From contig JAISUH010000003.1 of the NCBI GenBank assembly GCA_031272205.1, forward strand, positions 23,928 to 87,927: DNA of 64,000 nucleotides, in the 5' to 3' direction. A program made the position numbers and the translations under genes. Positions 1-64,000 of this stretch are shown here, piece after piece; position 1 is the stretch's first letter; the number at the start of each line of letters is the position of its first letter. The notes under the pieces were generated by a model. That model ran no database searches, was not told the origin of the DNA, and was given only the letters and a program-made list of their open reading frames with translations. Source of the stretch: Dysgonamonadaceae bacterium. Its GTDB lineage: Bacteria; Bacteroidota; Bacteroidia; Bacteroidales; Dysgonomonadaceae.

Positions 1-333
1 AATTATTGGATTGACGATGATTTGCTGTATGCGTATGGAACGGAATGGAACAACGTCGCCAACGATTGGCAGATTGCTTACCGCATCGTCGATACCCGCA
101 CGCACGCGATCGTCAAACGGGAGATGATTACCGATGGTACGGACAAAGAGATAGAGAAACCTTACGGTATAATGGTGCATCCCGAAACAAAAGACGTCTA
201 TATCACCGATGCGGGCAATAGTGTAACCCCCGGCGCACTCTATTGTTTCGATAAAGACGGAAAGAAAAAATGGAGCGTCCGGACAGGAATCATTCCGGGT
301 CATTTTGCATTGCTGCCGAATGATGAGCCTTGA
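1..333 (+). CDS. C-terminal fragment of a YncE-like/DUF5074-type beta-propeller cell-surface protein (5' end outside the window)
   Basis: The frame is open from base 1 and no start is visible. The text ...PYGIMVHPETKDVYITDAGNSVTPGALYCFDKDGKKKW... resembles propeller blades of Bacteroidetes YncE-like surface proteins. The family call is from memory only. Confidence 0.5.
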   Translation, partial: NYWIDDDLLYAYGTEWNNVANDWQIAYRIVDTRTHAIVKREMITDGTDKEIEKPYGIMVHPETKDVYITDAGNSVTPGALYCFDKDGKKKWSVRTGIIPGHFALLPNDEP

Positions 334-383
334 AAGAAATCGAAAAAAAACAACAAATCGAACATATCAAACAACATCCCATT

Positions 384-1898
384 ATGAAACACGGATTATT
401 TTATGCTCTTCTTTCGCTGTCGGCGCTTTTCGTCGCATCCTGCAGCAAGGATGCCGACGTATGGCCCCCTGTTATTTCGGGGATAGAAAACAATATGAGT
501 ATGATAGAGGGTTCCAAGCTCGAACTGACACCTGTCGTGCAAAATGCCGACAATGCCACCTTTTCTTGGTTGGTGGACGGGCTGGAGGTGTCAACCGCCA
601 TAAAATATACGTTTGCGCCCTCCGCCCCCGGAACTTATGTCCTGACATTTACTGCCACCAACAGCGGAGGATCGGATCGGGTTGCCCTCTCCGTAACGGT
701 GCTGTCCAAAACGAACAGTTATGAAGTTCCGTCCAATTCGATTTTGTCCATTGATCCCTCCGCCGTTTTTGGAAACAAAAACACCGTCGAATGGACAATT
801 ACACAATCGGCTTCCCCCTTGCATCGCTTGTCGAAAAATGAAGAAGGAAAGGCGCTGTTTATCGCGGCGAAAGAGGGTCTTTACACCGTTTCGGAAAGCG
901 ACGGTAAATCTGCGGTCGAAATCAATATCATCGTAACTCAAAGGCAGTCGTCCCCCTACATCGCCCGCGTTTTCGACTATCTTCCCGCTCCGGGGCAATA
1001 TGTAAATGAACTTCCCAAATATTCAGAAGGCGACACACGGGATGACATGATTGGCAAAGCAAGCGAATATCTTGTCGGGGAAGACGCGCTGATAATTACC
1101 CTTGGAGGCTGGGGAGGCTACGTTACGTTTGGATTCGACCACACTATCGTGAATGTGGAAGGGAAGCGGGATTTTCGGGTATTGGGCAACGCTTTTGCCA
1201 CCGCGTCGAGCTCATCCCCCGGTGAAAGCAGCGAACCCGGAATCGTTATGGTAGCCTACGATAAAAATAAGAACGGGAAGCCCGACGCCGATGAATGGTA
1301 TGAAATAAACGGGAGCGGGAATTTCTCGGCCAAAAACGAAACTTGGTACCAAATGGCTGTGAACAACAACAACGATGTGCGGACATTCAGGGATTACGAG
1401 ATGACCTATTTCCGTCCGTCCACCGAAGTGCAGGATGAAACGGGGACGGTGGATAACCCCAACAGTTTCACAACCATTAGTAAATACATCCGATGGACGG
1501 ACAATAAAGGACAGGAAGGCTATAAAATAAAAAACGTATATCACGCGCAAAGCTATTACCCCGCCTGGGTTACTGACGATGCACTCACGTATTCCGGTAT
1601 TCGATTGGCGGACAACAGCATCGACGAGGGCGGAATAGGAAATCACTACATGTTATACGCCTATCGGTACGGCTATGCGGACAATTATTCGAATACCGAC
1701 GATCATTCGGGAATCGATATCGATTGGGCTATCGATAAAAATGGAAACAGGGTCGTTTTGCCCGGAATCGATTTTGTGAAAGTTTATAACGGGATAAATA
1801 AAGAGAACGGATGGCAGGGAGAAACTTCTACCGAAGTAGGCGGAGCACAGGATTTGCATCTCTTGGGGAAAAGCATCGACACGGTCGGTCAACAATAA
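384..1898 (+). CDS. Lipoprotein of unknown function with N-terminal Ig/PKD-like repeats
   Basis: ORF 330..1898. The Met at 384 gives MKHGLFYALLSLSALFVASCSKD, a lipoprotein signal with lipobox Cys. Ig-like repeat text follows (FSWLVDG...TFTATNSGGSD). Confidence 0.6.
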   Translation: MKHGLFYALLSLSALFVASCSKDADVWPPVISGIENNMSMIEGSKLELTPVVQNADNATFSWLVDGLEVSTAIKYTFAPSAPGTYVLTFTATNSGGSDRVALSVTVLSKTNSYEVPSNSILSIDPSAVFGNKNTVEWTITQSASPLHRLSKNEEGKALFIAAKEGLYTVSESDGKSAVEINIIVTQRQSSPYIARVFDYLPAPGQYVNELPKYSEGDTRDDMIGKASEYLVGEDALIITLGGWGGYVTFGFDHTIVNVEGKRDFRVLGNAFATASSSSPGESSEPGIVMVAYDKNKNGKPDADEWYEINGSGNFSAKNETWYQMAVNNNNDVRTFRDYEMTYFRPSTEVQDETGTVDNPNSFTTISKYIRWTDNKGQEGYKIKNVYHAQSYYPAWVTDDALTYSGIRLADNSIDEGGIGNHYMLYAYRYGYADNYSNTDDHSGIDIDWAIDKNGNRVVLPGIDFVKVYNGINKENGWQGETSTEVGGAQDLHLLGKSIDTVGQQ

Positions 1899-1937
1899 AT
1901 TTTAGTTGCGACGAAAATCTTTTTACCATAAATGCAC

Positions 1938-1968
1938 AAAATCGGGAAAAAAATTACCGATTTTTTTT
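1938..1968 (+). terminator. Rho-independent terminator after the lipoprotein gene
   Basis: 8-bp stem AAAATCGG/CCGATTTT with an 11-nt loop, followed by a T-run. Confidence 0.6.
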
Positions 1969-1975
1969 ATATTTG
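1968..1975 (+). promoter_or_regulatory. Bacteroidetes -7 box TATATTTG (TAnnTTTG) upstream of the POT transporter
   Basis: Exact TAnnTTTG match 66 nt upstream of the ATG at 2042. Confidence 0.45.
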
Positions 1976-2041
1976 CAGTTTTAAAATTATCCTTGAACGA
2001 ATATTCAACTATTTACTCATATAAAAATTAAAAATAAAAGT

Positions 2042-3712
2042 ATGTTCAAAAATCACCCAAAAGGGCTTTATGCATTAGCTTTGGCTAACACAGGCGAGCG
2101 TTTCGGATATTACACAATGCTCGCAATTTTTGTGCTGTTTCTTCAAGCAAAATTTGGTTTGTCGGCAACAGTTACAGGACAGATTTTCGGCGGATTTCTT
2201 GCTGCCGTTTATTTTTTGCCCGTTATCGGCGGTTTGATTGCCGACAATTGGCTGGGCTACGGCAAAACTGTTACGGTTGGGATTATTGTAATGTTTCTTG
2301 GTTACATTTTGATGGCTATACCGGGAATGGGTATGCCGGTATTGATTGCGGCACTCTTTATTATTGCGCTCGGTACGGGACTTTTTAAAGGCAATTTACA
2401 GGTACTTGTAGGCAATCTTTACGACGACCCGCAATACAAAAGTCGCCGCGACCCCGGTTTCTCGCTGTTTTATATGGCAATCAATATCGGCGCTATGTTT
2501 GCACCACGGGCAGCCAAAGAAGTGGTCAATTATTTTATGGGCAAAGAAGGACTGCATTATATTGCTGATATTCCGGCTCTTGCGCACCAATACATTAACG
2601 GTACAATAGCATCCGAAGGAACGGCGAAATTGACCGATTTGATGGCGGCACAAGGCGCTCAGTTTACCGATTTGGCAAGTTTTTCGCAATTGTATATCGA
2701 TAAACTTTCTGCATCGTATAACTACGGATTTGGCGTAGCATGTCTTTCACTTATCTTGTCAATGGCAATTTATCTTTGCTCGAAAAAACTCTACAAACAC
2801 GCCGATTTCAATGCCAAACAAAAAACGGCTGCGGGTGTGGAAGAAGATGTTATTCTGACTGCCAAACAGACCAAAGAGCGCGTTGTGGCACTGGGATTAG
2901 TGTTTGCAGTAGTGATTTTTTTCTGGATGTCGTTCCACCAAAACGGATTGACTATGACATTTTTCGCTCGTGATTACACCCAAAGTTTTGTTGACGGTTG
3001 GACACGAATCGGAATGGATGTAATCAATCTGGCTTTGATTTGTGTGGGGATTTACGCGCTGTTCAGTATTTTTCAGTCCGAAAAATTGAAAGGGAAATTG
3101 ATATCAGCCGCTGTTTTGGTGGCTACTGTGGCTGCGGTTGCGTGGCGGTATTTGTCGCTCGATGGTGCGATAAAAATAGAACCTTCTGATTTTCAACAGT
3201 TCAATCCATTTTTTGTAGTGGCTTTGACACCGTTTTCCATTGCTATTTTCGGTTGGTTGGAAAAAATTAAAAAAGAACCTTCCACGCCGCGTAAAATCGG
3301 CTATGGTATGTTAGTTGCCGCAGCGGGTTTTGCTATTCTGGCGGTTGCTTCCTTTGGTTTGAAATCGCCTGCCGAACTGAAAAGCGTGGGTGGTGTAAGC
3401 GATATTTTGCTTAATCCAAACTGGCTGATTAGTACCTATTTAACATTGACTTTCGCCGAGTTGCTGCTCAGCCCGATGGGAATTTCGTTTGTTACCAAAG
3501 TTGCCCCGCCAAAACTCAAGGGCTTGATGATGGGCGGCTGGTTTGCAGCCACGGCGGTAGGTAATTACCTCACTTCTGCCATTGCTGCTATTTGGGAAAG
3601 CAAAATTCCTTTGTGGGCAGTTTGGGGCGTATTGATTGCCTGCTGTCTGCTGTCTGCAATTTTCCTCTTCTCGGTTATGAAACGCTTGGAAAGCGCAACA
3701 TCGAATACCTGA
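2042..3712 (+). CDS. POT/PTR2-family di-/tripeptide:proton symporter (MFS)
   Basis: N-terminus MFKNHPKGLYALALANTGERFGYYTM carries the ExxERFxYY POT signature. The protein is polytopic and hydrophobic, 556 aa. Confidence 0.9.
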   Translation: MFKNHPKGLYALALANTGERFGYYTMLAIFVLFLQAKFGLSATVTGQIFGGFLAAVYFLPVIGGLIADNWLGYGKTVTVGIIVMFLGYILMAIPGMGMPVLIAALFIIALGTGLFKGNLQVLVGNLYDDPQYKSRRDPGFSLFYMAINIGAMFAPRAAKEVVNYFMGKEGLHYIADIPALAHQYINGTIASEGTAKLTDLMAAQGAQFTDLASFSQLYIDKLSASYNYGFGVACLSLILSMAIYLCSKKLYKHADFNAKQKTAAGVEEDVILTAKQTKERVVALGLVFAVVIFFWMSFHQNGLTMTFFARDYTQSFVDGWTRIGMDVINLALICVGIYALFSIFQSEKLKGKLISAAVLVATVAAVAWRYLSLDGAIKIEPSDFQQFNPFFVVALTPFSIAIFGWLEKIKKEPSTPRKIGYGMLVAAAGFAILAVASFGLKSPAELKSVGGVSDILLNPNWLISTYLTLTFAELLLSPMGISFVTKVAPPKLKGLMMGGWFAATAVGNYLTSAIAAIWESKIPLWAVWGVLIACCLLSAIFLFSVMKRLESATSNT

Positions 3713-3740
3713 TTGAGGAAAACGACTGATACGGAAATTT

Positions 3741-3773
3741 AAACCTGTTAAGTTCCTGAAGCTTAACAGGTTT
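3741..3773 (+). other. Perfect 12-bp hairpin between the two POT genes (no U-tract)
   Basis: AAACCTGTTAAG / CTTAACAGGTTT with a 9-nt loop. It is followed by AATATTAAAAA, so it is not a classical terminator. Confidence 0.4.
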
Positions 3774-3797
3774 AATATTAAAAAAACACAATAAATT

Positions 3798-5162
3798 ATG
3801 GCAAAATTCACAAAAGCATTTTGGGTTGCCAATACGGTAGAATTGTTGGAACGATTGGCATATTACGGCGTTTTTATTGTTCTAACGCTGTATTTATCAA
3901 ATGTTTGGGGCTTTTCGGACGTTGAGGCAGGAATCATTTCGGGGGTATTTTCGGCAAGTTTGTACCTGTTGCCCACTTTTTTGGGCGCTTATGCCGACAG
4001 AATCGGATTCCGCTCGTCGCTGCTGATTGCCTTTGCGTTGCTTACGCTCGGCTATGCCGGACTGGGTGTGCTGCCAACGCTCAACGAAAGCGCCGGACTT
4101 GTCTCTTACGCGAACGAAACCGTTTTCAGCGGTTTGCGCGAAAGTTATTTGCAATGGTCGATTGTACCTGTGATGCTGCTGATAGTTGTCGGCGGCGCAT
4201 TTATCAAATCGGTCATTTCGGGAACAGTAGCAAAAGAAACCACAACCGAAAACCGCGCCCGCGGCTTTTCGGTTTTCTATATGATGGTCAATATCGGCGC
4301 ATTTATGGGAAAATCGGTGGTTGACCCGCTGCGCAAATCGCTTGGCGACAGCGGCTTGATTTACCTGAATTATTTTGCTGCCACGATGACCTTGCTCGCG
4401 CTGTGTACGGTGTTTTTTCTGTACAAATCGACAAAAAATGCGGGCGAAGGCAAGTCTTTTCGCGAAATCGGCAGCGCCTTACTGCGCGTGTTGGGCAATG
4501 TCCGTTTGCTCGCTTTATTACTGATAGTCAGCGGATTTTGGATTATACAGGGACAACTGTATGCCACAATGCCAAAATATGTACTGCGAATGATTGGACC
4601 GGAGGCATCGCCCGGCTGGTATGCCAACGTAAATCCGCTTGTGGTAGTGGTTACGGTCAATTTTATCACTTCGTTGATGAAAAAACGCAAGGCGCTGACT
4701 TCGATGACCGTCGGTATGTTAATCATTCCACTTTCGGCGTTAGCAATGTCGTTTGGAAACCAAATAGGAACGGCGCATATACTTGGACTTCATCCCGTTG
4801 CGTTTATGATGATCGTCGGAATTATTATGCAAGCCATTGCCGAAAGTTTTATTTCGCCCCGCTATTTAGAATATTTTTCGTTACAGGCGCCTAAGGGCGA
4901 GGAAGGTTTGTTTTTGGGGTTCAGCCATTTGGACTCGTTTTTTTCCTATCTTTTCGCTTTCGGAATTTCAGGATTCCTGCTCGAAAAATATTGCCCCGAC
5001 CCCCGCAATTTTGCCTCCGCTGCCGACTATGCCGCTGCCACCGCACACGCTCACTACATCTGGTATGTCTTTGTGGCAATAGGGCTGATTTCGGCGGTTG
5101 CGCTGCTGATTTATGGAAAAATTGCGGCAAAAAGTCAGAAATCCGAACAAGGAAATGACTGA
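3798..5162 (+). CDS. Second POT-like MFS peptide transporter (paralog)
   Basis: VELLERLAYYGVF is a POT-like N-terminal motif. The protein is polytopic, 454 aa. Confidence 0.8.
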   Translation: MAKFTKAFWVANTVELLERLAYYGVFIVLTLYLSNVWGFSDVEAGIISGVFSASLYLLPTFLGAYADRIGFRSSLLIAFALLTLGYAGLGVLPTLNESAGLVSYANETVFSGLRESYLQWSIVPVMLLIVVGGAFIKSVISGTVAKETTTENRARGFSVFYMMVNIGAFMGKSVVDPLRKSLGDSGLIYLNYFAATMTLLALCTVFFLYKSTKNAGEGKSFREIGSALLRVLGNVRLLALLLIVSGFWIIQGQLYATMPKYVLRMIGPEASPGWYANVNPLVVVVTVNFITSLMKKRKALTSMTVGMLIIPLSALAMSFGNQIGTAHILGLHPVAFMMIVGIIMQAIAESFISPRYLEYFSLQAPKGEEGLFLGFSHLDSFFSYLFAFGISGFLLEKYCPDPRNFASAADYAAATAHAHYIWYVFVAIGLISAVALLIYGKIAAKSQKSEQGND

Positions 5163-5354
5163 CAAGAGTTGATGTCTCTCATCTCTCCAATTTTTGCAGC
5201 GCAAATGAGACAATAAATTTCAGCTTGCAACACATTTAAAAAAATAAATTTGACTTTTGCACAGAGGAAGCGGGGAAACTTCCCCCATCCGCAAAACAAC
5301 GCTTTGCTGTTAATAACTTCTCGGCGGCGAAGGAATTTTTTCGCCATTTTTCCG

Positions 5355-5362
5355 TATATTTG
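5355..5362 (+). promoter_or_regulatory. -7 box TATATTTG upstream of dnaE
   Basis: TAnnTTTG match 38 nt upstream of the ATG at 5400. Confidence 0.45.
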
Positions 5363-5399
5363 TAACTCTCATTCTCTAAAATTTAGCTGATCCTTTCAG

Positions 5400-8300
5400 A
5401 TGCAACCATTTGTTCATTTACACGTCCATTCCCAATATTCGCTGCTTGACGGACAGGCAAGCATCCCGCAATTGGTAGATAAAGCCATCGCTGACGGCAT
5501 GAAAGCCATCGCGCTTAGCGATCACGGCGCCATGTATGGCATCAAAGAATTTTTTAATTACGTGGCGAAAAAAAATGCGCCCCTGCAGTCGGAAATCAAG
5601 AAACTGAAACAGGCGATTGCCGATGCCGAGAGCGGCGGAAACACCGAATTATCGACCGAATTGAAAAGTAAACTTGACGCGGCCAACGGCAAACTTTTCA
5701 AACCCATCATCGGTTGCGAATGTTATTTGGCGCGGCGCGACCGTTTCAAACAGAGCGAAAAAATCGACGGCGGCGGCTGGCACATCCTCATCCTGGCAAA
5801 AAACCTCAAGGGCTATAAAAACCTGATTAAAATGGTGTCGAAAAGTTGGGTGGAAGGCTATTATTACCGCCCGCGCATCGACAAGGATTTGTTGAAGAAA
5901 TATCACGAAGGACTGATTGTTGCATCGGCATGCCTCGGTGGCGAGATCCCGAAAAAGATCGATGCGGGGCAGATTGCCGAAGCCGAAGAAGCCGTTCAAT
6001 GGCACAAAGACCTTTTTGGAGACGATTATTATTTGGAATTGCAGCGCCACAAAACCAACCGTCCCGACGCCGACCAGAGTACGTATCCCAAACAGGAGCG
6101 CGTGAACGAAGAACTGATTCGCATTGCCCAAAAATTCGATGTGAAGCTCATCGCCACCAACGACGTGCATTTCGTGAACGAGGAGGACGCCGATGCACAC
6201 GACCGCCTGATATGCCTCAGCACGGGAAAAGATTTTGACGATCCCAACCGCATGCGTTACACCAAGCAGGAATGGCTGAAAACCACGGAGGAGATGAACC
6301 GCATTTTCGCCGATATCCCCGAAGTGTTGGACAATACGCTCGAAGTGGCGAACAAAGTGGAATTTTATTCCATCGACAACGACGCGCTCATGCCCTTTTA
6401 TCCCATCGACCCCGAATTTGGGACGGAAGAAAGCTATAAAGCCAAGTATTCGGAACAGGATCTAATCAACGAATTTGGAGAAAAAGCCTTCCACCGTTTG
6501 GGCGGATACAACAAAGTTGTTCGCATCAAATTGGAATCTGATTACCTCAATCACATCACTTATATCGGCGCAAAAAAGCGATACGGCGAAAACATCGCCG
6601 ACGAAGTAAAAGAACGAATCGATTTCGAATTGGAAACCATCAAAAATATGGGTTTTCCGGGCTATTTTCTTATCGTGCAGGATTTTATCGCGGCGGCACG
6701 ACAGATGGACGTGGCCGTCGGCCCCGGCCGCGGTTCTGCGGCCGGTTCTGCGGCAGCCTATTGCCTGGGCATTACCGACATCGACCCCTTGAAATACGAT
6801 TTGCTTTTCGAACGCTTCCTCAACCCCGACCGTATCTCGATGCCCGATATCGACATCGATTTCGACGACGAAGGTCGCGGAAAGGTATTGCGTTGGGTAA
6901 CCGAAAAATACGGCGTGGAAAGAGTGGCGCACATCATCACCTACGGCACAATGAAAACGAAAACGTCCATCCGCGATGTGGCGCGTGTACACAAGCTTTC
7001 GCTTCAGGAATCAGACAGGCTTGCCAAGTTGGTGCCCGACCGCATCCCTAACGTGAAGGAAGTCAACCTGCACGAAGCCATCAAATTTGTGCCGGAACTG
7101 AGCGAAGCAGCCAACAGCAATGACCCGCTCGTGCGCGACACCCTGAAATATGCCGGAATGCTCGAAGGTAACGTCCGCAGTACGGGCGTTCACGCTTGCG
7201 GGGTCATCATCGGGCAAACCGATATATCGGACATCGTGCCTATTAGCACCGCCGAGGATAAGGAGACGAGAGAAAAAATGCTGGTTACGCAATACGAAGG
7301 CACCACTATCGAGGAAACCGGATTGATAAAGATGGATTTTCTCGGCTTGCGAACGCTTTCCATCATCAAAGACGCGCTGGCAAACATCGAAATAACAACC
7401 GGCAAGAAAATAGATATTGACGCAATTGATATGGAAGACGAAAAAACCTATCGCCTTTATAGCGAGGGAAAAACCACCGGCACCTTCCAGTTTGAATCGG
7501 CCGGGATGCAGAAATACCTGAAGGAACTGCACCCGACAAAATTTGAGGACTTGATTGCGATGAACGCGCTCTACCGCCCCGGCCCGATGGATTATATCCC
7601 GTCGTTCATCGACAGAAAACATGGGCGCGAACCGATTACTTACGACATTCCCGTCATGGAAAAATACCTGAGCGAAACCTATGGAATCACGGTGTATCAG
7701 GAACAGGTGATGCTCCTGTCGCGTTTGTTGGCCAACTTCACGCGCGGACAATCGGATGAACTGCGTAAGGCGATGGGTAAAAAGCTTATCGACAAAATGA
7801 ACGCGCTAAAAGAAAAATTCCTTTCGGGCGGAAAAGCAAACGGCTACGACGAAAAAGTGCTGAACAAAATCTGGAACGATTGGGAAAAATTCGCATCCTA
7901 CGCCTTCAATAAATCGCACGCTACCTGCTATTCGTGGGTAGCCTACCAAACTGCTTGGTTAAAAGCTAATTATCCCTTGGAATACATGGCTTCGGTATTG
8001 TCGAACAACTTGAATAACATCACGGAAATCACCAAGTTTATGGACGAATGTAAGGCTATGGGAATTAACGTGTTGAGTCCTGACATTAACGAGTCGGCGC
8101 TCAAATTCTCGGTCAATAAAGCCGGAGATATCCGCTTCGGGCTGGCGGCGATAAAAAGCGTCGGACAAGGGGCTGTAAGCGGTATTCTCGAAGAGAGGGC
8201 TCAAAACGGGCCATTCAGCGACATATTTGATTTCGTGGAGCGCGTGAATCTCACGTCGTGCAACCGGAAAAACATCGAGGCGCTGGCGCTTGCCGGAGCT

Positions 8301-9143
8301 TTCGATTCCTTCACAGGCATTACCCGAGAGCAATTTTTGGCGAAAAACAACAAAGGCGAGGATTTCCTCGATACGCTGATCCGCCACGGAAATAAATGCC
8401 AGCAAGACAAGCTGGAATCCATGAATTCGTTGTTTGGCGACGATTCTTCGTTTCAAATAACCCATCCGGAAATTCCCAAGGCAGAAAAATGGTCCGATTT
8501 GGAACGACTGAACAAAGAGCGCGATCTTATTGGCATTTATCTGTCGGCTCATCCGCTCGATGATTACGAATTTATCCTCAACCACGTTTGCACCGCGAAC
8601 ACGCAAAAATTGCAAGACCTCGAACCGCTGAACGGCAAAGAGATAACTTTTGGAGGAATCGTTACATCCGTACGCGAGGGATTCTCTCAAAAAAACGGAG
8701 TGCCCTATACCATCTTCAAAATAGAAGATTATACGGGAAGTTATGAAATTGCTCTTTTTCGCGAAAATAGCGTAAATTATGGCCGATTTGCCCGCGTGGG
8801 ATTATCAATTTACGTAACGGCAAGAGTACAACCAAAACGTTTCAAACCCGACGAGAAGGAGATACAGATAAACTCCATGCAACTGCTGGCGGAAGTGAAG
8901 GACAAATTGGTTACGAAAATAACGATCAAAATGCCGCTCAATGAGTTGAATGATGCAACGGTATCGGATTTGTCGGCGCTCATAAAAAACAATTCGGGCA
9001 ATACGTTGTTATATTTCCAGATTCTTGGCGAAGATACGCACATGAACCTCCAGTTGTTCTCGCGACCAACCCGCATTCAGGTAAATAAACAGTTGATTGA
9101 ATACCTGAAAGAGAATAATTTTATCGAATTTAAAATTAATTAA
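5400..9143 (+). CDS. dnaE: DNA polymerase III alpha subunit
   Basis: PHP domain start MQPFVHLHVHSQYSLLDG, 1247 aa, and a polymerase core with the motif GFPGYFLIVQDFI. Confidence 0.97.
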   Translation: MQPFVHLHVHSQYSLLDGQASIPQLVDKAIADGMKAIALSDHGAMYGIKEFFNYVAKKNAPLQSEIKKLKQAIADAESGGNTELSTELKSKLDAANGKLFKPIIGCECYLARRDRFKQSEKIDGGGWHILILAKNLKGYKNLIKMVSKSWVEGYYYRPRIDKDLLKKYHEGLIVASACLGGEIPKKIDAGQIAEAEEAVQWHKDLFGDDYYLELQRHKTNRPDADQSTYPKQERVNEELIRIAQKFDVKLIATNDVHFVNEEDADAHDRLICLSTGKDFDDPNRMRYTKQEWLKTTEEMNRIFADIPEVLDNTLEVANKVEFYSIDNDALMPFYPIDPEFGTEESYKAKYSEQDLINEFGEKAFHRLGGYNKVVRIKLESDYLNHITYIGAKKRYGENIADEVKERIDFELETIKNMGFPGYFLIVQDFIAAARQMDVAVGPGRGSAAGSAAAYCLGITDIDPLKYDLLFERFLNPDRISMPDIDIDFDDEGRGKVLRWVTEKYGVERVAHIITYGTMKTKTSIRDVARVHKLSLQESDRLAKLVPDRIPNVKEVNLHEAIKFVPELSEAANSNDPLVRDTLKYAGMLEGNVRSTGVHACGVIIGQTDISDIVPISTAEDKETREKMLVTQYEGTTIEETGLIKMDFLGLRTLSIIKDALANIEITTGKKIDIDAIDMEDEKTYRLYSEGKTTGTFQFESAGMQKYLKELHPTKFEDLIAMNALYRPGPMDYIPSFIDRKHGREPITYDIPVMEKYLSETYGITVYQEQVMLLSRLLANFTRGQSDELRKAMGKKLIDKMNALKEKFLSGGKANGYDEKVLNKIWNDWEKFASYAFNKSHATCYSWVAYQTAWLKANYPLEYMASVLSNNLNNITEITKFMDECKAMGINVLSPDINESALKFSVNKAGDIRFGLAAIKSVGQGAVSGILEERAQNGPFSDIFDFVERVNLTSCNRKNIEALALAGAFDSFTGITREQFLAKNNKGEDFLDTLIRHGNKCQQDKLESMNSLFGDDSSFQITHPEIPKAEKWSDLERLNKERDLIGIYLSAHPLDDYEFILNHVCTANTQKLQDLEPLNGKEITFGGIVTSVREGFSQKNGVPYTIFKIEDYTGSYEIALFRENSVNYGRFARVGLSIYVTARVQPKRFKPDEKEIQINSMQLLAEVKDKLVTKITIKMPLNELNDATVSDLSALIKNNSGNTLLYFQILGEDTHMNLQLFSRPTRIQVNKQLIEYLKENNFIEFKIN

Positions 9144-9164
9144 TAACCAATAAAACAATAAGTT

Positions 9165-9479
9165 ATGGCTCTTCAGATTACAGATGCAACACTTGAAGAA
9201 GTGTTGAATACCGACAAATTAGTAGTGATCGATTTTTGGGCAGAATGGTGCGGCCCGTGTAAAATGGTAGGTCCGGTTATCGACCAGTTGGCCGACGAAT
9301 ATCAGGATCAAGCGGTCATTGGCAAAGTGGATGTGGACAACAACGATGATGCAACTTCGAAATACGGAATCCGCAACATTCCGACCATCCTTTTCATCAA
9401 GAACGGCGAAGTGGTGGATAAAATTGTGGGCGCGGGCGCAAAAAGCCTTTTCGTAGAAAAAATTGAGAAGTTGAAATAA
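9165..9479 (+). CDS. trxA: Thioredoxin
   Basis: WCGPC active site, 104 aa, located 21 nt after dnaE. Confidence 0.95.
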   Translation: MALQITDATLEEVLNTDKLVVIDFWAEWCGPCKMVGPVIDQLADEYQDQAVIGKVDVDNNDDATSKYGIRNIPTILFIKNGEVVDKIVGAGAKSLFVEKIEKLK

Positions 9480-9502
9480 GTTTTTTCGCGATTCTTTTAC
9501 GC

Positions 9503-9548
9503 AAACAACGAAGGCTATCCTCGGTCGGGTAGCCTTCGTTGTTTTTTG
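9503..9548 (+). terminator. Strong terminator between the convergent trxA and guaB
   Basis: About 18-bp stem (AAACAACGAAGGCTATCC / GGGTAGCCTTCGTTGTTT) followed by a T-run. It may also stop guaB transcripts. Confidence 0.7.
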
Positions 9549-9565
9549 ATTTTTTACACGATTTT

Positions 9566-11065
<1,500 letters not shown>

Positions 11066-11075
11066 TTATTGCATG

Positions 11076-11083
11076 CAAATGTA
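11076..11083 (-). promoter_or_regulatory. -7 box TACATTTG upstream of guaB
   Basis: Reverse complement of CAAATGTA, 32 nt upstream of the guaB ATG. Confidence 0.45.
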
Positions 11084-11198
11084 CTTCTTTTTTGCGAAAC
11101 AGAGGGGCGAAAAGGTGTTAAATTTTACGTCGCTGTATTTTTATGCGGAAAGGACGGTTTGGGCTTTAATTCATTAAGCGGATACGAAAAAATATGTT

Positions 11199-11978
11199 TC
11201 ACCCTGCCACATTCGTTTTTATCCCCATTGCGCTTACTTTATCCGCTATTTTTTGCAGTTCGTCCGCCGAAATTTTTTCGAGATTTTGGGCGGGTGTTTC
11301 TCGTGCGATGGTATAAATCATGACCTCGCGGGGGCGCAGGTTCTCCAGCACCTGCAACCATGCCGCGACTTCTTCGCCTGTGGTGTTATCGATGCATTTT
11401 CCGTTGAATTGTCCGCGCAGAAACAGGGTTTGCAGGATGAACCTGTTCCCGAAACGTTTGTATCGCTCCACCTGTTTTGCGACAGAATAGGCAGGGGTAT
11501 GCGGACGGTCGATGAGGCGGGCGGTTTCGTCGATGGCGGAATCGAGCTTGAGAATTGCATTATCGATTTTCTGCAAGGCTTCAAAAACGGCCGGTTTATC
11601 GGCGTTCATCCCATTAGAAAGCACGCTGATTTTGGCTTCGGGAAAATAACTGTTCCGAAGTTCTATCGTATCGTCGATGATACCGGCAAAGGCGGGATGC
11701 AGCGTCGGTTCGCCGTTTCCGGCAAACGTAATCACGTCAATTGCAGCGCCATCCTTATGCAACGACGCAAGCTTATCGTAAATGGCGGCTTTCACGTTTT
11801 CGCGCGAAGCCAAAGGCGTTTTCGACCGAAAATCTTTGTTGAATCCACATTCGCAATAAATGCAATCGAACGAACAAAGTTTACCGTCGCGGGGCAACAG
11901 GTTTACGCCGAGCGAAATGCCCAATCGGCGGCTGTGAACAGGCCCGTAAACGATATCGTTAAAAAGTAGGGTTGACAT
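11199..11978 (-). CDS. Radical SAM protein, function unknown
   Basis: CSFDCIYC (CxxxCxxC) lies near the N-terminus after GPVHSRRLGISLGVNL. 259 aa. Confidence 0.8.
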   Translation of the reverse strand: MSTLLFNDIVYGPVHSRRLGISLGVNLLPRDGKLCSFDCIYCECGFNKDFRSKTPLASRENVKAAIYDKLASLHKDGAAIDVITFAGNGEPTLHPAFAGIIDDTIELRNSYFPEAKISVLSNGMNADKPAVFEALQKIDNAILKLDSAIDETARLIDRPHTPAYSVAKQVERYKRFGNRFILQTLFLRGQFNGKCIDNTTGEEVAAWLQVLENLRPREVMIYTIARETPAQNLEKISADELQKIADKVSAMGIKTNVAG

Positions 11979-12004
11979 TTATGATATTCCTCCTCATTAT
12001 GTGA

Positions 12005-12457
12005 TTAAAAAAACTGCATCAATTTTCCCCAACCGAAGCCGATAACAAGATATCGCAGGAATTTCCCCAAGGTCATCGACAGCATCGTTACAGGGACATT
12101 AGCCCGCATAAAACCCAACGCCACCAAAATCACATCGCCTACGGCGGGCATAAACCCGAAAAATCCCATTACGGCGCCTTTCCCTTCAAGCCACTCCTGC
12201 ATGCTATCGACTTTCTTCTTTTTTATCTTGAAATATTTTTCGAGCCACTCGGTTTTGCCGATTCGTCCCACCCCATAGCAGGTTGCTCCGCCCAAGGCAT
12301 TTCCCAACGAGGCCGTCAGGATGCAGCCCCACACATCCATACCTGCGGAAATAAGCGCGGCGAAGACCACTTCGGAGCTGAACGGGAGCACCGTCGCCGC
12401 CAAAAACGAGGCCAAAAACAACCCCAAATATCCGTATTCGGCAAATCCGTCGAGCAT
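12005..12457 (-). CDS. YqaA/DedA-like small membrane protein
   Basis: 150 aa and hydrophobic. The layout is VTT-like (FLAATVLPFSSEVV). The family call is from memory. Confidence 0.6.
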   Translation of the reverse strand: MLDGFAEYGYLGLFLASFLAATVLPFSSEVVFAALISAGMDVWGCILTASLGNALGGATCYGVGRIGKTEWLEKYFKIKKKKVDSMQEWLEGKGAVMGFFGFMPAVGDVILVALGFMRANVPVTMLSMTLGKFLRYLVIGFGWGKLMQFF

Positions 12458-12466
12458 AAATCCAAT

Positions 12467-15244
12467 CTAATGAGCTTCGAGCCAGTTTTCTCCTGCTCCG
12501 CAATCGGTTTTCAAGGGGATAATAAGCTTGTAGGCATGTTCCATCTCCTCCACGACAATGGATTTCACTGTTTCTATCTCATCGGCAGGAACGTTGAAAT
12601 TGAGTTCGTCGTGTACCTGAAGAATCATTTTGGATTTCAAGCCCTCTTTATTCAATCGGTCGAAAATGCAAACCATCGCCACCTTGATGATATCAGCCGC
12701 GCTGCCCTGAATAGGCGCATTGATGGCATTCCGTTCGGCGTATCCGCGCACGATGGCGTTTCGCGAATTGATGTCGGGGAGGAAGCGCTTGCGCCCAAGC
12801 ACGGTTTCCACATAGCCGTTTTTCTGCGCCGTTTCGATGCTTTTGTCCATGTAGCGCTTCACATCGGGATAAGTGGCGAAATATCCGTCTATCAACTCTT
12901 TAGCCTCGCTGCGCGGGATGTTCAACCGCTCCGACAACCCGAACACCGAGATGCCGTAGATGATGCCGAAATTGGCCGTCTTGGCCCTCCGCCGCATATC
13001 GTCCGTTACCTTGTCGATGGGGATGTGGTAAATTTTGGCGGCCGTTGCCGCATGAATGTCCTGCCCTTCATTGAAGGCCTCAACCATATTCTTATCGGCG
13101 CTCAAATGAGCCATGATGCGCAATTCGATTTGCGAATAGTCGGACGACAAAAACGTGCAACCCTCGTCGGGAATAAACACTTTGCGCATTTCGCGCCCGC
13201 GCTCGTCGCGGATGGGGATGTTCTGCAAGTTGGGGTTGGTGCTGCTCAGCCGCCCGGTGGCAGCCACTGTTTGATTGAACGACGTATGTATTTTCCCCGT
13301 TCTCGGGTTGATGAGCAAGGGGAAAGCGTCGATATAGGTGCTCAACAGTTTCTTGATGCCGCGCTGCTCCAAAATTTTCTCGATGACGGGGTGTTTGCTG
13401 CGCAGTTTTTCCAACTCGTCCTCGCTGGTGCTGTATTGACCGGTTTTTGTTTTTTTCGCTTTCCCGTCAATTTTCAAGCGATCGAAGAGCACCTCGCCTG
13501 TTTGCTTTGGAGAATTGATGTTAAATTCAAAACCGGCCAGTTCGGTAATCTCTTTTTCGATGGCCTGCAGTTCATCCGTCATCTGCTTCGACAGTTGCGA
13601 CAGAGCGTCCAAATCGAGGCGCACACCCGTCCATTCCATATCGGCCAGCACGTAGATAAGCGGACATTCCACATCGTGGAACAAACTTGCCAGACCGTTT
13701 TTATCGATTTCTTTCTCGAAAATATGTTTCAGTTTGAGCGTGATGTCGGCATCTTCGGCGGCGTAATCGCAAACGACCGATTTATCCACGTCGCGCATGT
13801 TTTTTTGGTTTTTACCCTTTGTTCCAATCAGTTCTTCGATATGGATGGTGCGGTACGACAGATAGATTTCGGCCATATAATCCATGTTGTGCCGCAATTC
13901 GGGATTGATGAGGTAATGCGCAATCATGGTGTCGAACAAAGCGCCCTGTACGCGGATGTCGTAATTGCGGAGCGCGAGGATGTCGTATTTGAGGTTTTGA
14001 CCTGTTTTTTCGATATGGGCGTTTTCGAAAAACGGCTTGAAGATGGCCGTTTGGCGGAAGGCTTCTTCCCGATTCGCCGAAACAGGCACGTAATAGGCCT
14101 CGCCCTCCTCGAAGGCGAAAGACAAGCCGACCAACTCGCACAGCAGCGGGTCGATATGGGTGGTCTCCGTATCGAAGCAAACCGACGATTGTGCGCAGAT
14201 TTTGTCGTTCAAGGCCTTCATCTCCTCTTCCGAATCGACCAAATGGTAGTTGTGCGGCGTGGAATGAATGTCGGAAAACGTTTCAGGACCCGTCGGTTTC
14301 GATTCTTCGTCTTGCGCTTGCGAAAACAGGTCGCCAAAGAAATCGCCCTGCGCTTTCGGTTTTTCGGGCTCGTTCTTCAATACGCGGCCGATGAGCGTGC
14401 GAAACTCCAATTCTTCGAAAATCGATTTCAAGGCCTCTTCGTTCATCGGTTTGCGGATCAAATCATCGGCTTTAATATTGACGGGAACATCGGTTTTGAT
14501 GGTCGCTAAAAATTTCGAGAACTTAATCTGTTCGCTGTTTTCTTCAATTTTTGTTTTAAGCGAACCTTTCAATTCGGCCGTGTTGGCCAGGAGGTTTTCG
14601 ATGCTGCCAAAATCGTGCAGCAGTTTTTCGGCAGTTTTCGGACCTACGCCCGGGCAGCCGGGAATATTATCGGATGCATCTCCCATTAGTCCCAGCAAAT
14701 CAATCATTTGCAAGGGTGAAGACAGATTGTATTTTTGTTTTACTTTGTCGCCGTTCAGAACATCAAAATCAGTACTCCCAAACTTAGGCTTGTAGATGAA
14801 AATATGGTCGTCGGCCAGCTGCCCGTAATCTTTGTCGGGCGTCATCATATACACGTCATATTGCGTTTTATCGGCTTGCTTGGCGACGGTGCCGATAACG
14901 TCGTCCGCCTCGTAGCCCATCACTTCCAACACGGGAATGTTGTATGCCGCAATGATTTCCTTGATGATGGGCACCGATTTTTTGATGTCTTCGGGCGTGG
15001 CTTCGCGCTGTGCTTTGTAAGCCTCGTACTCGACATGGCGAAAAGTAGGTCCCGGCGGGTCAAATGCCACGGCGATGTGTGTGGGATTTTCTTTTTTCAA
15101 CACATCTTCGAGCGTGTTCACGAATCCAAAAACGGCCGAAGTATTCAGCCCTTTGGAATTGATACGCGGGTTTTTTATAAAAGCGTAGTACGAACGGTAA
15201 ATCAATGCATAAGCATCGAGTAGAAAAAGTTTTTGTTTTGACAT
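12467..15244 (-). CDS. polA: DNA polymerase I
   Basis: 925 aa. 5'-nuclease N-terminus (LFLLDAYALIYRSYYAF), a 3'-5' exonuclease domain, and polymerase motifs (DYSQIELR, QVHDEL). Confidence 0.97.
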   Translation of the reverse strand: MSKQKLFLLDAYALIYRSYYAFIKNPRINSKGLNTSAVFGFVNTLEDVLKKENPTHIAVAFDPPGPTFRHVEYEAYKAQREATPEDIKKSVPIIKEIIAAYNIPVLEVMGYEADDVIGTVAKQADKTQYDVYMMTPDKDYGQLADDHIFIYKPKFGSTDFDVLNGDKVKQKYNLSSPLQMIDLLGLMGDASDNIPGCPGVGPKTAEKLLHDFGSIENLLANTAELKGSLKTKIEENSEQIKFSKFLATIKTDVPVNIKADDLIRKPMNEEALKSIFEELEFRTLIGRVLKNEPEKPKAQGDFFGDLFSQAQDEESKPTGPETFSDIHSTPHNYHLVDSEEEMKALNDKICAQSSVCFDTETTHIDPLLCELVGLSFAFEEGEAYYVPVSANREEAFRQTAIFKPFFENAHIEKTGQNLKYDILALRNYDIRVQGALFDTMIAHYLINPELRHNMDYMAEIYLSYRTIHIEELIGTKGKNQKNMRDVDKSVVCDYAAEDADITLKLKHIFEKEIDKNGLASLFHDVECPLIYVLADMEWTGVRLDLDALSQLSKQMTDELQAIEKEITELAGFEFNINSPKQTGEVLFDRLKIDGKAKKTKTGQYSTSEDELEKLRSKHPVIEKILEQRGIKKLLSTYIDAFPLLINPRTGKIHTSFNQTVAATGRLSSTNPNLQNIPIRDERGREMRKVFIPDEGCTFLSSDYSQIELRIMAHLSADKNMVEAFNEGQDIHAATAAKIYHIPIDKVTDDMRRRAKTANFGIIYGISVFGLSERLNIPRSEAKELIDGYFATYPDVKRYMDKSIETAQKNGYVETVLGRKRFLPDINSRNAIVRGYAERNAINAPIQGSAADIIKVAMVCIFDRLNKEGLKSKMILQVHDELNFNVPADEIETVKSIVVEEMEHAYKLIIPLKTDCGAGENWLEAH

Positions 15245-15314
15245 GTTTTTACTTGAAAGTATTTTTATGAAACGTAAAGTTACAAATAATTGTTGCTTTA
15301 AAAAGAAATATTCC

Positions 15315-15322
15315 TATTTTTG
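15315..15322 (+). promoter_or_regulatory. -7 box TATTTTTG upstream of the polyprenyl synthase gene
   Basis: TAnnTTTG match 22 nt upstream of the ATG at 15344. Confidence 0.4.
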
Positions 15323-15343
15323 TATCGTACTTATTAGAGAAGA

Positions 15344-16318
15344 ATGAATCAAAGTGAAATTATACGAGAATCGCTTCGAGAAGAATTAACCCAATTCGAC
15401 GTGTATTTGCGGCAATCCATTCGGAACGACAATCCGAGAATAATGGAGATTGTGAATCACGTGTTTAACGTAAACGGAAAACGGTTAAGACCTATCCTGG
15501 TCTTCTTGTCGGCAAAATTGTGCAGCTCCATTTCGGAGGCGACTTACCATGCTGCCGTTACGGTAGAGTTGCTTCATACGGCAACGCTCGTCCACGACGA
15601 CGTGGTGGACGAATCCTCCATGCGCCGCGGGCAACCGTCGGCAAACGCCGTTTTCGACAACAGACGCTCGGTGCTGGTAGGCGATTACATCCTTTCGTCG
15701 GCGTTGCACGAAAGCTTGAAGACGGAAAACCTCGAAGTGATTCACATCATCGCCGAATTGGGAAAAACCCTTGCCGAAGGCGAACTGAACCAATATGCCT
15801 TAGCCAATGAAATCATTATAGACGAACGGGAATACTTTAAAGTTATCGATAAAAAAACCGCCTCGTTGATGCGTGCCTGTACACAAATCGGCGCAATTAC
15901 CGCCAACGCACCCCAACCCGTCATCGAAAAATTGGGCGAATTGGGACAGAAACTCGGCATCTGTTTTCAAATTCGCGACGACATTTTCGACTATTACAAA
16001 ACCGACGTGGGAAAACCCACCGGCAACGATATACGCGAAGGAAAAATCACGCTCCCGCTCATTTACGCGCTCAATTTTGCTCCAAAAGAAATATCGGAAG
16101 AGATGAGGGCAATCATCAACCGAAAAGATTATTCGCCGGAAAACATCGAAAAACTGCACCAATTTGCCAAGCAACACGGAGGCATACAATATGCTTTCGA
16201 TAAAATGGAAGAATACCTTATTGAAGCTGAGCGGATTATTAAAGAACTTCCTTTTGGCAACGAATACAAGCAGATGATGGAATTGCTGCTGGTTTATTTG
16301 CGGGGAAGACAGTTTTGA
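15344..16318 (+). CDS. ispB: Polyprenyl diphosphate synthase (octaprenyl-type)
   Basis: Two aspartate-rich motifs, LVHDDVVDES and QIRDDIFDY. 324 aa. Confidence 0.85.
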   Translation: MNQSEIIRESLREELTQFDVYLRQSIRNDNPRIMEIVNHVFNVNGKRLRPILVFLSAKLCSSISEATYHAAVTVELLHTATLVHDDVVDESSMRRGQPSANAVFDNRRSVLVGDYILSSALHESLKTENLEVIHIIAELGKTLAEGELNQYALANEIIIDEREYFKVIDKKTASLMRACTQIGAITANAPQPVIEKLGELGQKLGICFQIRDDIFDYYKTDVGKPTGNDIREGKITLPLIYALNFAPKEISEEMRAIINRKDYSPENIEKLHQFAKQHGGIQYAFDKMEEYLIEAERIIKELPFGNEYKQMMELLLVYLRGRQF

Positions 16319-16414
16319 GGATGATCAAACAGAGTCAGATGAAAATAAATATGAATTATAATCATCTCCACCGCATCTTTACCGGCGAATATTATTTCGC
16401 AATGTGCAATTGAT

Positions 16415-17104
16415 TCAAAGCGCTTCCCCTATCGCGGCGACGCTTATCCGAATGTCCGGACATTCCAAAAGCGCATCGGCACAGGCTTCGAGGGTAGAGC
16501 CTGTTGTAATTACATCGTCAACGAGCAACAGGTGTTTCGAAACGAACGCCGAAGGATTTTCCACCGCAAAAATGCCCTTTACATTTTCCCAACGCTGTAT
16601 TTTCGATTTTTTCGTCTGCGTGGGATTGGATATTTTGCGGATGAGGTTTCCCTTGGAAACGGGTAAGCCCGTTACATCCGAAAGCCCCCGTGCTATCATT
16701 TCCGACTGGTTGTAACCCCTCTTCTTCTCTTTTTTTGGGTGCAGCGGCACGGGGACAATGGCATCGACGTTCTTCAAAAAATCACTGCCGGACAAATCGG
16801 CGCCGTAAAGCCGTCCAAGCGCAATGCCCAAGTCTTTCTTTCCGCTGTATTTCAATTGATGTATAATGGGTTGGAGCATCCCCCCGCGAGAGAACACGCA
16901 AAAAGAGGCCGCCCTCTCAAACGGGAAACGGCCGGCTAACAAAATTTCGACTTGATTCTCCGGATCTTTGAAGTTATTGGTTTTCGGTAATTTAAAAAGG
17001 CAGGAAAGGCAAACGCCCTCCTCCGTAGGGAGCAGTTTCTTGCCGCAAACCACGCAGGATTGGGGGAAGAACAAGTGGGTTATTTCTTTCAGCAAGGTAT
17101 TCAT
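16415..17104 (-). CDS. comF: ComF family protein (phosphoribosyltransferase-like)
   Basis: N-terminal Cys pairs (CVVCGK...CLSC) and a C-terminal PRTase loop LLVDDVITTGST. Confidence 0.85.
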   Translation of the reverse strand: MNTLLKEITHLFFPQSCVVCGKKLLPTEEGVCLSCLFKLPKTNNFKDPENQVEILLAGRFPFERAASFCVFSRGGMLQPIIHQLKYSGKKDLGIALGRLYGADLSGSDFLKNVDAIVPVPLHPKKEKKRGYNQSEMIARGLSDVTGLPVSKGNLIRKISNPTQTKKSKIQRWENVKGIFAVENPSAFVSKHLLLVDDVITTGSTLEACADALLECPDIRISVAAIGEAL

Positions 17105-17119
17105 TGCATAAACAAGGTT

Positions 17120-17611
17120 TTAGTTGGCGATATTTTTCAGACAGTCTAAAATCTCATCCATCGCAAAGCCTCGGTTGACGGCAAAACGAATCACCTTGTT
17201 CCGTTTTTCGTATTCCGACGCGCCTTTAATGCTATTCAGTTTATTTTTAATAAGTTGTTCCAACGACTCTTTCAATGGCTTGTCTCCAAATTCGCCCCAT
17301 ATTTTACTGATAATCTCTTGCGGAATCTGTTTTTGACGGAGGGAAAATTCGATTTTCAGCCTCCCCCATTTATTGAAACGCAGCTTGTCGCTGATGAAGC
17401 TGCGGGCAAAACGTTCATCGTCGATGTACTTGGACGATTTCAATTTTTTCAGGATGCGGGCTACGGCATCGTCCTCCAAATGCAACCGCCGCAGTTTTTG
17501 AGCGATGTCCCATCCGGCACACTCCCGCATCGAACAAATCCGCGCCATGCGCGAAAAGGCATTCGCCTCCGAAACGGGCTTTTTCGGAGTATTGTTTTTG
17601 TCGGTACTCAT
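17120..17611 (-). CDS. recX: RecX family regulator
   Basis: 163 aa of helical repeat text (KYIDDERFARSFI...). The start overlaps the prmC stop (ATGA). Confidence 0.75.
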   Translation of the reverse strand: MSTDKNNTPKKPVSEANAFSRMARICSMRECAGWDIAQKLRRLHLEDDAVARILKKLKSSKYIDDERFARSFISDKLRFNKWGRLKIEFSLRQKQIPQEIISKIWGEFGDKPLKESLEQLIKNKLNSIKGASEYEKRNKVIRFAVNRGFAMDEILDCLKNIAN

Positions 17612-18447
17612 GTTTTTTCGGCTCTAATCATACGATCGTTACGGGAAATATCTTTTTTCAACACCACGTTTTCGAATCCTTTGTCCTTTAATAATGCGAC
17701 AATCTCTTTGCCTTTGGCGCGGTTGATCTCAAAATAAAGCCGTCCTTCCGGATTCAACTGCCGAAAAGCCATATCGGCAATCGACCGATAAAAAATCAGT
17801 GCATCATTATCGGGAACAAAAAGGGCCGTGTGCGGCTCGTAATCCAATACCACTCTGTCCATGCCCGCTTTCTCCGATTCGGCTACATAAGGAGGGTTGC
17901 TGACGATGATATCGAAGGTAGGGGTTTTGTCCGCAGGAAGCAGCACGTTCCTTTCTGCAAATTCAACCTCCACGTTGTTGCGCCGGGCGTTTTCGGAGGC
18001 CGTCGCCAAGGCATCCTTTGATAAGTCCCAAGCCGTTACTTTCGCGCCGGGGATTTGTTTCGCCAAGGTAACGGCAATGCACCCGCTGCCCGTGCCGATA
18101 TCCAATATCGAAGGGTTTGTTTTGCGGTTTTCCGATAATATCCACTCGACCAACTCCTCTGTTTCGGGACGGGGAATCAGCACAGAACGGGTCACCTGAA
18201 ACGGTAAACCGTAAAATTCCGTCTCCCCCAAGATGTATTGCAGGGGCTCGTAATTCTTCAGCCGCTCGATAATATCTGCTATTTCCCGAATCGTCGAATC
18301 GGATAAATTACTAATTTTGCAGCCTGAAGGGTCAATAACAGGAGTACCCGCTGTCTTCTGCAAGATGTACTTTTTGAAAACGCGGATATCTTCCGGCGGA
18401 TAAAACCCGGTCAACTCACTCAATATGTATTCCGAAAGGTGTTGCAT
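17608..18447 (-). CDS. prmC: Release-factor glutamine N5-methyltransferase
   Basis: SAM motif ILDIGTGSGCIAV and NPPY (SNPPYV). I prefer Met22 of the ORF (MQHLSEY...) as the start, which avoids overlap with ribD. Confidence 0.88.
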   Translation of the reverse strand: MQHLSEYILSELTGFYPPEDIRVFKKYILQKTAGTPVIDPSGCKISNLSDSTIREIADIIERLKNYEPLQYILGETEFYGLPFQVTRSVLIPRPETEELVEWILSENRKTNPSILDIGTGSGCIAVTLAKQIPGAKVTAWDLSKDALATASENARRNNVEVEFAERNVLLPADKTPTFDIIVSNPPYVAESEKAGMDRVVLDYEPHTALFVPDNDALIFYRSIADMAFRQLNPEGRLYFEINRAKGKEIVALLKDKGFENVVLKKDISRNDRMIRAEKT

Positions 18448-18471
18448 AAATTTAAGACAAAGGTAAAAAAA

Positions 18472-19539
18472 ATGACGATTGACGAAAAATATATGCGCCG
18501 TTGTTTGCATTTAGCCGCCAAAGGGATCGGTTTTACGAAGCCTAACCCGATGGTCGGCGCGGTCATCGTGCACAGCGACCGGATAATAGGGGAAGGTTAC
18601 CACCGCAAATACGGAGAACCGCACGCCGAAGTAAATGCTATCATGTCTGTGAAAGACAGTTATTTACTGTCTGAGTCCACCTTGTATGTCTCATTGGAAC
18701 CCTGTTCACATTACGGCAAAACACCGCCTTGCGCCGCCTTAATCGTCTCGAAAAAAATTCCGCGCGTGGTAGTTGCCTGCTCCGACCCCAACCCCATGGT
18801 GTCCGGCAATGGCATTCAAATGATGAAGGATGCAGGAATAGACGTAAGCTTGGGGCTGTTGCAAAAAGAAGCAGAGGCCCTCAATCGGTCGTTTTTTGTC
18901 AATCAACTGTACAATCGTCCCTACATAACGCTGAAATGGGCGCAGAGCCGCGACGGATTTATCGACCACCACCGAACTTCGCTATCGGAAAATCCTCCCG
19001 TGCAACTGTCTAATAATATCACAATGAGCCTTGTACATAAACTTCGAACGGAAGTGCAGGGAATCATGGTAGGTACCAATACGGTGATGCTCGACAATCC
19101 AAGGCTGACAGCAAGAAAATGGTACGGGGAGAATCCCGTCCGCATCGCGATAGATAGGGCAGGGCTTATTCCTGCCGATTCGGCCATCTTTAACGATGAA
19201 GCCGATACTATACTATTTACTCAACGCTTGGATTATCCGACGAAAAAAAACAATTTGAAAACCATCGCCATTGATTTTGCGGACAACGTAAATCGGCAGA
19301 TTTTGGAACACCTGTATCGGGAGGGGATCTACTCCGTTATGGTTGAAGGCGGTTCTCATCTGCTCCAATCCTTCATCGATGCCGGAATGTGGGACGAGGC
19401 ATTTGTGGAAATTGCCCCGAAAAATCTCGTTTCGGGGGTGAAATCCCCCGGAATATGGTTTGCAAACAGCATTTCAAGGGATTTTTCAGGCTCCGTGCAA
19501 ATTCATTTAAAGAATGAAATATCTCGAAAATTTCTTTAA
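18472..19539 (+). CDS. ribD: Bifunctional riboflavin deaminase/reductase
   Basis: Deaminase zinc motifs HAEVNAI and PCSHYGKTPPC, plus a C-terminal reductase domain. The start is taken at MTIDEKYMRRC. Confidence 0.93.
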   Translation: MTIDEKYMRRCLHLAAKGIGFTKPNPMVGAVIVHSDRIIGEGYHRKYGEPHAEVNAIMSVKDSYLLSESTLYVSLEPCSHYGKTPPCAALIVSKKIPRVVVACSDPNPMVSGNGIQMMKDAGIDVSLGLLQKEAEALNRSFFVNQLYNRPYITLKWAQSRDGFIDHHRTSLSENPPVQLSNNITMSLVHKLRTEVQGIMVGTNTVMLDNPRLTARKWYGENPVRIAIDRAGLIPADSAIFNDEADTILFTQRLDYPTKKNNLKTIAIDFADNVNRQILEHLYREGIYSVMVEGGSHLLQSFIDAGMWDEAFVEIAPKNLVSGVKSPGIWFANSISRDFSGSVQIHLKNEISRKFL

Positions 19540-19576
19540 ATATTCAGTTTGATATGGTTAAAGCCAAAAATCTTTC

Positions 19577-19584
19577 TACTTTTG
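19577..19584 (+). promoter_or_regulatory. -7 box TACTTTTG upstream of the 19626 lipoprotein gene
   Basis: It lies inside the longer ORF alternative (19554), which supports the downstream start at 19626. Confidence 0.45.
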
Positions 19585-19625
19585 CATATCTTAAACGGGA
19601 GTGTGTGTTATATTTTGAAACAAAA

Positions 19626-20984
19626 ATGAATATAAAAACCCTTTTTCAAGGCTATATTTTTTTACTGTTGGGCGTCGCAACCTTATTGCCATCGTGTTTG
19701 GGTTCGAACGAAGATGAGTACGAATATTCGGCCGACGCGCAAATTTACAGCTTTTCGGCAACAGGAGGCACCTACGATTCCCTCAGCGTGCTGTCGAAGG
19801 CCGTTTTTACCATAGATCAGCTGTCTTCTCCCCCCAAAGTCTATACCAAAGATTCTTTGGCATACGGCTTTGAGGTGCAAAACGCATTGCTAACCATCAC
19901 GACGAGCAGTGCGCTCGGCGTGGCGCTTTATTACGGAGACAATGACAGCACCTTTGTATATAGCAGCAGTGATTCCGTCAATCTTTCGCGACTCACCAAA
20001 ATGACGGTGTATGCGAACGACGGCGTAACGACTCGCGAATACGAGTTTAAAATCAATGTGCACCAGCAGGATCCCGACACCCTCGTCTGGAAAAATATCG
20101 CCAACGGATACCTATCTGCATCCCCAATCGATGCGCACAAAACAATTGCAATAAACGATCAATTTTTTACGTATTACCTTTCCGGCACTACGATAAACGC
20201 CGTATCGGCTCCTTCGACAGATGGAAAACCATGGACGGCGGTATCTGTGAGCGGATTGCCGTCAAATACGCTCGTCTATTCGTTGCAGACCATAACGGAC
20301 AATTCCCAGCAAACGGCTTATGCGCTTACGGCCGATAACAATGTGTATAAGTCTTCCGACGGTTTGTCGTGGAGCAATGTCGCCGCAAGCTATCCGGTGG
20401 AAGCTATCTACGGAAAACTGCCTTCGATCGCCGAAGATTCCCTGATCGTGGTCGTTAAAGACGGCTCCACTCTGAAATTTGCAAAGACAAAGGATTTTTC
20501 ATCCATCAGGGTTCTCAATGCAATCCCCGGCGGATTCCCCGTACAGGACTTCTCGGCAGTATCCATGCAGGATGAAAATTCGTACACCATGAAGTATATC
20601 ATCGTGGCAGGAGGTAAAGACGCCAGCGGCGCCCAAACCAACAACACATGGGTCGTTCAGGAAAAAGACGCTTCGATAGGAGCCTTGCCGCATACGGCAA
20701 CAACCCTTTCATTACAAGGTAGCAGCCTTTTTGTTTACGACGGCAAACTGTACATGTTGACCGACGAAGGGAGCGACAGCGTGTTGTCGTATTCCAAAAA
20801 TTATGGGCTGACCTGGGATAGCGTTCCGGCAAAACAGGTATTACCCGGCAATTTCTCCCATCGGAGCTATGCGCCGGTTATCAGCGATAACAAAAATTAC
20901 ATTTGGATATTCGGCGGAGTTTCCGGCTCATCGCAACTCATAGACGTTTGGCGCGGCAGGATCAACCGTTTGGCGGTCAATTAA
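19626..20984 (+). CDS. Lipoprotein of unknown function, possible Kelch/beta-propeller C-terminal half
   Basis: MNIKTLFQGYIFLLLGVATLLPSCLGS is a lipoprotein signal. The C-terminal region has repeats such as IIVAGGKD... and IWIFGGVSG... Confidence 0.65.
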   Translation: MNIKTLFQGYIFLLLGVATLLPSCLGSNEDEYEYSADAQIYSFSATGGTYDSLSVLSKAVFTIDQLSSPPKVYTKDSLAYGFEVQNALLTITTSSALGVALYYGDNDSTFVYSSSDSVNLSRLTKMTVYANDGVTTREYEFKINVHQQDPDTLVWKNIANGYLSASPIDAHKTIAINDQFFTYYLSGTTINAVSAPSTDGKPWTAVSVSGLPSNTLVYSLQTITDNSQQTAYALTADNNVYKSSDGLSWSNVAASYPVEAIYGKLPSIAEDSLIVVVKDGSTLKFAKTKDFSSIRVLNAIPGGFPVQDFSAVSMQDENSYTMKYIIVAGGKDASGAQTNNTWVVQEKDASIGALPHTATTLSLQGSSLFVYDGKLYMLTDEGSDSVLSYSKNYGLTWDSVPAKQVLPGNFSHRSYAPVISDNKNYIWIFGGVSGSSQLIDVWRGRINRLAVN

Positions 20985-21053
20985 CGCAAATCGGGAAAAC
21001 AACGAAGCAGAAATCTTTTAAACGTTCTCAGACCAAAAAACAACGAACAAGAA

Positions 21054-21803
21054 ATGTCTTTGTTTGACAAAATAGATTCCAGACGAGTTCCCGCCCACGT
21101 TGCCATTATCATGGATGGAAACGGACGCTGGGCTAAAAGCCGCGGATTGGAACGCGCCGACGGACACAGAGAAGGTGTCGCTTCGGTGCGGAAGATTGTT
21201 GAAGCCGCCTCGAAAGTCGGTATCAAATACCTTACGGTCTATGCGTTTTCCACCGAAAATTGGAAGCGCCCGCAAAGCGAGGTTGACGCGTTGATGGATT
21301 TGATGATTTACGCCATCGTGAAAGAAACGCCCGATCTGCTGAAAAACGGCATTCGGTTACTCTGTATCGGAGACCTGAACCGACTGCCCGACAAAACGCG
21401 AGAGGCCTTGCTCGAATGTATCGATAAAACGTCGGGAGGAAATACCAGCACGCTCGTTTTGGCATTGAGCTATTCGTCGCGCTGGGAAATTGCTGAGGCC
21501 GCCAAACGAATTGCTGAGGCCGCCTGTCATCGGGAGTTGGACATCGAGTCGATTAACGAAAGCGTCTTTTCGGAATACCTGCTCACGCGCAACATCCCCG
21601 ACCCCGACCTGCTGATACGCACGGGCGGAGAACAACGCATCAGCAATTTTTTGCTGTGGCAGACGGCTTACGCCGAATTTTATTTCACCGATACCTTCTG
21701 GCCCGATTTCGGGGAGGAAAACCTCTTCGAAGCTATTATTGAATACCAGCAGCGGGAGAGGCGTTTCGGGAAGACAAGCGAACAAATTGAATCGGAAAAT
21801 TAA
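21054..21803 (+). CDS. uppS: Undecaprenyl diphosphate synthase
   Basis: HVAIIMDGNGRWA and RTGGEQRISNFLLWQ motifs. Confidence 0.95.
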   Translation: MSLFDKIDSRRVPAHVAIIMDGNGRWAKSRGLERADGHREGVASVRKIVEAASKVGIKYLTVYAFSTENWKRPQSEVDALMDLMIYAIVKETPDLLKNGIRLLCIGDLNRLPDKTREALLECIDKTSGGNTSTLVLALSYSSRWEIAEAAKRIAEAACHRELDIESINESVFSEYLLTRNIPDPDLLIRTGGEQRISNFLLWQTAYAEFYFTDTFWPDFGEENLFEAIIEYQQRERRFGKTSEQIESEN

Positions 21804-21858
21804 CAATAAAGCCTCGAATAAAGGCTTCTTGCAATTGCAAAAGAAATAAAGCAAACCA

Positions 21859-24513
21859 ATGTTGAAAATAGTTTATTTGGCATCCTTATTCATCTTTTTT
21901 ACCCTTCCTTCGGGATTTGGGCAGGTTGTCGCAACACAAACCGATACGTTAAAAACAAATCCCGCGGATGAAGTGGATAACCCTCCGGTCAATTACACGA
22001 CAACCCCAAAAAAATACGCCATTGCCGACATTAAAGTGTCAGGCTTGGAAAATTCTATGTATCAGGATTTTGTCCTGATTGGATTGTCGGGTTTACAAAA
22101 GGGACAGGAGATACAGATACCGGGCGATGATATTACCAATGCCGTAAACCGGTTTTGGAAAAACGGCTTGTTCTCCGATGTCAAAATCCTTCAAAATAAA
22201 GTGGCGGGCGACAGCGTTTGGCTCGAAATAAAGCTCACCGATCGCCCCCGCGTATCCGACATCCGCTATGCGGGCGTGAAAAAGGGAGAAAGGGAAGATA
22301 TCGAAGCTAAAATCGGGATGGTGAAAGGCAATCAGATAACCCCCAACCAGTTGGATCGGGCAAAAATCATCATCAAAAGCTATTTTGCCGAAAAAGGGTT
22401 TAACGATGCCGAAATCGGCATCATGGAACGCCCCGACGGAACACAGAAAAATCAGGTGATCCTCGATATCAACGTCGATAAAAAAGAGAAAACCGGCATT
22501 TATGAGATCACGATAGATGGAAATAAAGCGCTGTCAGACCGTAAACTGAAAGGAGCCATGAAGAAAACCAACGAATGGGGACGACTGAGAGATATTCGCA
22601 ACATCTTCAAAACCAAGAAATTTATCGAGGCCAACTACGAAGAAGACAAGAAAAACCTCATTTCGAAATACAATGAATACGGGTATCGCGACGCCGAAAT
22701 TTTGGAAGATACGGTTTATCGGCACGACGACAAAAAAGTAAACATCAACATCAAAGTATCGGAAGGCCCTCTGTATCACATCCGTTCCATCAGCTGGGTG
22801 GGCAACACGCATTACAATTCTTATGACCTCGGCCGTCTGCTCAATATGAAGTCGGGCGAAATATATAACCAGAAAAAATTGCAGGAACGCTTGCTTACTG
22901 ACGAAGACGCCGCCATCAACCTCTATCAAAACAACGGATATTTGTTTTCGCGGGCAGACCCTGTCGAAGTAAACATCGATAAAGACTCGGTCGATTTGGA
23001 AATCCGTGTGGAGGAAGGTCCCAAAGCTACCATCAAAAAAGTAGTCATCCAAGGGAACGACCGTTTGTATGAGGACGTCATTCGCCGCGAATTGCGCACC
23101 AAACCCGGCGCGGTGTACAGCAAGGAAGCTCTTATCCGTTCGTTCCGCGAAATAGCGCAAACGGGACATTTCGATCCCGAAAACATGAATCCCGACGTGG
23201 TTCCGAATCTCGACGACGGGACGGTAAACATCACCTACCCCCTATCCTCGAAAGGGAACGACCAAATTGAGTTTTCGGCCGGATGGGGCGTTACCGGTCT
23301 GGTAGGAAAATTAAGCCTGAAACTGAATAATTTCTCGCTGAAAAACTTATTGTATCCGAGTTCCTACAAAGGCGTAATCCCCCAAGGTGAAGGACAGACC
23401 TTAGTGTTGAGCGCACAAACCAACGGGCAGTATTACCAATCGTATCAGTTTTCATTCTCAGAACCTTGGTTTGGTGGAAAACGCCCCAACAATTTCTCCA
23501 TCAACGGATACTATTCGCGCTATACGGGGATGAACTCCAATTATTACAACAGCAACAATTATTACAACATGTACAGCATGTACGGATACGGTTACGGGGG
23601 CTACAATTATCAGGATTATGCCCAATATGCCTACGACCCCGATAAAGTATTCGAAATGATTGGTTTTTCGGTTGGCTACGGGAAACGCCTCGAATGGCCT
23701 GACGACTATTTCTATATGCAAGCCGAGCTGGGTTACCAACGCTACAACCTGAAAAACTGGACATACAACTATTTCCCCTTTTCGAGCGGATTTAGCAATA
23801 GCGTTTCGCTGAACCTCACTTTTGCCCGAAATTCAATCGACAACCCGTTATATACCCGGAGCGGCTCGCAATTCACCCTGAGCGCATCGGCTACGCCCCC
23901 CTTCTCGATGTGGGATGGAAAGGACTACGCCAACATGCCCACCGACGAATACGGCTTCGAAAGCGCAAGCAAATATACGTGGAACGAATACCACAAGTGG
24001 AAACTGAAAATCCGCACCTTTACCTCGCTCGCCGCTGTGCAACGAACGCCGGTATTGGCTACAAGAGCCGAATTTGGGCTTATCGGATATTACAACAAGC
24101 ACAAACAAACGCCTTTCGAAACCTTTGACGTGGGAGGCGACGGTATGAGCGGCTATTCAAGCTCGTTTGCGACAGAAACCATCGCGTTGCGCGGTTACGA
24201 AAACAACTCCGTAGCACAAAGCGCCAGGGCTTATACCCGCTTGGGACTCGAACTGCGCTACCCCTTTATCCTCGAACCGAGCTCAACCATCTACGGATTA
24301 ACCTTTGTGGAGGCCGGAAATGCGTGGATGGAAACTAAAAACTTTAATCCCTTCGATTTGAAACGTTCGGCCGGCGTGGGAGCTCGCATTTTCCTCCCGA
24401 TGATTGGCTTGATGGGAATCGACTGGGCTTACGGATTCGACACGGTAATCGGCACCGGTACACGTACACGGGGAGGAAGCCAGTTCCACTTCATCATCGG
24501 ACAGGAATTTTAA
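21859..24513 (+). CDS. bamA: Outer membrane protein assembly factor BamA
   Basis: 884 aa with POTRA repeats followed by a beta-barrel ending ...FHFIIGQEF. It sits directly after uppS and before skp genes, a conserved arrangement. Confidence 0.93.
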   Translation: MLKIVYLASLFIFFTLPSGFGQVVATQTDTLKTNPADEVDNPPVNYTTTPKKYAIADIKVSGLENSMYQDFVLIGLSGLQKGQEIQIPGDDITNAVNRFWKNGLFSDVKILQNKVAGDSVWLEIKLTDRPRVSDIRYAGVKKGEREDIEAKIGMVKGNQITPNQLDRAKIIIKSYFAEKGFNDAEIGIMERPDGTQKNQVILDINVDKKEKTGIYEITIDGNKALSDRKLKGAMKKTNEWGRLRDIRNIFKTKKFIEANYEEDKKNLISKYNEYGYRDAEILEDTVYRHDDKKVNINIKVSEGPLYHIRSISWVGNTHYNSYDLGRLLNMKSGEIYNQKKLQERLLTDEDAAINLYQNNGYLFSRADPVEVNIDKDSVDLEIRVEEGPKATIKKVVIQGNDRLYEDVIRRELRTKPGAVYSKEALIRSFREIAQTGHFDPENMNPDVVPNLDDGTVNITYPLSSKGNDQIEFSAGWGVTGLVGKLSLKLNNFSLKNLLYPSSYKGVIPQGEGQTLVLSAQTNGQYYQSYQFSFSEPWFGGKRPNNFSINGYYSRYTGMNSNYYNSNNYYNMYSMYGYGYGGYNYQDYAQYAYDPDKVFEMIGFSVGYGKRLEWPDDYFYMQAELGYQRYNLKNWTYNYFPFSSGFSNSVSLNLTFARNSIDNPLYTRSGSQFTLSASATPPFSMWDGKDYANMPTDEYGFESASKYTWNEYHKWKLKIRTFTSLAAVQRTPVLATRAEFGLIGYYNKHKQTPFETFDVGGDGMSGYSSSFATETIALRGYENNSVAQSARAYTRLGLELRYPFILEPSSTIYGLTFVEAGNAWMETKNFNPFDLKRSAGVGARIFLPMIGLMGIDWAYGFDTVIGTGTRTRGGSQFHFIIGQEF

Positions 24514-24637
24514 ATAAAAAGATGTTCCGATGAAACGCTTGTTTGGACTTTTAACATAATTTATCGGGTACAACCTAAACGTTTTATCGTTTTTGGTGTC
24601 TTTCTAAGAAAATTGTATAACTAAAAACACCACACAA

Positions 24638-25150
24638 ATGAAGAAAGTATTATTTTTTGTCGGATTGTTTCTGACACTCGCTGCAAACAGCGGATATGCT
24701 CAAAAATACGCGCTGATAGATATGGAATACATCCTCAAACGGATTCCTTCCTATGAAAGCGCGAACAAGCAAATAGAAAGCGCTTCCAAACAATGGCAAG
24801 ACGAAATTGATGCCAAAACAAAGGAAGTGGAGGCGATGTATAAAAAATATCAGGCAGACCTCCCAACATTGAAAGGAACCAATAAAACAATCCGCGAAAA
24901 CGAAATTGTTGCCAAAGAAAACGAAATCAAAGCGTTGAACAACAAATATTTCGGACAAAACGGAGAATTGGTTAAACGCCGCGAAGCCGCGATAAAACCC
25001 ATTCAGGACAGCATCTACAACGCAATAAAAGAACTGTCGGCGGCAAACGGCTATAAGATTGTATTGGACAGGGCATCGGCCTCAGCGGTCATCTTTGCCT
25101 CGCCCGATATTGATATTAGCGACGAAATTTTGGCAAAATTGGGTTATTAA
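24638..25150 (+). CDS. OmpH/Skp family periplasmic chaperone
   Basis: Signal peptide followed by a coiled-coil Lys/Glu-rich region, 170 aa, downstream of bamA. Confidence 0.85.
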   Translation: MKKVLFFVGLFLTLAANSGYAQKYALIDMEYILKRIPSYESANKQIESASKQWQDEIDAKTKEVEAMYKKYQADLPTLKGTNKTIRENEIVAKENEIKALNNKYFGQNGELVKRREAAIKPIQDSIYNAIKELSAANGYKIVLDRASASAVIFASPDIDISDEILAKLGY

Positions 25151-25163
25151 TCAATAATTTAAT

Positions 25164-25171
25164 TATCTTTG
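25164..25171 (+). promoter_or_regulatory. -7 box TATCTTTG upstream of the second skp-like gene
   Basis: TAnnTTTG match 47 nt upstream of the ATG at 25218. Confidence 0.35.
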
Positions 25172-25217
25172 TAGCCGCTAACAGGCGAATTTTAAATCAA
25201 TAACACTATAAATCATT

Positions 25218-25724
25218 ATGTTGAAGAAATTATTTATTCTGCTTATCGCTTTGGCCCCTTTGGCTGCGATAGCCCAAGACGGAAAAGTGGCATACCTCAA
25301 CTCGCAGGAAATTTTCAACGCTATGCCGGAATTGGCCGATATTGAAAAACAATTGACCACCAAACAGGAAGAAATCTCTAAAACCGGACAGGCTATTATC
25401 GACGAGTTCAACAAAAAAAATGAAGAATTTGAAAAAGTAGCCGCTACAGCTTCCGAAACGGTAAAACAAGACCAACAGAAGCAATTGGCTCAATTGCAGG
25501 AAAGATATCAGTCGTTTTTGCAATACAGTCAAAAAGAGATGGAAGAATTGCGGATGAAGCTGCTGCAACCGGTTTATCAGAAAATCCAGACAGCGATTAA
25601 AACCGTAGGCGACGAACAAAAATTCTCCTACATTTTGGACTTGGCTTCACAATCGATTGTGTATTACAGCCCCACAGCAGTGGATGCCACTCCGCTGGTG
25701 AAAACGAAATTGAACCTGAAATAA
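25218..25724 (+). CDS. OmpH/Skp family periplasmic chaperone (second copy)
   Basis: Signal peptide plus coiled-coil region, 168 aa. Confidence 0.85.
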   Translation: MLKKLFILLIALAPLAAIAQDGKVAYLNSQEIFNAMPELADIEKQLTTKQEEISKTGQAIIDEFNKKNEEFEKVAATASETVKQDQQKQLAQLQERYQSFLQYSQKEMEELRMKLLQPVYQKIQTAIKTVGDEQKFSYILDLASQSIVYYSPTAVDATPLVKTKLNLK

Positions 25725-25756
25725 ATTTATTTTCAACAGGTTGGATTAATATTTAT

Positions 25757-25789
25757 TCCGACGTCGAACTATCGGCGTCGGATTTTTTT
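25757..25789 (+). terminator. Rho-independent terminator after the skp genes
   Basis: 11-bp stem (TCCGACGTCGA/TCGGCGTCGGA) with a 4-nt loop, followed by T7. Confidence 0.75.
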
Positions 25790-25908
25790 GGTGCGATGTT
25801 AGAGCCGCATGCATCGGCTATACAAAGTCAAAAACCTCATTTTTCACCTCATTTCGCGTTAAACCATCAACCTTAGCAGTTCCGAATTTACGCCTTCCAT
25901 TCTCTTCT

Positions 25909-26781
25909 TTATAATTCTATTTCAACCACCTGTTTCAGAAGAATACCAATCAGGAAGCTAATCAGGGCGACGCCCATGCTCAAGGCCGCCATTTCGCCGA
26001 AACGCCTTTTGAAGCTTTCTCCTCGCGCCACGGCGTAATAATAGTTGAACAGGGCGATGATCAGGATGGCGACGGCTAACATAACGCCCAAGGCGACAAG
26101 CACATTTTTGAAGAATATAAACGGTGCAATAAGAGCGACGACGGTAACGACGTATGCCAATCCGGTATAAACGGCGGATGTTTTGGGATGCCGTTCCGAA
26201 TCGACTTCCGATTTGGTAGAAAGATATTCGGACGAGGCCATCGACAAGGCGGCGGCGATACCCGTAATGCTTCCCGTGAGCGCTATCAGCTTGCTGTCGT
26301 TCAGCGCCAGCGTATATCCGGCAAGCGCACCTGTAAATTCCACCAGCGCATCGTTCAATCCCAAAACCACTGACCCCATGTAATTGAGCCGTTCTTCGTT
26401 GATCATCACAACCAACTTTTCTTCGTGCGACTCCTCTTCGCGAGCCATCGCTTCCAAATCGGGGTATTCTTTATAGGCCGCATAATTCAATTGGGAGCTC
26501 TCTTCGCTCTTTTCCATGAGCTTAATGGAGAAAGTCAGGCCAAAAATCCGCGCCAGCCAATAATACTTGAAAATGTCCCGTTTTCGGGGTTTCACGTCGG
26601 TATGGGTATATCGCTTGAGGTTGTGGTAGTGTTTGATTTCTTCTTTCGAAATTTCGAGCAACACATTCCGGTTGGCGCTTTCTTTTGTAATCGAAGCCAA
26701 TTTTTTATACACGATGTGAGCGGTAATTTCTTCCCGCTGAAACCGGACGAATGTCGATAAATCATTGTTTGACAGTTTCAT
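25909..26781 (-). CDS. VIT1/CCC1-family iron/manganese transporter with an N-terminal ferritin-like domain
   Basis: Helical ferritin-like N-terminus (EEITAHIVYKKLA...EEIKHY) and a C-terminal membrane domain. The start is set at MKLSNND because the longer ORF would overlap tRNA-Pro. Confidence 0.7.
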   Translation of the reverse strand: MKLSNNDLSTFVRFQREEITAHIVYKKLASITKESANRNVLLEISKEEIKHYHNLKRYTHTDVKPRKRDIFKYYWLARIFGLTFSIKLMEKSEESSQLNYAAYKEYPDLEAMAREEESHEEKLVVMINEERLNYMGSVVLGLNDALVEFTGALAGYTLALNDSKLIALTGSITGIAAALSMASSEYLSTKSEVDSERHPKTSAVYTGLAYVVTVVALIAPFIFFKNVLVALGVMLAVAILIIALFNYYYAVARGESFKRRFGEMAALSMGVALISFLIGILLKQVVEIEL

Positions 26782-26817
26782 AAATACCAAAATTTTTAAG
26801 AAAAACCTGAAAGAAGC

Positions 26818-26854
26818 AATAAAAAACGGAAACTCTTGATGGAGATTCCGTTTT
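26818..26854 (-). terminator. Terminator after tRNA-Pro
   Basis: On the minus strand: AACGGAA ... TTCCGTT stem (7-9 bp) followed by TTTTATT. Confidence 0.5.
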
Positions 26855-26864
26855 GATATCAAAG

Positions 26865-26938
26865 TCGGGATGAGACGACTCGAACGTCCGACCTCCACGT
26901 CCCGAACGTGGCGCGCTAGCCAACTGTGCTACATCCCG
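26865..26938 (-). tRNA. tRNA-Pro (anticodon CGG)
   Basis: Hand-folded cloverleaf: acceptor CGGGATG/CATCCCG, anticodon arm CCACG-TTCGGGA-CGTGG, T arm GGACG-TTCGAGT-CGTCT. 74 nt with no encoded CCA. There is one A:C mismatch in the D stem. Confidence 0.88.
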
Positions 26939-26954
26939 TTTTGTTTTGTGGCTG

Positions 26955-26962
26955 CAAAGGTA
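26955..26962 (-). promoter_or_regulatory. -7 box TACCTTTG for tRNA-Pro
   Basis: Reverse complement of CAAAGGTA, 17 nt upstream of the mature 5' end. Confidence 0.6.
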
Positions 26963-27036
26963 CGCATTTTTCTTTTCATATTTTATAAATCGGCGAAAAA
27001 AACGACTGTATTAGCCGCAAATTTAAAAAAAACATG

Positions 27037-27044
27037 TACCTTTG
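27037..27044 (+). promoter_or_regulatory. -7 box TACCTTTG for tRNA-Gly
   Basis: The same octamer as the tRNA-Pro box, 11 nt upstream of the mature 5' end. Confidence 0.6.
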
Positions 27045-27054
27045 TGCTGCGAAT

Positions 27055-27127
27055 GCGGCAATAGCTCAGTCGGTAGAGCATTAGCTTCCCAAGCTGAGGG
27101 TCGCGAGTTCGAGTCTCGTTTGCCGCT
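27055..27127 (+). tRNA. tRNA-Gly (anticodon CCC)
   Basis: Cloverleaf: acceptor GCGGCAA/TTGCCGC, D arm GCTC/GAGC, anticodon arm TTAGC-TTCCCAA-GCTGA, T arm GCGAG-TTCGAGT-CTCGT. 73 nt. Confidence 0.92.
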
Positions 27128-27153
27128 CCCGTTCGCTTTACAAATGATCAGGG

Positions 27154-27181
27154 AAAAGGAGGATTTTAGTCCTCCTTTTTT
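27154..27181. terminator. Bidirectional terminator shared by tRNA-Gly and the CYTH gene
   Basis: AAAAGGAGGA / TCCTCCTTTT stem with a 6-nt loop and T-runs on both strands. It overlaps the last CYTH codons. Confidence 0.6.
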
Positions 27182-27648
27182 GCCTTTCCTTTAAAGGGAT
27201 GTTTTGTCAGGTAAGCGTTGTAATAACGCTTGTCCAGGGTAACTTCATCGCCCAACCAGTCCGGTTTTTCAAAAGTCTCGTTTTCCGATGTCAATTCGAT
27301 TTCGGCAATGGTCAAGCCTTCGTTATCGCCATAAAATTCATCCACTTCGTAAACGTGCTTTCCCGCGGGAATCAGGTAGCGCGTTTTATCGATAACCGGT
27401 TTTTCGCAGAACCGCAGCATATCTTCGGCATCCGAAAGCGGGATTTCCGTCTCCCATTCGTAACGCGAAAATTCGGAGTCCGGCATGTCGCTTTTGATGG
27501 TCAGATAAGCCTTGTCGCCTTTTATACGCACGCGCACAATGCGTTCGGGCGCCAAAGAGAGATAACCCTGAGTGATGCGGTATTGTTTGGAGACGAAGGG
27601 TTTGTAATCTCCTTTTACCAAAAATTTTCGTTCTATTTCGCAGGCCAT
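27166..27648 (-). CDS. CYTH domain protein (triphosphate tunnel metalloenzyme)
   Basis: N-terminal EIERKFLV (ExExK signature), 160 aa. Confidence 0.85.
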   Translation of the reverse strand: MACEIERKFLVKGDYKPFVSKQYRITQGYLSLAPERIVRVRIKGDKAYLTIKSDMPDSEFSRYEWETEIPLSDAEDMLRFCEKPVIDKTRYLIPAGKHVYEVDEFYGDNEGLTIAEIELTSENETFEKPDWLGDEVTLDKRYYNAYLTKHPFKGKAKKED

Positions 27649-27667
27649 AAAAAACTTGATTTGTCTC

Positions 27668-27675
27668 CAAAATTA
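27668..27675 (-). promoter_or_regulatory. -7 box TAATTTTG proximal to the CYTH gene
   Basis: Reverse complement of CAAAATTA, 20 nt upstream of the ATG. Confidence 0.4.
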
Positions 27676-27676
27676 C

Positions 27677-27701
27677 AAAAAAAATTATCCCGAAGGGATA
27701 A
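27677..27701 (-). terminator. Terminator-like hairpin upstream of the CYTH gene
   Basis: On the minus strand: TTATCCC-TTC-GGGATAA followed by T8. Confidence 0.5.
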
Positions 27702-27821
27702 ATATCGAGAGGTAAAAAAAATATAGTTAAGATTTTGGTTGTAGTCTATAGTTACGGTTTTGACCGGATTAATAAATATCAATGCGCGTAATTTTACTCT
27801 TTCATTCGATGAATTCTGTTA

Positions 27822-27829
27822 CAAAGATA
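27822..27829 (-). promoter_or_regulatory. Orphan -7 box TATCTTTG, with no ORF before the next terminator
   Basis: Reverse complement of CAAAGATA. It lies about 120 nt upstream of the 27701 hairpin. Confidence 0.35.
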
Positions 27830-27907
27830 AAAGTTCCCTGTATTTGTGGGGAAAAGCGGGGCTTAATAAGGGCAGATATGGGGAAATATTCCACAACGGG
27901 GAATGGT

Positions 27908-27941
27908 AAAAAATTACCCCCCGAAGGACTTATTCGGGGGG
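27908..27941 (-). terminator. Terminator at the end of the PUL operon
   Basis: On the minus strand: CCCCCCGAA / TTCGGGGGG, a 9-bp stem, followed by TAATTTTTT. It sits 26 nt after the isomerase stop. Confidence 0.7.
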
Positions 27942-27966
27942 CAACAGGTATCGGGGGCTTTTTCTT

Positions 27967-28938
27967 TTACGAAAACAACACTTTGCGCATGAAGCGCGAG
28001 GTTTCAACTGCGTCGTTCAGCTTCACTATCGCGTCTATCTCGGCAAAATTTTCTTCCACAATTTTTTCATATTGTCGCACCCAATAAATGCTTTCGGCGA
28101 TAGCGGCGGTAGCGTCTTCGCGATAGGGATATTGGTCCATCGAGAGCCAGCCTGCATAACCGGTTTTTTTCAGGTTGTACAGCAAATCGACATAGATTGT
28201 GCTGTGTACGGTACCGACAATCATGTCGTCGTCCCATGAGCCGTGGTTATCGTTAAAGTGCATGTGAAACAGCAGGTTCCCTGCACGTTTTGCCAACACC
28301 ACCGCTTCGGCGATGTTTTCGCCGGCGACAAAACCGTGGCCGGTATCGATGCAGACTCCCACGTTGGGACAGCCTGTTTCTTTGGCCGCCAAAATGGTGT
28401 CGGCCATGCGGGCATGGTAGGAGAAGTTGCGCGGTTCTTTCGGCTTGTATTCGAGGGCGAATTTCAAGGAAGGAAATTCTTTTGCCAGCGCGGTTGTGTT
28501 TTCGCGCAACCATTCGCGTTCCTGATCGTAGTCGGCGGTCAGCAGGTAATCGTAACCGTCCTGCGCCATCCAAAGGTTCACCGTCTTGCAGTCCATTTCG
28601 AGCGCGATTTCACTCATTTGCCGCAAATAGTCGAGCGATTGACGGCGAATTTTCGCGTCGGTGTTGGTGATCGTACCTTTGCCCCACTCTTTCACGGTAA
28701 ACACATCCGGAATTATCGACACGGTGGTTTTACCGTAGTCTTTCATCCGTTTCTTCATATCCTTCACATTGTCGGGGCGGATATCCCATGTACCGACCAA
28801 TTCAATGCCTTCTACATAAGGAATTTTCACTGCCTGCGCCAACATTTCTTCGGTTGACGGGTTGTCTTTGTAACCCTTGCAAAACCTGTCGCACGTGTTG
28901 CCCAGGTTGCCTAAAATAACAGAATACTTGTACATCAT
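27967..28938 (-). CDS. Sugar phosphate isomerase/epimerase (xylose-isomerase-like TIM barrel)
   Basis: 323 aa from MMYKYSVILGN. Metal-binding style motifs (LEYKPKEP, DTGH, HFNDN). It is the last gene of the PUL. Confidence 0.7.
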   Translation of the reverse strand: MMYKYSVILGNLGNTCDRFCKGYKDNPSTEEMLAQAVKIPYVEGIELVGTWDIRPDNVKDMKKRMKDYGKTTVSIIPDVFTVKEWGKGTITNTDAKIRRQSLDYLRQMSEIALEMDCKTVNLWMAQDGYDYLLTADYDQEREWLRENTTALAKEFPSLKFALEYKPKEPRNFSYHARMADTILAAKETGCPNVGVCIDTGHGFVAGENIAEAVVLAKRAGNLLFHMHFNDNHGSWDDDMIVGTVHSTIYVDLLYNLKKTGYAGWLSMDQYPYREDATAAIAESIYWVRQYEKIVEENFAEIDAIVKLNDAVETSRFMRKVLFS

Positions 28939-28967
28939 ACTAATTTTTAAAGTTTTATCTATGCGTC

Positions 28968-30632
28968 TTAATGGGTCAATTGCGCTACTTTTACCAATTT
29001 TAAGCCGTTCAGTGTAAAAGCGCAATAACCGAAACCGTTGTCCTGATTGGCGTTATATACCCAGCCAAGTGTAACCGTTCCTGCGGAAGATACGGAGAAC
29101 GAAATGTCAATCACGTTGTGCCCGTTGTAACCGGAAGGGATCAGCGTTTTATAACCGAGCGTTTCGGAGGCTGTTGCAATACCGGTGATGTCGGGTAGCG
29201 TATTCGCTTTCGCCGCTACCCCGTAAGCTTCTACCGTAATCGGGTCATTGGATGTATTATAAGCGTCCATGTGCGAACAATCGACTTGGAAAATGTAATC
29301 GCCCGCTTCAAGATTCAAGGTTTGATAGACTTTGCCATTGCTAACATACTCCAATCCTTGAGCGGGGCCGCCAATTAATATCGGTCTCATACCCCAGTCG
29401 GCGTAATTGTAACTGATGACAACATTCGAACTGTGCGTCCATCCCGTTAATTTCCCCAGCCAAGCCGTTACCGCATCGTAAGCGAAAGGCGACTGCGCAT
29501 TGGTTAACGGAACATTTACCAGCTCGATGGCGGCATTTAACCCGCTCACGCCAATTTCGTTGTACAGGTCTATTTCGGCAATTTGTGTCCAGTAAACGTT
29601 CGGATCTTGTCCGCCGAAAATTGTAATTCTGAAGTAGCGGGCGGTTACCTGCTCCTCGAAAGCAAAACCTTGTCGGATAAGATCGGTCGTAAGGTCGCCT
29701 TCATAGACGGAAGTCCAGGTGGAAGCATCGGCGCTGATTTCGAAGCTGAAGCTTTTTGCCAGTCCGCTTGAAGATTCCGTTTGCGACTGAACAATATAAA
29801 ACCCGTTGATTTTCTTTTCGCGTTTCATATCCACCATCAGCCATTGCGGAAGTGTTGAAGGCGGGTTCCACGGATTGGAGTGCCATTGAGTATCTATGTC
29901 ATTATCAATGGCATTTCCGGGGAACATACTTGGATCCCAATCGGGATAGCTGCTTGCCTGAGCGACCCAGTTTTCTTTTTCGAAATCAAACATCAGCGCC
30001 TCGAAGGTATTCATCCTGCTGCTGTAAAATTCGTCAATCGCATCAGTTTGAGGCTTATATACCGAATAGTGATAATAAGGCAGGTCGGTATTGATGTTGT
30101 TGATGGAGATGCTTCTTTCAGAACTACTCATCAACACACTGTCTTTCACGCCTGAAGTATTGGTATATACAATCCACACGCCGGTTTCTCCTTCGGCCGC
30201 CTCGTTGAAAGTCAATAGAGCCGAAGTGGTTCCAATGCTGCTTTGGTCGAGAAGGAACCTTCGTGTAACCAAGCCTCCCGTGTAGGCGTCTCCATACACC
30301 TTTACAACAATACCTTTAGGGTCGGAATTTAAGCCATCGGCATTGAGCGTTACTACACGCAAAGTCTGGTCGCCTTCGGAAAGTCCTTCAACAATAGCCG
30401 TTTGGGTTGAACCCGATTCCACAGGAACATTCATCACCTCGCCGGCATTGAAAAATATCCTGCTGGAGACTACATCGGAGGGTATTGTCCACTCCAATTT
30501 CACCCGGTTTTTGCCCGGATAGCCTGTCAAACCATCCACTTGGGAGGGTATCGCCGGAATGTCTTTGTCGCACCCCGAGAACAACGCTCCCGCCAACAGG
30601 CAAAATGCAAAACAATTAGTTGCAGTTTTCAT
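28968..30632 (-). CDS. Surface lipoprotein with a DUF4998-like N-terminus and an F5/8 type C (discoidin) domain; candidate glycan-binding protein
   Basis: Lipobox ...LFSGCDKD. Discoidin-like text NAIDNDIDTQWHS...ARYFRITI. The domain names are from memory. Confidence 0.65.
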   Translation of the reverse strand: MKTATNCFAFCLLAGALFSGCDKDIPAIPSQVDGLTGYPGKNRVKLEWTIPSDVVSSRIFFNAGEVMNVPVESGSTQTAIVEGLSEGDQTLRVVTLNADGLNSDPKGIVVKVYGDAYTGGLVTRRFLLDQSSIGTTSALLTFNEAAEGETGVWIVYTNTSGVKDSVLMSSSERSISINNINTDLPYYHYSVYKPQTDAIDEFYSSRMNTFEALMFDFEKENWVAQASSYPDWDPSMFPGNAIDNDIDTQWHSNPWNPPSTLPQWLMVDMKREKKINGFYIVQSQTESSSGLAKSFSFEISADASTWTSVYEGDLTTDLIRQGFAFEEQVTARYFRITIFGGQDPNVYWTQIAEIDLYNEIGVSGLNAAIELVNVPLTNAQSPFAYDAVTAWLGKLTGWTHSSNVVISYNYADWGMRPILIGGPAQGLEYVSNGKVYQTLNLEAGDYIFQVDCSHMDAYNTSNDPITVEAYGVAAKANTLPDITGIATASETLGYKTLIPSGYNGHNVIDISFSVSSAGTVTLGWVYNANQDNGFGYCAFTLNGLKLVKVAQLTH

Positions 30633-30656
30633 ATCTTTATCAATTAATCAGTTAAA

Positions 30657-32102
30657 TCACTTTTTGGTTGATTCATAGATCTCAGGCACATCCATTAATG
30701 TGCGTTCGAACATTTTTTGTCCTCCTATTTCGTTGGGATGATGATAGATATCACCCCAACCGTTGGTGTAATTTTCCCAATACATCATGGATTTATCCAC
30801 CTCCTTGCCGTCGCCGTTCAGCGAGGTTGCCCAGTCGAATTTACAGCCTTTCAATCCGTATTTTTCACGTATCTTAGCGATCAAGAGATTGATTTCTACC
30901 TGAGTGCCGCTCTCATTGCAAGGTACGTTATTCAATATCGGTATAGCTCCATGCAACCGGATGTATTCCACCAATTGGCTGAGTTTGGCCTCTGTATTCC
31001 CGCCGTTGGTACCGATGCCTACCATAACATATTCGGTTTCAATGAAAGGCAATTCGTTTTTAATGTAATCAAGCACGGTGTCAATGGTTCCTCCTCCGCG
31101 TCCGCTCGACATGCCGTTGCCATTTAATCGACTGATAATCTGTTGTGTCCAAGATTTCTGGAAATCCGCCGTTGGGAAATAACCTTCCGGTTGGCTGACA
31201 GAATCGCCGTAGATTAGCAGTTTAACCTTACTTTTCAGGGCAAGCACCGTGATTTTTTTCACAAGCATCGATGTTCCGCTTTGCAGCCCAAAGCAATAGT
31301 AATCCCATTGCATTCCTACGCTGAATCCCGGATTGACAACGCCCTGTCCAACGCCGCCCTGTCCGTCCATAGTGGCGGAAACTTCAGCCGACTCGCCACT
31401 TTGCACATCGGTGATTTTCACCTTCGACTGCTGATAAATATGGTAAATTTCAATCAAGTAATCGGAGTCGGCTTTCAAGAAACTCGCCGAGGTTTGCGTT
31501 ACCGGTGAAGTGGCGATGGAAATGCGTTTGTTGGGCACATCAATACAGGCATTAAAATCGCCCTCGCTGCTTTTAAAGAGGGCTTTGGCATCGGCCGAAA
31601 AACGCACTGTGTATTGCACTTTACGTTCGGCTAAAGCATAAAATTTGTTGAGTTTCACCGTATTGGATCCGGCGGTCAAGCTCAATCCATTTTCGGTCAA
31701 CTGACCGGCGCCGTTCAACAACAGTTCGGAAAAGGATCCTTTATTGCTCAGTGTTTTGTCGTAAAGCGTACCTGTCACGACGGGGTCGGGCGGGTTCACT
31801 TTGACGGCTACATCTGTTTTCACGTTGGCGTAACCCACCGTAACAACCGTTTCACCGACAGCAACAGCCGAAACCAGCCCGTTGCTGACGGTGGCCACGG
31901 CAGGATTGGCTGACATCCACTGAAAGGTCAGTTCTTTGGCTGTTGCAGGCAAGGGTGATGCTTTCAATTGCTCGCTCTCGCCCACTTTCAATGTTAGCGA
32001 TTCTTTGCTGACATGGATGCTATCCGGCTTGTAGGCTTCCGATATATCTTCTTTTTTGCAGCCTGTCGGCATTAAAAGCAAAAGAAATAGCAATATCTTC
32101 AT
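30657..32102 (-). CDS. Lipoprotein with a Big_2 Ig-like domain and a C-terminal SGNH/GDSL hydrolase (esterase)
   Basis: The start at MKILLFLLLLMPTGCKKED avoids overlap with the upstream gene. Big_2 text: QWMSANPAVATVSNGLVSAVAVGETVV. GDS block: LLIYGDSVSQ. Confidence 0.7.
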   Translation of the reverse strand: MKILLFLLLLMPTGCKKEDISEAYKPDSIHVSKESLTLKVGESEQLKASPLPATAKELTFQWMSANPAVATVSNGLVSAVAVGETVVTVGYANVKTDVAVKVNPPDPVVTGTLYDKTLSNKGSFSELLLNGAGQLTENGLSLTAGSNTVKLNKFYALAERKVQYTVRFSADAKALFKSSEGDFNACIDVPNKRISIATSPVTQTSASFLKADSDYLIEIYHIYQQSKVKITDVQSGESAEVSATMDGQGGVGQGVVNPGFSVGMQWDYYCFGLQSGTSMLVKKITVLALKSKVKLLIYGDSVSQPEGYFPTADFQKSWTQQIISRLNGNGMSSGRGGGTIDTVLDYIKNELPFIETEYVMVGIGTNGGNTEAKLSQLVEYIRLHGAIPILNNVPCNESGTQVEINLLIAKIREKYGLKGCKFDWATSLNGDGKEVDKSMMYWENYTNGWGDIYHHPNEIGGQKMFERTLMDVPEIYESTKK

Positions 32103-32103
32103 T

Positions 32104-33420
32104 TTACGGTATGTAATTAACATTTGTTTTTTCAGATTCAAGATTGAAATGATTTATCGTACTTATTGACAACCTTGCAGCTGCATTTGTCAGTCCCTCT
32201 ATACGATATTTCATATCGGGAACGTTTATCGGGATGGTGTTATCGCCGTTGGTGTCGAATTTTTGGAAGGCGCCGTTAGCCGGCAGTTTTCCGACTAAAA
32301 TCCCGTCCTTGTAAATGTTGAAGCACAGGATTCCCGATTCAATATCGGCGTCGGCTTCCCATGTAATTTCAAGTGCATTGCTTCTCCATTTTACGTTTAC
32401 ATTGAACGGCGGAGGCGGAGGCGTTTTATCGGTTACCTTTCCGGTCGAAACAAATTCTTTCCAGTTTTTTGCCGTTGCTTCGTCGGGAAGCACACACAAG
32501 GCCGATTTGTCGCCTGTGAAGGTCTGCTCTCTGCATAATTCCAATGTCAGCGTATCACTAAGCCATGTTTGCGAACGGTCGATGTTCCGCATAGCGGAAT
32601 CGTTATGTTCCGGCATACGTTGTTTCATCACCGCTTCGTAGAAAGGTAGAGCCATATAGCGTAAATAACTGAAATTGTGGTTTTGTTCGGCGTTGCAGGC
32701 AATGATGGCGGGTGCATCCATAGTCCGCAATTTGAGGAAAGAATGGGAAGCCGTAGCCCAGCACAGAGAGGATGCATCGCCATCGTTGGCCGCGGCATGG
32801 CGAAGCAACACCGGTATGTCGGCCGTTGCTGCCGGATAGTCCCACTGAGGATCCCATGCAGCCGAATAACAAACCGCGGCCATGATTCGTTCGGGATACG
32901 ATTTCAACATGGCTAAGGTCCAATAGCCGCCTGCCGAATGTCCGAAAAGCAGCAGGGGAAGCGTATTCAACTCCGGATGATCTGTTGCCTTTCCGGTGTC
33001 GTTCAGGGCTTTAAACAAGGCGTTTGCCGAGCCTGAATCGGGGTCTCTCCAAGCGCCGCAATTGCCGTAAAGCGCCGTTTCGACGACTGCCAACTGCCAT
33101 TTTCGTGCAAAAGTCTGATACTGCAAATCGTAGGGGCGTGTAATTCCGAACTGCTCCATGCCGCAACCGTGCTGCAATACCAACACGCCACGCAAGGTCG
33201 CCGTTTTCGTCGGTATGTAAATACCGTAGTCGGCATGATCGGCAAACGGACAATCGGCACCGCGCAAAGTTATCCGTACAATGGTATCGCTGTAAGTGCG
33301 CTTCGGGACAGCTTCAGCCTCAACAGCAACGTTTGCGCCAACATCCTCATAGTGAACGCCGCCGTAACAGCTTGTTAGGCCGAATATGCTTGCTCCTGTC
33401 AAAATAAATATTCTAAACAT
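32104..33420 (-). CDS. Alpha/beta-hydrolase esterase lipoprotein with a C-terminal FN3-like domain
   Basis: Lipobox GLTSCYGG, nucleophile elbow GHSAGG, and a PPPPPF linker followed by a beta-rich tail. Confidence 0.65.
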   Translation of the reverse strand: MFRIFILTGASIFGLTSCYGGVHYEDVGANVAVEAEAVPKRTYSDTIVRITLRGADCPFADHADYGIYIPTKTATLRGVLVLQHGCGMEQFGITRPYDLQYQTFARKWQLAVVETALYGNCGAWRDPDSGSANALFKALNDTGKATDHPELNTLPLLLFGHSAGGYWTLAMLKSYPERIMAAVCYSAAWDPQWDYPAATADIPVLLRHAAANDGDASSLCWATASHSFLKLRTMDAPAIIACNAEQNHNFSYLRYMALPFYEAVMKQRMPEHNDSAMRNIDRSQTWLSDTLTLELCREQTFTGDKSALCVLPDEATAKNWKEFVSTGKVTDKTPPPPPFNVNVKWRSNALEITWEADADIESGILCFNIYKDGILVGKLPANGAFQKFDTNGDNTIPINVPDMKYRIEGLTNAAARLSISTINHFNLESEKTNVNYIP

Positions 33421-33435
33421 GTTGCGGATTTTAGA

Positions 33436-35214
33436 TTACTGCCATGCTTCCGGTTGGGTCATTCCTGTCATTTTTTTTGCGTCTTCCAGCGGTATCGGCA
33501 TTACTAAGTATTTGTCGGTATAAGACTGGTAATCGCGAATTTTTTTGCGCTGGTAGCTGAAAGAGCCGTCGTTGCCTTTGGTAATCCTCATACCGGTAAC
33601 AAAGCGATTGGTTTCGTTGAGTATTTTCCATCGGCGCTGGTCGTGGAAACGCCATCCTTCGAGGCAAAATTCCACCCTGCGCTCGTTTCGGATACGTTGA
33701 CGGAGGAAATCCTGCGACTTCACAAAACCCGGCACGTCTTCGATTTTCGGTTGCAGAGCGCGTTCCCTGACCTTATTGAGCGAGGTGATGGCGCCATTGA
33801 GGTCGTTCAGTTCGCAGAGCGCCTCGGCATGATTGAGGTAAAACTCGGCCAGACGGAAGAACACCCAATAGGAATATACATTGCCTTGGCTGCCGTTCGG
33901 CCCCCAAAACTTAATATCTTTGTCTTTACGGCTGTAATAACCGGTACACGAGCGTGTTGTTTCCTGCGAAATCACATCGTTGAAGCCGTTAGCCCCGCCT
34001 ACAAAAGTCTCGATGATGTAATCCTGTGTGCAATTGTAGGGAACACCGTAGTTTGCGCCGTTGTACAGGATGTCGATATAGAAGCGGGCGTCGCGGTTGG
34101 AATAAGGATCTCCGCCCCTGTCTTCGCTATAACCCAATGCCGCAGCCTCCGGAGTAACGGTAACTTTGGTGCGGGTGGCATCGTCGTAGATAACGGGCAG
34201 GGCTCCGTTGGTCATCTCGAAGCAGTCCACCAATTCCTGCGTGGGCGATTCGCCACAATTCCACATGCTGTTGATCGTCGCATATTTGTAGGGGCTGACG
34301 TTCACGCCATTGGTGTTGTTGATAGCAGCGTTATTGCTCCATGAACGATAGATAATTTCGGGAATAGCCGTAGAAAACGGACTGGTAAACAGGCTTTTGT
34401 ATTCAGACATGGGAACTAAGCTATACTCCGGCATATTGATAACATCCTGTGCGGCGTCGGCGGCGCGTTGCCATTTATTGTGGTCGTTAGCCGGATTATT
34501 GAGCGGACTGGCATTGTTGAGCAATACTCGCGCACGGATGGCATACGCCATGCCATTGTCCACATGCAGCGCTTCCGAGGTCGGCCGACGGTTAGGCAGT
34601 ATGCCCGAATTAATCACATCTTTCAGTTCATCGGAAATTTTGGTCGCTATTTCGTCGTAAGTCGGACGCACCAAGGTGTTCCACCCATCGTAATCGGGTT
34701 CGAAAGGCTCTTCGACCCAGGGTACGGGGCCGTAAAATTCGAGAAGGTTCATGTAGTACCAGCAGCGCAACACACGCGCTTCGGCGACCCATGTATTGAG
34801 TTCCTGTTCGCTGATAACGGTGGATTGCGGCAAATACTTAATCGCATTGTTCGCTAAACGGATGCCGCGCCAAAAATCGGGCCACAACTGTTCGCTCGGA
34901 GAAGCCCACGGCCAATTGATGACCGGATTGCTCAGCGACAGCGAGCCGTTGTGCCAGTCGTAGGCATTGTACGTTGCAGCCCAAAATGCGTTGTCTGTTA
35001 AACTCTCTATCGGGTTCATCACAAACGAAATCTGGTCACGCAGGGTATATATCTCGCCATACACGACATCAATCAGACCTTTGCATCGGCTATAGTTCGT
35101 CAATACTTTGTCTAAAGTAATTTGACCGTCGGGTGTTTTTTCCAATACGTCTTCACATCCGTAAGGAAGCGCCGCACCCAACATGAATAAGAATAAAAAT
35201 ATTGTTTTTTTCAT
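33436..35214 (-). CDS. SusD/RagB family nutrient-binding lipoprotein
   Basis: Lipobox ALPYGCEDV, 592 aa, immediately downstream of the SusC-like gene. The C-terminal text RRVEFCLEGWRFHDQRRW is typical of SusD. Confidence 0.92.
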   Translation of the reverse strand: MKKTIFLFLFMLGAALPYGCEDVLEKTPDGQITLDKVLTNYSRCKGLIDVVYGEIYTLRDQISFVMNPIESLTDNAFWAATYNAYDWHNGSLSLSNPVINWPWASPSEQLWPDFWRGIRLANNAIKYLPQSTVISEQELNTWVAEARVLRCWYYMNLLEFYGPVPWVEEPFEPDYDGWNTLVRPTYDEIATKISDELKDVINSGILPNRRPTSEALHVDNGMAYAIRARVLLNNASPLNNPANDHNKWQRAADAAQDVINMPEYSLVPMSEYKSLFTSPFSTAIPEIIYRSWSNNAAINNTNGVNVSPYKYATINSMWNCGESPTQELVDCFEMTNGALPVIYDDATRTKVTVTPEAAALGYSEDRGGDPYSNRDARFYIDILYNGANYGVPYNCTQDYIIETFVGGANGFNDVISQETTRSCTGYYSRKDKDIKFWGPNGSQGNVYSYWVFFRLAEFYLNHAEALCELNDLNGAITSLNKVRERALQPKIEDVPGFVKSQDFLRQRIRNERRVEFCLEGWRFHDQRRWKILNETNRFVTGMRITKGNDGSFSYQRKKIRDYQSYTDKYLVMPIPLEDAKKMTGMTQPEAWQ

Positions 35215-35245
35215 GATTTTTCCGTATTATGATATTATAACTCAT

Positions 35246-38200
35246 TTAAAATGAAATATTAATACCTGCATTATAGGCTTTAAACACCGGATAAAGCAGT
35301 TCGTTGTTCTGCTCCGGATCCTGATATTTGACCGGATAACGGTCGAAAGTCAACAGGTTCAGTCCGTTCAGATAAAAACGAACAGCGGAAGAACCGATTT
35401 TTTCGCTCCATCTTTGGGGAAGCGTATATCCCAATTCCATGTTTTTCAAGCGGACGTAGCTTCCATCCCTGAGCCAGAAGTCGCTGCCTTGTTTACTGGC
35501 ATTACTCCCCGGTTCGAGGCGGGGATAGGTGATGGGTAGTCCGGCATCCAACCGTTCTTGACTCCAAGCCTCTTTGTGCCATTCGTTGAAGTTATAGGTT
35601 TCCCAGATACGTTGGCCGGTCAGATAATAACTTCGTCCGGCCACGCCTTGCCACATCATGCTGAAATCGAAGTTTTTGTATTGCAGACTGACTGCAGCTC
35701 CAAATGTCCATTCGGGGACTTCGGGGTCGCCGATAGGCACCTGATCTTCTTCGGTAATGATGCCGTCGCCGTTTTTATCCTTATATTTCAGGTCGCCCAA
35801 CTTAGGCGTAGCTCCGATACCCGACTGGTCGTACCAGTCGAGCAATTCCTGCTCGGTATTAAAAAAACCGGCGGTTTCTAAACCGAAAGGTTGTCCAAGT
35901 CGGTAACCGGTGCTCCGCAGACGGTAAGCGTAAGATTCGGGCAAGAGCACCTCGCTCACGTACAACACTTTATTGCGATTGAATGCCGTATTGGCCTGAG
36001 CGTTCAGGTAAAAATTGTTATTCAGTTGTTTCTGGTAGCCCAGCGTCAGTTCGAATCCTTTGTTTTCGATTTCTCCCGCATTAATTTTGGGCAAGATACC
36101 CGATACATAAACGCCTCCCGTACCAAAAACGCCGGTGGGGACTAACCCTGTAGCCGGAATCAGGATATTGTTGCGCCGTTCGTAGAACAAGTCTGCCGAG
36201 AAATTGAACGAATTGAACAGACGGGTTTCCAGCCCGATATTGTATTTGTCGGCCATTTCCCAAACGAGATTATTATTCCCGATTTGCGACTCATAACTGC
36301 CGCTCCACAATGTAAGAAAAGCAAAGCGTGTGCCGTTCATCTGGTCGTTACCTACCCGTCCGTAGGAAGCGCGAAGCTTGGCAAACGACATCCACGGCAA
36401 AACATCCTGAAAGAAATTTTCTTCCGATGCAACCCATCCAAGCGACAACGATGGGAAAAAGCCCATCTTGTGTCCGGGGGCAAACTGCTCCGAACCGTTG
36501 TAGCCGAAGTTCAGCTCTCCAAGGTATTTGTTGGCATAACCGTAAGTGGCGCGGCCTACAAATCCTATGTAATTGTAGGGCAATTGAATGTTGATGGTAC
36601 GCTGGTATCGGTTGAACAACAACATGGCCGTTACGTTGTGCAGCCCAAAGGCTCGTGCGTAATTGATAGAGGCGTCAATATTGAAAAGGTTATTGAAACT
36701 TTGCTGTTGCGAATCCGACAGCGTGGTATTGGTTTGCGTACCCACCGTGATATAGGAGACTCCGTCGGGCGCAGAGCTATCTTCCATCGCTTCATAAAGC
36801 TGAAAACTCCGTTGCCGGATTTGAACGTTCAGGGATGTAGCGTCGTACGAGGCAACTGCTTTGATAGACAATCCTTTGGTAATAAAATCCAATTTCTGTT
36901 CCACGCCCAGCGTAGTGGTAATTGCTGTGGTTTGCGTGTTACGGAAACCGGTACGGTTGAGCATCCCGTAAGGCACGTTGTTGACATTACCCCCTTTTAA
37001 CGAATTGGAAAGCACTTCGCCGTCGGGGGTCAAGTCGTTGTGGTAGAGATTGGGCGTTTGGAGCAATGATCCGATAAGGATGGAATAAGCGTTGTAATCC
37101 GACAGATAATCGGGATTGAAAGGCACTATCACCGGGTCGTTTTTCTTTTGCATAAATCCACTGATGTTGAGGAACATGTTCAGATTATCGTTCAGGTTGA
37201 TGTCGAAATTCGAACGGAAGTTCACGCGATTGGCCTTTGATTTGGGGTCGTAGTCGTATTCGGTAAATTTTTCGGTAGGGAACAGTCCCTCCTGATAAAG
37301 ATAACCTACGGTTGTAAAATAGCGCATCCGGTCGGTGCCGCCGCTCACGTTTACATTGGCTTTCTCCATAGGGAAGTTATCTTTGGTAAATTCATCGATA
37401 AAATTCCGAACCGGGTACAGTTCCGGGCTGTCGCCGAGGCGATAACGTTCGAGGGCATAGTCGCTGTAAATAGGCTGACGTCCGTTTTGCGTTTCCACTT
37501 GGTTGCGAAGGAGGGCGTAATCGTAAGCTGAAACCATTTGAGGCAAGCGGGTAGGAGATTGTTGCGTATGCTCCAGCGTTACATCGATCACAGGCTTGCC
37601 TGATTTCCCTCGGCGGGTGGTAACCATGATCACGCCGTTAGCGCCGCGCACACCGTAAACGGCGGTGGCAGAAGCGTCTTTCAAGATGGTGATAGTCTCG
37701 ATTTCACGTGGGTCAAGCGCGTTGAAATCGCGCTCCACGCCGTCCACCATCAACAAAGGTTGTTGACCGTTGACCGTACTTCGCCCGCGAATGTAAAACT
37801 CCATCGATTCGCCACCCGGCACGCCCGACCGCTGCAATACGGTCAGTCCGGGCATACGCCCGGCTAACGCAATGCCGATATTGGATGCGGGGGTTTGTCG
37901 CAGCCCCTCTGCCGAAATCGACGTCAATGCAGCCACAACACTTTCTTTCCGTTGTTGGCCATATCCCACGACGACCATTTCGCCAAGTTCGGTTTTCGAC
38001 TCGGTTAACACAACGGTCAGCGTTCGTCGGTTGCCGATAACGATTTCCTTAGAATTGAAACCCACAAAAGAAAATATCAAAACGGATGATTCATTGGGAA
38101 CGGTAAAATTGAAGTCCCCCGAAGCATCGGATGTGGAGCCTTGGTTCGTTCCTTTGAGTACAATCGTTACGCCGGGCAATGAAGCTCCGCTTTCGTCGGT

Positions 38201-38287
38201 TACTCTCCCCTTAACCGAGATTTGCGCCTGAGCCATGACGGCCGACACGAGCAACCCGCATATCAAAAAAATTAATCTGGTTTTCAT
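35246..38287 (-). CDS. SusC/RagA family TonB-dependent outer membrane transporter
   Basis: Carboxypeptidase-regulatory-like N-terminal domain (ISVKGRVTDESGASLPGVTIVLKGT), a plug (VVVGYGQQRKE), and a C-terminal aromatic residue (..INISF). The start is set at MKTRLIFLI. Confidence 0.93.
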   Translation of the reverse strand: MKTRLIFLICGLLVSAVMAQAQISVKGRVTDESGASLPGVTIVLKGTNQGSTSDASGDFNFTVPNESSVLIFSFVGFNSKEIVIGNRRTLTVVLTESKTELGEMVVVGYGQQRKESVVAALTSISAEGLRQTPASNIGIALAGRMPGLTVLQRSGVPGGESMEFYIRGRSTVNGQQPLLMVDGVERDFNALDPREIETITILKDASATAVYGVRGANGVIMVTTRRGKSGKPVIDVTLEHTQQSPTRLPQMVSAYDYALLRNQVETQNGRQPIYSDYALERYRLGDSPELYPVRNFIDEFTKDNFPMEKANVNVSGGTDRMRYFTTVGYLYQEGLFPTEKFTEYDYDPKSKANRVNFRSNFDINLNDNLNMFLNISGFMQKKNDPVIVPFNPDYLSDYNAYSILIGSLLQTPNLYHNDLTPDGEVLSNSLKGGNVNNVPYGMLNRTGFRNTQTTAITTTLGVEQKLDFITKGLSIKAVASYDATSLNVQIRQRSFQLYEAMEDSSAPDGVSYITVGTQTNTTLSDSQQQSFNNLFNIDASINYARAFGLHNVTAMLLFNRYQRTINIQLPYNYIGFVGRATYGYANKYLGELNFGYNGSEQFAPGHKMGFFPSLSLGWVASEENFFQDVLPWMSFAKLRASYGRVGNDQMNGTRFAFLTLWSGSYESQIGNNNLVWEMADKYNIGLETRLFNSFNFSADLFYERRNNILIPATGLVPTGVFGTGGVYVSGILPKINAGEIENKGFELTLGYQKQLNNNFYLNAQANTAFNRNKVLYVSEVLLPESYAYRLRSTGYRLGQPFGLETAGFFNTEQELLDWYDQSGIGATPKLGDLKYKDKNGDGIITEEDQVPIGDPEVPEWTFGAAVSLQYKNFDFSMMWQGVAGRSYYLTGQRIWETYNFNEWHKEAWSQERLDAGLPITYPRLEPGSNASKQGSDFWLRDGSYVRLKNMELGYTLPQRWSEKIGSSAVRFYLNGLNLLTFDRYPVKYQDPEQNNELLYPVFKAYNAGINISF

Positions 38288-38327
38288 AGTACAAATTGAT
38301 TTGTTTTTCATGAACAAATGATCGATC

Positions 38328-40196
38328 TTATAACTCATATTGATAACTCAATCGACCCATAGGCATAACGCTTCCCGACTTGTAGGTATTCATAATATCG
38401 GAAATTCCCGTAACGCCCATGGCTACCTTGAAATAGAGTTTACCGGAGCTACCCAATCCGACGGCGCTGCGCGGCACCGCCAATTGGATAATGTTTTCGT
38501 CTTGCCTGAATGTTGCTTTTCCCGCGTCGGTAACGGAAGTGAAACTGTTGCCGAATTTACCGATAGCGGTTTCTCCGTTCGAAATGCTGCGCCCGATCAC
38601 GTATTCGTAGCTTTCCCATCCTTTCGTTGCAGGGTCGCCCGTGCCGATAAATACGTTCAACCAGTTGTCTTCGCCGTTAAATTCGGTGAATTTTTCCTTG
38701 CCTCGAATGTAGAAATAGATGTTTTGCGCATCGTGCGCTACCCTGATTTCTATCAGCTTGTTGGCAGGGGCCGCCTGAGTATAGCGTACCGTTTGGGAAC
38801 CTCCGAAAGCGTCGCGGGCAATGAATTTCTCATCGGTGTTGCGAATGACATATTGCACATCGTTCCATTGCGATGCGGCGACTGCAAGATCGATGGTCTT
38901 GACCGGATTAGGGGTCGCAGACCCATTTATTCCCTTGTAACGGCGAATGTTGCGGATCAGTTGGAGGTAATAGGCATCCTGATAACCGCCGACCATCGGC
39001 TCAATGTCGCGGGAATACTCTTTGCTGGCGGCGTCGCACAGCATGTATTCGCCGTCGTAGGGCTGTTTGTAGGCAATCCATTCGTTCCAGCCGCCAACGG
39101 AAACCACGGGGGGGGCAATTTCGACCACGCGATCCCATTGTGCCTGAAAATACGGGCCTTTGTCCACATCGGCAGACACATTTTGCTTGCTTGTTACGTT
39201 CCAGCCGCGTCCCCAGTTTATCCAGTTCGGGCGCGAGAGTGAAAAGGACATGGGCACCTTTGGGTGGCTGGCCACGGTTACATTCATCACGCCCGACGCG
39301 GTATGCAAGGGCTGGGGAAAGGACCATTCCACCCACGGAAACCCGTTTGGGAAGACGTTATCGGAAGGCCATTGCGGTTTCAGGAAATGGAAGAAATCGA
39401 GTATGTCGCTGCTAAGCGTGCCGGGCACATAGCTGTTGTCGCCGCGCGATTTAGCCTCCGCCAAATCATCGGCCGCATTGGTATAGGCGATAATCATCGG
39501 TTTTCCGTCCACACAATACCATGTGTCGGGGTATCTGCCCGGCTGGTACAGGGCGGCATAGATCTCCTTCACGGTTTGGAAGGAACGCGAATGGGTGTAA
39601 AATACAACTTTGGGCGGGTTCCATCCGTTTTTCTGCATCTCGTCGATGACCGCCAAAACTTTCATGAACACATTGCTGTAAATCAATGCATTGGTGGTAT
39701 CGAAATAAATAAAATCGACTCCGGCCATGGTAATCATTTGCATTTGCTTGCGGATCACCCACTCATCATCCGAATTGTAATAACCCCACAAGGGTTCACC
39801 CCAATAATGGGCTTGTCCGTTAGGGCTGATAGTAGCATCGTAGGAGTTGAAATCGGTCAGAATTTTAATACCGTTAGGCAAGGCCGCTATTTTGGTTGCA
39901 TCGTAGATGCCTGTGGAATAAGGCTGACCAATCCACGGCCAGAAAAACATACCGACAATGCGGTCTTTTTTAAACGCCGAAACGCTACCAAAACTGCGGC
40001 CGAAATGGTCAACACCCACAAGATTGAAACTGTTATACTTTGCTCCGTCAACGGGAGTGTCGCCGGCGTTGTTGTTCCCCGTATCCGTTTCTTCTTTTTT
40101 CGGAGGCTCAGGCGTGAGCAGGTGCGATTTCGAACACGCAGAGCAGCTGCTTATCGCCATAGTTACAAACAAAAAAACCATCCATCTATTCTTCAT
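38328..40196 (-). CDS. Lipoprotein, putative TIM-barrel glycoside hydrolase of uncertain family (GH99-like/DUF5010-like)
   Basis: Lipobox AISSCSACSK. GEPLWGYYNSDDEWVIRKQMQMITMAGVDFIYFDTTN resembles the PxxGxYxSxDxxVIxxH motif of the GH99/WbsX-type folds. The family assignment is an inference. Confidence 0.5.
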   Translation of the reverse strand: MKNRWMVFLFVTMAISSCSACSKSHLLTPEPPKKEETDTGNNNAGDTPVDGAKYNSFNLVGVDHFGRSFGSVSAFKKDRIVGMFFWPWIGQPYSTGIYDATKIAALPNGIKILTDFNSYDATISPNGQAHYWGEPLWGYYNSDDEWVIRKQMQMITMAGVDFIYFDTTNALIYSNVFMKVLAVIDEMQKNGWNPPKVVFYTHSRSFQTVKEIYAALYQPGRYPDTWYCVDGKPMIIAYTNAADDLAEAKSRGDNSYVPGTLSSDILDFFHFLKPQWPSDNVFPNGFPWVEWSFPQPLHTASGVMNVTVASHPKVPMSFSLSRPNWINWGRGWNVTSKQNVSADVDKGPYFQAQWDRVVEIAPPVVSVGGWNEWIAYKQPYDGEYMLCDAASKEYSRDIEPMVGGYQDAYYLQLIRNIRRYKGINGSATPNPVKTIDLAVAASQWNDVQYVIRNTDEKFIARDAFGGSQTVRYTQAAPANKLIEIRVAHDAQNIYFYIRGKEKFTEFNGEDNWLNVFIGTGDPATKGWESYEYVIGRSISNGETAIGKFGNSFTSVTDAGKATFRQDENIIQLAVPRSAVGLGSSGKLYFKVAMGVTGISDIMNTYKSGSVMPMGRLSYQYEL

Positions 40197-40214
40197 TGTT
40201 ATTTAATTTATAGG

Positions 40215-42902
40215 TTAAATTTTCGTTGTAAATTGATAAATACCCGAACCGACTTCCATTGCAACAACACCGTTTTCTTCGTTCAACAGTTTGATTTCTC
40301 TTATTTTAGAAATATTCCTGCCACTTTCCGTTATCGTTTTTGCCGATTTTGCCGGCACATAAACCGTGGCGATAGTGTTGTCAGGGATGGTTATGTTCAT
40401 GGTCAATATTCCATTTTTTTTACTCCATCCGCTTTTTATCAAGCCTTTAACGGTATCCAATTCGCCTTCGGCCTGATCCAAATCGTTAAAAATATAGGGA
40501 CGGATGACGAATTGTTCAAACCCCGGATGACGAACATCGGGTCTGATGCCGGCCACATATTTGTAGAACCACGAGCCGACGGAGCCCATCATCGGGTGGT
40601 TGTGCGAGTTCATCCCGTCGCCGGTAGTATATTCCCAGCGTTCAAAGAGTGTGGTAGCGCCTTTCGACAGCATAAAGCCCCAACTGGGATAGGTCGTTTG
40701 CGCGGCAATTTTGTAGGCCGTTTCGTGGTATCCGTGCTCTGTGAGCATTTCCAACAAGTATTTGGTACAGAGGTTGCCGGTTGTGAGATGATAACCGTGC
40801 TGTTTTACATTCTCTGCAAGATTGGCGGCTACACGGGCTACATTTTTTTCGCTCACTAAACCCATGTAAAGCGCAAAAGCGTTGGAAGCCTGATTGTTGG
40901 AAGCATATCCTCCGGCCTGTTCGTCCCAGTATTCGCGATTGAAAGCCTCGCCGGTTTTTTCGGCCATTTCCCTGTATTTCACAACATCAACCTTGTTACC
41001 GGTTATTTCAGCCATCTCGGAAAGGAGTGTTGCGCAGTAATACAAATAACCGGTCGAAATCATTTTTCCGGGTGTGTCGCGTGAAATGGGGCCGCCACCC
41101 AGTCCAAATTCCACGGGCGGACACCAGTCGCCGTAATAGCTGTAATCGACAATACCATTATCGGTGCGCGAATAGAGGTAGTCCGTCCAGGCTTTCATAC
41201 CTTCGTAGTGCTCGGCGATGATGCGGCGGTCGCCGTAAAACTCGTAACATTTCCAAGCCATTAGCAGGTAGCTGGCGCAAACCGGGTCGGCAGGCCGTGT
41301 TCCAAAACGGAAAGGAGCCACGCAGGTAATACGGCCTTCTTCGTCTTGCGTATCGGCTACATCGTCTATAAATTTGGCATAAAAACGCGACATGTTGAAA
41401 TTATATACTGCCTGTTCAATCCTCACTGTCAAGTCGTTGAGCCATCCCATGCGTTCGTCGCGCTGCGGGCAATCAGTGGGTACGCTGTGCAGGTTACTTG
41501 CCTCGGTATTGAACACCATGCGATGAATGTCGTTGAGCAAGGGGTTGCTGCACGAAAATCGACCTGTTTGCGCCACGGCCGAACGCACTACATGTATAGT
41601 AATGTCTCCTTTTTTGGGTTTATAGGGAAAGCCATCCACCTGTACGTAACGAAAACCGTGGTAGGTAAATGCCGGATGCCAGGTTTCCACTCCTTTACCG
41701 CTTAAAATATAAGTGTCTGTCACTCGTGCGTTGCGGAGGTTTTCCTGATTCACCAAACCGCTCTCATAACAGGTTTCGGCAAAGCGAAGGGTTATTTTTG
41801 TGCCTTCTTTGCCCTGCACTCTCAGCTCGGACCAACCGGCGAGATTACGTCCGGCATCTACCACATAAACACCCGGTTGCGGCTCAGCGATGCTTGCCGG
41901 TACAATGGTATCGACAATTTGTATCGGCTCAACATTTGAAGCAACCATATTGCTGCCCGGATCAACCGTATTGTAGGCGAAAGCCCATTCCTTGTCCATG
42001 ACGGGGGGCAAAGTGTCGGTGCCGTTCAGTTTAGCGGTGTTCAGCCGCGCGTCATAACATTCACCATCGAAAACAGTAGAATAGACTGTCGGGCCGGTTG
42101 TTACATGCCGGAAAGCATCGGAAGAAAGTTGCAATCGATTACCATCGGTTTCTTCAACTTCCATTTGTATGCGCAGGGAAGGCAGACCGTACCAGCCGGG
42201 AGCAACGCTGGCAAGGATGGTATTTACTTTTTCCGAAAAGAAATCCGTAATATCGTAAGTTGTATAGTAAATGCGTTTGTCGTAAGTGCTTTGCGCGGGT
42301 TCGAGAACATTTTGCCCGACTTTTTTACCGTTGATGTGCAATTCGTAGTATCCTAATCCGGATATATACATGCGAGCCTGTTTCAACGGCTTGTCTTTGT
42401 GGAAGATACTTTTATAGTATAACACCCGTCCGGGCATGCCGGCGGCGTAGGTTATCCAACCGGTGAGCCAGTCCCGCGGGTTGAGCAGCCCCATTTCGAA
42501 AATAGCCGGATGCGACCATTCGCTTTTAGTATTGTTGTTGAGTTCTGTTTGCACTTTCCAGAAATAACGGCTGCGGCTGGTCAACTGCTGCCCTGCATAT
42601 TCTACAATAGAAGCCGATGATTTTATTTTGCCGCTATCCCACACATCGGCGCTGTCAGCAGCTAAGTTTTCCTCGGACGTAGCCACTAAAATGCGGTAAG
42701 ACTGTTGCATTACGCCGCGCTTTCCGCTTTCGATGCGCCAACTCAGCCGCGGGGACTGAACGTCTATCCCAATGGGGTTAGCGGCGTATTCACAACGCAG
42801 ATCAACAATTTGAGCCGTTCTATTTTCTAACGAAAACGAAAGATTCGTTCCCAACAAACAGCATAATAAACAACTGATGATTTTTCTTTTCAACACATTC
42901 AT
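40215..42902 (-). CDS. Alpha-L-rhamnosidase, GH78
   Basis: 895 aa. The N-terminus LRCEYAANPIGIDVQSPRLSWRI...QQSYRILVA is the typical GH78 opening, followed by a six-hairpin catalytic region. Confidence 0.88.
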   Translation of the reverse strand: MNVLKRKIISCLLCCLLGTNLSFSLENRTAQIVDLRCEYAANPIGIDVQSPRLSWRIESGKRGVMQQSYRILVATSEENLAADSADVWDSGKIKSSASIVEYAGQQLTSRSRYFWKVQTELNNNTKSEWSHPAIFEMGLLNPRDWLTGWITYAAGMPGRVLYYKSIFHKDKPLKQARMYISGLGYYELHINGKKVGQNVLEPAQSTYDKRIYYTTYDITDFFSEKVNTILASVAPGWYGLPSLRIQMEVEETDGNRLQLSSDAFRHVTTGPTVYSTVFDGECYDARLNTAKLNGTDTLPPVMDKEWAFAYNTVDPGSNMVASNVEPIQIVDTIVPASIAEPQPGVYVVDAGRNLAGWSELRVQGKEGTKITLRFAETCYESGLVNQENLRNARVTDTYILSGKGVETWHPAFTYHGFRYVQVDGFPYKPKKGDITIHVVRSAVAQTGRFSCSNPLLNDIHRMVFNTEASNLHSVPTDCPQRDERMGWLNDLTVRIEQAVYNFNMSRFYAKFIDDVADTQDEEGRITCVAPFRFGTRPADPVCASYLLMAWKCYEFYGDRRIIAEHYEGMKAWTDYLYSRTDNGIVDYSYYGDWCPPVEFGLGGGPISRDTPGKMISTGYLYYCATLLSEMAEITGNKVDVVKYREMAEKTGEAFNREYWDEQAGGYASNNQASNAFALYMGLVSEKNVARVAANLAENVKQHGYHLTTGNLCTKYLLEMLTEHGYHETAYKIAAQTTYPSWGFMLSKGATTLFERWEYTTGDGMNSHNHPMMGSVGSWFYKYVAGIRPDVRHPGFEQFVIRPYIFNDLDQAEGELDTVKGLIKSGWSKKNGILTMNITIPDNTIATVYVPAKSAKTITESGRNISKIREIKLLNEENGVVAMEVGSGIYQFTTKI

Positions 42903-43052
42903 ACGAATCGGTATTTATTTGTTACAAAATAAGGAGATAAACTTTAAATTCGTTTGATGATTTGTCCCAATTTTTTGTATTTTAATTCCAATTTACCGCG
43001 GTGTTTTGCATTTTCCGTCCAAATAGTTGTAAAAATCATTCAAAATCGTTTT

Positions 43053-43060
43053 TACATTTG
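43053..43060 (+). promoter_or_regulatory. -7 box TACATTTG upstream of the HTCS gene
   Basis: 46 nt upstream of the ATG at 43106 and inside the longer ORF alternative, which supports the shorter start. Confidence 0.45.
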
Positions 43061-43105
43061 TTCACTGACGATTTTTTTTCTATTTTAGGGTCTTTTCCGT
43101 ATGGT

Positions 43106-46100
43106 ATGAAAAAAATATTAGTCCCCTTCTTGGCATTGATTGCTTACCTGTGTTCCTGTGAAAGAGACAAGACATCCGGTATCGCTGAAACTCCACGAGA
43201 GCAAAAAGTGTCGTATCTGAATATCCAATCTTTTTGCCAAGATTCGCTGGGATACGTATGGATCGCTACCCTTCACGGGTTAGACCGCTACAACGGATAC
43301 GAATTTACCCAATACTTCCACAATGCAGCCGATTCGTCGTCGATAAACAACGATATGGTTTTTTCATTATACTTGGATTCGTCACAGCGTTTATGGGTGG
43401 GGACGCTATCGGGCGCTAACCGTTACGACTTCAAAAGCAATCGGTTTGTCCGCTACAATAATATTGATAATTATGCTTCAAATGTTTATTCGTTTTTTGA
43501 AGATTGTTCCAAAAATATCTGGGTGGCCACACACAGCGGGCCGGGATTGATTGACTCTGTGAAGCGAAAAGTGATATTTCCCTCAAAGGACAGGTGTATT
43601 GTTCGTTCCTTTTGGGAAGATAATTTCCGTCGCCTGTGGATGGGTACTAACCAAGGGCTTGCCGAGCGGCAAAACGATTCGTTGTGGAATTATTATCCGC
43701 TACCGGACAATCGACAGGTTACTTCGTGCGTTTATATCGATCCCGGCGGTATGTGGTGGGCAGGCACCAATGCCGGCTTGGTGTGTTTCGACCCCCGATC
43801 GCGTACTTTTAAAAAACTCCCGTCAGCCTTGGAATGTCCCGAACTGAGCCAATCGCAAATCAACTTCATTCAGGAAACCAAGCAGTTGAAGCTGTTGATC
43901 GGGACCGAAACACAAGGTCTTTTTCAGTACGATATTCTGACGCAAACTTTACAACAGAATGAACCATGGCGCATCAATTATTTCGATTCCAAAGAATTGC
44001 TTGCCTGCTATGTGGATAGGCAGGAGAATGTCTGGATGGGGTCTTACGACAAAGGTTTTACGGTATGGAACAAATCTTTGGAATATTTTAATGACGAACG
44101 CCCGTTGGGGAATATGGTCAAAGACAAGTTTGTTACCCGTATTGCCGAAGACCGGTACGGCAACTTGTGGATCGCCACCCGCTATCACGGTCTTTTTCAT
44201 TATGCCAAATCGGGTAAAATTACCGTATATAATGCCCAAAACTCCGATTTATTTAACGGAAACACCAAACAAATTGAAGAACTCTTTATCGATTCCAAAA
44301 ACAGAATATGGATTGGTCTTGCCGAACAACTCATCGTTGGTTCAATTTCAGCCGACGGGCGTATCCATCTGCTTGCAAAAAAACCGATAGAACAAGTACG
44401 AACAATGAAGGAAGACCCGCGGGGAAATCTGTGGATTGGATCTTGGTACGGATTGTTTAAAATGGAAAACCTTGACCGGGTCAAAACCATTTGCTCCGGC
44501 AATATTCCGGATCTATGTATCTTAGATTCAGGAGATCTGTTGTTCTCGGCGTATGATAACGGCCTTTTCCGATTGGCGGAAAACGATTCGGTAGCGCAAA
44601 AAATAACGCCGTCGGCGGAGGGTATGGCTGTTGCTCAACACTGCATAACGCTCTTTGAAGATTCGCAACAGCGGGTGTGGATGGGCAGTTACGGTTACGG
44701 GATGTTGTGCAGGACGGGCAACGACTATCGTGTTTTTACCAAAAAGGACGGCTTACCCAACAACAATGTGCTGTGTTTCGAGGAGGATCGGCAAGGCAAT
44801 CTATGGATGAGTACTTCTAATGGCCTGTCGAAACTGAATACGACCGACAGTTCCTTTACCAATTTTTACAGCAGCGACGGCACTTTGGGGAATCAATATC
44901 ACGAAAAGGGGGGGTTGAAACACTCTGACGGGCGGATTTTTTTTACAGGGAATCACGGTCTTACCTTTTTTAATCCCTTAGCTGTTTTACCCGAAAAAGG
45001 CCGTCCGGTAGTACACTTGGAAGACCTGAAAATACTGGGCAGAAGCGTCCAGCCTGAAGCCGACGATTTGGTTCTGCCGATAGCCATTGCGTATATCCGC
45101 AACATTACCCTCAGCCACAAACAGTCCAATTTCTCCATCGATTATGCCGGAATCGATTTTATAGCGCCCGATAAATTGACCTACGCCTATAAAATGGAGG
45201 GTTTCGACGAAAATTGGAATAATGTGGGAAACTTCCGCCGCGCTACTTATTCCAACTTGCCTGCCGGAAAATATACTTTCTTGGTCAAAGCCATTAATGG
45301 AGATGGGGTAGAAAGTGCTCAACCGGCTGCTGTTCAGATCACCATTAAACCGGCGCCATGGTTTTCGTGGTGGGCTTGGACATTGTATATCACAGCGCTG
45401 TTAATCAGCTCTTTTTTTCTGTCCCGATTGATTATAAAAGTAAATATCAACAAACATCTGTTGGAAATCGAATCCAAAGAAAAAGAACGGGAACACGAAA
45501 TATCGGAAATGAAAATGAAATTTTTCACCAACATATCGCACGAACTGAGGACTCCTCTAACTTTAATTTCGGCGCCATTGGAACAATTATCATCAGTCGG
45601 CGGCTTAAACGAAGCGGGTATGCGGATTTTGGATACAGCCTCCCGAAATGTGCAAAGAATGCTTCGCCTTATCAGTCAACTCCTCGATTTTAATAAGATG
45701 GAAAACGGAATATTGGAGTTGAAAGTACAACACGAAAACAGCATTCAGCTTATCCGGAGCATCTTGGAGGTGTATGTATCCTCTATCGAAAAAAAACGGA
45801 TAAACTTTAAGTTTTGCCCTCACAAAGAAAATGTTGTTTTGTGGATGGATGTGGACAAATTCGAAAAAATTCTCCACAATTTATTGTCAAACGCCCTGAA
45901 ACATACTCCGGAAGGGGGAGACATATCGGTAACAGTTAATGAAATAAGTTCCTTTGAGGCCGATGCTCAATACCAATTCACAGACAAAACGGGATTGAAT
46001 GAGCGCTATATGGAAGTAACTGTCGAAAATACGGGCGCCAGTATCCCCGAAAATAAACTTGGCGAATTGTTTCAGCGTTACCACCAGATTGAAGGCCTTT

Positions 46101-47113
46101 CGGGACTGAATCTCGACTATGGCGGCAGCGGAATAGGGCTGCATTATACAAAAACCTTAGTAGAAACGCACAAAGGCTGTATTTGTGCAAAACCCAAACA
46201 GGGTGGAGGGATGGTCTTCTCTTTTATCCTTCCGGTTGAAGACGTGTATGACGACACCGAAAAAAGAAATGTTCCCGAAGAAATAGTGTTTGAAAAACAA
46301 TACGAACTTCCCCCCGACGATAACCCGAAAACGCCCAAATATTGTTCCATCCTGATTGTGGAAGATAATATCGAACTTTTGGGATTTATCAGGGATTTGC
46401 TGCACAGCCATTATGAACTGTTTGAAGCGATGGACGGCGATAAGGCATGGGCCTTGGTACAGGACAAACAACCCGATTTGATTCTGAGCGACGTGCTTAT
46501 ACCGGGCATGTCGGGCTACGAACTCTGTGCCAATGTGAAAAAACATCCCGATTTCAGCCATATCCCGGTGATACTTCTCACGGCCAAAACTACCTTGCCC
46601 GACCAACTAAAAGGGCTTGAAGAAGGCGCTGACGCTTACATCTGCAAACCCTTCAACGTCGATTATTTGCTGCTGACAATCAAAAATCTATTCTTGACTC
46701 GCGACAGGCTCCGTCAATGGTATCTGACCCCCAAATCGAAAACTCAAGATGAAAAATCGATTTCGGTTTCATTGAGCATCCACGATGAGAAAATGATGAA
46801 CAAATTGACCCTCTTATTGGAAAAAGAACTGTCGAATCCTGACTTAAATGTGGATTATCTCGGCCGCGACTTAGGGTTTAGCCGTACCAGTTTCTACCGT
46901 AAAATGAAGGGATTGATGAATTTGTCGCCCAACGAATTTCTGATAAACTATCGCCTGAGAAAAGCCGCCGAAATGTTGCAGGACGAAAATTTGTCGCTTT
47001 CCGAAATATCCGACAAAACCGGTTTCAGTTCCTATTCTTATTTTTCAAAATCATTTAAAAAATATTTTGGCGCTACGCCAAAAGATTATCGAAAAACAAA
47101 AACAGGTAAATAA
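43106..47113 (+). CDS. Hybrid two-component system sensor kinase/response regulator with AraC-type HTH (HTCS)
   Basis: Periplasmic propeller repeats and a Y_Y_Y region, then H-box FTNISHELRTPLT, G-box GSGIGLHYTK, receiver ILIVEDN...DLILSDVLIPGMSG, and an AraC HTH tail. Confidence 0.93.
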   Translation: MKKILVPFLALIAYLCSCERDKTSGIAETPREQKVSYLNIQSFCQDSLGYVWIATLHGLDRYNGYEFTQYFHNAADSSSINNDMVFSLYLDSSQRLWVGTLSGANRYDFKSNRFVRYNNIDNYASNVYSFFEDCSKNIWVATHSGPGLIDSVKRKVIFPSKDRCIVRSFWEDNFRRLWMGTNQGLAERQNDSLWNYYPLPDNRQVTSCVYIDPGGMWWAGTNAGLVCFDPRSRTFKKLPSALECPELSQSQINFIQETKQLKLLIGTETQGLFQYDILTQTLQQNEPWRINYFDSKELLACYVDRQENVWMGSYDKGFTVWNKSLEYFNDERPLGNMVKDKFVTRIAEDRYGNLWIATRYHGLFHYAKSGKITVYNAQNSDLFNGNTKQIEELFIDSKNRIWIGLAEQLIVGSISADGRIHLLAKKPIEQVRTMKEDPRGNLWIGSWYGLFKMENLDRVKTICSGNIPDLCILDSGDLLFSAYDNGLFRLAENDSVAQKITPSAEGMAVAQHCITLFEDSQQRVWMGSYGYGMLCRTGNDYRVFTKKDGLPNNNVLCFEEDRQGNLWMSTSNGLSKLNTTDSSFTNFYSSDGTLGNQYHEKGGLKHSDGRIFFTGNHGLTFFNPLAVLPEKGRPVVHLEDLKILGRSVQPEADDLVLPIAIAYIRNITLSHKQSNFSIDYAGIDFIAPDKLTYAYKMEGFDENWNNVGNFRRATYSNLPAGKYTFLVKAINGDGVESAQPAAVQITIKPAPWFSWWAWTLYITALLISSFFLSRLIIKVNINKHLLEIESKEKEREHEISEMKMKFFTNISHELRTPLTLISAPLEQLSSVGGLNEAGMRILDTASRNVQRMLRLISQLLDFNKMENGILELKVQHENSIQLIRSILEVYVSSIEKKRINFKFCPHKENVVLWMDVDKFEKILHNLLSNALKHTPEGGDISVTVNEISSFEADAQYQFTDKTGLNERYMEVTVENTGASIPENKLGELFQRYHQIEGLSGLNLDYGGSGIGLHYTKTLVETHKGCICAKPKQGGGMVFSFILPVEDVYDDTEKRNVPEEIVFEKQYELPPDDNPKTPKYCSILIVEDNIELLGFIRDLLHSHYELFEAMDGDKAWALVQDKQPDLILSDVLIPGMSGYELCANVKKHPDFSHIPVILLTAKTTLPDQLKGLEEGADAYICKPFNVDYLLLTIKNLFLTRDRLRQWYLTPKSKTQDEKSISVSLSIHDEKMMNKLTLLLEKELSNPDLNVDYLGRDLGFSRTSFYRKMKGLMNLSPNEFLINYRLRKAAEMLQDENLSLSEISDKTGFSSYSYFSKSFKKYFGATPKDYRKTKTGK

Positions 47114-47144
47114 TATCTTGTTTTTTGAACAGCAAACATTTTAT

Positions 47145-48260
47145 TTACAATAATTTATATACTCCGCCGGGCAACGACTGCACCACGTTTTTCATCTCCA
47201 ATTCGAGCAGGGTGAAAAAGAGTTCCGAAACAGGCACGTTGAGTTCTATGCCCAGCATGTTTACCTGAACACCGTCGTTGTGTTTGGCCAAAGCATTGAA
47301 TATCCGTTCTTCTTCTTCCGAAAGATTCAGAAAGAGTTCTTTTTGTTTCGGCTGGGGACGGGAAGACGAATCCCAATTCATCAGCGCGATAAATTCGTTG
47401 GCATCCTGAAGCAACACGGCTTTGTTGTTCGCGATTAAATTGTTGCAGCCTTTCGATGCGTTGTCGGTTGTCCTTCCCGGAACGGCAAAAACCTCGCGAT
47501 AATAGGAATTGGCAATATCGGCCGTGATGAGCGATCCGCCTCTCTCTCCCGATTCCATCACAATCACGGCATCGGCCATTCCGGCCACAATGCGGTTGCG
47601 TTTCACGAAATTGAACTTGTCGGGGGTGGTTTTGCTGGGAAATTCGGTGATAAGCGCCCCTTTTTCGAGCATTTCGATAGCTGTTTTCCGGTGCATTTCG
47701 GGATAAATGCGATCCAAGCCGTGTCCTAAGACGGCCACGGTAGAGAGTCCCGATTGAAGCGCCGCCCGATGCGCACAAACATCAATCCCGTAAGCTAAAC
47801 CGCTTATCACGAGCAATTCGGGGAATTTATCGGCAAGAGTGTCGATCAATGTCTCACAAAATTTTTGCCCGTAGGGCGTTGCGTTTCGCGTGCCGACGAC
47901 ACTGATAATCTTCTGACGGTTGAAGTCGGCATCGCCTTTGGCATACAGTAGAACGGGCGCATCAATGCAATTGTTCAGCCGCGAGGGATAATCGGGATTG
48001 GTAAAGAAAAACATGCGCAGGTGGTTTTTCTCGACGAACTCCAATTCGCGTTCGGCTTTCCGCATCACTTCCGGATTGCGAATCTCGGCAACCAATCGGG
48101 CGGAAATACGCGGTATTTTTTCGAGCACTCTTGCTTTTTCCCGAAAAACGGCTTCTTCGTCGCCTGCGGCCTGCACGAGGTTCCGCGCGTGCATTACGCC
48201 TATGCCGGGAATCATAGTCAGGGCTATTTGGCAGAGGGTTTTTGTCGCTTGTTGAGGCAT
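47145..48260 (-). CDS. dprA: DNA processing protein DprA
   Basis: Rossmann-like core VVGTRNATPYG...GLAYGIDVCAHRAAL...GSLITA, 371 aa. Confidence 0.9.
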   Translation of the reverse strand: MPQQATKTLCQIALTMIPGIGVMHARNLVQAAGDEEAVFREKARVLEKIPRISARLVAEIRNPEVMRKAERELEFVEKNHLRMFFFTNPDYPSRLNNCIDAPVLLYAKGDADFNRQKIISVVGTRNATPYGQKFCETLIDTLADKFPELLVISGLAYGIDVCAHRAALQSGLSTVAVLGHGLDRIYPEMHRKTAIEMLEKGALITEFPSKTTPDKFNFVKRNRIVAGMADAVIVMESGERGGSLITADIANSYYREVFAVPGRTTDNASKGCNNLIANNKAVLLQDANEFIALMNWDSSSRPQPKQKELFLNLSEEEERIFNALAKHNDGVQVNMLGIELNVPVSELFFTLLELEMKNVVQSLPGGVYKLL

Positions 48261-48316
48261 AAGTTTTTAAAATTGACAAATTTAAAATCCCGATTCTTCA
48301 TGAAAGCGGAACACTG

Positions 48317-48324
48317 CAAATATA
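48317..48324 (-). promoter_or_regulatory. -7 box TATATTTG upstream of dprA
   Basis: Reverse complement of CAAATATA, 57 nt upstream of the ATG. Confidence 0.4.
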
Positions 48325-48385
48325 GGAAAAAGTTTTCAGGGAAACGGTGTTTTGGGGGATGATTGTTTTTCTTTAGTTTTACCTT

Positions 48386-48422
48386 AAAAAGAGACGATTA
48401 TCTCCTGAGGACAATCGTCTCT
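48386..48422 (-). terminator. Terminator directly after the small peptide ORF
   Basis: On the minus strand: AGAGACGATT / AATCGTCTCT, a 10-bp stem with a 13-nt loop, followed by TTTT. It begins 13 nt after the TGA at 48436-48438. Confidence 0.65.
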
Positions 48423-48435
48423 GTAGTTTTTCTAA

Positions 48436-48600
48436 TCAACAAGGCGCAGCATAAGACGCTTTTTCAAATGGAATCCATAACACAAAAAATTTTTCTTGAC
48501 AAATCTTTATACCACCATAACATTCGGTACATTTTGTTGCATTTCCCCAAAATCTGCCACCTTGAATCGAGGACATCTTTTCAATACTCATTGTTTTCAT
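48436..48600 (-). CDS. 54-aa double-glycine-leader peptide, bacteriocin-like (absent from the ORF track because it is under 60 aa)
   Basis: Hand translation: MKTMSIEKMSSIQGG / RFWGNATKCTECYGGIKICQEKFFVLWIPFEKASYAAPC. It has an ATG start, a TGA stop, and a terminator 13 nt downstream. The leader fits the LSxxELxxIxGG pattern, and the core has four Cys. Confidence 0.6.
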   Translation of the reverse strand: MKTMSIEKMSSIQGGRFWGNATKCTECYGGIKICQEKFFVLWIPFEKASYAAPC

Positions 48601-48664
48601 ACTCTGAAAAAATTAAAAGTTAGACATAATATTAATAACTAAGAGCATACATAAACGTCTGCCC

Positions 48665-49561
48665 TTATTCCATAATTTGTAATCCCATTCGTATGTTCAT
48701 TTTTGCATTTTTGCCGTAAAAGTCTTTTATTGTGGTTGCCCATGCAGCATCCTCGTTTTCCATCTTTTTCCACTCAAAATCATTGGTAATCGTCCTGCTC
48801 CACGTCCGAGAAGAACTTTCGGCACCTGTAACATCTAATGCAGGGCTTATTAATAACCGAGGGTTTGAATTGTTTGGAGCAATAAAATCCACAACTATAA
48901 ATACACCTTTCTCCGGAAACAGCACTGGCTCAAGTAGTTTGATAACTTCTTTCCCCGAATAATTTTTTGCGGAATTATTGATAATTCGCCTTTCTATTAT
49001 AGATATGTTGCCAGGGGCACCGTCTTTGTCGGGTAGCCGCAAATCGAAACAGATATTGGATTTATGATAAAGAAATTCCTTACCCCCCTTTACATCGCTT
49101 AAAAATGAAATTATAGATACAATCCAAGGTGGTGAAACCCATGCACTATCATAAGGCATAAACAAAGCAAAATTGGTGTTGGGAGACGGAATCAACCCAT
49201 AATCTCCTTTTTTCTTTAAACAGCCAATTTCTCTTCGTTTGGAAGACTCGTTGGATACCACAACTTCCGGCAGCGTATTTGTTATTGGTGTCAGGATTAC
49301 CTTCTCATGGTCTTCAACTAATTGCATGTCTATCAATTTAGGGGCGTAGGCAATTTGTGAGATAAAAATATGCCTTACACTATCCGGAATAATGGCCACA
49401 CCTTGTTCGTCGGCATAAATTCCACCCTTCCCATCGATAAACTGTACAGTCGCAAATGACACAGCCTCCTGCGTAAGGTTATCAGTGATGAAGATGATTT
49501 TCTGTTGGCAGAAACAAGCAAAGGATAACGATAAAAATACAAGTGATAGAAAAAGTTTCAC
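48665..49561 (-). CDS. Secreted protein of unknown function with a carboxypeptidase-regulatory-like N-terminal domain
   Basis: GTG start, signal peptide MKLFLSLVFLSLSFACFCQQ, then KIIFITDNLTQEAVSFATVQFIDG. The coding sequence is AT-rich. Confidence 0.6.
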   Translation of the reverse strand: MKLFLSLVFLSLSFACFCQQKIIFITDNLTQEAVSFATVQFIDGKGGIYADEQGVAIIPDSVRHIFISQIAYAPKLIDMQLVEDHEKVILTPITNTLPEVVVSNESSKRREIGCLKKKGDYGLIPSPNTNFALFMPYDSAWVSPPWIVSIISFLSDVKGGKEFLYHKSNICFDLRLPDKDGAPGNISIIERRIINNSAKNYSGKEVIKLLEPVLFPEKGVFIVVDFIAPNNSNPRLLISPALDVTGAESSSRTWSRTITNDFEWKKMENEDAAWATTIKDFYGKNAKMNIRMGLQIME

Positions 49562-49836
49562 TTCCTGTTAGTTTTAAAACGTAAACTGAAAGACCACAGA
49601 GAAAATAATCCTTAATAATCATCCCGTCTCCTAAAATAATCGGGAGTAGTTTACAATCGATCGGAAAGGTTAAATCCAAACCACAATGTCCACTCATGAA
49701 GAAATCATCCGTAAAAATCCACTTAAACTAAACAAACAAGTTAACGGCATAAATAAAGAACTTTATGAATGATTCATAGAGTCTTGCGTGCGATGTTCCT
49801 TGAATTGGTTGACATTTTTCCGATAGTTTATTGCTA

Positions 49837-49844
49837 CAAATCTA
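49837..49844 (-). promoter_or_regulatory. -7 box TAGATTTG for the islet operon
   Basis: Reverse complement of CAAATCTA. A TTTG at 49868-49865 lies 20 nt upstream, consistent with -33 spacing. Confidence 0.45.
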
Positions 49845-49856
49845 CAAACAATTTCA

Positions 49857-49873
49857 CCCCCCCCCAAAAAAAA
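49857..49873. repeat. Homopolymer tract C9 followed by A8 (G9/T8 on the minus strand)
   Basis: Counted directly: cacccc|ccccc aaaaa|aaa. Confidence 0.95.
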
Positions 49874-49896
49874 TAGTTAAAAAACTCAAAACACTT

Positions 49897-50298
49897 CTAT
49901 ATATACTCCGCAAAGGCCTCATCGAAAACGGTCGGTTGCGAGAGTTTTCCGTTGATCAGGCAAACCACTTCGATGTTCCCTGTGGCGCACAACTTGCCGT
50001 CGGAAAGGCGGATAATCTCTTGATGAAACAGATAAGACAAGCGTTTACGTTCCATCGTGGCGATGGTGCATTTAAAAACATCCATGCCGTGAAGCGGAGA
50101 CTTGTAACGGATATCCACACGCGCCACCACCGCATCGATACCGTTTCGGTGCAGTTCGTTAAAATTCAAGCCCTGCCGCTCTAAAAATTCATGACGAGTA
50201 ACCTCGAAATAGTGTTGATAATTGGCGTTGTTGACATGTCCCTGCACGTCACATTCGTAATCGCGCACTTTTAGTTCGTATTCGAATACAGGTTTCAT
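49897..50298 (-). CDS. Acyl-CoA thioesterase, hotdog fold (YbgC/4HBT-like)
   Basis: YELKVRDYECDVQGHVNNANYQHYFE is the typical 4HBT N-terminus. 133 aa. Confidence 0.85.
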   Translation of the reverse strand: MKPVFEYELKVRDYECDVQGHVNNANYQHYFEVTRHEFLERQGLNFNELHRNGIDAVVARVDIRYKSPLHGMDVFKCTIATMERKRLSYLFHQEIIRLSDGKLCATGNIEVVCLINGKLSQPTVFDEAFAEYI

Positions 50299-51473
50299 TT
50301 TGTTTGCATTTTTATTTTGCCCAAAAAACGTTTCGCCAAATAGTTGCGAACCGGTTCATCGTAAAGTTTCAAAACGGCGTATGCCAGCGCGATACTGACG
50401 GCAACAACCAAAACAGCTTCGACATAAGTGTCTGTTATTGAAGCGTTTTTTTCGATAACCCAGCCCCCGTAAACATACATCATCGGATAATGCACCATAT
50501 AGAGCGGGAAGGAGATTTCGCCCAGGAACTTGCAGACTCTTGATGCGTATCGGCCTGTTAATCGGCTGCTTGCGCCCATATAAACAATGAGCGGAAAAAC
50601 TGCGATAACCGTCAGCGATTCGTATAGACCGTTTATCCATAGCGTTTCAGCAGTCGGCAGCGGCATTGCAAGCATCACGACAAGTATCATACTGCACCAA
50701 AAAAATCCGTTTTTTACCTGCGTAAGCCGTTTCAGTCTGTAAAGCAGCACCCCTGCGAAAAACGGGTACATCACCCTGACAATACCCATCAGCAGATTTT
50801 CCTGCGAACATTGCCATCCGAAATTTATATTTCCGTAGCGAAAAGCGGTGAAATACAACAATATAGCGGCTAAAATCGCGACACACGCCGAAAGTAGGGC
50901 TTTTGAGAAACGACGGACAAACAACCCGTATAAAATATTGGCAATGTATTCGAAAAACAGCGACCATGCAGGCGAATTTAGGGGATACATTTCTCTTATG
51001 CCTCTGTAGTCGAGTGCGGGCGGAGTCGGCAACATCAGCATCCCTGCAAGCATAAAAAGAATCAGTGTCCACCAAGGCGTTTGACTGACTAAGGGGTAAA
51101 ACGAGGTTCCTCCTTCATCGAATGGAGCGCCGGAAGTTGCGCTGAAATAAAACAATATAGCGCCAAGCAAAGCGCCGAAAACCACCATCGGATGCAATCT
51201 TATCACACGCCGTTTGATAAATGCAGCGAAACGCATCTTTTTCCATCGGTCATCATAAGCATAAGCAATGACGAAGCCCGACAGGGCATAGAAGAAATCG
51301 ACCGCCAAATAACCGTGAGCCACAACGTTTTCTCCGCGTGTAATGGTATGAAACTCAAAAATATGAAAGATTACAACCATCACGGCTGCCACACCGCGCA
51401 ACCCATCTAATATTTCGTAATGCGGCTTGGTATCCGGAAACGCCGCTGTGGAGATTTTTGTTTCAACCATCAA
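50295..51473 (-). CDS. Membrane acyltransferase family 3 protein
   Basis: ILDGLRGVAAVMVVIFH opening and about 10 TM segments. 4-nt overlap with the thioesterase gene. Confidence 0.85.
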   Translation of the reverse strand: MMVETKISTAAFPDTKPHYEILDGLRGVAAVMVVIFHIFEFHTITRGENVVAHGYLAVDFFYALSGFVIAYAYDDRWKKMRFAAFIKRRVIRLHPMVVFGALLGAILFYFSATSGAPFDEGGTSFYPLVSQTPWWTLILFMLAGMLMLPTPPALDYRGIREMYPLNSPAWSLFFEYIANILYGLFVRRFSKALLSACVAILAAILLYFTAFRYGNINFGWQCSQENLLMGIVRVMYPFFAGVLLYRLKRLTQVKNGFFWCSMILVVMLAMPLPTAETLWINGLYESLTVIAVFPLIVYMGASSRLTGRYASRVCKFLGEISFPLYMVHYPMMYVYGGWVIEKNASITDTYVEAVLVVAVSIALAYAVLKLYDEPVRNYLAKRFLGKIKMQTK

Positions 51474-51500
51474 TCCTTCAATTTGTTATGGTTCATAACG

Positions 51501-54500
51501 TTATCTCTTTTTCAACCATTCTCTCGCGTTCACGAAAGCTTCTATCCACGGCGTTACGTCGTGCTTGCGGTATTCGAACGGATAACAGGCATTTTGCCAC
51601 GGGAAGATACTGCGTTCCAAGTGGGGCATCATCACCAAATGGCGGCCATCGGCAGAACAAAGTGCGGCGACATTGTAATCGGATCCGTTCGGATTTCCGG
51701 GATAACCGTCGTAGATGTATTTTGCCGCGATATTGTATTTCGATTCCGGTTCGGGCAACACAAAACGTCCTTCGCCGTGCGCCACCCAGATCCCCAGTTT
51801 GCTGCCTGCCAACGAACGGAACATGACCGCGTTGTTTTCGGGAATTTCTACCGAGACAAAAGCCGATTCGAATTTGTGCGAAAGGTTGTGCTGCATTTTG
51901 GGATGAGCCGATCCTTTTTCGGGATAAACCAGACCCAATTCCATCATCAGCTGGCAACCGTTGCAGATGCCGAGGCTGAGGGTATCGGGACGGGCATAGA
52001 AGTTGCGGATGGCCGTGTTTGCTTTTTCGTTGTAAAGCAATCCTCCGGCCCATCCCTTAGCCGAACCCAGTACGTCGGAATTGGAAAATCCGCCGCAGAA
52101 AACGATCATCTGCACATCTTCCAGTGTTTCGCGCCCCGACGTTAAATCGGTGCTGTGGACGTCTTTCACGTCGAACCCTGCAAGGTAGAGCGAATAAGCC
52201 ATCTCCCGTTCGCCGTTCGTCCCTTTTTCGCGGATGATCGCGGCAGTCAAGCCCGATTTTTCTTTCCGGTCGGGATTCAATCCCAAATCGTCCATTTTTC
52301 CGGTGAACGACGGCTTTATATTGAATTGAAGCGGTTGGCGCTTGTAATTTTCAAAACGTTCCCTGGCGCAAACCGTCCCGCTTTGCTTGCAGTCGAGCAG
52401 ATAGGATGTGCGGAACCAAACGTCGCGCAACTTGTCGATATCGAATGGATGGCGGTAGGCCTCTTTTTCGATGACAAGCATGCGTTCCTCAATGGGACGG
52501 GCTACAATGGCAAAACCGAGGCCGTAATCTTCCAAAATTTTCTCTACCAAATGGTGATGCTTCACCTGAATGAGCACGCCCGGATTTTCGGCGAACAATA
52601 TTTTGATTAAATCTTCGTGGCGGATTTTATCCAAACGGGCTTCCAATCCGCCTTGCGGATTGGCGAAGCACATTTCGAGCAAGGCGGTGATCATTCCTCC
52701 GGCCGAAACATCGTGCCCGGCGATCACCAATCCCCGGTTGACCAATTCCTGCACAGCGGCAAATGCGTTTTTGAAATATTCGCTGTCGGTAACGGTTGGC
52801 GCTTCGTCGCCGATTTTATTCAAGGTCTGCGCAAAAGCCGAGCCTCCCAATTTAAAAGTGTCGAACGAAAAATCAATATAATAAATATAAGTTCCTCGTA
52901 TATAAGCCAATACTGGTGATACTATCTTGCGTATATTCTTCACTTCGGCTCCGGCGGAAATGATGACTGTGCCGGGCGAAAACACTTTCTCGTCGCCGTA
53001 TTTCTGCGTCATGGAAAGCGAATCTTTTCCCGTGGGTATATTGATTCCCAAGTCGCAGGCAAATTCGGAACAGGCTTCCACCGCTTTGTACAAACGGGCA
53101 TCCTCGCCTGTATTGCGGCAAGGCCACATCCAGTTGGCGCTCAACGAAACGCTTTGCAGCCCGTTTTCGAGCGGGGCAAAAACAAGGTTTGTCAGCGCTT
53201 CGGCAACGGCCATCACCGATCCTGCGGCCGGGTCGATCAGCGCTACTTGCGGGGCATGACCGATAGATGTCGCCATTCCGGCATATCCGCGATAATCGAG
53301 TGCGATAGCTCCGCAATCGCTCAAGGGCAATTGAATTTCGCCCTGGCATTGCTGACGGGCAATTCTTCCCGTTACCGAGCGATCGACTTTGTTTGTGAGC
53401 CAGTCTTTGCAAGCGACAGCCTCAAGTTTCAGAACATTTTCGATATAAGTTTCAAGGTTCTCTATATGGTATTCGAGAGCGGAATATTCATCTTCGATGG
53501 TCTCGTCTTTCATGACGGTAACGGGCGGTTTCCCGAAGAAATCGTCCAACTCCATATCTATCGGGCAAGCGCCGTTGGATTCGCGGAAGGTAAATTTCAT
53601 GTCGTCGGTAGTCTCGCCCACCACGTACATCGGAGCGCGTTCGCGCGAGGCGATGCGTTGTATGCGGTCGATGTCTTTTTTCTCGACGAGCAAGCCCATG
53701 CGTTCCTGACTTTCGTTACCGATAATTTCTTTTGCCGAAAGGGTTTTGTCACCGATGGGCAGTTTGTCCATCTCGATGAGGCCGCCCGTTTTTTCGACGA
53801 GCTCCGAGAGACAGTTCAAATGACCTCCCGCACCGTGGTCGTGGATGGAGACAATCGGGTTATCGTCCGATTCGGCTAATGTGCGGATAACGTTTGCTAC
53901 GCGCTTTTGCATTTCAGGATTGGCGCGTTGCACGGCGTTCAGTTCGATGCCCGAAGAATATTCGCCCGTATTAACCGACGAAACGGCGCCTCCGCCCATC
54001 CCGATGCGGTAGTTATCACCGCCAAGGACTACGACTTTCTCTCCCGGTTCGGGATTACCTTTCAAGGCATCGCGTTTGTTGGCAAAACCCACGCCTCCTG
54101 CGAGCATAATCACTTTATCGTAACCGAATTTCTTGTAGTTTTCGGCGTGTTCGAACGTGAGTAGCGAACCGCAAATGAGCGGCTGACCAAATTTGTTTCC
54201 GAAATCGGATGCTCCATTTGATGCTTTGATGAGAATCTGTTCGGGCGTCTGGTAGAGCCATTTCCTTGCGGGAAAGGCTTCTTCCCATACACGACCTTCC
54301 TCCAAACGCGGATAGGAAGTCATATAAACAGCTGTTCCTGCTACCGGCAGTGAAGCTTTTCCGCCCCCAAGGCGGTCGCGGATTTCGCCTCCCGTTCCGG
54401 TTGACGCGCCGTTGAAGGGCTCAACGGTCGTGGGGAAATTGTGCGTTTCCGCTTTTAACGAGATGACGCTGCCGATGTTTTTTACGGCGTAAAAATCGGG

Positions 54501-55187
54501 TTTGTCGCCGCTCAGCGGAGCAAACTGCTCTATTTCGGGTCCCTGCGAAAAGGCCACATTGTCCTTGTATGCCGAAACCAACAAATTGGGGTTGGTTTGC
54601 GATGTTTTCTTGATCAATTGAAACAGCGAACGCTCTTTTTCTTCGCCATCGATAATAAATTTGCCGTTGAAAATCTTATGTCGGCAATGCTCGGAATTTA
54701 CCTGCGAAAAACCAAAAACCTCGCTATCAGTCAGTTTTCGGTTCATTTTCTTGCTCACGCCGTTCAGATAATCGATTTCTTCGGGGCTGAGCGCCAAGCC
54801 TTCTTTTTCGTTATACGCGGCAATGTTGTCGATATAGATGACCGGATCGGGTTGTTTGTCGATGGTGAAAATTTGCTGGTCGAGCCGTTTATAAACCCGC
54901 TGCAACATCGGGTCGTGGTCGTCTTGGCCTTCGGCAACCGGACAATACTCCTCGATACGGGAAATCCCGTCAATACCCATGTTTTGAGTAATTTCCACCG
55001 CACAGGTACTCCACGGCGTAATCATTTCGCGGCGCGGCCCGATAAATGTCCCTTCGACCTGTGGCTCGTTCAGCATTTCGGCGTTCCCGAAAAGCCATTT
55101 CAGTTTATCGACGGTTTCGTTTGTGAACAAATATTCAACCTCAACGGCGATAATGTTCTGTGATAGGGTTCTGAAAAAAGAAATCAT
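51501..55187 (-). CDS. purL: Phosphoribosylformylglycinamidine synthase (single-chain large form)
   Basis: 1228 aa with AIRS-like repeats and a C-terminal glutamine amidotransferase (LGICNGCQ). Confidence 0.95.
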   Translation of the reverse strand: MISFFRTLSQNIIAVEVEYLFTNETVDKLKWLFGNAEMLNEPQVEGTFIGPRREMITPWSTCAVEITQNMGIDGISRIEEYCPVAEGQDDHDPMLQRVYKRLDQQIFTIDKQPDPVIYIDNIAAYNEKEGLALSPEEIDYLNGVSKKMNRKLTDSEVFGFSQVNSEHCRHKIFNGKFIIDGEEKERSLFQLIKKTSQTNPNLLVSAYKDNVAFSQGPEIEQFAPLSGDKPDFYAVKNIGSVISLKAETHNFPTTVEPFNGASTGTGGEIRDRLGGGKASLPVAGTAVYMTSYPRLEEGRVWEEAFPARKWLYQTPEQILIKASNGASDFGNKFGQPLICGSLLTFEHAENYKKFGYDKVIMLAGGVGFANKRDALKGNPEPGEKVVVLGGDNYRIGMGGGAVSSVNTGEYSSGIELNAVQRANPEMQKRVANVIRTLAESDDNPIVSIHDHGAGGHLNCLSELVEKTGGLIEMDKLPIGDKTLSAKEIIGNESQERMGLLVEKKDIDRIQRIASRERAPMYVVGETTDDMKFTFRESNGACPIDMELDDFFGKPPVTVMKDETIEDEYSALEYHIENLETYIENVLKLEAVACKDWLTNKVDRSVTGRIARQQCQGEIQLPLSDCGAIALDYRGYAGMATSIGHAPQVALIDPAAGSVMAVAEALTNLVFAPLENGLQSVSLSANWMWPCRNTGEDARLYKAVEACSEFACDLGINIPTGKDSLSMTQKYGDEKVFSPGTVIISAGAEVKNIRKIVSPVLAYIRGTYIYYIDFSFDTFKLGGSAFAQTLNKIGDEAPTVTDSEYFKNAFAAVQELVNRGLVIAGHDVSAGGMITALLEMCFANPQGGLEARLDKIRHEDLIKILFAENPGVLIQVKHHHLVEKILEDYGLGFAIVARPIEERMLVIEKEAYRHPFDIDKLRDVWFRTSYLLDCKQSGTVCARERFENYKRQPLQFNIKPSFTGKMDDLGLNPDRKEKSGLTAAIIREKGTNGEREMAYSLYLAGFDVKDVHSTDLTSGRETLEDVQMIVFCGGFSNSDVLGSAKGWAGGLLYNEKANTAIRNFYARPDTLSLGICNGCQLMMELGLVYPEKGSAHPKMQHNLSHKFESAFVSVEIPENNAVMFRSLAGSKLGIWVAHGEGRFVLPEPESKYNIAAKYIYDGYPGNPNGSDYNVAALCSADGRHLVMMPHLERSIFPWQNACYPFEYRKHDVTPWIEAFVNAREWLKKR

Positions 55188-55217
55188 ATTGCGAAGACGG
55201 TTTCAAATTTTTATCTG

Positions 55218-55225
55218 CAAAGTTA
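55218..55225 (-). promoter_or_regulatory. -7 box TAACTTTG upstream of purL
   Basis: Reverse complement of CAAAGTTA, 31 nt upstream of the ATG. Confidence 0.45.
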
Positions 55226-55300
55226 ATGAAAAGGGACCGATAATTCGTTATTCGTTCCCTAAACTTTCAAGCTATTTTTGTCCGTTTTAATAATTGGACG

Positions 55301-55308
55301 TATCTTTG
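55301..55308 (+). promoter_or_regulatory. -7 box TATCTTTG upstream of the LysE-family gene
   Basis: 54 nt upstream of the ATG at 55362. A second match, TATTTTTG, lies at 55273-55280. Confidence 0.4.
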
Positions 55309-55361
55309 TATCTTGAAAACAAAAAATCAGTGAACTTTTGTTCGCTGCAATTTTGCGGTAA

Positions 55362-55994
55362 ATGTTGGAAATCGTACTTAAAGGAATTATAATCGGAGTG
55401 TTGGTGTCTGCTCCAATGGGACCTACCGGTATCTTATGCGTCCAGCGCACATTGAACCGGGGGCGCTGGCACGGGTTTGTTACCGGATTGGGAGCGACCC
55501 TGTCGGATGTGCTGTATGCCTCTATAACGCTACTCGGCGTGAGCCTGATAACCGATTTTTTGGAAAAAAACGAAGTGCTTTTGCAGGTGGCCGGAAGCGC
55601 CGTGTTGATTGTTTTCGGGTATGCCGTATATCGCACCAACCCCTTGAAAAGTCTGAAGCCCAACGAACCCCTCCCCGAAACCCGCTACACTAAAGATTTT
55701 ATCTCGTCTTTTTTTCTTACGGCATCCAACGTCATCATCATCTTTGTATTTTTCACGCTTTACGCGCGTTTCAGTGTCAACCCTTCCGACGGCGGATTGT
55801 GGGGACACATTGTCAGCATTGCGGCAATTGCCTCCGGCGCGGTTGCTTGGTGGTTTTTCATCACCGCATTTGTATCGTATCTGCGTAAGCATTTCAACCG
55901 CAAGGGATTGGTGCTGTTGAATCGAATTATAGGAATTGTGCTGATTGCCATTGGGATCGTGGGTGTAGTTACGGGATTCCTTGCCGTATATTGA
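55362..55994 (+). CDS. LysE/RhtB family amino-acid exporter
   Basis: 210 aa with six TM segments. The N-terminal GPTGILCVQRTL motif is LysE-like. Confidence 0.8.
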   Translation: MLEIVLKGIIIGVLVSAPMGPTGILCVQRTLNRGRWHGFVTGLGATLSDVLYASITLLGVSLITDFLEKNEVLLQVAGSAVLIVFGYAVYRTNPLKSLKPNEPLPETRYTKDFISSFFLTASNVIIIFVFFTLYARFSVNPSDGGLWGHIVSIAAIASGAVAWWFFITAFVSYLRKHFNRKGLVLLNRIIGIVLIAIGIVGVVTGFLAVY

Positions 55995-56020
55995 AGATCT
56001 CATTCTGCCCCCGCAAACAA

Positions 56021-56055
56021 CAAAAACCGGATTGCAAAGTCGCAATCCGGTTTTT
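56021..56055. terminator. Bidirectional terminator between the LysE-family gene and rng
   Basis: 14-bp perfect stem AAAAACCGGATTGC / GCAATCCGGTTTTT. A second 8-bp hairpin lies at 56064-56083. Confidence 0.7.
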
Positions 56056-56084
56056 TGTAGTGTCTGCTTCGGCTAACCGAAGCA

Positions 56085-57656
56085 TCATTTCATTTCAACT
56101 TCTTCTTTCAGGTCAATTTCGCTGCCGTCTTTGTCGTAGAACAGGTATTGAAGGAATCCCAAACTTTGGTCGGGAATCACTTTGAAGGCAACGCCATATT
56201 TCTTACGCCATTTGTACTTCAACGAAAACAAACCTTGTTGAATGTACGCTGCCACATACGGATGTATGTGCAGGACAAATTTCTTCACTTTCAATTTGTT
56301 GACCAAATAGTCGATTTTACCTTCCAGCGTGTCGGTAAATAATATCGACGATTTTATGGTTCCTTTACCGAAGCAAGTGGGGCATTCCTCGCTGGTGGTA
56401 ACTTCCATTTCGGGGCGTACGCGCTGACGGGTTATCTGCATAAGCCCAAATTTGCTCAATGGGAGGATGTTGTGCTTGGCCCGGTCTTTCGACATAAACT
56501 CTTGCATCTTAGAGACCAGCTTGTTGCGATGTTCTCCATTGCTCATATCGATGAAGTCGATAACGATAATCCCCCCCATATCCCTCAAACGAAGTTGGCG
56601 GGCGATTTCCTCGGCGGCAGCCGAGTTCACCTCAAAAGCATTGTCCTCCTGTCCGAGCGCCGATTTGTTGTTGCGGTTTCCGCTGTTCACGTCTATCACG
56701 TGTAAGGCTTCGGTGTGCTCGATAATCAGGTAGGCGCCGTTTCTAAACATAACGGTTTTTCCAAAGAGCGATTTTATTTGTTTCGTAATGCCGAAATTAT
56801 CGAGGATCGGCAATCGTCCCGAATACAATTTTACGATATTTTTCCGTTCGGGAGCGATTACGCTGACGTATTCGGCAATTTGTTTACACACGTCTTTATC
56901 ATTGACGTGTATTTGTTCAAACGACGGGCTGAAGATGTCTCGAAGGAGCGCCACCGTGCGTCCTGTCTCTTCATAAATGAGCGACGTGGCTTTGGCCTTC
57001 ATCAACTTTTCGCTGGTTTCTTCCCATCGTTTAACCAATAACTTGAGTTCCGCGTCGAGCTCTGCAACTCTTTTGTCCTCGGAATTGGTACGGATGATTA
57101 CGCCGTAATTCTTTGGTTTAATACTTTGAATCAGTTGGCGAAGACGTGTGCGTTCCTCACGCGACTTGATTTTTTGCGATACCGACACGCGGTCGATAAA
57201 CGGAATAAGAACCATAAATCTTCCCGCGAAAGAAATCTCGGACGTTAGCCGAGGACCTTTCGTGGAAATGGGCTCTTTCGCAATTTGCACCAGCACCTCC
57301 TGTCCTACTTTCAGCACGTCGGTGATCGAGCCTTCTTTCTCGATATCGGGCTGAAGCCTCAGCTTGGAGATTTGCGGGATTTTCTTCTTGTCTTCCAACT
57401 GCTTCTGAAAGTACAGAATCGAGTTGAACTCTACCCCTAAATCCAAATAGTGAAGAAAAGCGTCCTTTTTGTGTCCAACATCCACGAATGCAGCGTTGAG
57501 GGCGGGCATTAACTTTTTTACCCTTCCCAGATAGATGTTTCCAACCGCGCAGGATGCGTCTTGCGCTTCTTTCTGAAGCTCTACGAGTTTCTTGTCTTCG
57601 AGAACTGCAATGGTGATCTCTTTGGGTTGGACATCTACGACAAGTTCACTTACCAC
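56085..57656 (-). CDS. rng: Ribonuclease E/G family protein (RNase G-like)
   Basis: S1 domain (GNIYLGRVKKLMPALNAAFVDVG) and catalytic core (IIVIDFIDM). 523 aa with a GTG start. Confidence 0.92.
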   Translation of the reverse strand: MVSELVVDVQPKEITIAVLEDKKLVELQKEAQDASCAVGNIYLGRVKKLMPALNAAFVDVGHKKDAFLHYLDLGVEFNSILYFQKQLEDKKKIPQISKLRLQPDIEKEGSITDVLKVGQEVLVQIAKEPISTKGPRLTSEISFAGRFMVLIPFIDRVSVSQKIKSREERTRLRQLIQSIKPKNYGVIIRTNSEDKRVAELDAELKLLVKRWEETSEKLMKAKATSLIYEETGRTVALLRDIFSPSFEQIHVNDKDVCKQIAEYVSVIAPERKNIVKLYSGRLPILDNFGITKQIKSLFGKTVMFRNGAYLIIEHTEALHVIDVNSGNRNNKSALGQEDNAFEVNSAAAEEIARQLRLRDMGGIIVIDFIDMSNGEHRNKLVSKMQEFMSKDRAKHNILPLSKFGLMQITRQRVRPEMEVTTSEECPTCFGKGTIKSSILFTDTLEGKIDYLVNKLKVKKFVLHIHPYVAAYIQQGLFSLKYKWRKKYGVAFKVIPDQSLGFLQYLFYDKDGSEIDLKEEVEMK

Positions 57657-57744
57657 AATGTTTGTTTTTAATGTTTTTTATTCAGGCTTCTGTTCTTTGG
57701 GGGAACCGGGTGTTTTCACAAACGAGGCCCCTCAAAAAATAGAC

Positions 57745-57791
57745 AAAGAACAAACTTAAATCTCTTGAAAAGTCGGTTAAGTTTGTTCTTT
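57745..57791 (-). other. 15-bp perfect inverted repeat in the gap between the small ORF and rng
   Basis: AAAGAACAAACTTAA ... TTAAGTTTGTTCTTT with a 17-nt loop. On the minus strand a T6 run follows after 5 nt. Confidence 0.6.
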
Positions 57792-57822
57792 TGATATTTT
57801 GGTAAAAAAAGACGTGATCGAT

Positions 57823-57918
57823 CTATTTGTTTTTCTTCTTGTGCCTATTTTTTCTCAGTCTTTTTTTCCTCTTGTGAACAGACATTTTATGCCTTTTTCT
57901 CTTTTTACCACTTGGCAT
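57823..57918 (-). CDS. 31-aa Lys/Arg-rich peptide, bS22-like candidate ribosomal protein (absent from the ORF track)
   Basis: Hand translation: MPSGKKRKRHKMSVHKRKKRLRKNRHKKKNK, then TAG. GGAGAG lies 7 nt upstream of the ATG. The ORF starts 35 nt after the hup stop. Confidence 0.6.
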   Translation of the reverse strand: MPSGKKRKRHKMSVHKRKKRLRKNRHKKKNK

Positions 57919-57953
57919 TTTCTAACTCTCCTATTTTATTACCCTGTTATTAT

Positions 57954-58229
57954 TTATTTCTTCACTTGAGCCACAAATGTTTTCGCCGGTTTGAACGCCG
58001 GAATATTGTGTTCGGGAATAATGATAGTGGTGTTTTTGGAGATGTTACGGGCTGTTTTTTTAGCTCTCTTTTTTACGATGAAGCTGCCAAAACCTCTTAA
58101 ATACACGTTTTCTTTGTTCGATAACGAATCTTTCACTACATCCATAAAGGATTCTACAGTTGCCAAAACCGATGCCTTATCTACGCCGGTACTTTTTGCA
58201 ATTTCGTTTACAATGTCTGCTTTTGTCAT
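57954..58229 (-). CDS. hup: HU family DNA-binding protein
   Basis: MTKADIVNEIAKSTGVDK...RGFGSF...PAFKP, 91 aa from the internal Met. Confidence 0.93.
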   Translation of the reverse strand: MTKADIVNEIAKSTGVDKASVLATVESFMDVVKDSLSNKENVYLRGFGSFIVKKRAKKTARNISKNTTIIIPEHNIPAFKPAKTFVAQVKK

Positions 58230-58277
58230 TTTCTTTTTATTTTTATAATTAATACTTATAAGTAATTTTTTGGATTG

Positions 58278-58285
58278 CAAATATA
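58278..58285 (-). promoter_or_regulatory. -7 box TATATTTG upstream of hup
   Basis: Reverse complement of CAAATATA, 49 nt upstream of the ATG at 58229. Confidence 0.45.
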
Positions 58286-58369
58286 TAGCTTTTTTTATTA
58301 GCTAAAAAATAAAACAAGCCTAATTTCTATTTTTTTTGCAAAAATTCTTCATTTCAAGCGATTTTAACG

Positions 58370-58377
58370 TAGTTTTG
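58370..58377 (+). promoter_or_regulatory. -7 box TAGTTTTG upstream of mutY
   Basis: 20 nt upstream of the ATG at 58397. Confidence 0.45.
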
Positions 58378-58396
58378 TACATAAAATCGACGATAT

Positions 58397-59467
58397 ATGA
58401 CAAACGACGATAGAGAAAATCATCCCATAAGCATACTTTTACAACGCTGGTATTCACAAAACAAACGGGAATTGCCGTGGAGAGAAACGTTCGACCCGTA
58501 CAAAATCTGGATATCGGAAATTATCTTGCAGCAGACACGAATCGATCAGGGAATGGACTATTACCTGCGTTTTATCGTGCAGTATCCCGATGTCTTGTCG
58601 CTCGCCGCCGCGTCCGAAACCGACGTGTTGAAACTCTGGCAGGGTCTCGGTTATTATTCCCGCGCAAGAAACCTGCACGCCGCGGCAAAACAAATCGAAG
58701 ATCGATTTATGGGGAAATTCCCGACAAGCTACGACGATATTCTTTCGTTGAAGGGTATCGGCGAATATACGGCCGCCGCCATTGCTTCCATCGCTTACAA
58801 CCAGCCTTATGCCGTAGTGGACGGCAATGTTTATCGCGTACTGTCGCGCTTGTTCTCCATAGCCACGCCGATAAATTCCACTGAGGGCAAAAAAATTTTC
58901 GCCGCTACGGCACAGTCGATTCTCGATCCTCGGCATGCCGCAGCGCACAATCAGGCCCTGATGGATTTGGGGGCAACGGTCTGTACGCCCAAACTGACAA
59001 AATGCGGCGTCTGTCCGCTGCAACCGGTGTGCCTTGCCTGCGAACGGAAAGAGGTGGAACATTTTCCCGTGAAAACCATAAAAACGACCGTAAAAAACAG
59101 GTATTTCCACTACTTCCACATTATTAACAGGGGTTACATCTGGATTCGTGAACGCAGAGAAAAAGACATCTGGAAAAACCTGTACGAATTTCCTTTAATT
59201 GAAACCGATATCCCGATGGATCTCGCGGAACTGCAAAAAACAAAAGCTTTCCGAAATTTGTTTTCGCAAGTTACAAACCCCGTTTTCAGCGCCCCGTATC
59301 AAACCATACACAAACTTTCGCACCGTAACATTTTTGCGTCTATTTACCGCGTAACGCTTAGCGGGAAACAGGATGAGTTGCCCTGTCCCAACTTAAAAAT
59401 CTCCGAAAACAGGTTGCCGGAATATCCCATATCGCAATTGATTCATAAATATTTAAAAACAATTTAA
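58397..59467 (+). CDS. mutY: A/G-specific adenine DNA glycosylase
   Basis: HhH-GPD core (WQGLGYYSRARNLH), a 4Fe-4S cluster loop (CTPKLTKCGVCPLQPVC), and a NUDIX-like C-terminal domain. Confidence 0.93.
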   Translation: MTNDDRENHPISILLQRWYSQNKRELPWRETFDPYKIWISEIILQQTRIDQGMDYYLRFIVQYPDVLSLAAASETDVLKLWQGLGYYSRARNLHAAAKQIEDRFMGKFPTSYDDILSLKGIGEYTAAAIASIAYNQPYAVVDGNVYRVLSRLFSIATPINSTEGKKIFAATAQSILDPRHAAAHNQALMDLGATVCTPKLTKCGVCPLQPVCLACERKEVEHFPVKTIKTTVKNRYFHYFHIINRGYIWIRERREKDIWKNLYEFPLIETDIPMDLAELQKTKAFRNLFSQVTNPVFSAPYQTIHKLSHRNIFASIYRVTLSGKQDELPCPNLKISENRLPEYPISQLIHKYLKTI

Positions 59468-59498
59468 GAAAAAATATTGCACAACAAAAAAATATTCG

Positions 59499-59506
59499 TA
59501 CATTTG
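59499..59506 (+). promoter_or_regulatory. -7 box TACATTTG upstream of ssb
   Basis: 38 nt upstream of the ATG at 59544. Confidence 0.45.
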
Positions 59507-59543
59507 TTGTTGACTCAAACTTTAATCCAAAATTATAAGAATT

Positions 59544-59990
59544 ATGTCGGTAAATAAAGTTATTTTAGTAGGAAACGTAGGAAAAGACCCTGAAATCAAG
59601 TACTTTGACAACGACAACGCGAAAGCGAATTTCCCGTTGGCTACAAGTGAAAGAGGCTATACAGCCGCTAACGGCACTCAAGTACCTGAGAGGACAGAAT
59701 GGCACAATATTGTGTGCTGGAGAGGATTGGCTCAAATCGTAGAGAAATTTGTAAGGAAAGGCTCTCAATTATACATTGAGGGAAAAATCCGTACCCGTTC
59801 TTACGACGACCAAAACGGAATCAAACGGTATATTACCGAAATTTTTGCCGACAACATTGAATTGCTCAACCGTAAAAGCGCTGAAAATGCAGGCGTTGGT
59901 GGAGCAAATCCGGTTGTCGAAAAACCCGAATCGCCGGATGCCACATTTTCGAGTAACGAAAATTCAGGCGTTGATGATTTGCCTTTTTAA
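59544..59990 (+). CDS. ssb: Single-stranded DNA-binding protein
   Basis: OB fold MSVNKVILVGNVGKDPE...TEWHNIV and an acidic tail ending DDLPF. Confidence 0.95.
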   Translation: MSVNKVILVGNVGKDPEIKYFDNDNAKANFPLATSERGYTAANGTQVPERTEWHNIVCWRGLAQIVEKFVRKGSQLYIEGKIRTRSYDDQNGIKRYITEIFADNIELLNRKSAENAGVGGANPVVEKPESPDATFSSNENSGVDDLPF

Positions 59991-60001
59991 ATAAATCATC
60001 G

Positions 60002-60009
60002 TACTTTTG
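60002..60009 (+). promoter_or_regulatory. -7 box TACTTTTG upstream of the gldE-like gene
   Basis: TAnnTTTG match 79 nt upstream of the TTG start at 60088. Confidence 0.35.
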
Positions 60010-60087
60010 CAGGGAATGTTTTAGTTCTTACCTCATTGAGCGGAAAGGGCTAAGACATTCCCTTTTGTTTCACTAAATTTACAGCAC

Positions 60088-61431
60088 TTGGACCCTGACC
60101 CTTATTCTCATCTGCTTTCAATTGTGTTGGCCGCAGCGCCTCTGCCGTCGGACTGTCTGTTGTTTGCTCTGCTTATCATCCTTATTTTATTGAACGCCGT
60201 CGTTTCCGGGTCGGAAGTCGCTTTTTTCTCCCTTGGCGAAAAAGGTGCGGAAGATGCCCGCTCCGGTGTGCGTGAAAAAGACAATCCTGTTTCGCAGTTC
60301 GTTGAAAACCCCGAAAAGTTGCTCGCTTCTATCATCATTGTATATAATGTATTGAATGTTGCAATTATCGCCCTCGTTTTTTACCTGTCGGAACGCTTCT
60401 TTCCTTTCCAAGTGAACAGAACCATGCAGGTGGCGTTGGAGTTGGTTTTTGCCGTTTCCATCGTGCTTCTTTTCGTAGAAATCACACCCAAATTCTTGGC
60501 ACGTAACAATCCGGCGCGTTTTACCGAACGGTTTGCCCGATTCATACGGATATTGAATACCGCAATGTCTCCCTTTTCTTCACTGTTGGTACATTCTACA
60601 AACATTTTCAGTAAATCGTTCATTCAGCGCAAGCACGAAATATCGATGGACGATTTGTCGAAAGCCCTCGAAATCACGTCAAACGAGATGGCGCACGAGC
60701 AGGAAATAGACATGCTTGAAGGTATCATCCGCTTCAAAGACAAAACGGTGGATGACATCCTCATTACGCGCAGCGATATGGTAGCGCTCGATCTTCAAAC
60801 ACCTTTCAGAGAAGTTGTTCATTTCATCATCGATGCCGGATATTCGCGGATTCCGGTTTACGAAGAAAATCCCGACAACATCAAAGGAATCCTCTATGTG
60901 AAAGATTTGCTGCCGCACCTCAATAAATTGGACTCTTTCCGCTGGCAATCGCTTGTCAGACAGGCCTATTTTGTGCCTTCCACAAAACGAATCGATGATT
61001 TGTTGGAAGAATTTCGCGCCAACAAAAACCACATGGCTATTGTGGTGGATGAATATGGCGGGACAATGGGGCTGCTAACGATGGAAGACATCCTCGAAGA
61101 AATTGTAGGCGACATCAGCGACGAGTATGACGAAGAAACCAAATGCTACACCCTTGCTCCAGACGGCTCTTATCTTTTCGAAGGGAAAACGACCCTCGAA
61201 GAATTTATCAAAATAACGGGCGTTCCCGAATCGGATTTCGAAGCGATTGCCGAAGATGTGGACACCCTTGCGGGCTTGATGCTGGAAGTGAAAGGCGATT
61301 TCCCGAAACGCAAAGAAGTCGTTTTGTACAAACATTATACCTTTCAGACGGAGGAAATGAACAAACGCCGCATCGTGAAAGTGCGGTTCGTTCCGCCGAA
61401 AAAGGGGAATGGAACGATTCCAAATAGTTGA
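60088..61431 (+). CDS. CNNM/CorC-HlyC family membrane protein (GldE-like: DUF21 + CBS pair + CorC_HlyC)
   Basis: The N-terminal TM domain includes NAVVSGSEVAFFSL, followed by a CBS pair and a C-terminal transporter-associated domain. The start is an apparent TTG and is uncertain. Confidence 0.85.
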   Translation: MDPDPYSHLLSIVLAAAPLPSDCLLFALLIILILLNAVVSGSEVAFFSLGEKGAEDARSGVREKDNPVSQFVENPEKLLASIIIVYNVLNVAIIALVFYLSERFFPFQVNRTMQVALELVFAVSIVLLFVEITPKFLARNNPARFTERFARFIRILNTAMSPFSSLLVHSTNIFSKSFIQRKHEISMDDLSKALEITSNEMAHEQEIDMLEGIIRFKDKTVDDILITRSDMVALDLQTPFREVVHFIIDAGYSRIPVYEENPDNIKGILYVKDLLPHLNKLDSFRWQSLVRQAYFVPSTKRIDDLLEEFRANKNHMAIVVDEYGGTMGLLTMEDILEEIVGDISDEYDEETKCYTLAPDGSYLFEGKTTLEEFIKITGVPESDFEAIAEDVDTLAGLMLEVKGDFPKRKEVVLYKHYTFQTEEMNKRRIVKVRFVPPKKGNGTIPNS

Positions 61432-61443
61432 TTTGTTAACAGG

Positions 61444-62073
61444 ATGTTGGTTCGCGACGAACATATAGATAAAGACGGTAAATTGGGCATCTGGAAAATA
61501 GAAGAACCGCCCGACGAGCTGTTGCAGCTTTTCCCCGAATCGTTGCGAAGCCGCGCTGCATCGCACATCGAAAACCTCCGATCCGAAAAACGAGTTACAG
61601 AATGGCTGTCCACACGGCTGCTCTTGCTGCAACTGCTAAACGAGGATAAAATTGTCCACCACCATCGCAACGGACAGCCCTATCTGACCGACCAATCGTA
61701 TCGCATCAGCATATCCCACACCAACAATTATGCGGCAATTCTGTTGCACCCTTTCCGAAAAGTGGGCATTGACGTGGAATATCGCTCCGAAAGAGTCGCC
61801 AAGATTTCTTCGAAATTCATTTCTCCAGAAGAATTTGTCGATGAGTCGCAAAAACTGCTTCACCAAACGCTGCTATGGTCGGCCAAAGAAACGCTGTTTA
61901 AAATTATCGGCGAAGATGCCATCGATTTCCGCTGCCACCTTCACATTCACCCGTTTAGTCCCCAAAGCCAAGGCGTAATGACCGCATCGGAAACAAAAAC
62001 ACCGGAGAGGCGTCTGTTTGAAGTCCATTACGAAGTTTTTCCCGAATACGTGCTGACTTGGGCAGTAGCATAA
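61444..62073 (+). CDS. 4'-phosphopantetheinyl transferase superfamily protein
   Basis: 209 aa. ISISHTNNYAA and GIDVEY motifs, plus WSAKETLFK. Confidence 0.8.
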   Translation: MLVRDEHIDKDGKLGIWKIEEPPDELLQLFPESLRSRAASHIENLRSEKRVTEWLSTRLLLLQLLNEDKIVHHHRNGQPYLTDQSYRISISHTNNYAAILLHPFRKVGIDVEYRSERVAKISSKFISPEEFVDESQKLLHQTLLWSAKETLFKIIGEDAIDFRCHLHIHPFSPQSQGVMTASETKTPERRLFEVHYEVFPEYVLTWAVA

Positions 62074-62091
62074 AAAACGCAAAGAAAAGAG

Positions 62092-63249
62092 TTATCGCGA
62101 GAAATTAATTTTTTGTATCGGTTCTACGCCGATACCGGAGCGGTCGGAAGCGATAATTTTCCCGCTTTCGAGCTTCGCGCCCTCAAAACAATCGTTTCCA
62201 ATAAGCAGAGCGCCGTCCAAATCGGCAAAATCCAAACCCGACGAGAGTTGCGCCGCCGCCGATATGGCGCAGGATGTTTCTGTCATGCACCCTATCATCA
62301 CTTGCATACCCAGTGCACGGGCAAAATTGCGCATTTTCCACGCTTCGCGCATGCCGGTACATTTCATCAGTTTGATGTTGATGCCCGAAAATGCGCCTTT
62401 CATTCGCTCCACGTCGTGCAAGCGTTGCACCGATTCGTCGGCGAAGATGGGCAGGGGGCTTTGCTCCGTGAGCCATGCGATGTCGTCGAGAGCGTATTTC
62501 GACATCGGCTGTTCCACCATCACGATGCCTTTTTCTTTCAACCAGTGAATCATGTCCAACGCATGGCGTTTGTCTTTCCATCCTTGGTTGGCATCCACGG
62601 CTAAGGGCAAATCCGTTACGGAACGGATAGTCTCGATCATGCGCTTGTCGTCGGGGCCGCCGACCTTCACTTTCAGGATGTTGAACCGTCCCAAGGCTTC
62701 GCGCGTCTTCTCGCGGATAACTTCGTCGTCGGGATCGATACCAATAGTGAAGGTCGTGTCGGGAGCTTTACGCTTGTCCAAACCGTACATTTTGTACCAC
62801 GGTGCGCCGATCATTTTTCCCAACAAATCGTGTAGCGCAATATCCACCGCCGCTTTTGCCGCCGTGTTGTTGATGGCGATGCTATCGACATATTCCAAGA
62901 TCTCCTCCAAATTAGCGGGATCCGAAAAGGCCGACAGATCTATTTTTTTCAGAAAATCGATAACCGAAGCCTGTGTCTCTCCCAAATAGGGGGGGAGCGA
63001 CGCCTCACCGTAACCGGCAAGTCCGTCGTATTCGATTTTTGTGAGTACCACAGGCGTCGTTTTTCGCGAAAAACCGGAAATGGTAAACGTATGGTTGAGT
63101 TGCAGGTCGTAAGGAGTCCACGTAAGTTTCATTTTGCCCGATATATTGGTTGATTTTTTGGGTTGTTGAGCAACAGACGGCAAGGCCGGAACGGCTATCG
63201 CCGCAGCTGCCACAGCCGATGATTTGATGAATTGACGACGGTTTTGCAT
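62092..63249 (-). CDS. Dipeptide epimerase of the enolase superfamily (L-Ala-D/L-Glu epimerase-like) with a twin-arginine-type signal
   Basis: MQNRRQFIKSSAVAAAAIAVPA is a Tat-like signal. Enolase-superfamily barrel text KVKVG..., VDANQGW, and EQP follows. Confidence 0.8.
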   Translation of the reverse strand: MQNRRQFIKSSAVAAAAIAVPALPSVAQQPKKSTNISGKMKLTWTPYDLQLNHTFTISGFSRKTTPVVLTKIEYDGLAGYGEASLPPYLGETQASVIDFLKKIDLSAFSDPANLEEILEYVDSIAINNTAAKAAVDIALHDLLGKMIGAPWYKMYGLDKRKAPDTTFTIGIDPDDEVIREKTREALGRFNILKVKVGGPDDKRMIETIRSVTDLPLAVDANQGWKDKRHALDMIHWLKEKGIVMVEQPMSKYALDDIAWLTEQSPLPIFADESVQRLHDVERMKGAFSGINIKLMKCTGMREAWKMRNFARALGMQVMIGCMTETSCAISAAAQLSSGLDFADLDGALLIGNDCFEGAKLESGKIIASDRSGIGVEPIQKINFSR

Positions 63250-63314
63250 TTTTCTGATTGAAATTTAAAGAGTTATTGTTTACGTGAAATTCTAAATGTA
63301 TTTTTATCCGATTT

Positions 63315-64000
63315 TTATTGATAAAATTCATTTTCCCGAATCTCATCTATTCCTTTGGTATTCACCGCTCCGATAATGCGTTTCGAGCGCAAATAGCGCT
63401 TTGTGTTGTATTCGTCATAAAGGGCATCGTCCGGATTGAAACTGCTGATGCGAATGTAATCCGAAGCGTGGATAAAGCGTTTGTCGCCTATATAAATACC
63501 GACATGTACCACACGTTCCTTAGGATTTTCGGCATTGGGTTTCGTCCCGAAGAACATCAGGTCTCCCTGTTGCAAGCCTTCAAATGTTCCGTCGGGATCT
63601 GCGTCGATTCCGTATTTTACTTGCTGCGAGGCGTCCCGTGCCAAAATAATTCCGTTCAGGAAATAGACCGTTTTGGTAAATCCGCTGCAATCGACCCCTT
63701 TGGTGGATGTGCCGCCCCAAAAATAAGGCACGCCTTTGAATCGGCAGGCGGTCGATACGATGTTTTCTCCGGTCAATTCGATGCTTTTCAACCAATCTTT
63801 TTCTCTCGCGGCATCCCGTTTGACAATATATGCTTCGCGGCCGTCGGGATATACAACGTGAAAATAATTACCCGAAACTCTTTTCAACGCCAGCCTGTCG
63901 CCTGCTACCAAATCCGAAACGGGTTGTGCGTCGAGATCGGGCTTTTCGTAAGATCTTGCGTAAAACGATGTGATTACAATTTGGGGAGTTGACAGATGCG
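63315..64000 (-). CDS. NlpC/P60 (C40) peptidase with an SH3-like N-terminal region (5' end outside the window)
   Basis: Catalytic GVDCSGF and HVGIYIG...FIHAS. My hand translation shows the frame stays open past the TTG at 63911 to the window edge. Confidence 0.85.
   Translation of the reverse strand, partial: HLSTPQIVITSFYARSYEKPDLDAQPVSDLVAGDRLALKRVSGNYFHVVYPDGREAYIVKRDAAREKDWLKSIELTGENIVSTACRFKGVPYFWGGTSTKGVDCSGFTKTVYFLNGIILARDASQQVKYGIDADPDGTFEGLQQGDLMFFGTKPNAENPKERVVHVGIYIGDKRFIHASDYIRISSFNPDDALYDEYNTKRYLRSKRIIGAVNTKGIDEIRENEFYQ

What the first reader, a model, noticed from the sequence alone, without database searches (positions are those of the whole stretch)
48436..48600. Unannotated 54-aa double-glycine-leader, four-Cys peptide: a candidate bacteriocin (bacteroidetocin-like)
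This ORF is on the minus strand and falls below the ORF-track size cut-off. I translated it base by base as MKTMSIEKMSSIQGG-RFWGNATKCTECYGGIKICQEKFFVLWIPFEKASYAAPC.

- **Leader:** the first 15 residues fit the double-glycine leader pattern (LSxxELxxIxGG), with hydrophobic residues at -12, -7 and -4 and GG at -2/-1. Peptidase-domain (C39) ABC exporters cleave leaders of this type.
- **Core:** the 39-aa core opens with WGNATKC-TEC, which resembles a degenerate class IIa pediocin box (YGNGVxC...C). It has four Cys, enough for two disulfides.
- **Genetic context:** the TGA stop is followed 13 nt later by a 10-bp stem and a T-run. The upstream region is A/T-rich, as is usual for Bacteroidetes start sites.

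Bacteroidetocins are a described family of GG-leader peptide toxins in Bacteroidota related to class IIa bacteriocins. Whether this peptide belongs to that family or is a new lineage cannot be decided here. No exporter, C39 peptidase or obvious immunity gene is adjacent, so it would be an orphan toxin gene or part of a split system.
Basis: partly seen in the sequence, partly recalled or inferred. Interest (0 to 1): 0.8.

Follow-up and report, generated by a model that had tools for sequence, protein, structure and literature searches.

The report
Bacteroidetocin-type toxin gene in decayed locus
The small gene is real and encodes an intact relative of the bacteroidetocins, known peptide toxins of Bacteroidota. 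It sits in the worn-down remains of a toxin locus that has lost its export genes and kept only the toxin gene and a conserved, uncharacterised partner protein.

Summary
The 54-aa ORF at 48436-48600(-) is exactly as described: a 15-aa GG leader, a 39-aa four-Cys core and a hairpin/T-run terminator.

- **Not a chance ORF.** An exhaustive phmmer search finds 16 full-length small relatives. A profile built without any bacteroidetocin scores Bd-A at 42.9 bits and Bd-B at 33.2 bits; their mature cores alone score about 19 bits.
- **Orthologues.** Peptides 52-63% identical lie in complete loci ordered TM5 protein, ~295-aa protein ("P295"), peptide, thiol oxidoreductase, C39-ABC exporter. Substitutions against them are synonymous-biased.
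- **The window locus is truncated.** TM5 is a fragmented pseudogene. The thiol oxidoreductase and exporter are absent from all 64 kb. Only P295 and the peptide gene are intact. The 1.55-kb low-GC cassette is missing from the two nearest genomes.
It has a signal peptide and a SusC-NTE-like domain. It is adjacent to the peptide gene in 26 of 28 metagenome loci and absent from the one Bd-B locus examined. It survives intact where the peptide gene has decayed or gone. This suggests immunity, but that is untested.
- **Pediocin box.** The resemblance is not supported.

Verdict: a new member of a known family. Production here needs an exporter in trans; otherwise the gene is a relic. Moderate interest.

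The parts
48436..48600 (-). Bacteroidetocin-family prepeptide gene, 54 codons plus TGA. The leader MKTMSIEKMSSIQGG is 48556-48600. The 39-aa core RFWGNATKCTECYGGIKICQEKFFVLWIPFEKASYAAPC is 48439-48555.
   Evidence: ORF and translation. TIGR01847 16.1 bits vs cut-off 15.7. Family of 16 small relatives. Profile scores Bd-A 42.9 and Bd-B 33.2 bits. Orthologues in L051-L053 with pN<pS. IMG name 'bacteriocin-like protein'. AF2 core is three beta strands with pLDDT about 70-80.
48386..48422 (-). Intrinsic-terminator-like hairpin (arms 48410-48422 / 48390-48402) plus T-run. It closes the P295-peptide unit just upstream of the dprA promoter motif TATATTTG (48324..48317).
   Evidence: Fold: -19 kcal/mol, z -3.1. 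Inverted repeat I10. TAnnTTTG motif scan.
48665..49561 (-). P295: a 298-aa secreted protein (GTG start, N-terminal signal sequence). It has a CarboxypepD_reg/SusC-NTE-like beta-sandwich (about residues 20-90), a conserved L-P-E-V-V-V motif followed by a low-confidence linker (94-129), and an all-beta C-terminal domain of unknown fold. It is the conserved partner of this branch of bacteroidetocin-like peptides and a candidate immunity/resistance factor (inferred).
   Evidence: - Pfam CarbopepD_reg_2 is weak: 15.3 bits, below GA.
- AF2 mean pLDDT is 61.6.
- Foldseek matches the SusC NTE 9hfj at TMt 0.74.
- Profile vs PDB matches a TonB-linked receptor NTE at 6.7e-14, and BamP at 1.4e-5 over the N-terminal domain only.
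- It is a full-length homologue of the neighbours of family peptides.
- It is adjacent in 26 of 28 metagenome loci.
- Intact orphan copies have pN well below pS.
49580..49781 (-). Pseudogene remnant of the bacteroidetocin-locus five-TM protein ('TM5'). Three collinear fragments lie in three frames with in-frame stops, about 200 nt in place of about 660 nt. It includes the conserved ...F(K/Q)WIFTD(D/E)FF motif.
   Evidence: tblastn of the intact L051 TM5: residues 16-43 match 49781-49698 with a stop (E 8e-6), residues 88-97 match 49686-49657, and residues 195-217 match 49648-49580. DNA homology to the L008 TM5 remnant is 73.5% over 68 nt, E 7e-5.
49837..49844 (-). The only Bacteroidetes-type -7 promoter motif (TAGATTTG) upstream of the cassette. 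It is the inferred promoter of a psiTM5-P295-peptide transcript. No such motif lies directly upstream of the peptide gene.
   Evidence: Motif scan of 48250-49950, minus strand. Consensus match only, no expression data.
48345..49896 (.). A ~1.55-kb low-GC cassette (psiTM5, P295, peptide gene, terminator) between the 4HBT thioesterase gene (49897-50298) and the dprA promoter. It is absent from the two nearest genomes, where the thioesterase gene abuts dprA.
   Evidence: Loci L002 (DprA 87% identical) and L003 (70%). GC is 0.35-0.40 in the cassette against 0.44-0.52 in the flanks. No convincing terminal repeats or target-site duplication.

Best explanation
**What it is.** 48436-48600(-) is an intact gene for a bacteroidetocin-family (proposed class IIf) bacteriocin precursor. 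It has a 15-aa double-glycine leader and a 39-aa basic/aromatic core.

**How the family works (established for Bd-A/B, inferred here).**
- A C39-peptidase ABC exporter cuts after GG and exports the peptide.
- A locus-encoded thioredoxin-fold oxidoreductase is thought to form the disulfides.
- A five-TM protein is needed for production.
- The mature peptide kills other Bacteroidota by targeting surface loops of BamA.

**Disulfides (inferred).** Cys1 and Cys3 are lost together across relatives, which suggests pairs Cys1-Cys3 and Cys2-Cys4.

**State of this locus (shown).** The ancestral order was TM5, P295, peptide, thiol oxidoreductase, C39-ABC. It has decayed to a TM5 pseudogene, an intact P295 and an intact peptide gene, followed by a terminator. 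P295 and the peptide gene are probably co-transcribed from a promoter near 49840. The cassette cannot process or export its product by itself. Either the peptide is serviced in trans by an exporter elsewhere in the genome (my estimate about 0.35-0.4), or it is a not-yet-mutated relic.

**P295 (inferred).** P295 is the component that selection keeps. It is most likely a periplasmic immunity/resistance factor against this toxin type (my estimate about 0.3-0.4).
For: **Identity**
- ORF, leader and terminator.
- 16 full-length small relatives.
- The profile scores Bd-A and Bd-B at 42.9 and 33.2 bits; their cores alone score about 19 bits.
- A profile search retrieves the Bd-A and Bd-B clusters together with this family.

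**Machinery in relatives**
- L011, L013, L051-L053 and many metagenome loci carry homologues of the Bd-B TM5 and thiol oxidoreductase plus a C39-ABC exporter next to the peptide.

**Constraint**
- Window vs L052 gives pN 0.171 and pS 0.61. L052 vs L051 gives dN/dS 0.08.
- All family-invariant residues (M1, G15, G30, C54, plus G14 and G19) are present.

**Decay**
- TM5 pseudogene.
- No ABC transporter or thiol oxidoreductase homologue anywhere in the 64 kb.
- The cassette is absent from L002 and L003 and is low in GC.
- Close P295 relatives form a graded series from complete loci to P295 alone.

**Cysteines**
- Patterns are CCCC in 22 sequences and -C-C in 7. Among sequences aligned to the C-terminal Cys, Cys3 is never lost without Cys1, and only P0021 lacks Cys1 alone; it has an extra C-terminal Cys.

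**Biology of Bd-A/B**
- PMC6671954 and PMC8546649.
Against: - No expression, processing or activity data exist for this peptide or any member of its CxxC subgroup.
- The exporter, thiol oxidoreductase and an intact TM5 are missing locally. For Bd-B, deleting TM5 or the oxidoreductase attenuates toxin activity.
- The other two exporter-less relatives examined show decay. L008-L010 carry a peptide pseudogene. P0048 has GG changed to GW.
- dN/dS rests on only about 30 synonymous sites, and the window-L051 value is 0.51. It cannot show that constraint continued after the locus was truncated.
- The only other copy of the window allele is 100% identical (L001), so it says nothing about recent selection.
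- The second Cys sits at a different position from Bd-A/B, and the core is 39 rather than 42 aa. The target could therefore differ.
Confidence: 0.85

Rival explanations
1. Functional split system. The peptide is made, cleaved after GG and exported by a C39-peptidase ABC transporter, with a thiol oxidoreductase and TM5, encoded at another bacteroidetocin-type locus in the same genome. The window cassette would be an extra toxin-plus-partner module, like satellite bacteriocin genes in Gram-positive bacteria.
For: - The peptide gene is fully intact with every conserved residue, and has its own terminator.
- Substitutions against orthologues are synonymous-biased.
- Leaders are very uniform across the family (MKKLxxxQMxxxxGG), so a heterologous exporter could plausibly accept it.
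- Contigs can carry more than one C39-ABC gene, as in L017. Several loci carry two or three different GG-leader peptides beside one exporter, as in L038, L022 and L041.
Against: - No exporter is present in the 64 kb.
- The TM5 gene next door has been allowed to decay, which argues against ongoing selection for production at this locus.
Confidence: 0.37
2. Relic toxin gene beside an orphan immunity gene. Selection now acts only on P295, which protects against bacteroidetocin-like toxins made by neighbours. The peptide ORF is simply not yet disrupted and yields no exported product.
For: - Close P295 homologues show a decay series: complete locus (L051), frameshifted TM5 (L052/53), window (psiTM5, intact peptide), L008-10 (psiTM5, psi-peptide), then P295 alone (L007, L050, L054/55).
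- Orphan P295 genes stay full length with pN 0.19-0.27 against pS 0.70-0.85.
- Bd-A/B loci have no immunity function and their producers self-intoxicate. The one Bd-B locus examined here lacks P295.
Against: - An immunity function for P295 is untested.
- A 162-nt ORF that keeps all conserved positions is weak evidence either way.
- P295 could instead be an export or maturation accessory working with loci elsewhere in the genome.
Confidence: 0.45
3. The peptide is a class IIa (pediocin-like) bacteriocin relative, with WGNATKC as a degenerate YGNGVxC box. It would act on a membrane transporter receptor rather than on BamA.
For: It shares generic features: a GG leader, small size, an N-terminal Cys pair and a G-N-x-x-x-C string. 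Pfam Bacteriocin_IIc scores 13 bits, on the leader only.
Against: - Pfam at E <= 10 returns only Bacteriocin_IIc, below its 27.1-bit cut-off and covering the leader. No class IIa model is listed.
- The conserved family motif is K/R-F-[WF]-G. The N of 'GN' is not conserved: relatives have S, T, A, G, K, P or W at that position.
- The describers of bacteroidetocins state that YGNGVxC is lacking and that Bacteroides lack the mannose-PTS receptor.
- The AF2 core is three beta strands with no C-terminal helix.
- No Foldseek match reaches E <= 0.001, and no bacteriocin structure appears among the listed hits.
Confidence: 0.03
4. The peptide is a secreted GG-leader signalling peptide (pheromone) rather than a toxin.
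For: GG-leader peptides exported by C39-ABC transporters include quorum-sensing pheromones in Gram-positive bacteria (general knowledge). No activity data exist for this subgroup.
Against: - It is homologous over leader and core to Bd-A/B, whose synthetic mature peptides kill Bacteroidales.
- No histidine kinase/response regulator pair is linked to the peptide gene in the family loci whose called genes were listed.
- The hybrid two-component gene at 43001-47113 belongs to the neighbouring polysaccharide-utilisation cluster.
Confidence: 0.04
5. Chance ORF in an A/T-rich intergenic region.
For: The ORF is short (54 codons) and lies in a low-GC region.
Against: Full-length relatives are found at E down to 5e-10 in 1.84 billion sequences. 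Orthologues with synonymous-biased divergence lie in syntenic loci. It has a curated-threshold GG-signal hit and a terminator.
Confidence: 0.01

Closest known systems
Bacteroidetocins A and B (Bd-A, Bd-B; proposed class IIf bacteriocins; Coyne et al. 2019, PMC6671954; BamA target, Matano et al. 2021, PMC8546649)
   Same: - A 15-aa MKK...GG leader with Lys/Arg at +1.
- The K/R-F-W-G-S/N N-terminus, with the first Cys at mature residue 9.
- The central C-x3-[FY][FY]-x-[FL]-[WG]-[IV] block and a Cys at or next to the C-terminus.
- Four Cys in total.
- Alignment is nearly gap-free and the profile score is significant.
- Orthologous loci contain homologues of the Bd-B TM5 protein and thiol oxidoreductase and a C39-ABC exporter.
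   Different: - The core is 39 aa rather than 42 aa.
- The second Cys lies 3 residues after Cys1 (CxxC), not 2 residues before Cys3 (CxC).
- The locus type carries an extra ~295-aa secreted protein, which the one Bd-B locus examined lacks.
- In this window TM5 is a pseudogene and the oxidoreductase and exporter are missing.
- No activity, cleavage or target data exist.
Class IIa (pediocin-like) bacteriocins of Gram-positive bacteria
   Same: Ribosomal peptides with a double-glycine leader, processed by a C39-ABC exporter. They are small, cationic and disulfide-bonded.
   Different: - There is no YGNGVxC box, and the Pfam scan lists no class IIa family.
- The leader is 15 aa rather than 18-24 aa.
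- The predicted core is all-beta.
- The host is Gram-negative and the known target of the family is BamA.
- No dedicated class IIa-type immunity gene is present.
Class II microcins of Proteobacteria (GG-leader peptides exported by a C39-ABC exporter with MFP and TolC)
   Same: Gram-negative GG-leader peptide toxins that depend on a peptidase-ABC exporter. Small, often unannotated genes.
   Different: No sequence similarity was detected in the family or profile searches. None of the examined family loci has an HlyD-type MFP or a TolC gene annotated next to the peptide. The phylum and accessory genes (TM5, thioredoxin-fold protein, P295) differ.
SusC/TonB-dependent-receptor N-terminal extension (NTE) domains and BamP of the Bacteroidota BAM complex (PMC12611786), as comparators for P295
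   Same: - P295 has a signal peptide plus a CarboxypepD_reg-like beta-sandwich.
- That domain matches the SusC NTE (Foldseek 9hfj, TMt 0.74; profile vs a TonB-linked receptor, 6.7e-14).
- It also matches the BamP N-terminal domain (9n2d_E, 1.4e-5; NF053692 up to 37 bits).
- The domain is followed by an L-x-E-V-V-V motif like that after the NTE of the TonB-linked receptor and by a flexible linker. This domain-linker-domain layout resembles BamP.
   Different: - There is no plug or barrel, so P295 is not a TonB-dependent receptor.
- The BamP model matches only profile positions 1-129 of 251, at 37 bits or less against a cut-off of 230.
- The C-terminal ~190-aa beta domain matches nothing.
- No evidence exists for BAM or TonB binding.
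Orphan immunity genes of bacteriocin, colicin and T6SS systems (general concept)
   Same: A gene tightly linked to a toxin gene persists intact and under purifying selection in genomes where the toxin and export genes have decayed or are absent.
   Different: An immunity function for P295 has not been shown. Known class II immunity proteins are small cytoplasmic or membrane proteins, not 295-aa secreted two-domain proteins.

Membership tests
Bacteroidetocins (class IIf) | Small ribosomal prepeptide with a 15-16-aa N-terminal leader ending in GG | tested here: met
   The leader MKTMSIEKMSSIQGG is 15 aa. TIGR01847 scores 16.1 bits against a cut-off of 15.7. The definition is taken from PMC6671954.
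Bacteroidetocins (class IIf) | Detectable sequence homology of the full peptide and of the mature core to Bd-A/Bd-B | tested here: met
   An HMM of the window peptide's family, with Bd sequences excluded, scores Bd-A 42.9 bits and Bd-B 33.2 bits. Cores alone score 19.5 and 19.2 bits, E about 5e-8 at Z = 1. A joint profile search retrieves both groups.
Bacteroidetocins (class IIf) | Mature peptide of about 35-53 aa with at least two, typically four, similarly placed Cys | tested here: met
   The core is 39 aa with four Cys. Cys1, Cys3 and Cys4 align with Bd-A/B and Cys2 is displaced. Size ranges come from PMC6671954 and PMC8546649.
Bacteroidetocins (class IIf) | Peptide gene flanked by a five-TM protein, (usually) a thiol oxidoreductase, and a C39-peptidase ABC transporter | tested here: not met
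   In the window TM5 is a fragmented pseudogene. No thiol oxidoreductase or ABC homologue occurs anywhere in the 64 kb. The feature is met in the orthologous loci L051-L053, L011 and L013. The failure is therefore secondary loss, not a different system.
Bacteroidetocins (class IIf) | Leader removed after GG; mature peptide disulfide-bonded | not testable with these tools
   This needs LC-MS of the native product. Only covariation is available: Cys1 and Cys3 are lost together in 7 sequences.
Bacteroidetocins (class IIf) | Kills Bacteroidota; resistance maps to BamA surface loops | not testable with these tools
   No activity data exist for this peptide or its CxxC subgroup. The property is known for Bd-A/B/D (PMC8546649).
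Class IIa pediocin-like bacteriocins | Conserved N-terminal YGNGVxC box and a match to a class IIa family model | tested here: not met
   The sequence is R-F-W-G-N-A-T-K-C. The Pfam scan at E <= 10 lists only Bacteriocin_IIc, at 13 bits on the leader. The 'N' is not conserved among relatives.
GG-leader bacteriocin signal (NCBIfam TIGR01847) | Score at or above the curated cut-off | tested here: met
   16.1 bits against 15.7, E 0.012, covering residues 1-15. The margin is small.
BamP family (NF053692), for the partner protein P295 | Full-length match at or above the curated cut-off (230 bits) covering both domains and the interdomain loop | tested here: not met
   The window P295 has no hit. 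The best P295 relative scores 37.3 bits over profile positions 1-129 of 251. The PDB BamP chain matches only profile positions 1-110.
SusC/RagA TonB-dependent receptors, for P295 | NTE followed by plug and 22-strand barrel | tested here: not met
   Only the NTE region matches (TIGR04056 at 36.5 bits or less against 368). No Plug domain is found. The protein is only 298 aa.

The most novel reading that the evidence does not exclude
P295 may be the missing self-protection determinant for BamA-targeting bacteroidetocin-type toxins. It would be a periplasmic two-domain protein that uses its SusC-NTE/BamP-like N-terminal domain and conserved linker to dock on the BAM complex (or on TonB) and blocks the toxin's effect.

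This would explain three observations:
- P295 is encoded next to the toxin gene in almost every locus of this branch.
- The one Bd-B locus examined lacks it, and the literature reports that Bd-A/B producers self-intoxicate.
- P295 outlives the toxin and export genes as an orphan.

On this reading the window cassette is a minimal toxin-plus-immunity pair caught midway through that decay.
Probability: 0.2. Interest if true: 0.7.

Novelty: new member of a known kind. Interest (0 to 1): 0.4.

Why it matters
**The peptide.** It extends the bacteroidetocin family to Dysgonomonadaceae and to a CxxC-type subgroup, and adds a candidate anti-Bacteroidota peptide. That is incremental, because the family, its leader, its export machinery and its BamA target are already described.

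**What comparative context adds.**
1. A large environmental branch of these loci carries a fifth conserved gene, P295. I found no mention of it in the papers I read.
2. P295 is the component retained when loci decay. This gives a concrete, testable candidate for how producers or bystanders resist a toxin aimed at an essential outer-membrane protein. That question is explicitly open for Bd-A/B, whose producers self-intoxicate (PMC8546649).
3. The coupled loss of Cys1 and Cys3 gives a prediction for the disulfide pairing.

**Annotation.** The gene has no NCBI-sourced entry in the protein collection, while IMG labels it 'bacteriocin-like'. The case also shows that an intact toxin ORF need not mean a working system.

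Tried and rejected
- **Word-indexed homology search with the single peptide.** It found only an identical copy. The exhaustive phmmer search was needed.
- **Metagenome locus search with peptide alignments A5 and A6.** I replaced it with a hand-built degenerate DNA pattern for M-K-x6-M-x4-GG-[KR]-F-[WF]-G. That pattern is biased to the Met(-7) subgroup and excludes Bd-A/B-type leaders.
- **Simple terminator scan.** It missed the hairpin. Folding recovered it.
- **Mobile-element signature at the cassette ends.** There are only short, weak repeats and no convincing target-site duplication or terminal inverted repeats. A T8G9 tract at the left edge and C5A4 at the right edge were noted but not interpretable.
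- **P295 = bacteroidetocin 'TM protein'.** Rejected. The Bd-B TM protein is a separate ~220-aa five-TM family.
- **P295 = BamP.** Rejected as membership. Only the N-terminal domain matches, far below the cut-off.
- **Fold of the P295 C-terminal domain.** The AF2 model is too poor (pLDDT 61.6 from 11 close sequences) and Foldseek gives nothing credible beyond the NTE.
- **Foldseek of the peptide model.** No match reaches E <= 0.001.
- **Class IIa relationship.** Rejected.
- **Published sequence tables.** The supplement of PMC11195462 is not held. The Bd-A/B sequences came from the PMC6671954 supplement.
Full report
**Observation.** The minus-strand ORF at 48436-48600 exists. The leader has GG at -2/-1 and hydrophobic residues at -4, -7 and -12. 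NCBIfam's double-glycine bacteriocin signal model TIGR01847 scores 16.1 bits against a curated cut-off of 15.7. Pfam gives only a sub-threshold Bacteriocin_IIc hit on the leader. Thirteen nucleotides after the TGA stop there is a hairpin (48390-48422) followed by a T-run. It folds at -19 kcal/mol with z = -3.1.

**Annotation status.** The exact 54-aa product is held by JGI/IMG on the same 88,693-bp contig under the name 'bacteriocin-like protein'. No NCBI-sourced entry for it is in the collection, although the neighbouring 298-aa protein is there as MDR1742291.1. An identical copy occurs on a 1.6-kb Logan contig. The nearest genomes are Dysgonomonadaceae MAGs.

**Is it a real gene, and of what family?**
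- The word-indexed search found only the identical copy.
- An exhaustive phmmer over 1.84 billion representatives found 16 small (53-66 aa) proteins aligned end to end, with E from 5e-10 to 7e-4.
- Their alignment shows a uniform leader, MKKLxxxQMxxxxGG. The core reads K/R-F-[WF]-G-x4-C-xx-C-xx-G-xxx-C-xxx-[FY][FY]-x-[FL]-W-[IL]-x10-C.
- I recovered the Bd-A and Bd-B sequences from the supplement of Coyne et al. 2019. A profile built only from the window peptide's relatives scores Bd-A at 42.9 bits and Bd-B at 33.2 bits. The mature cores alone score 19.5 and 19.2 bits.
- The alignment is almost gap-free. Cys1, Cys3 and the terminal Cys coincide. The second Cys sits at CxxC here but two residues before Cys3 in Bd-A/B.
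- A joint profile search retrieves the Bd-A and Bd-B clusters together with this group, and almost none carries a name.
- The peptide is therefore a member of the bacteroidetocin family, not a new lineage and not a class IIa relative. The Pfam scan lists no class IIa family. The Asn of 'WGN' is not conserved. The family's authors state that it lacks YGNGVxC.
- AlphaFold2 predicts a three-stranded beta core with pLDDT about 70-80. It has no significant PDB neighbour.

**Genomic context in the window.** No ORF of 120 aa or more in the 64 kb has ABC-transporter motifs. HMMs and tblastn for the C39-ABC exporter and the thiol oxidoreductase find nothing in the window.

The peptide gene lies 64 nt downstream of a 298-aa gene (48665-49561, 'P295'). 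In the two nearest genomes the 4HBT thioesterase gene abuts dprA. The ~1.55 kb holding P295 and the peptide gene is therefore a variable cassette. Its GC content is 0.35-0.40, against 0.44-0.52 in the flanks.

Upstream of P295 lie three collinear fragments of the bacteroidetocin-locus five-TM protein, in three different frames and with in-frame stops (49781-49580). They include the conserved WIFTD(D/E)FF motif. This is a TM5 pseudogene. The only Bacteroidetes-type -7 promoter motif upstream of the cassette is at 49844-49837. P295 and the peptide gene are therefore probably one transcript ending at the hairpin. That is inference, not data.

**Context in relatives.**
- The one Bd-B locus examined (L017) is TM5, peptide, thioredoxin-fold protein, C39-ABC, as published.
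- Loci of the window's subgroup carry an extra gene. A ~295-aa protein homologous over its full length to the window's P295 lies next to the peptide in L011, L013 and L014.
- A degenerate-pattern scan of metagenomes gave 32 loci. Of the 28 with a family-scoring peptide, 26 have P295 directly adjacent. The two exceptions lack flank or are frameshifted.
- Typical orders are TM5-PEP-P295-TRX-ABC and PEP-P295-TM5-TRX-ABC.
- The pattern was restricted to Met(-7) leaders, so the figure applies to that branch only.

**A decay series.** The closest P295 homologues are 57-60% identical and span every stage.

| Loci | State |
|---|---|
| L051 | Intact TM5-P295-peptide-TRX-C39ABC, same gene order as the window |
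| L052/L053 | Same order, TM5 frameshifted |
| Window | psiTM5, P295, intact peptide gene; no TRX or ABC |
| L008-L010 | psiTM5, P295, peptide remnant: start lost, ...KKIDVEKMVTIRGGKFFGSATSC then unrelated sequence |
| L007, L050, L054/L055 | P295 alone |

- The orthologous peptides are 34/54 (L052) and 28/54 (L051) identical to the window's.
- Nei-Gojobori counts give pN 0.171 and pS 0.61 for window vs L052 (dN/dS about 0.15). Window vs L051 gives 0.51 and L052 vs L051 gives 0.08. These rest on only about 30 synonymous sites.
- Orphan P295 genes remain full length, with pN 0.19-0.27 against pS 0.70-0.85.

**What P295 is.**
- It has an N-terminal signal sequence. Most homologues have no Cys after it, so it is probably not a lipoprotein (sequences).
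- It has a beta-sandwich that matches the N-terminal extension of SusC-type TonB-dependent receptors. Foldseek gives 9hfj at TMt 0.74, and the profile search gives 6.7e-14.
- A conserved L-P-E-V-V-V motif follows, resembling the segment after the NTE in the TonB-linked receptor it matches. Then come a low-confidence linker and an all-beta C-terminal domain with no recognisable relative.
- It is not a TonB-dependent receptor, not BamP, and not the bacteroidetocin TM protein.

**Mechanism.**
- *Established for Bd-A/B, from PMC6671954 and PMC8546649.* A C39-ABC exporter removes the leader after GG. TM5 and a thiol oxidoreductase are needed for full activity. The mature peptide acts on BamA surface loops. 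Producers have no immunity and self-intoxicate.
- *Inferred for the window peptide by homology.* The same processing applies. The predicted disulfides are Cys24-Cys34 and Cys27-Cys54, because Cys1 and Cys3 are lost together in 7 relatives while Cys2 and Cys4 persist.
- *Shown here.* The local machinery is gone.
- *The two live readings.* One is a toxin gene serviced in trans, about 0.37. The other is a relic beside a selectively retained P295, about 0.45. They differ only in whether an exporter exists elsewhere in the genome, which I could not test.
- *Why P295 looks like immunity.* It is tightly linked to the toxin gene, it is absent from the immunity-less Bd-B locus, and it survives as an orphan. 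Together these resemble an immunity or resistance gene more than an export factor. This is inference, at about 0.3-0.4.

**Verdict.** The peptide is a new member of a known family in a truncated locus, which is moderately interesting. The more novel lead is the conserved P295 partner and its orphan-retention pattern.

Noticed in passing
window 21859-25724 (+): A BamA homologue (884 aa, POTRA repeats) is followed by two small ORFs. The first of these matches OmpH/Skp; the second was not scanned. BamA is the known target of bacteroidetocins, so this organism's own target gene lies about 24 kb from the toxin-like gene. I did not check whether its surface loop 3 carries the Asp linked to Bd-A sensitivity (PMC8546649).
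   Followed up: partly
window 28968-47113: A polysaccharide-utilisation-type cluster: a SusC-like TonB receptor (35246-38338), SusD (33436-35214), an alpha-L-rhamnosidase (40215-42902) and a hybrid two-component regulator (43001-47113). It is unrelated to the finding.
   Followed up: partly
window ~49856-49872 and ~48346-48358: A T8G9 homopolymer tract lies just after the thioesterase stop at the left edge of the cassette. A C5A4 tract lies near the right edge; together they form a short imperfect inverted pair. There is no target-site duplication, and the significance is unknown.
   Followed up: no
L008:6916-7077 (also L009, L010): A peptide pseudogene lies downstream of an intact P295. The leader and first 10 core residues are recognisable (KKIDVEKMVTIRGGKFFGSATSC). 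The ATG is out of frame next to an A-run, and the rest of the core is replaced.
   Followed up: yes
L014-L016 (Lentimicrobiaceae, P0048): An exporter-less locus (422-aa CarbopepD_reg protein, TM5, peptide, P295). Its peptide has the GG cleavage site changed to GW and the conserved Gly changed to Trp, which suggests decay. A second, longer P295-like paralogue is present.
   Followed up: partly
L022:247-438; L041:5909-6178 and 6736-6921: Extra GG-leader peptides with the same MKKLExxQMENLxGG leader but a different, Gly/Ala-rich hydrophobic core lie upstream of the bacteroidetocin-like gene. One exporter may serve several cargo types.
   Followed up: no
L038:5107-5551: Two tandem bacteroidetocin-like genes with different cores lie in one TM5-PEP-PEP-P295-TRX-ABC locus.
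   Followed up: no
L017:1-4436: Upstream of the canonical Bd-B locus lies a second C39-ABC exporter, a radical-SAM enzyme and a 762-aa CarbopepD_reg plus OMP beta-barrel protein. This looks like a separate peptide-natural-product cluster.
   Followed up: no
L008:7181-10421: Immediately downstream of the decayed peptide gene are two ABC half-transporter-like genes (548 and 533 aa) with no C39 domain, followed by aspS. They are probably housekeeping genes and not the bacteriocin exporter.
   Followed up: no
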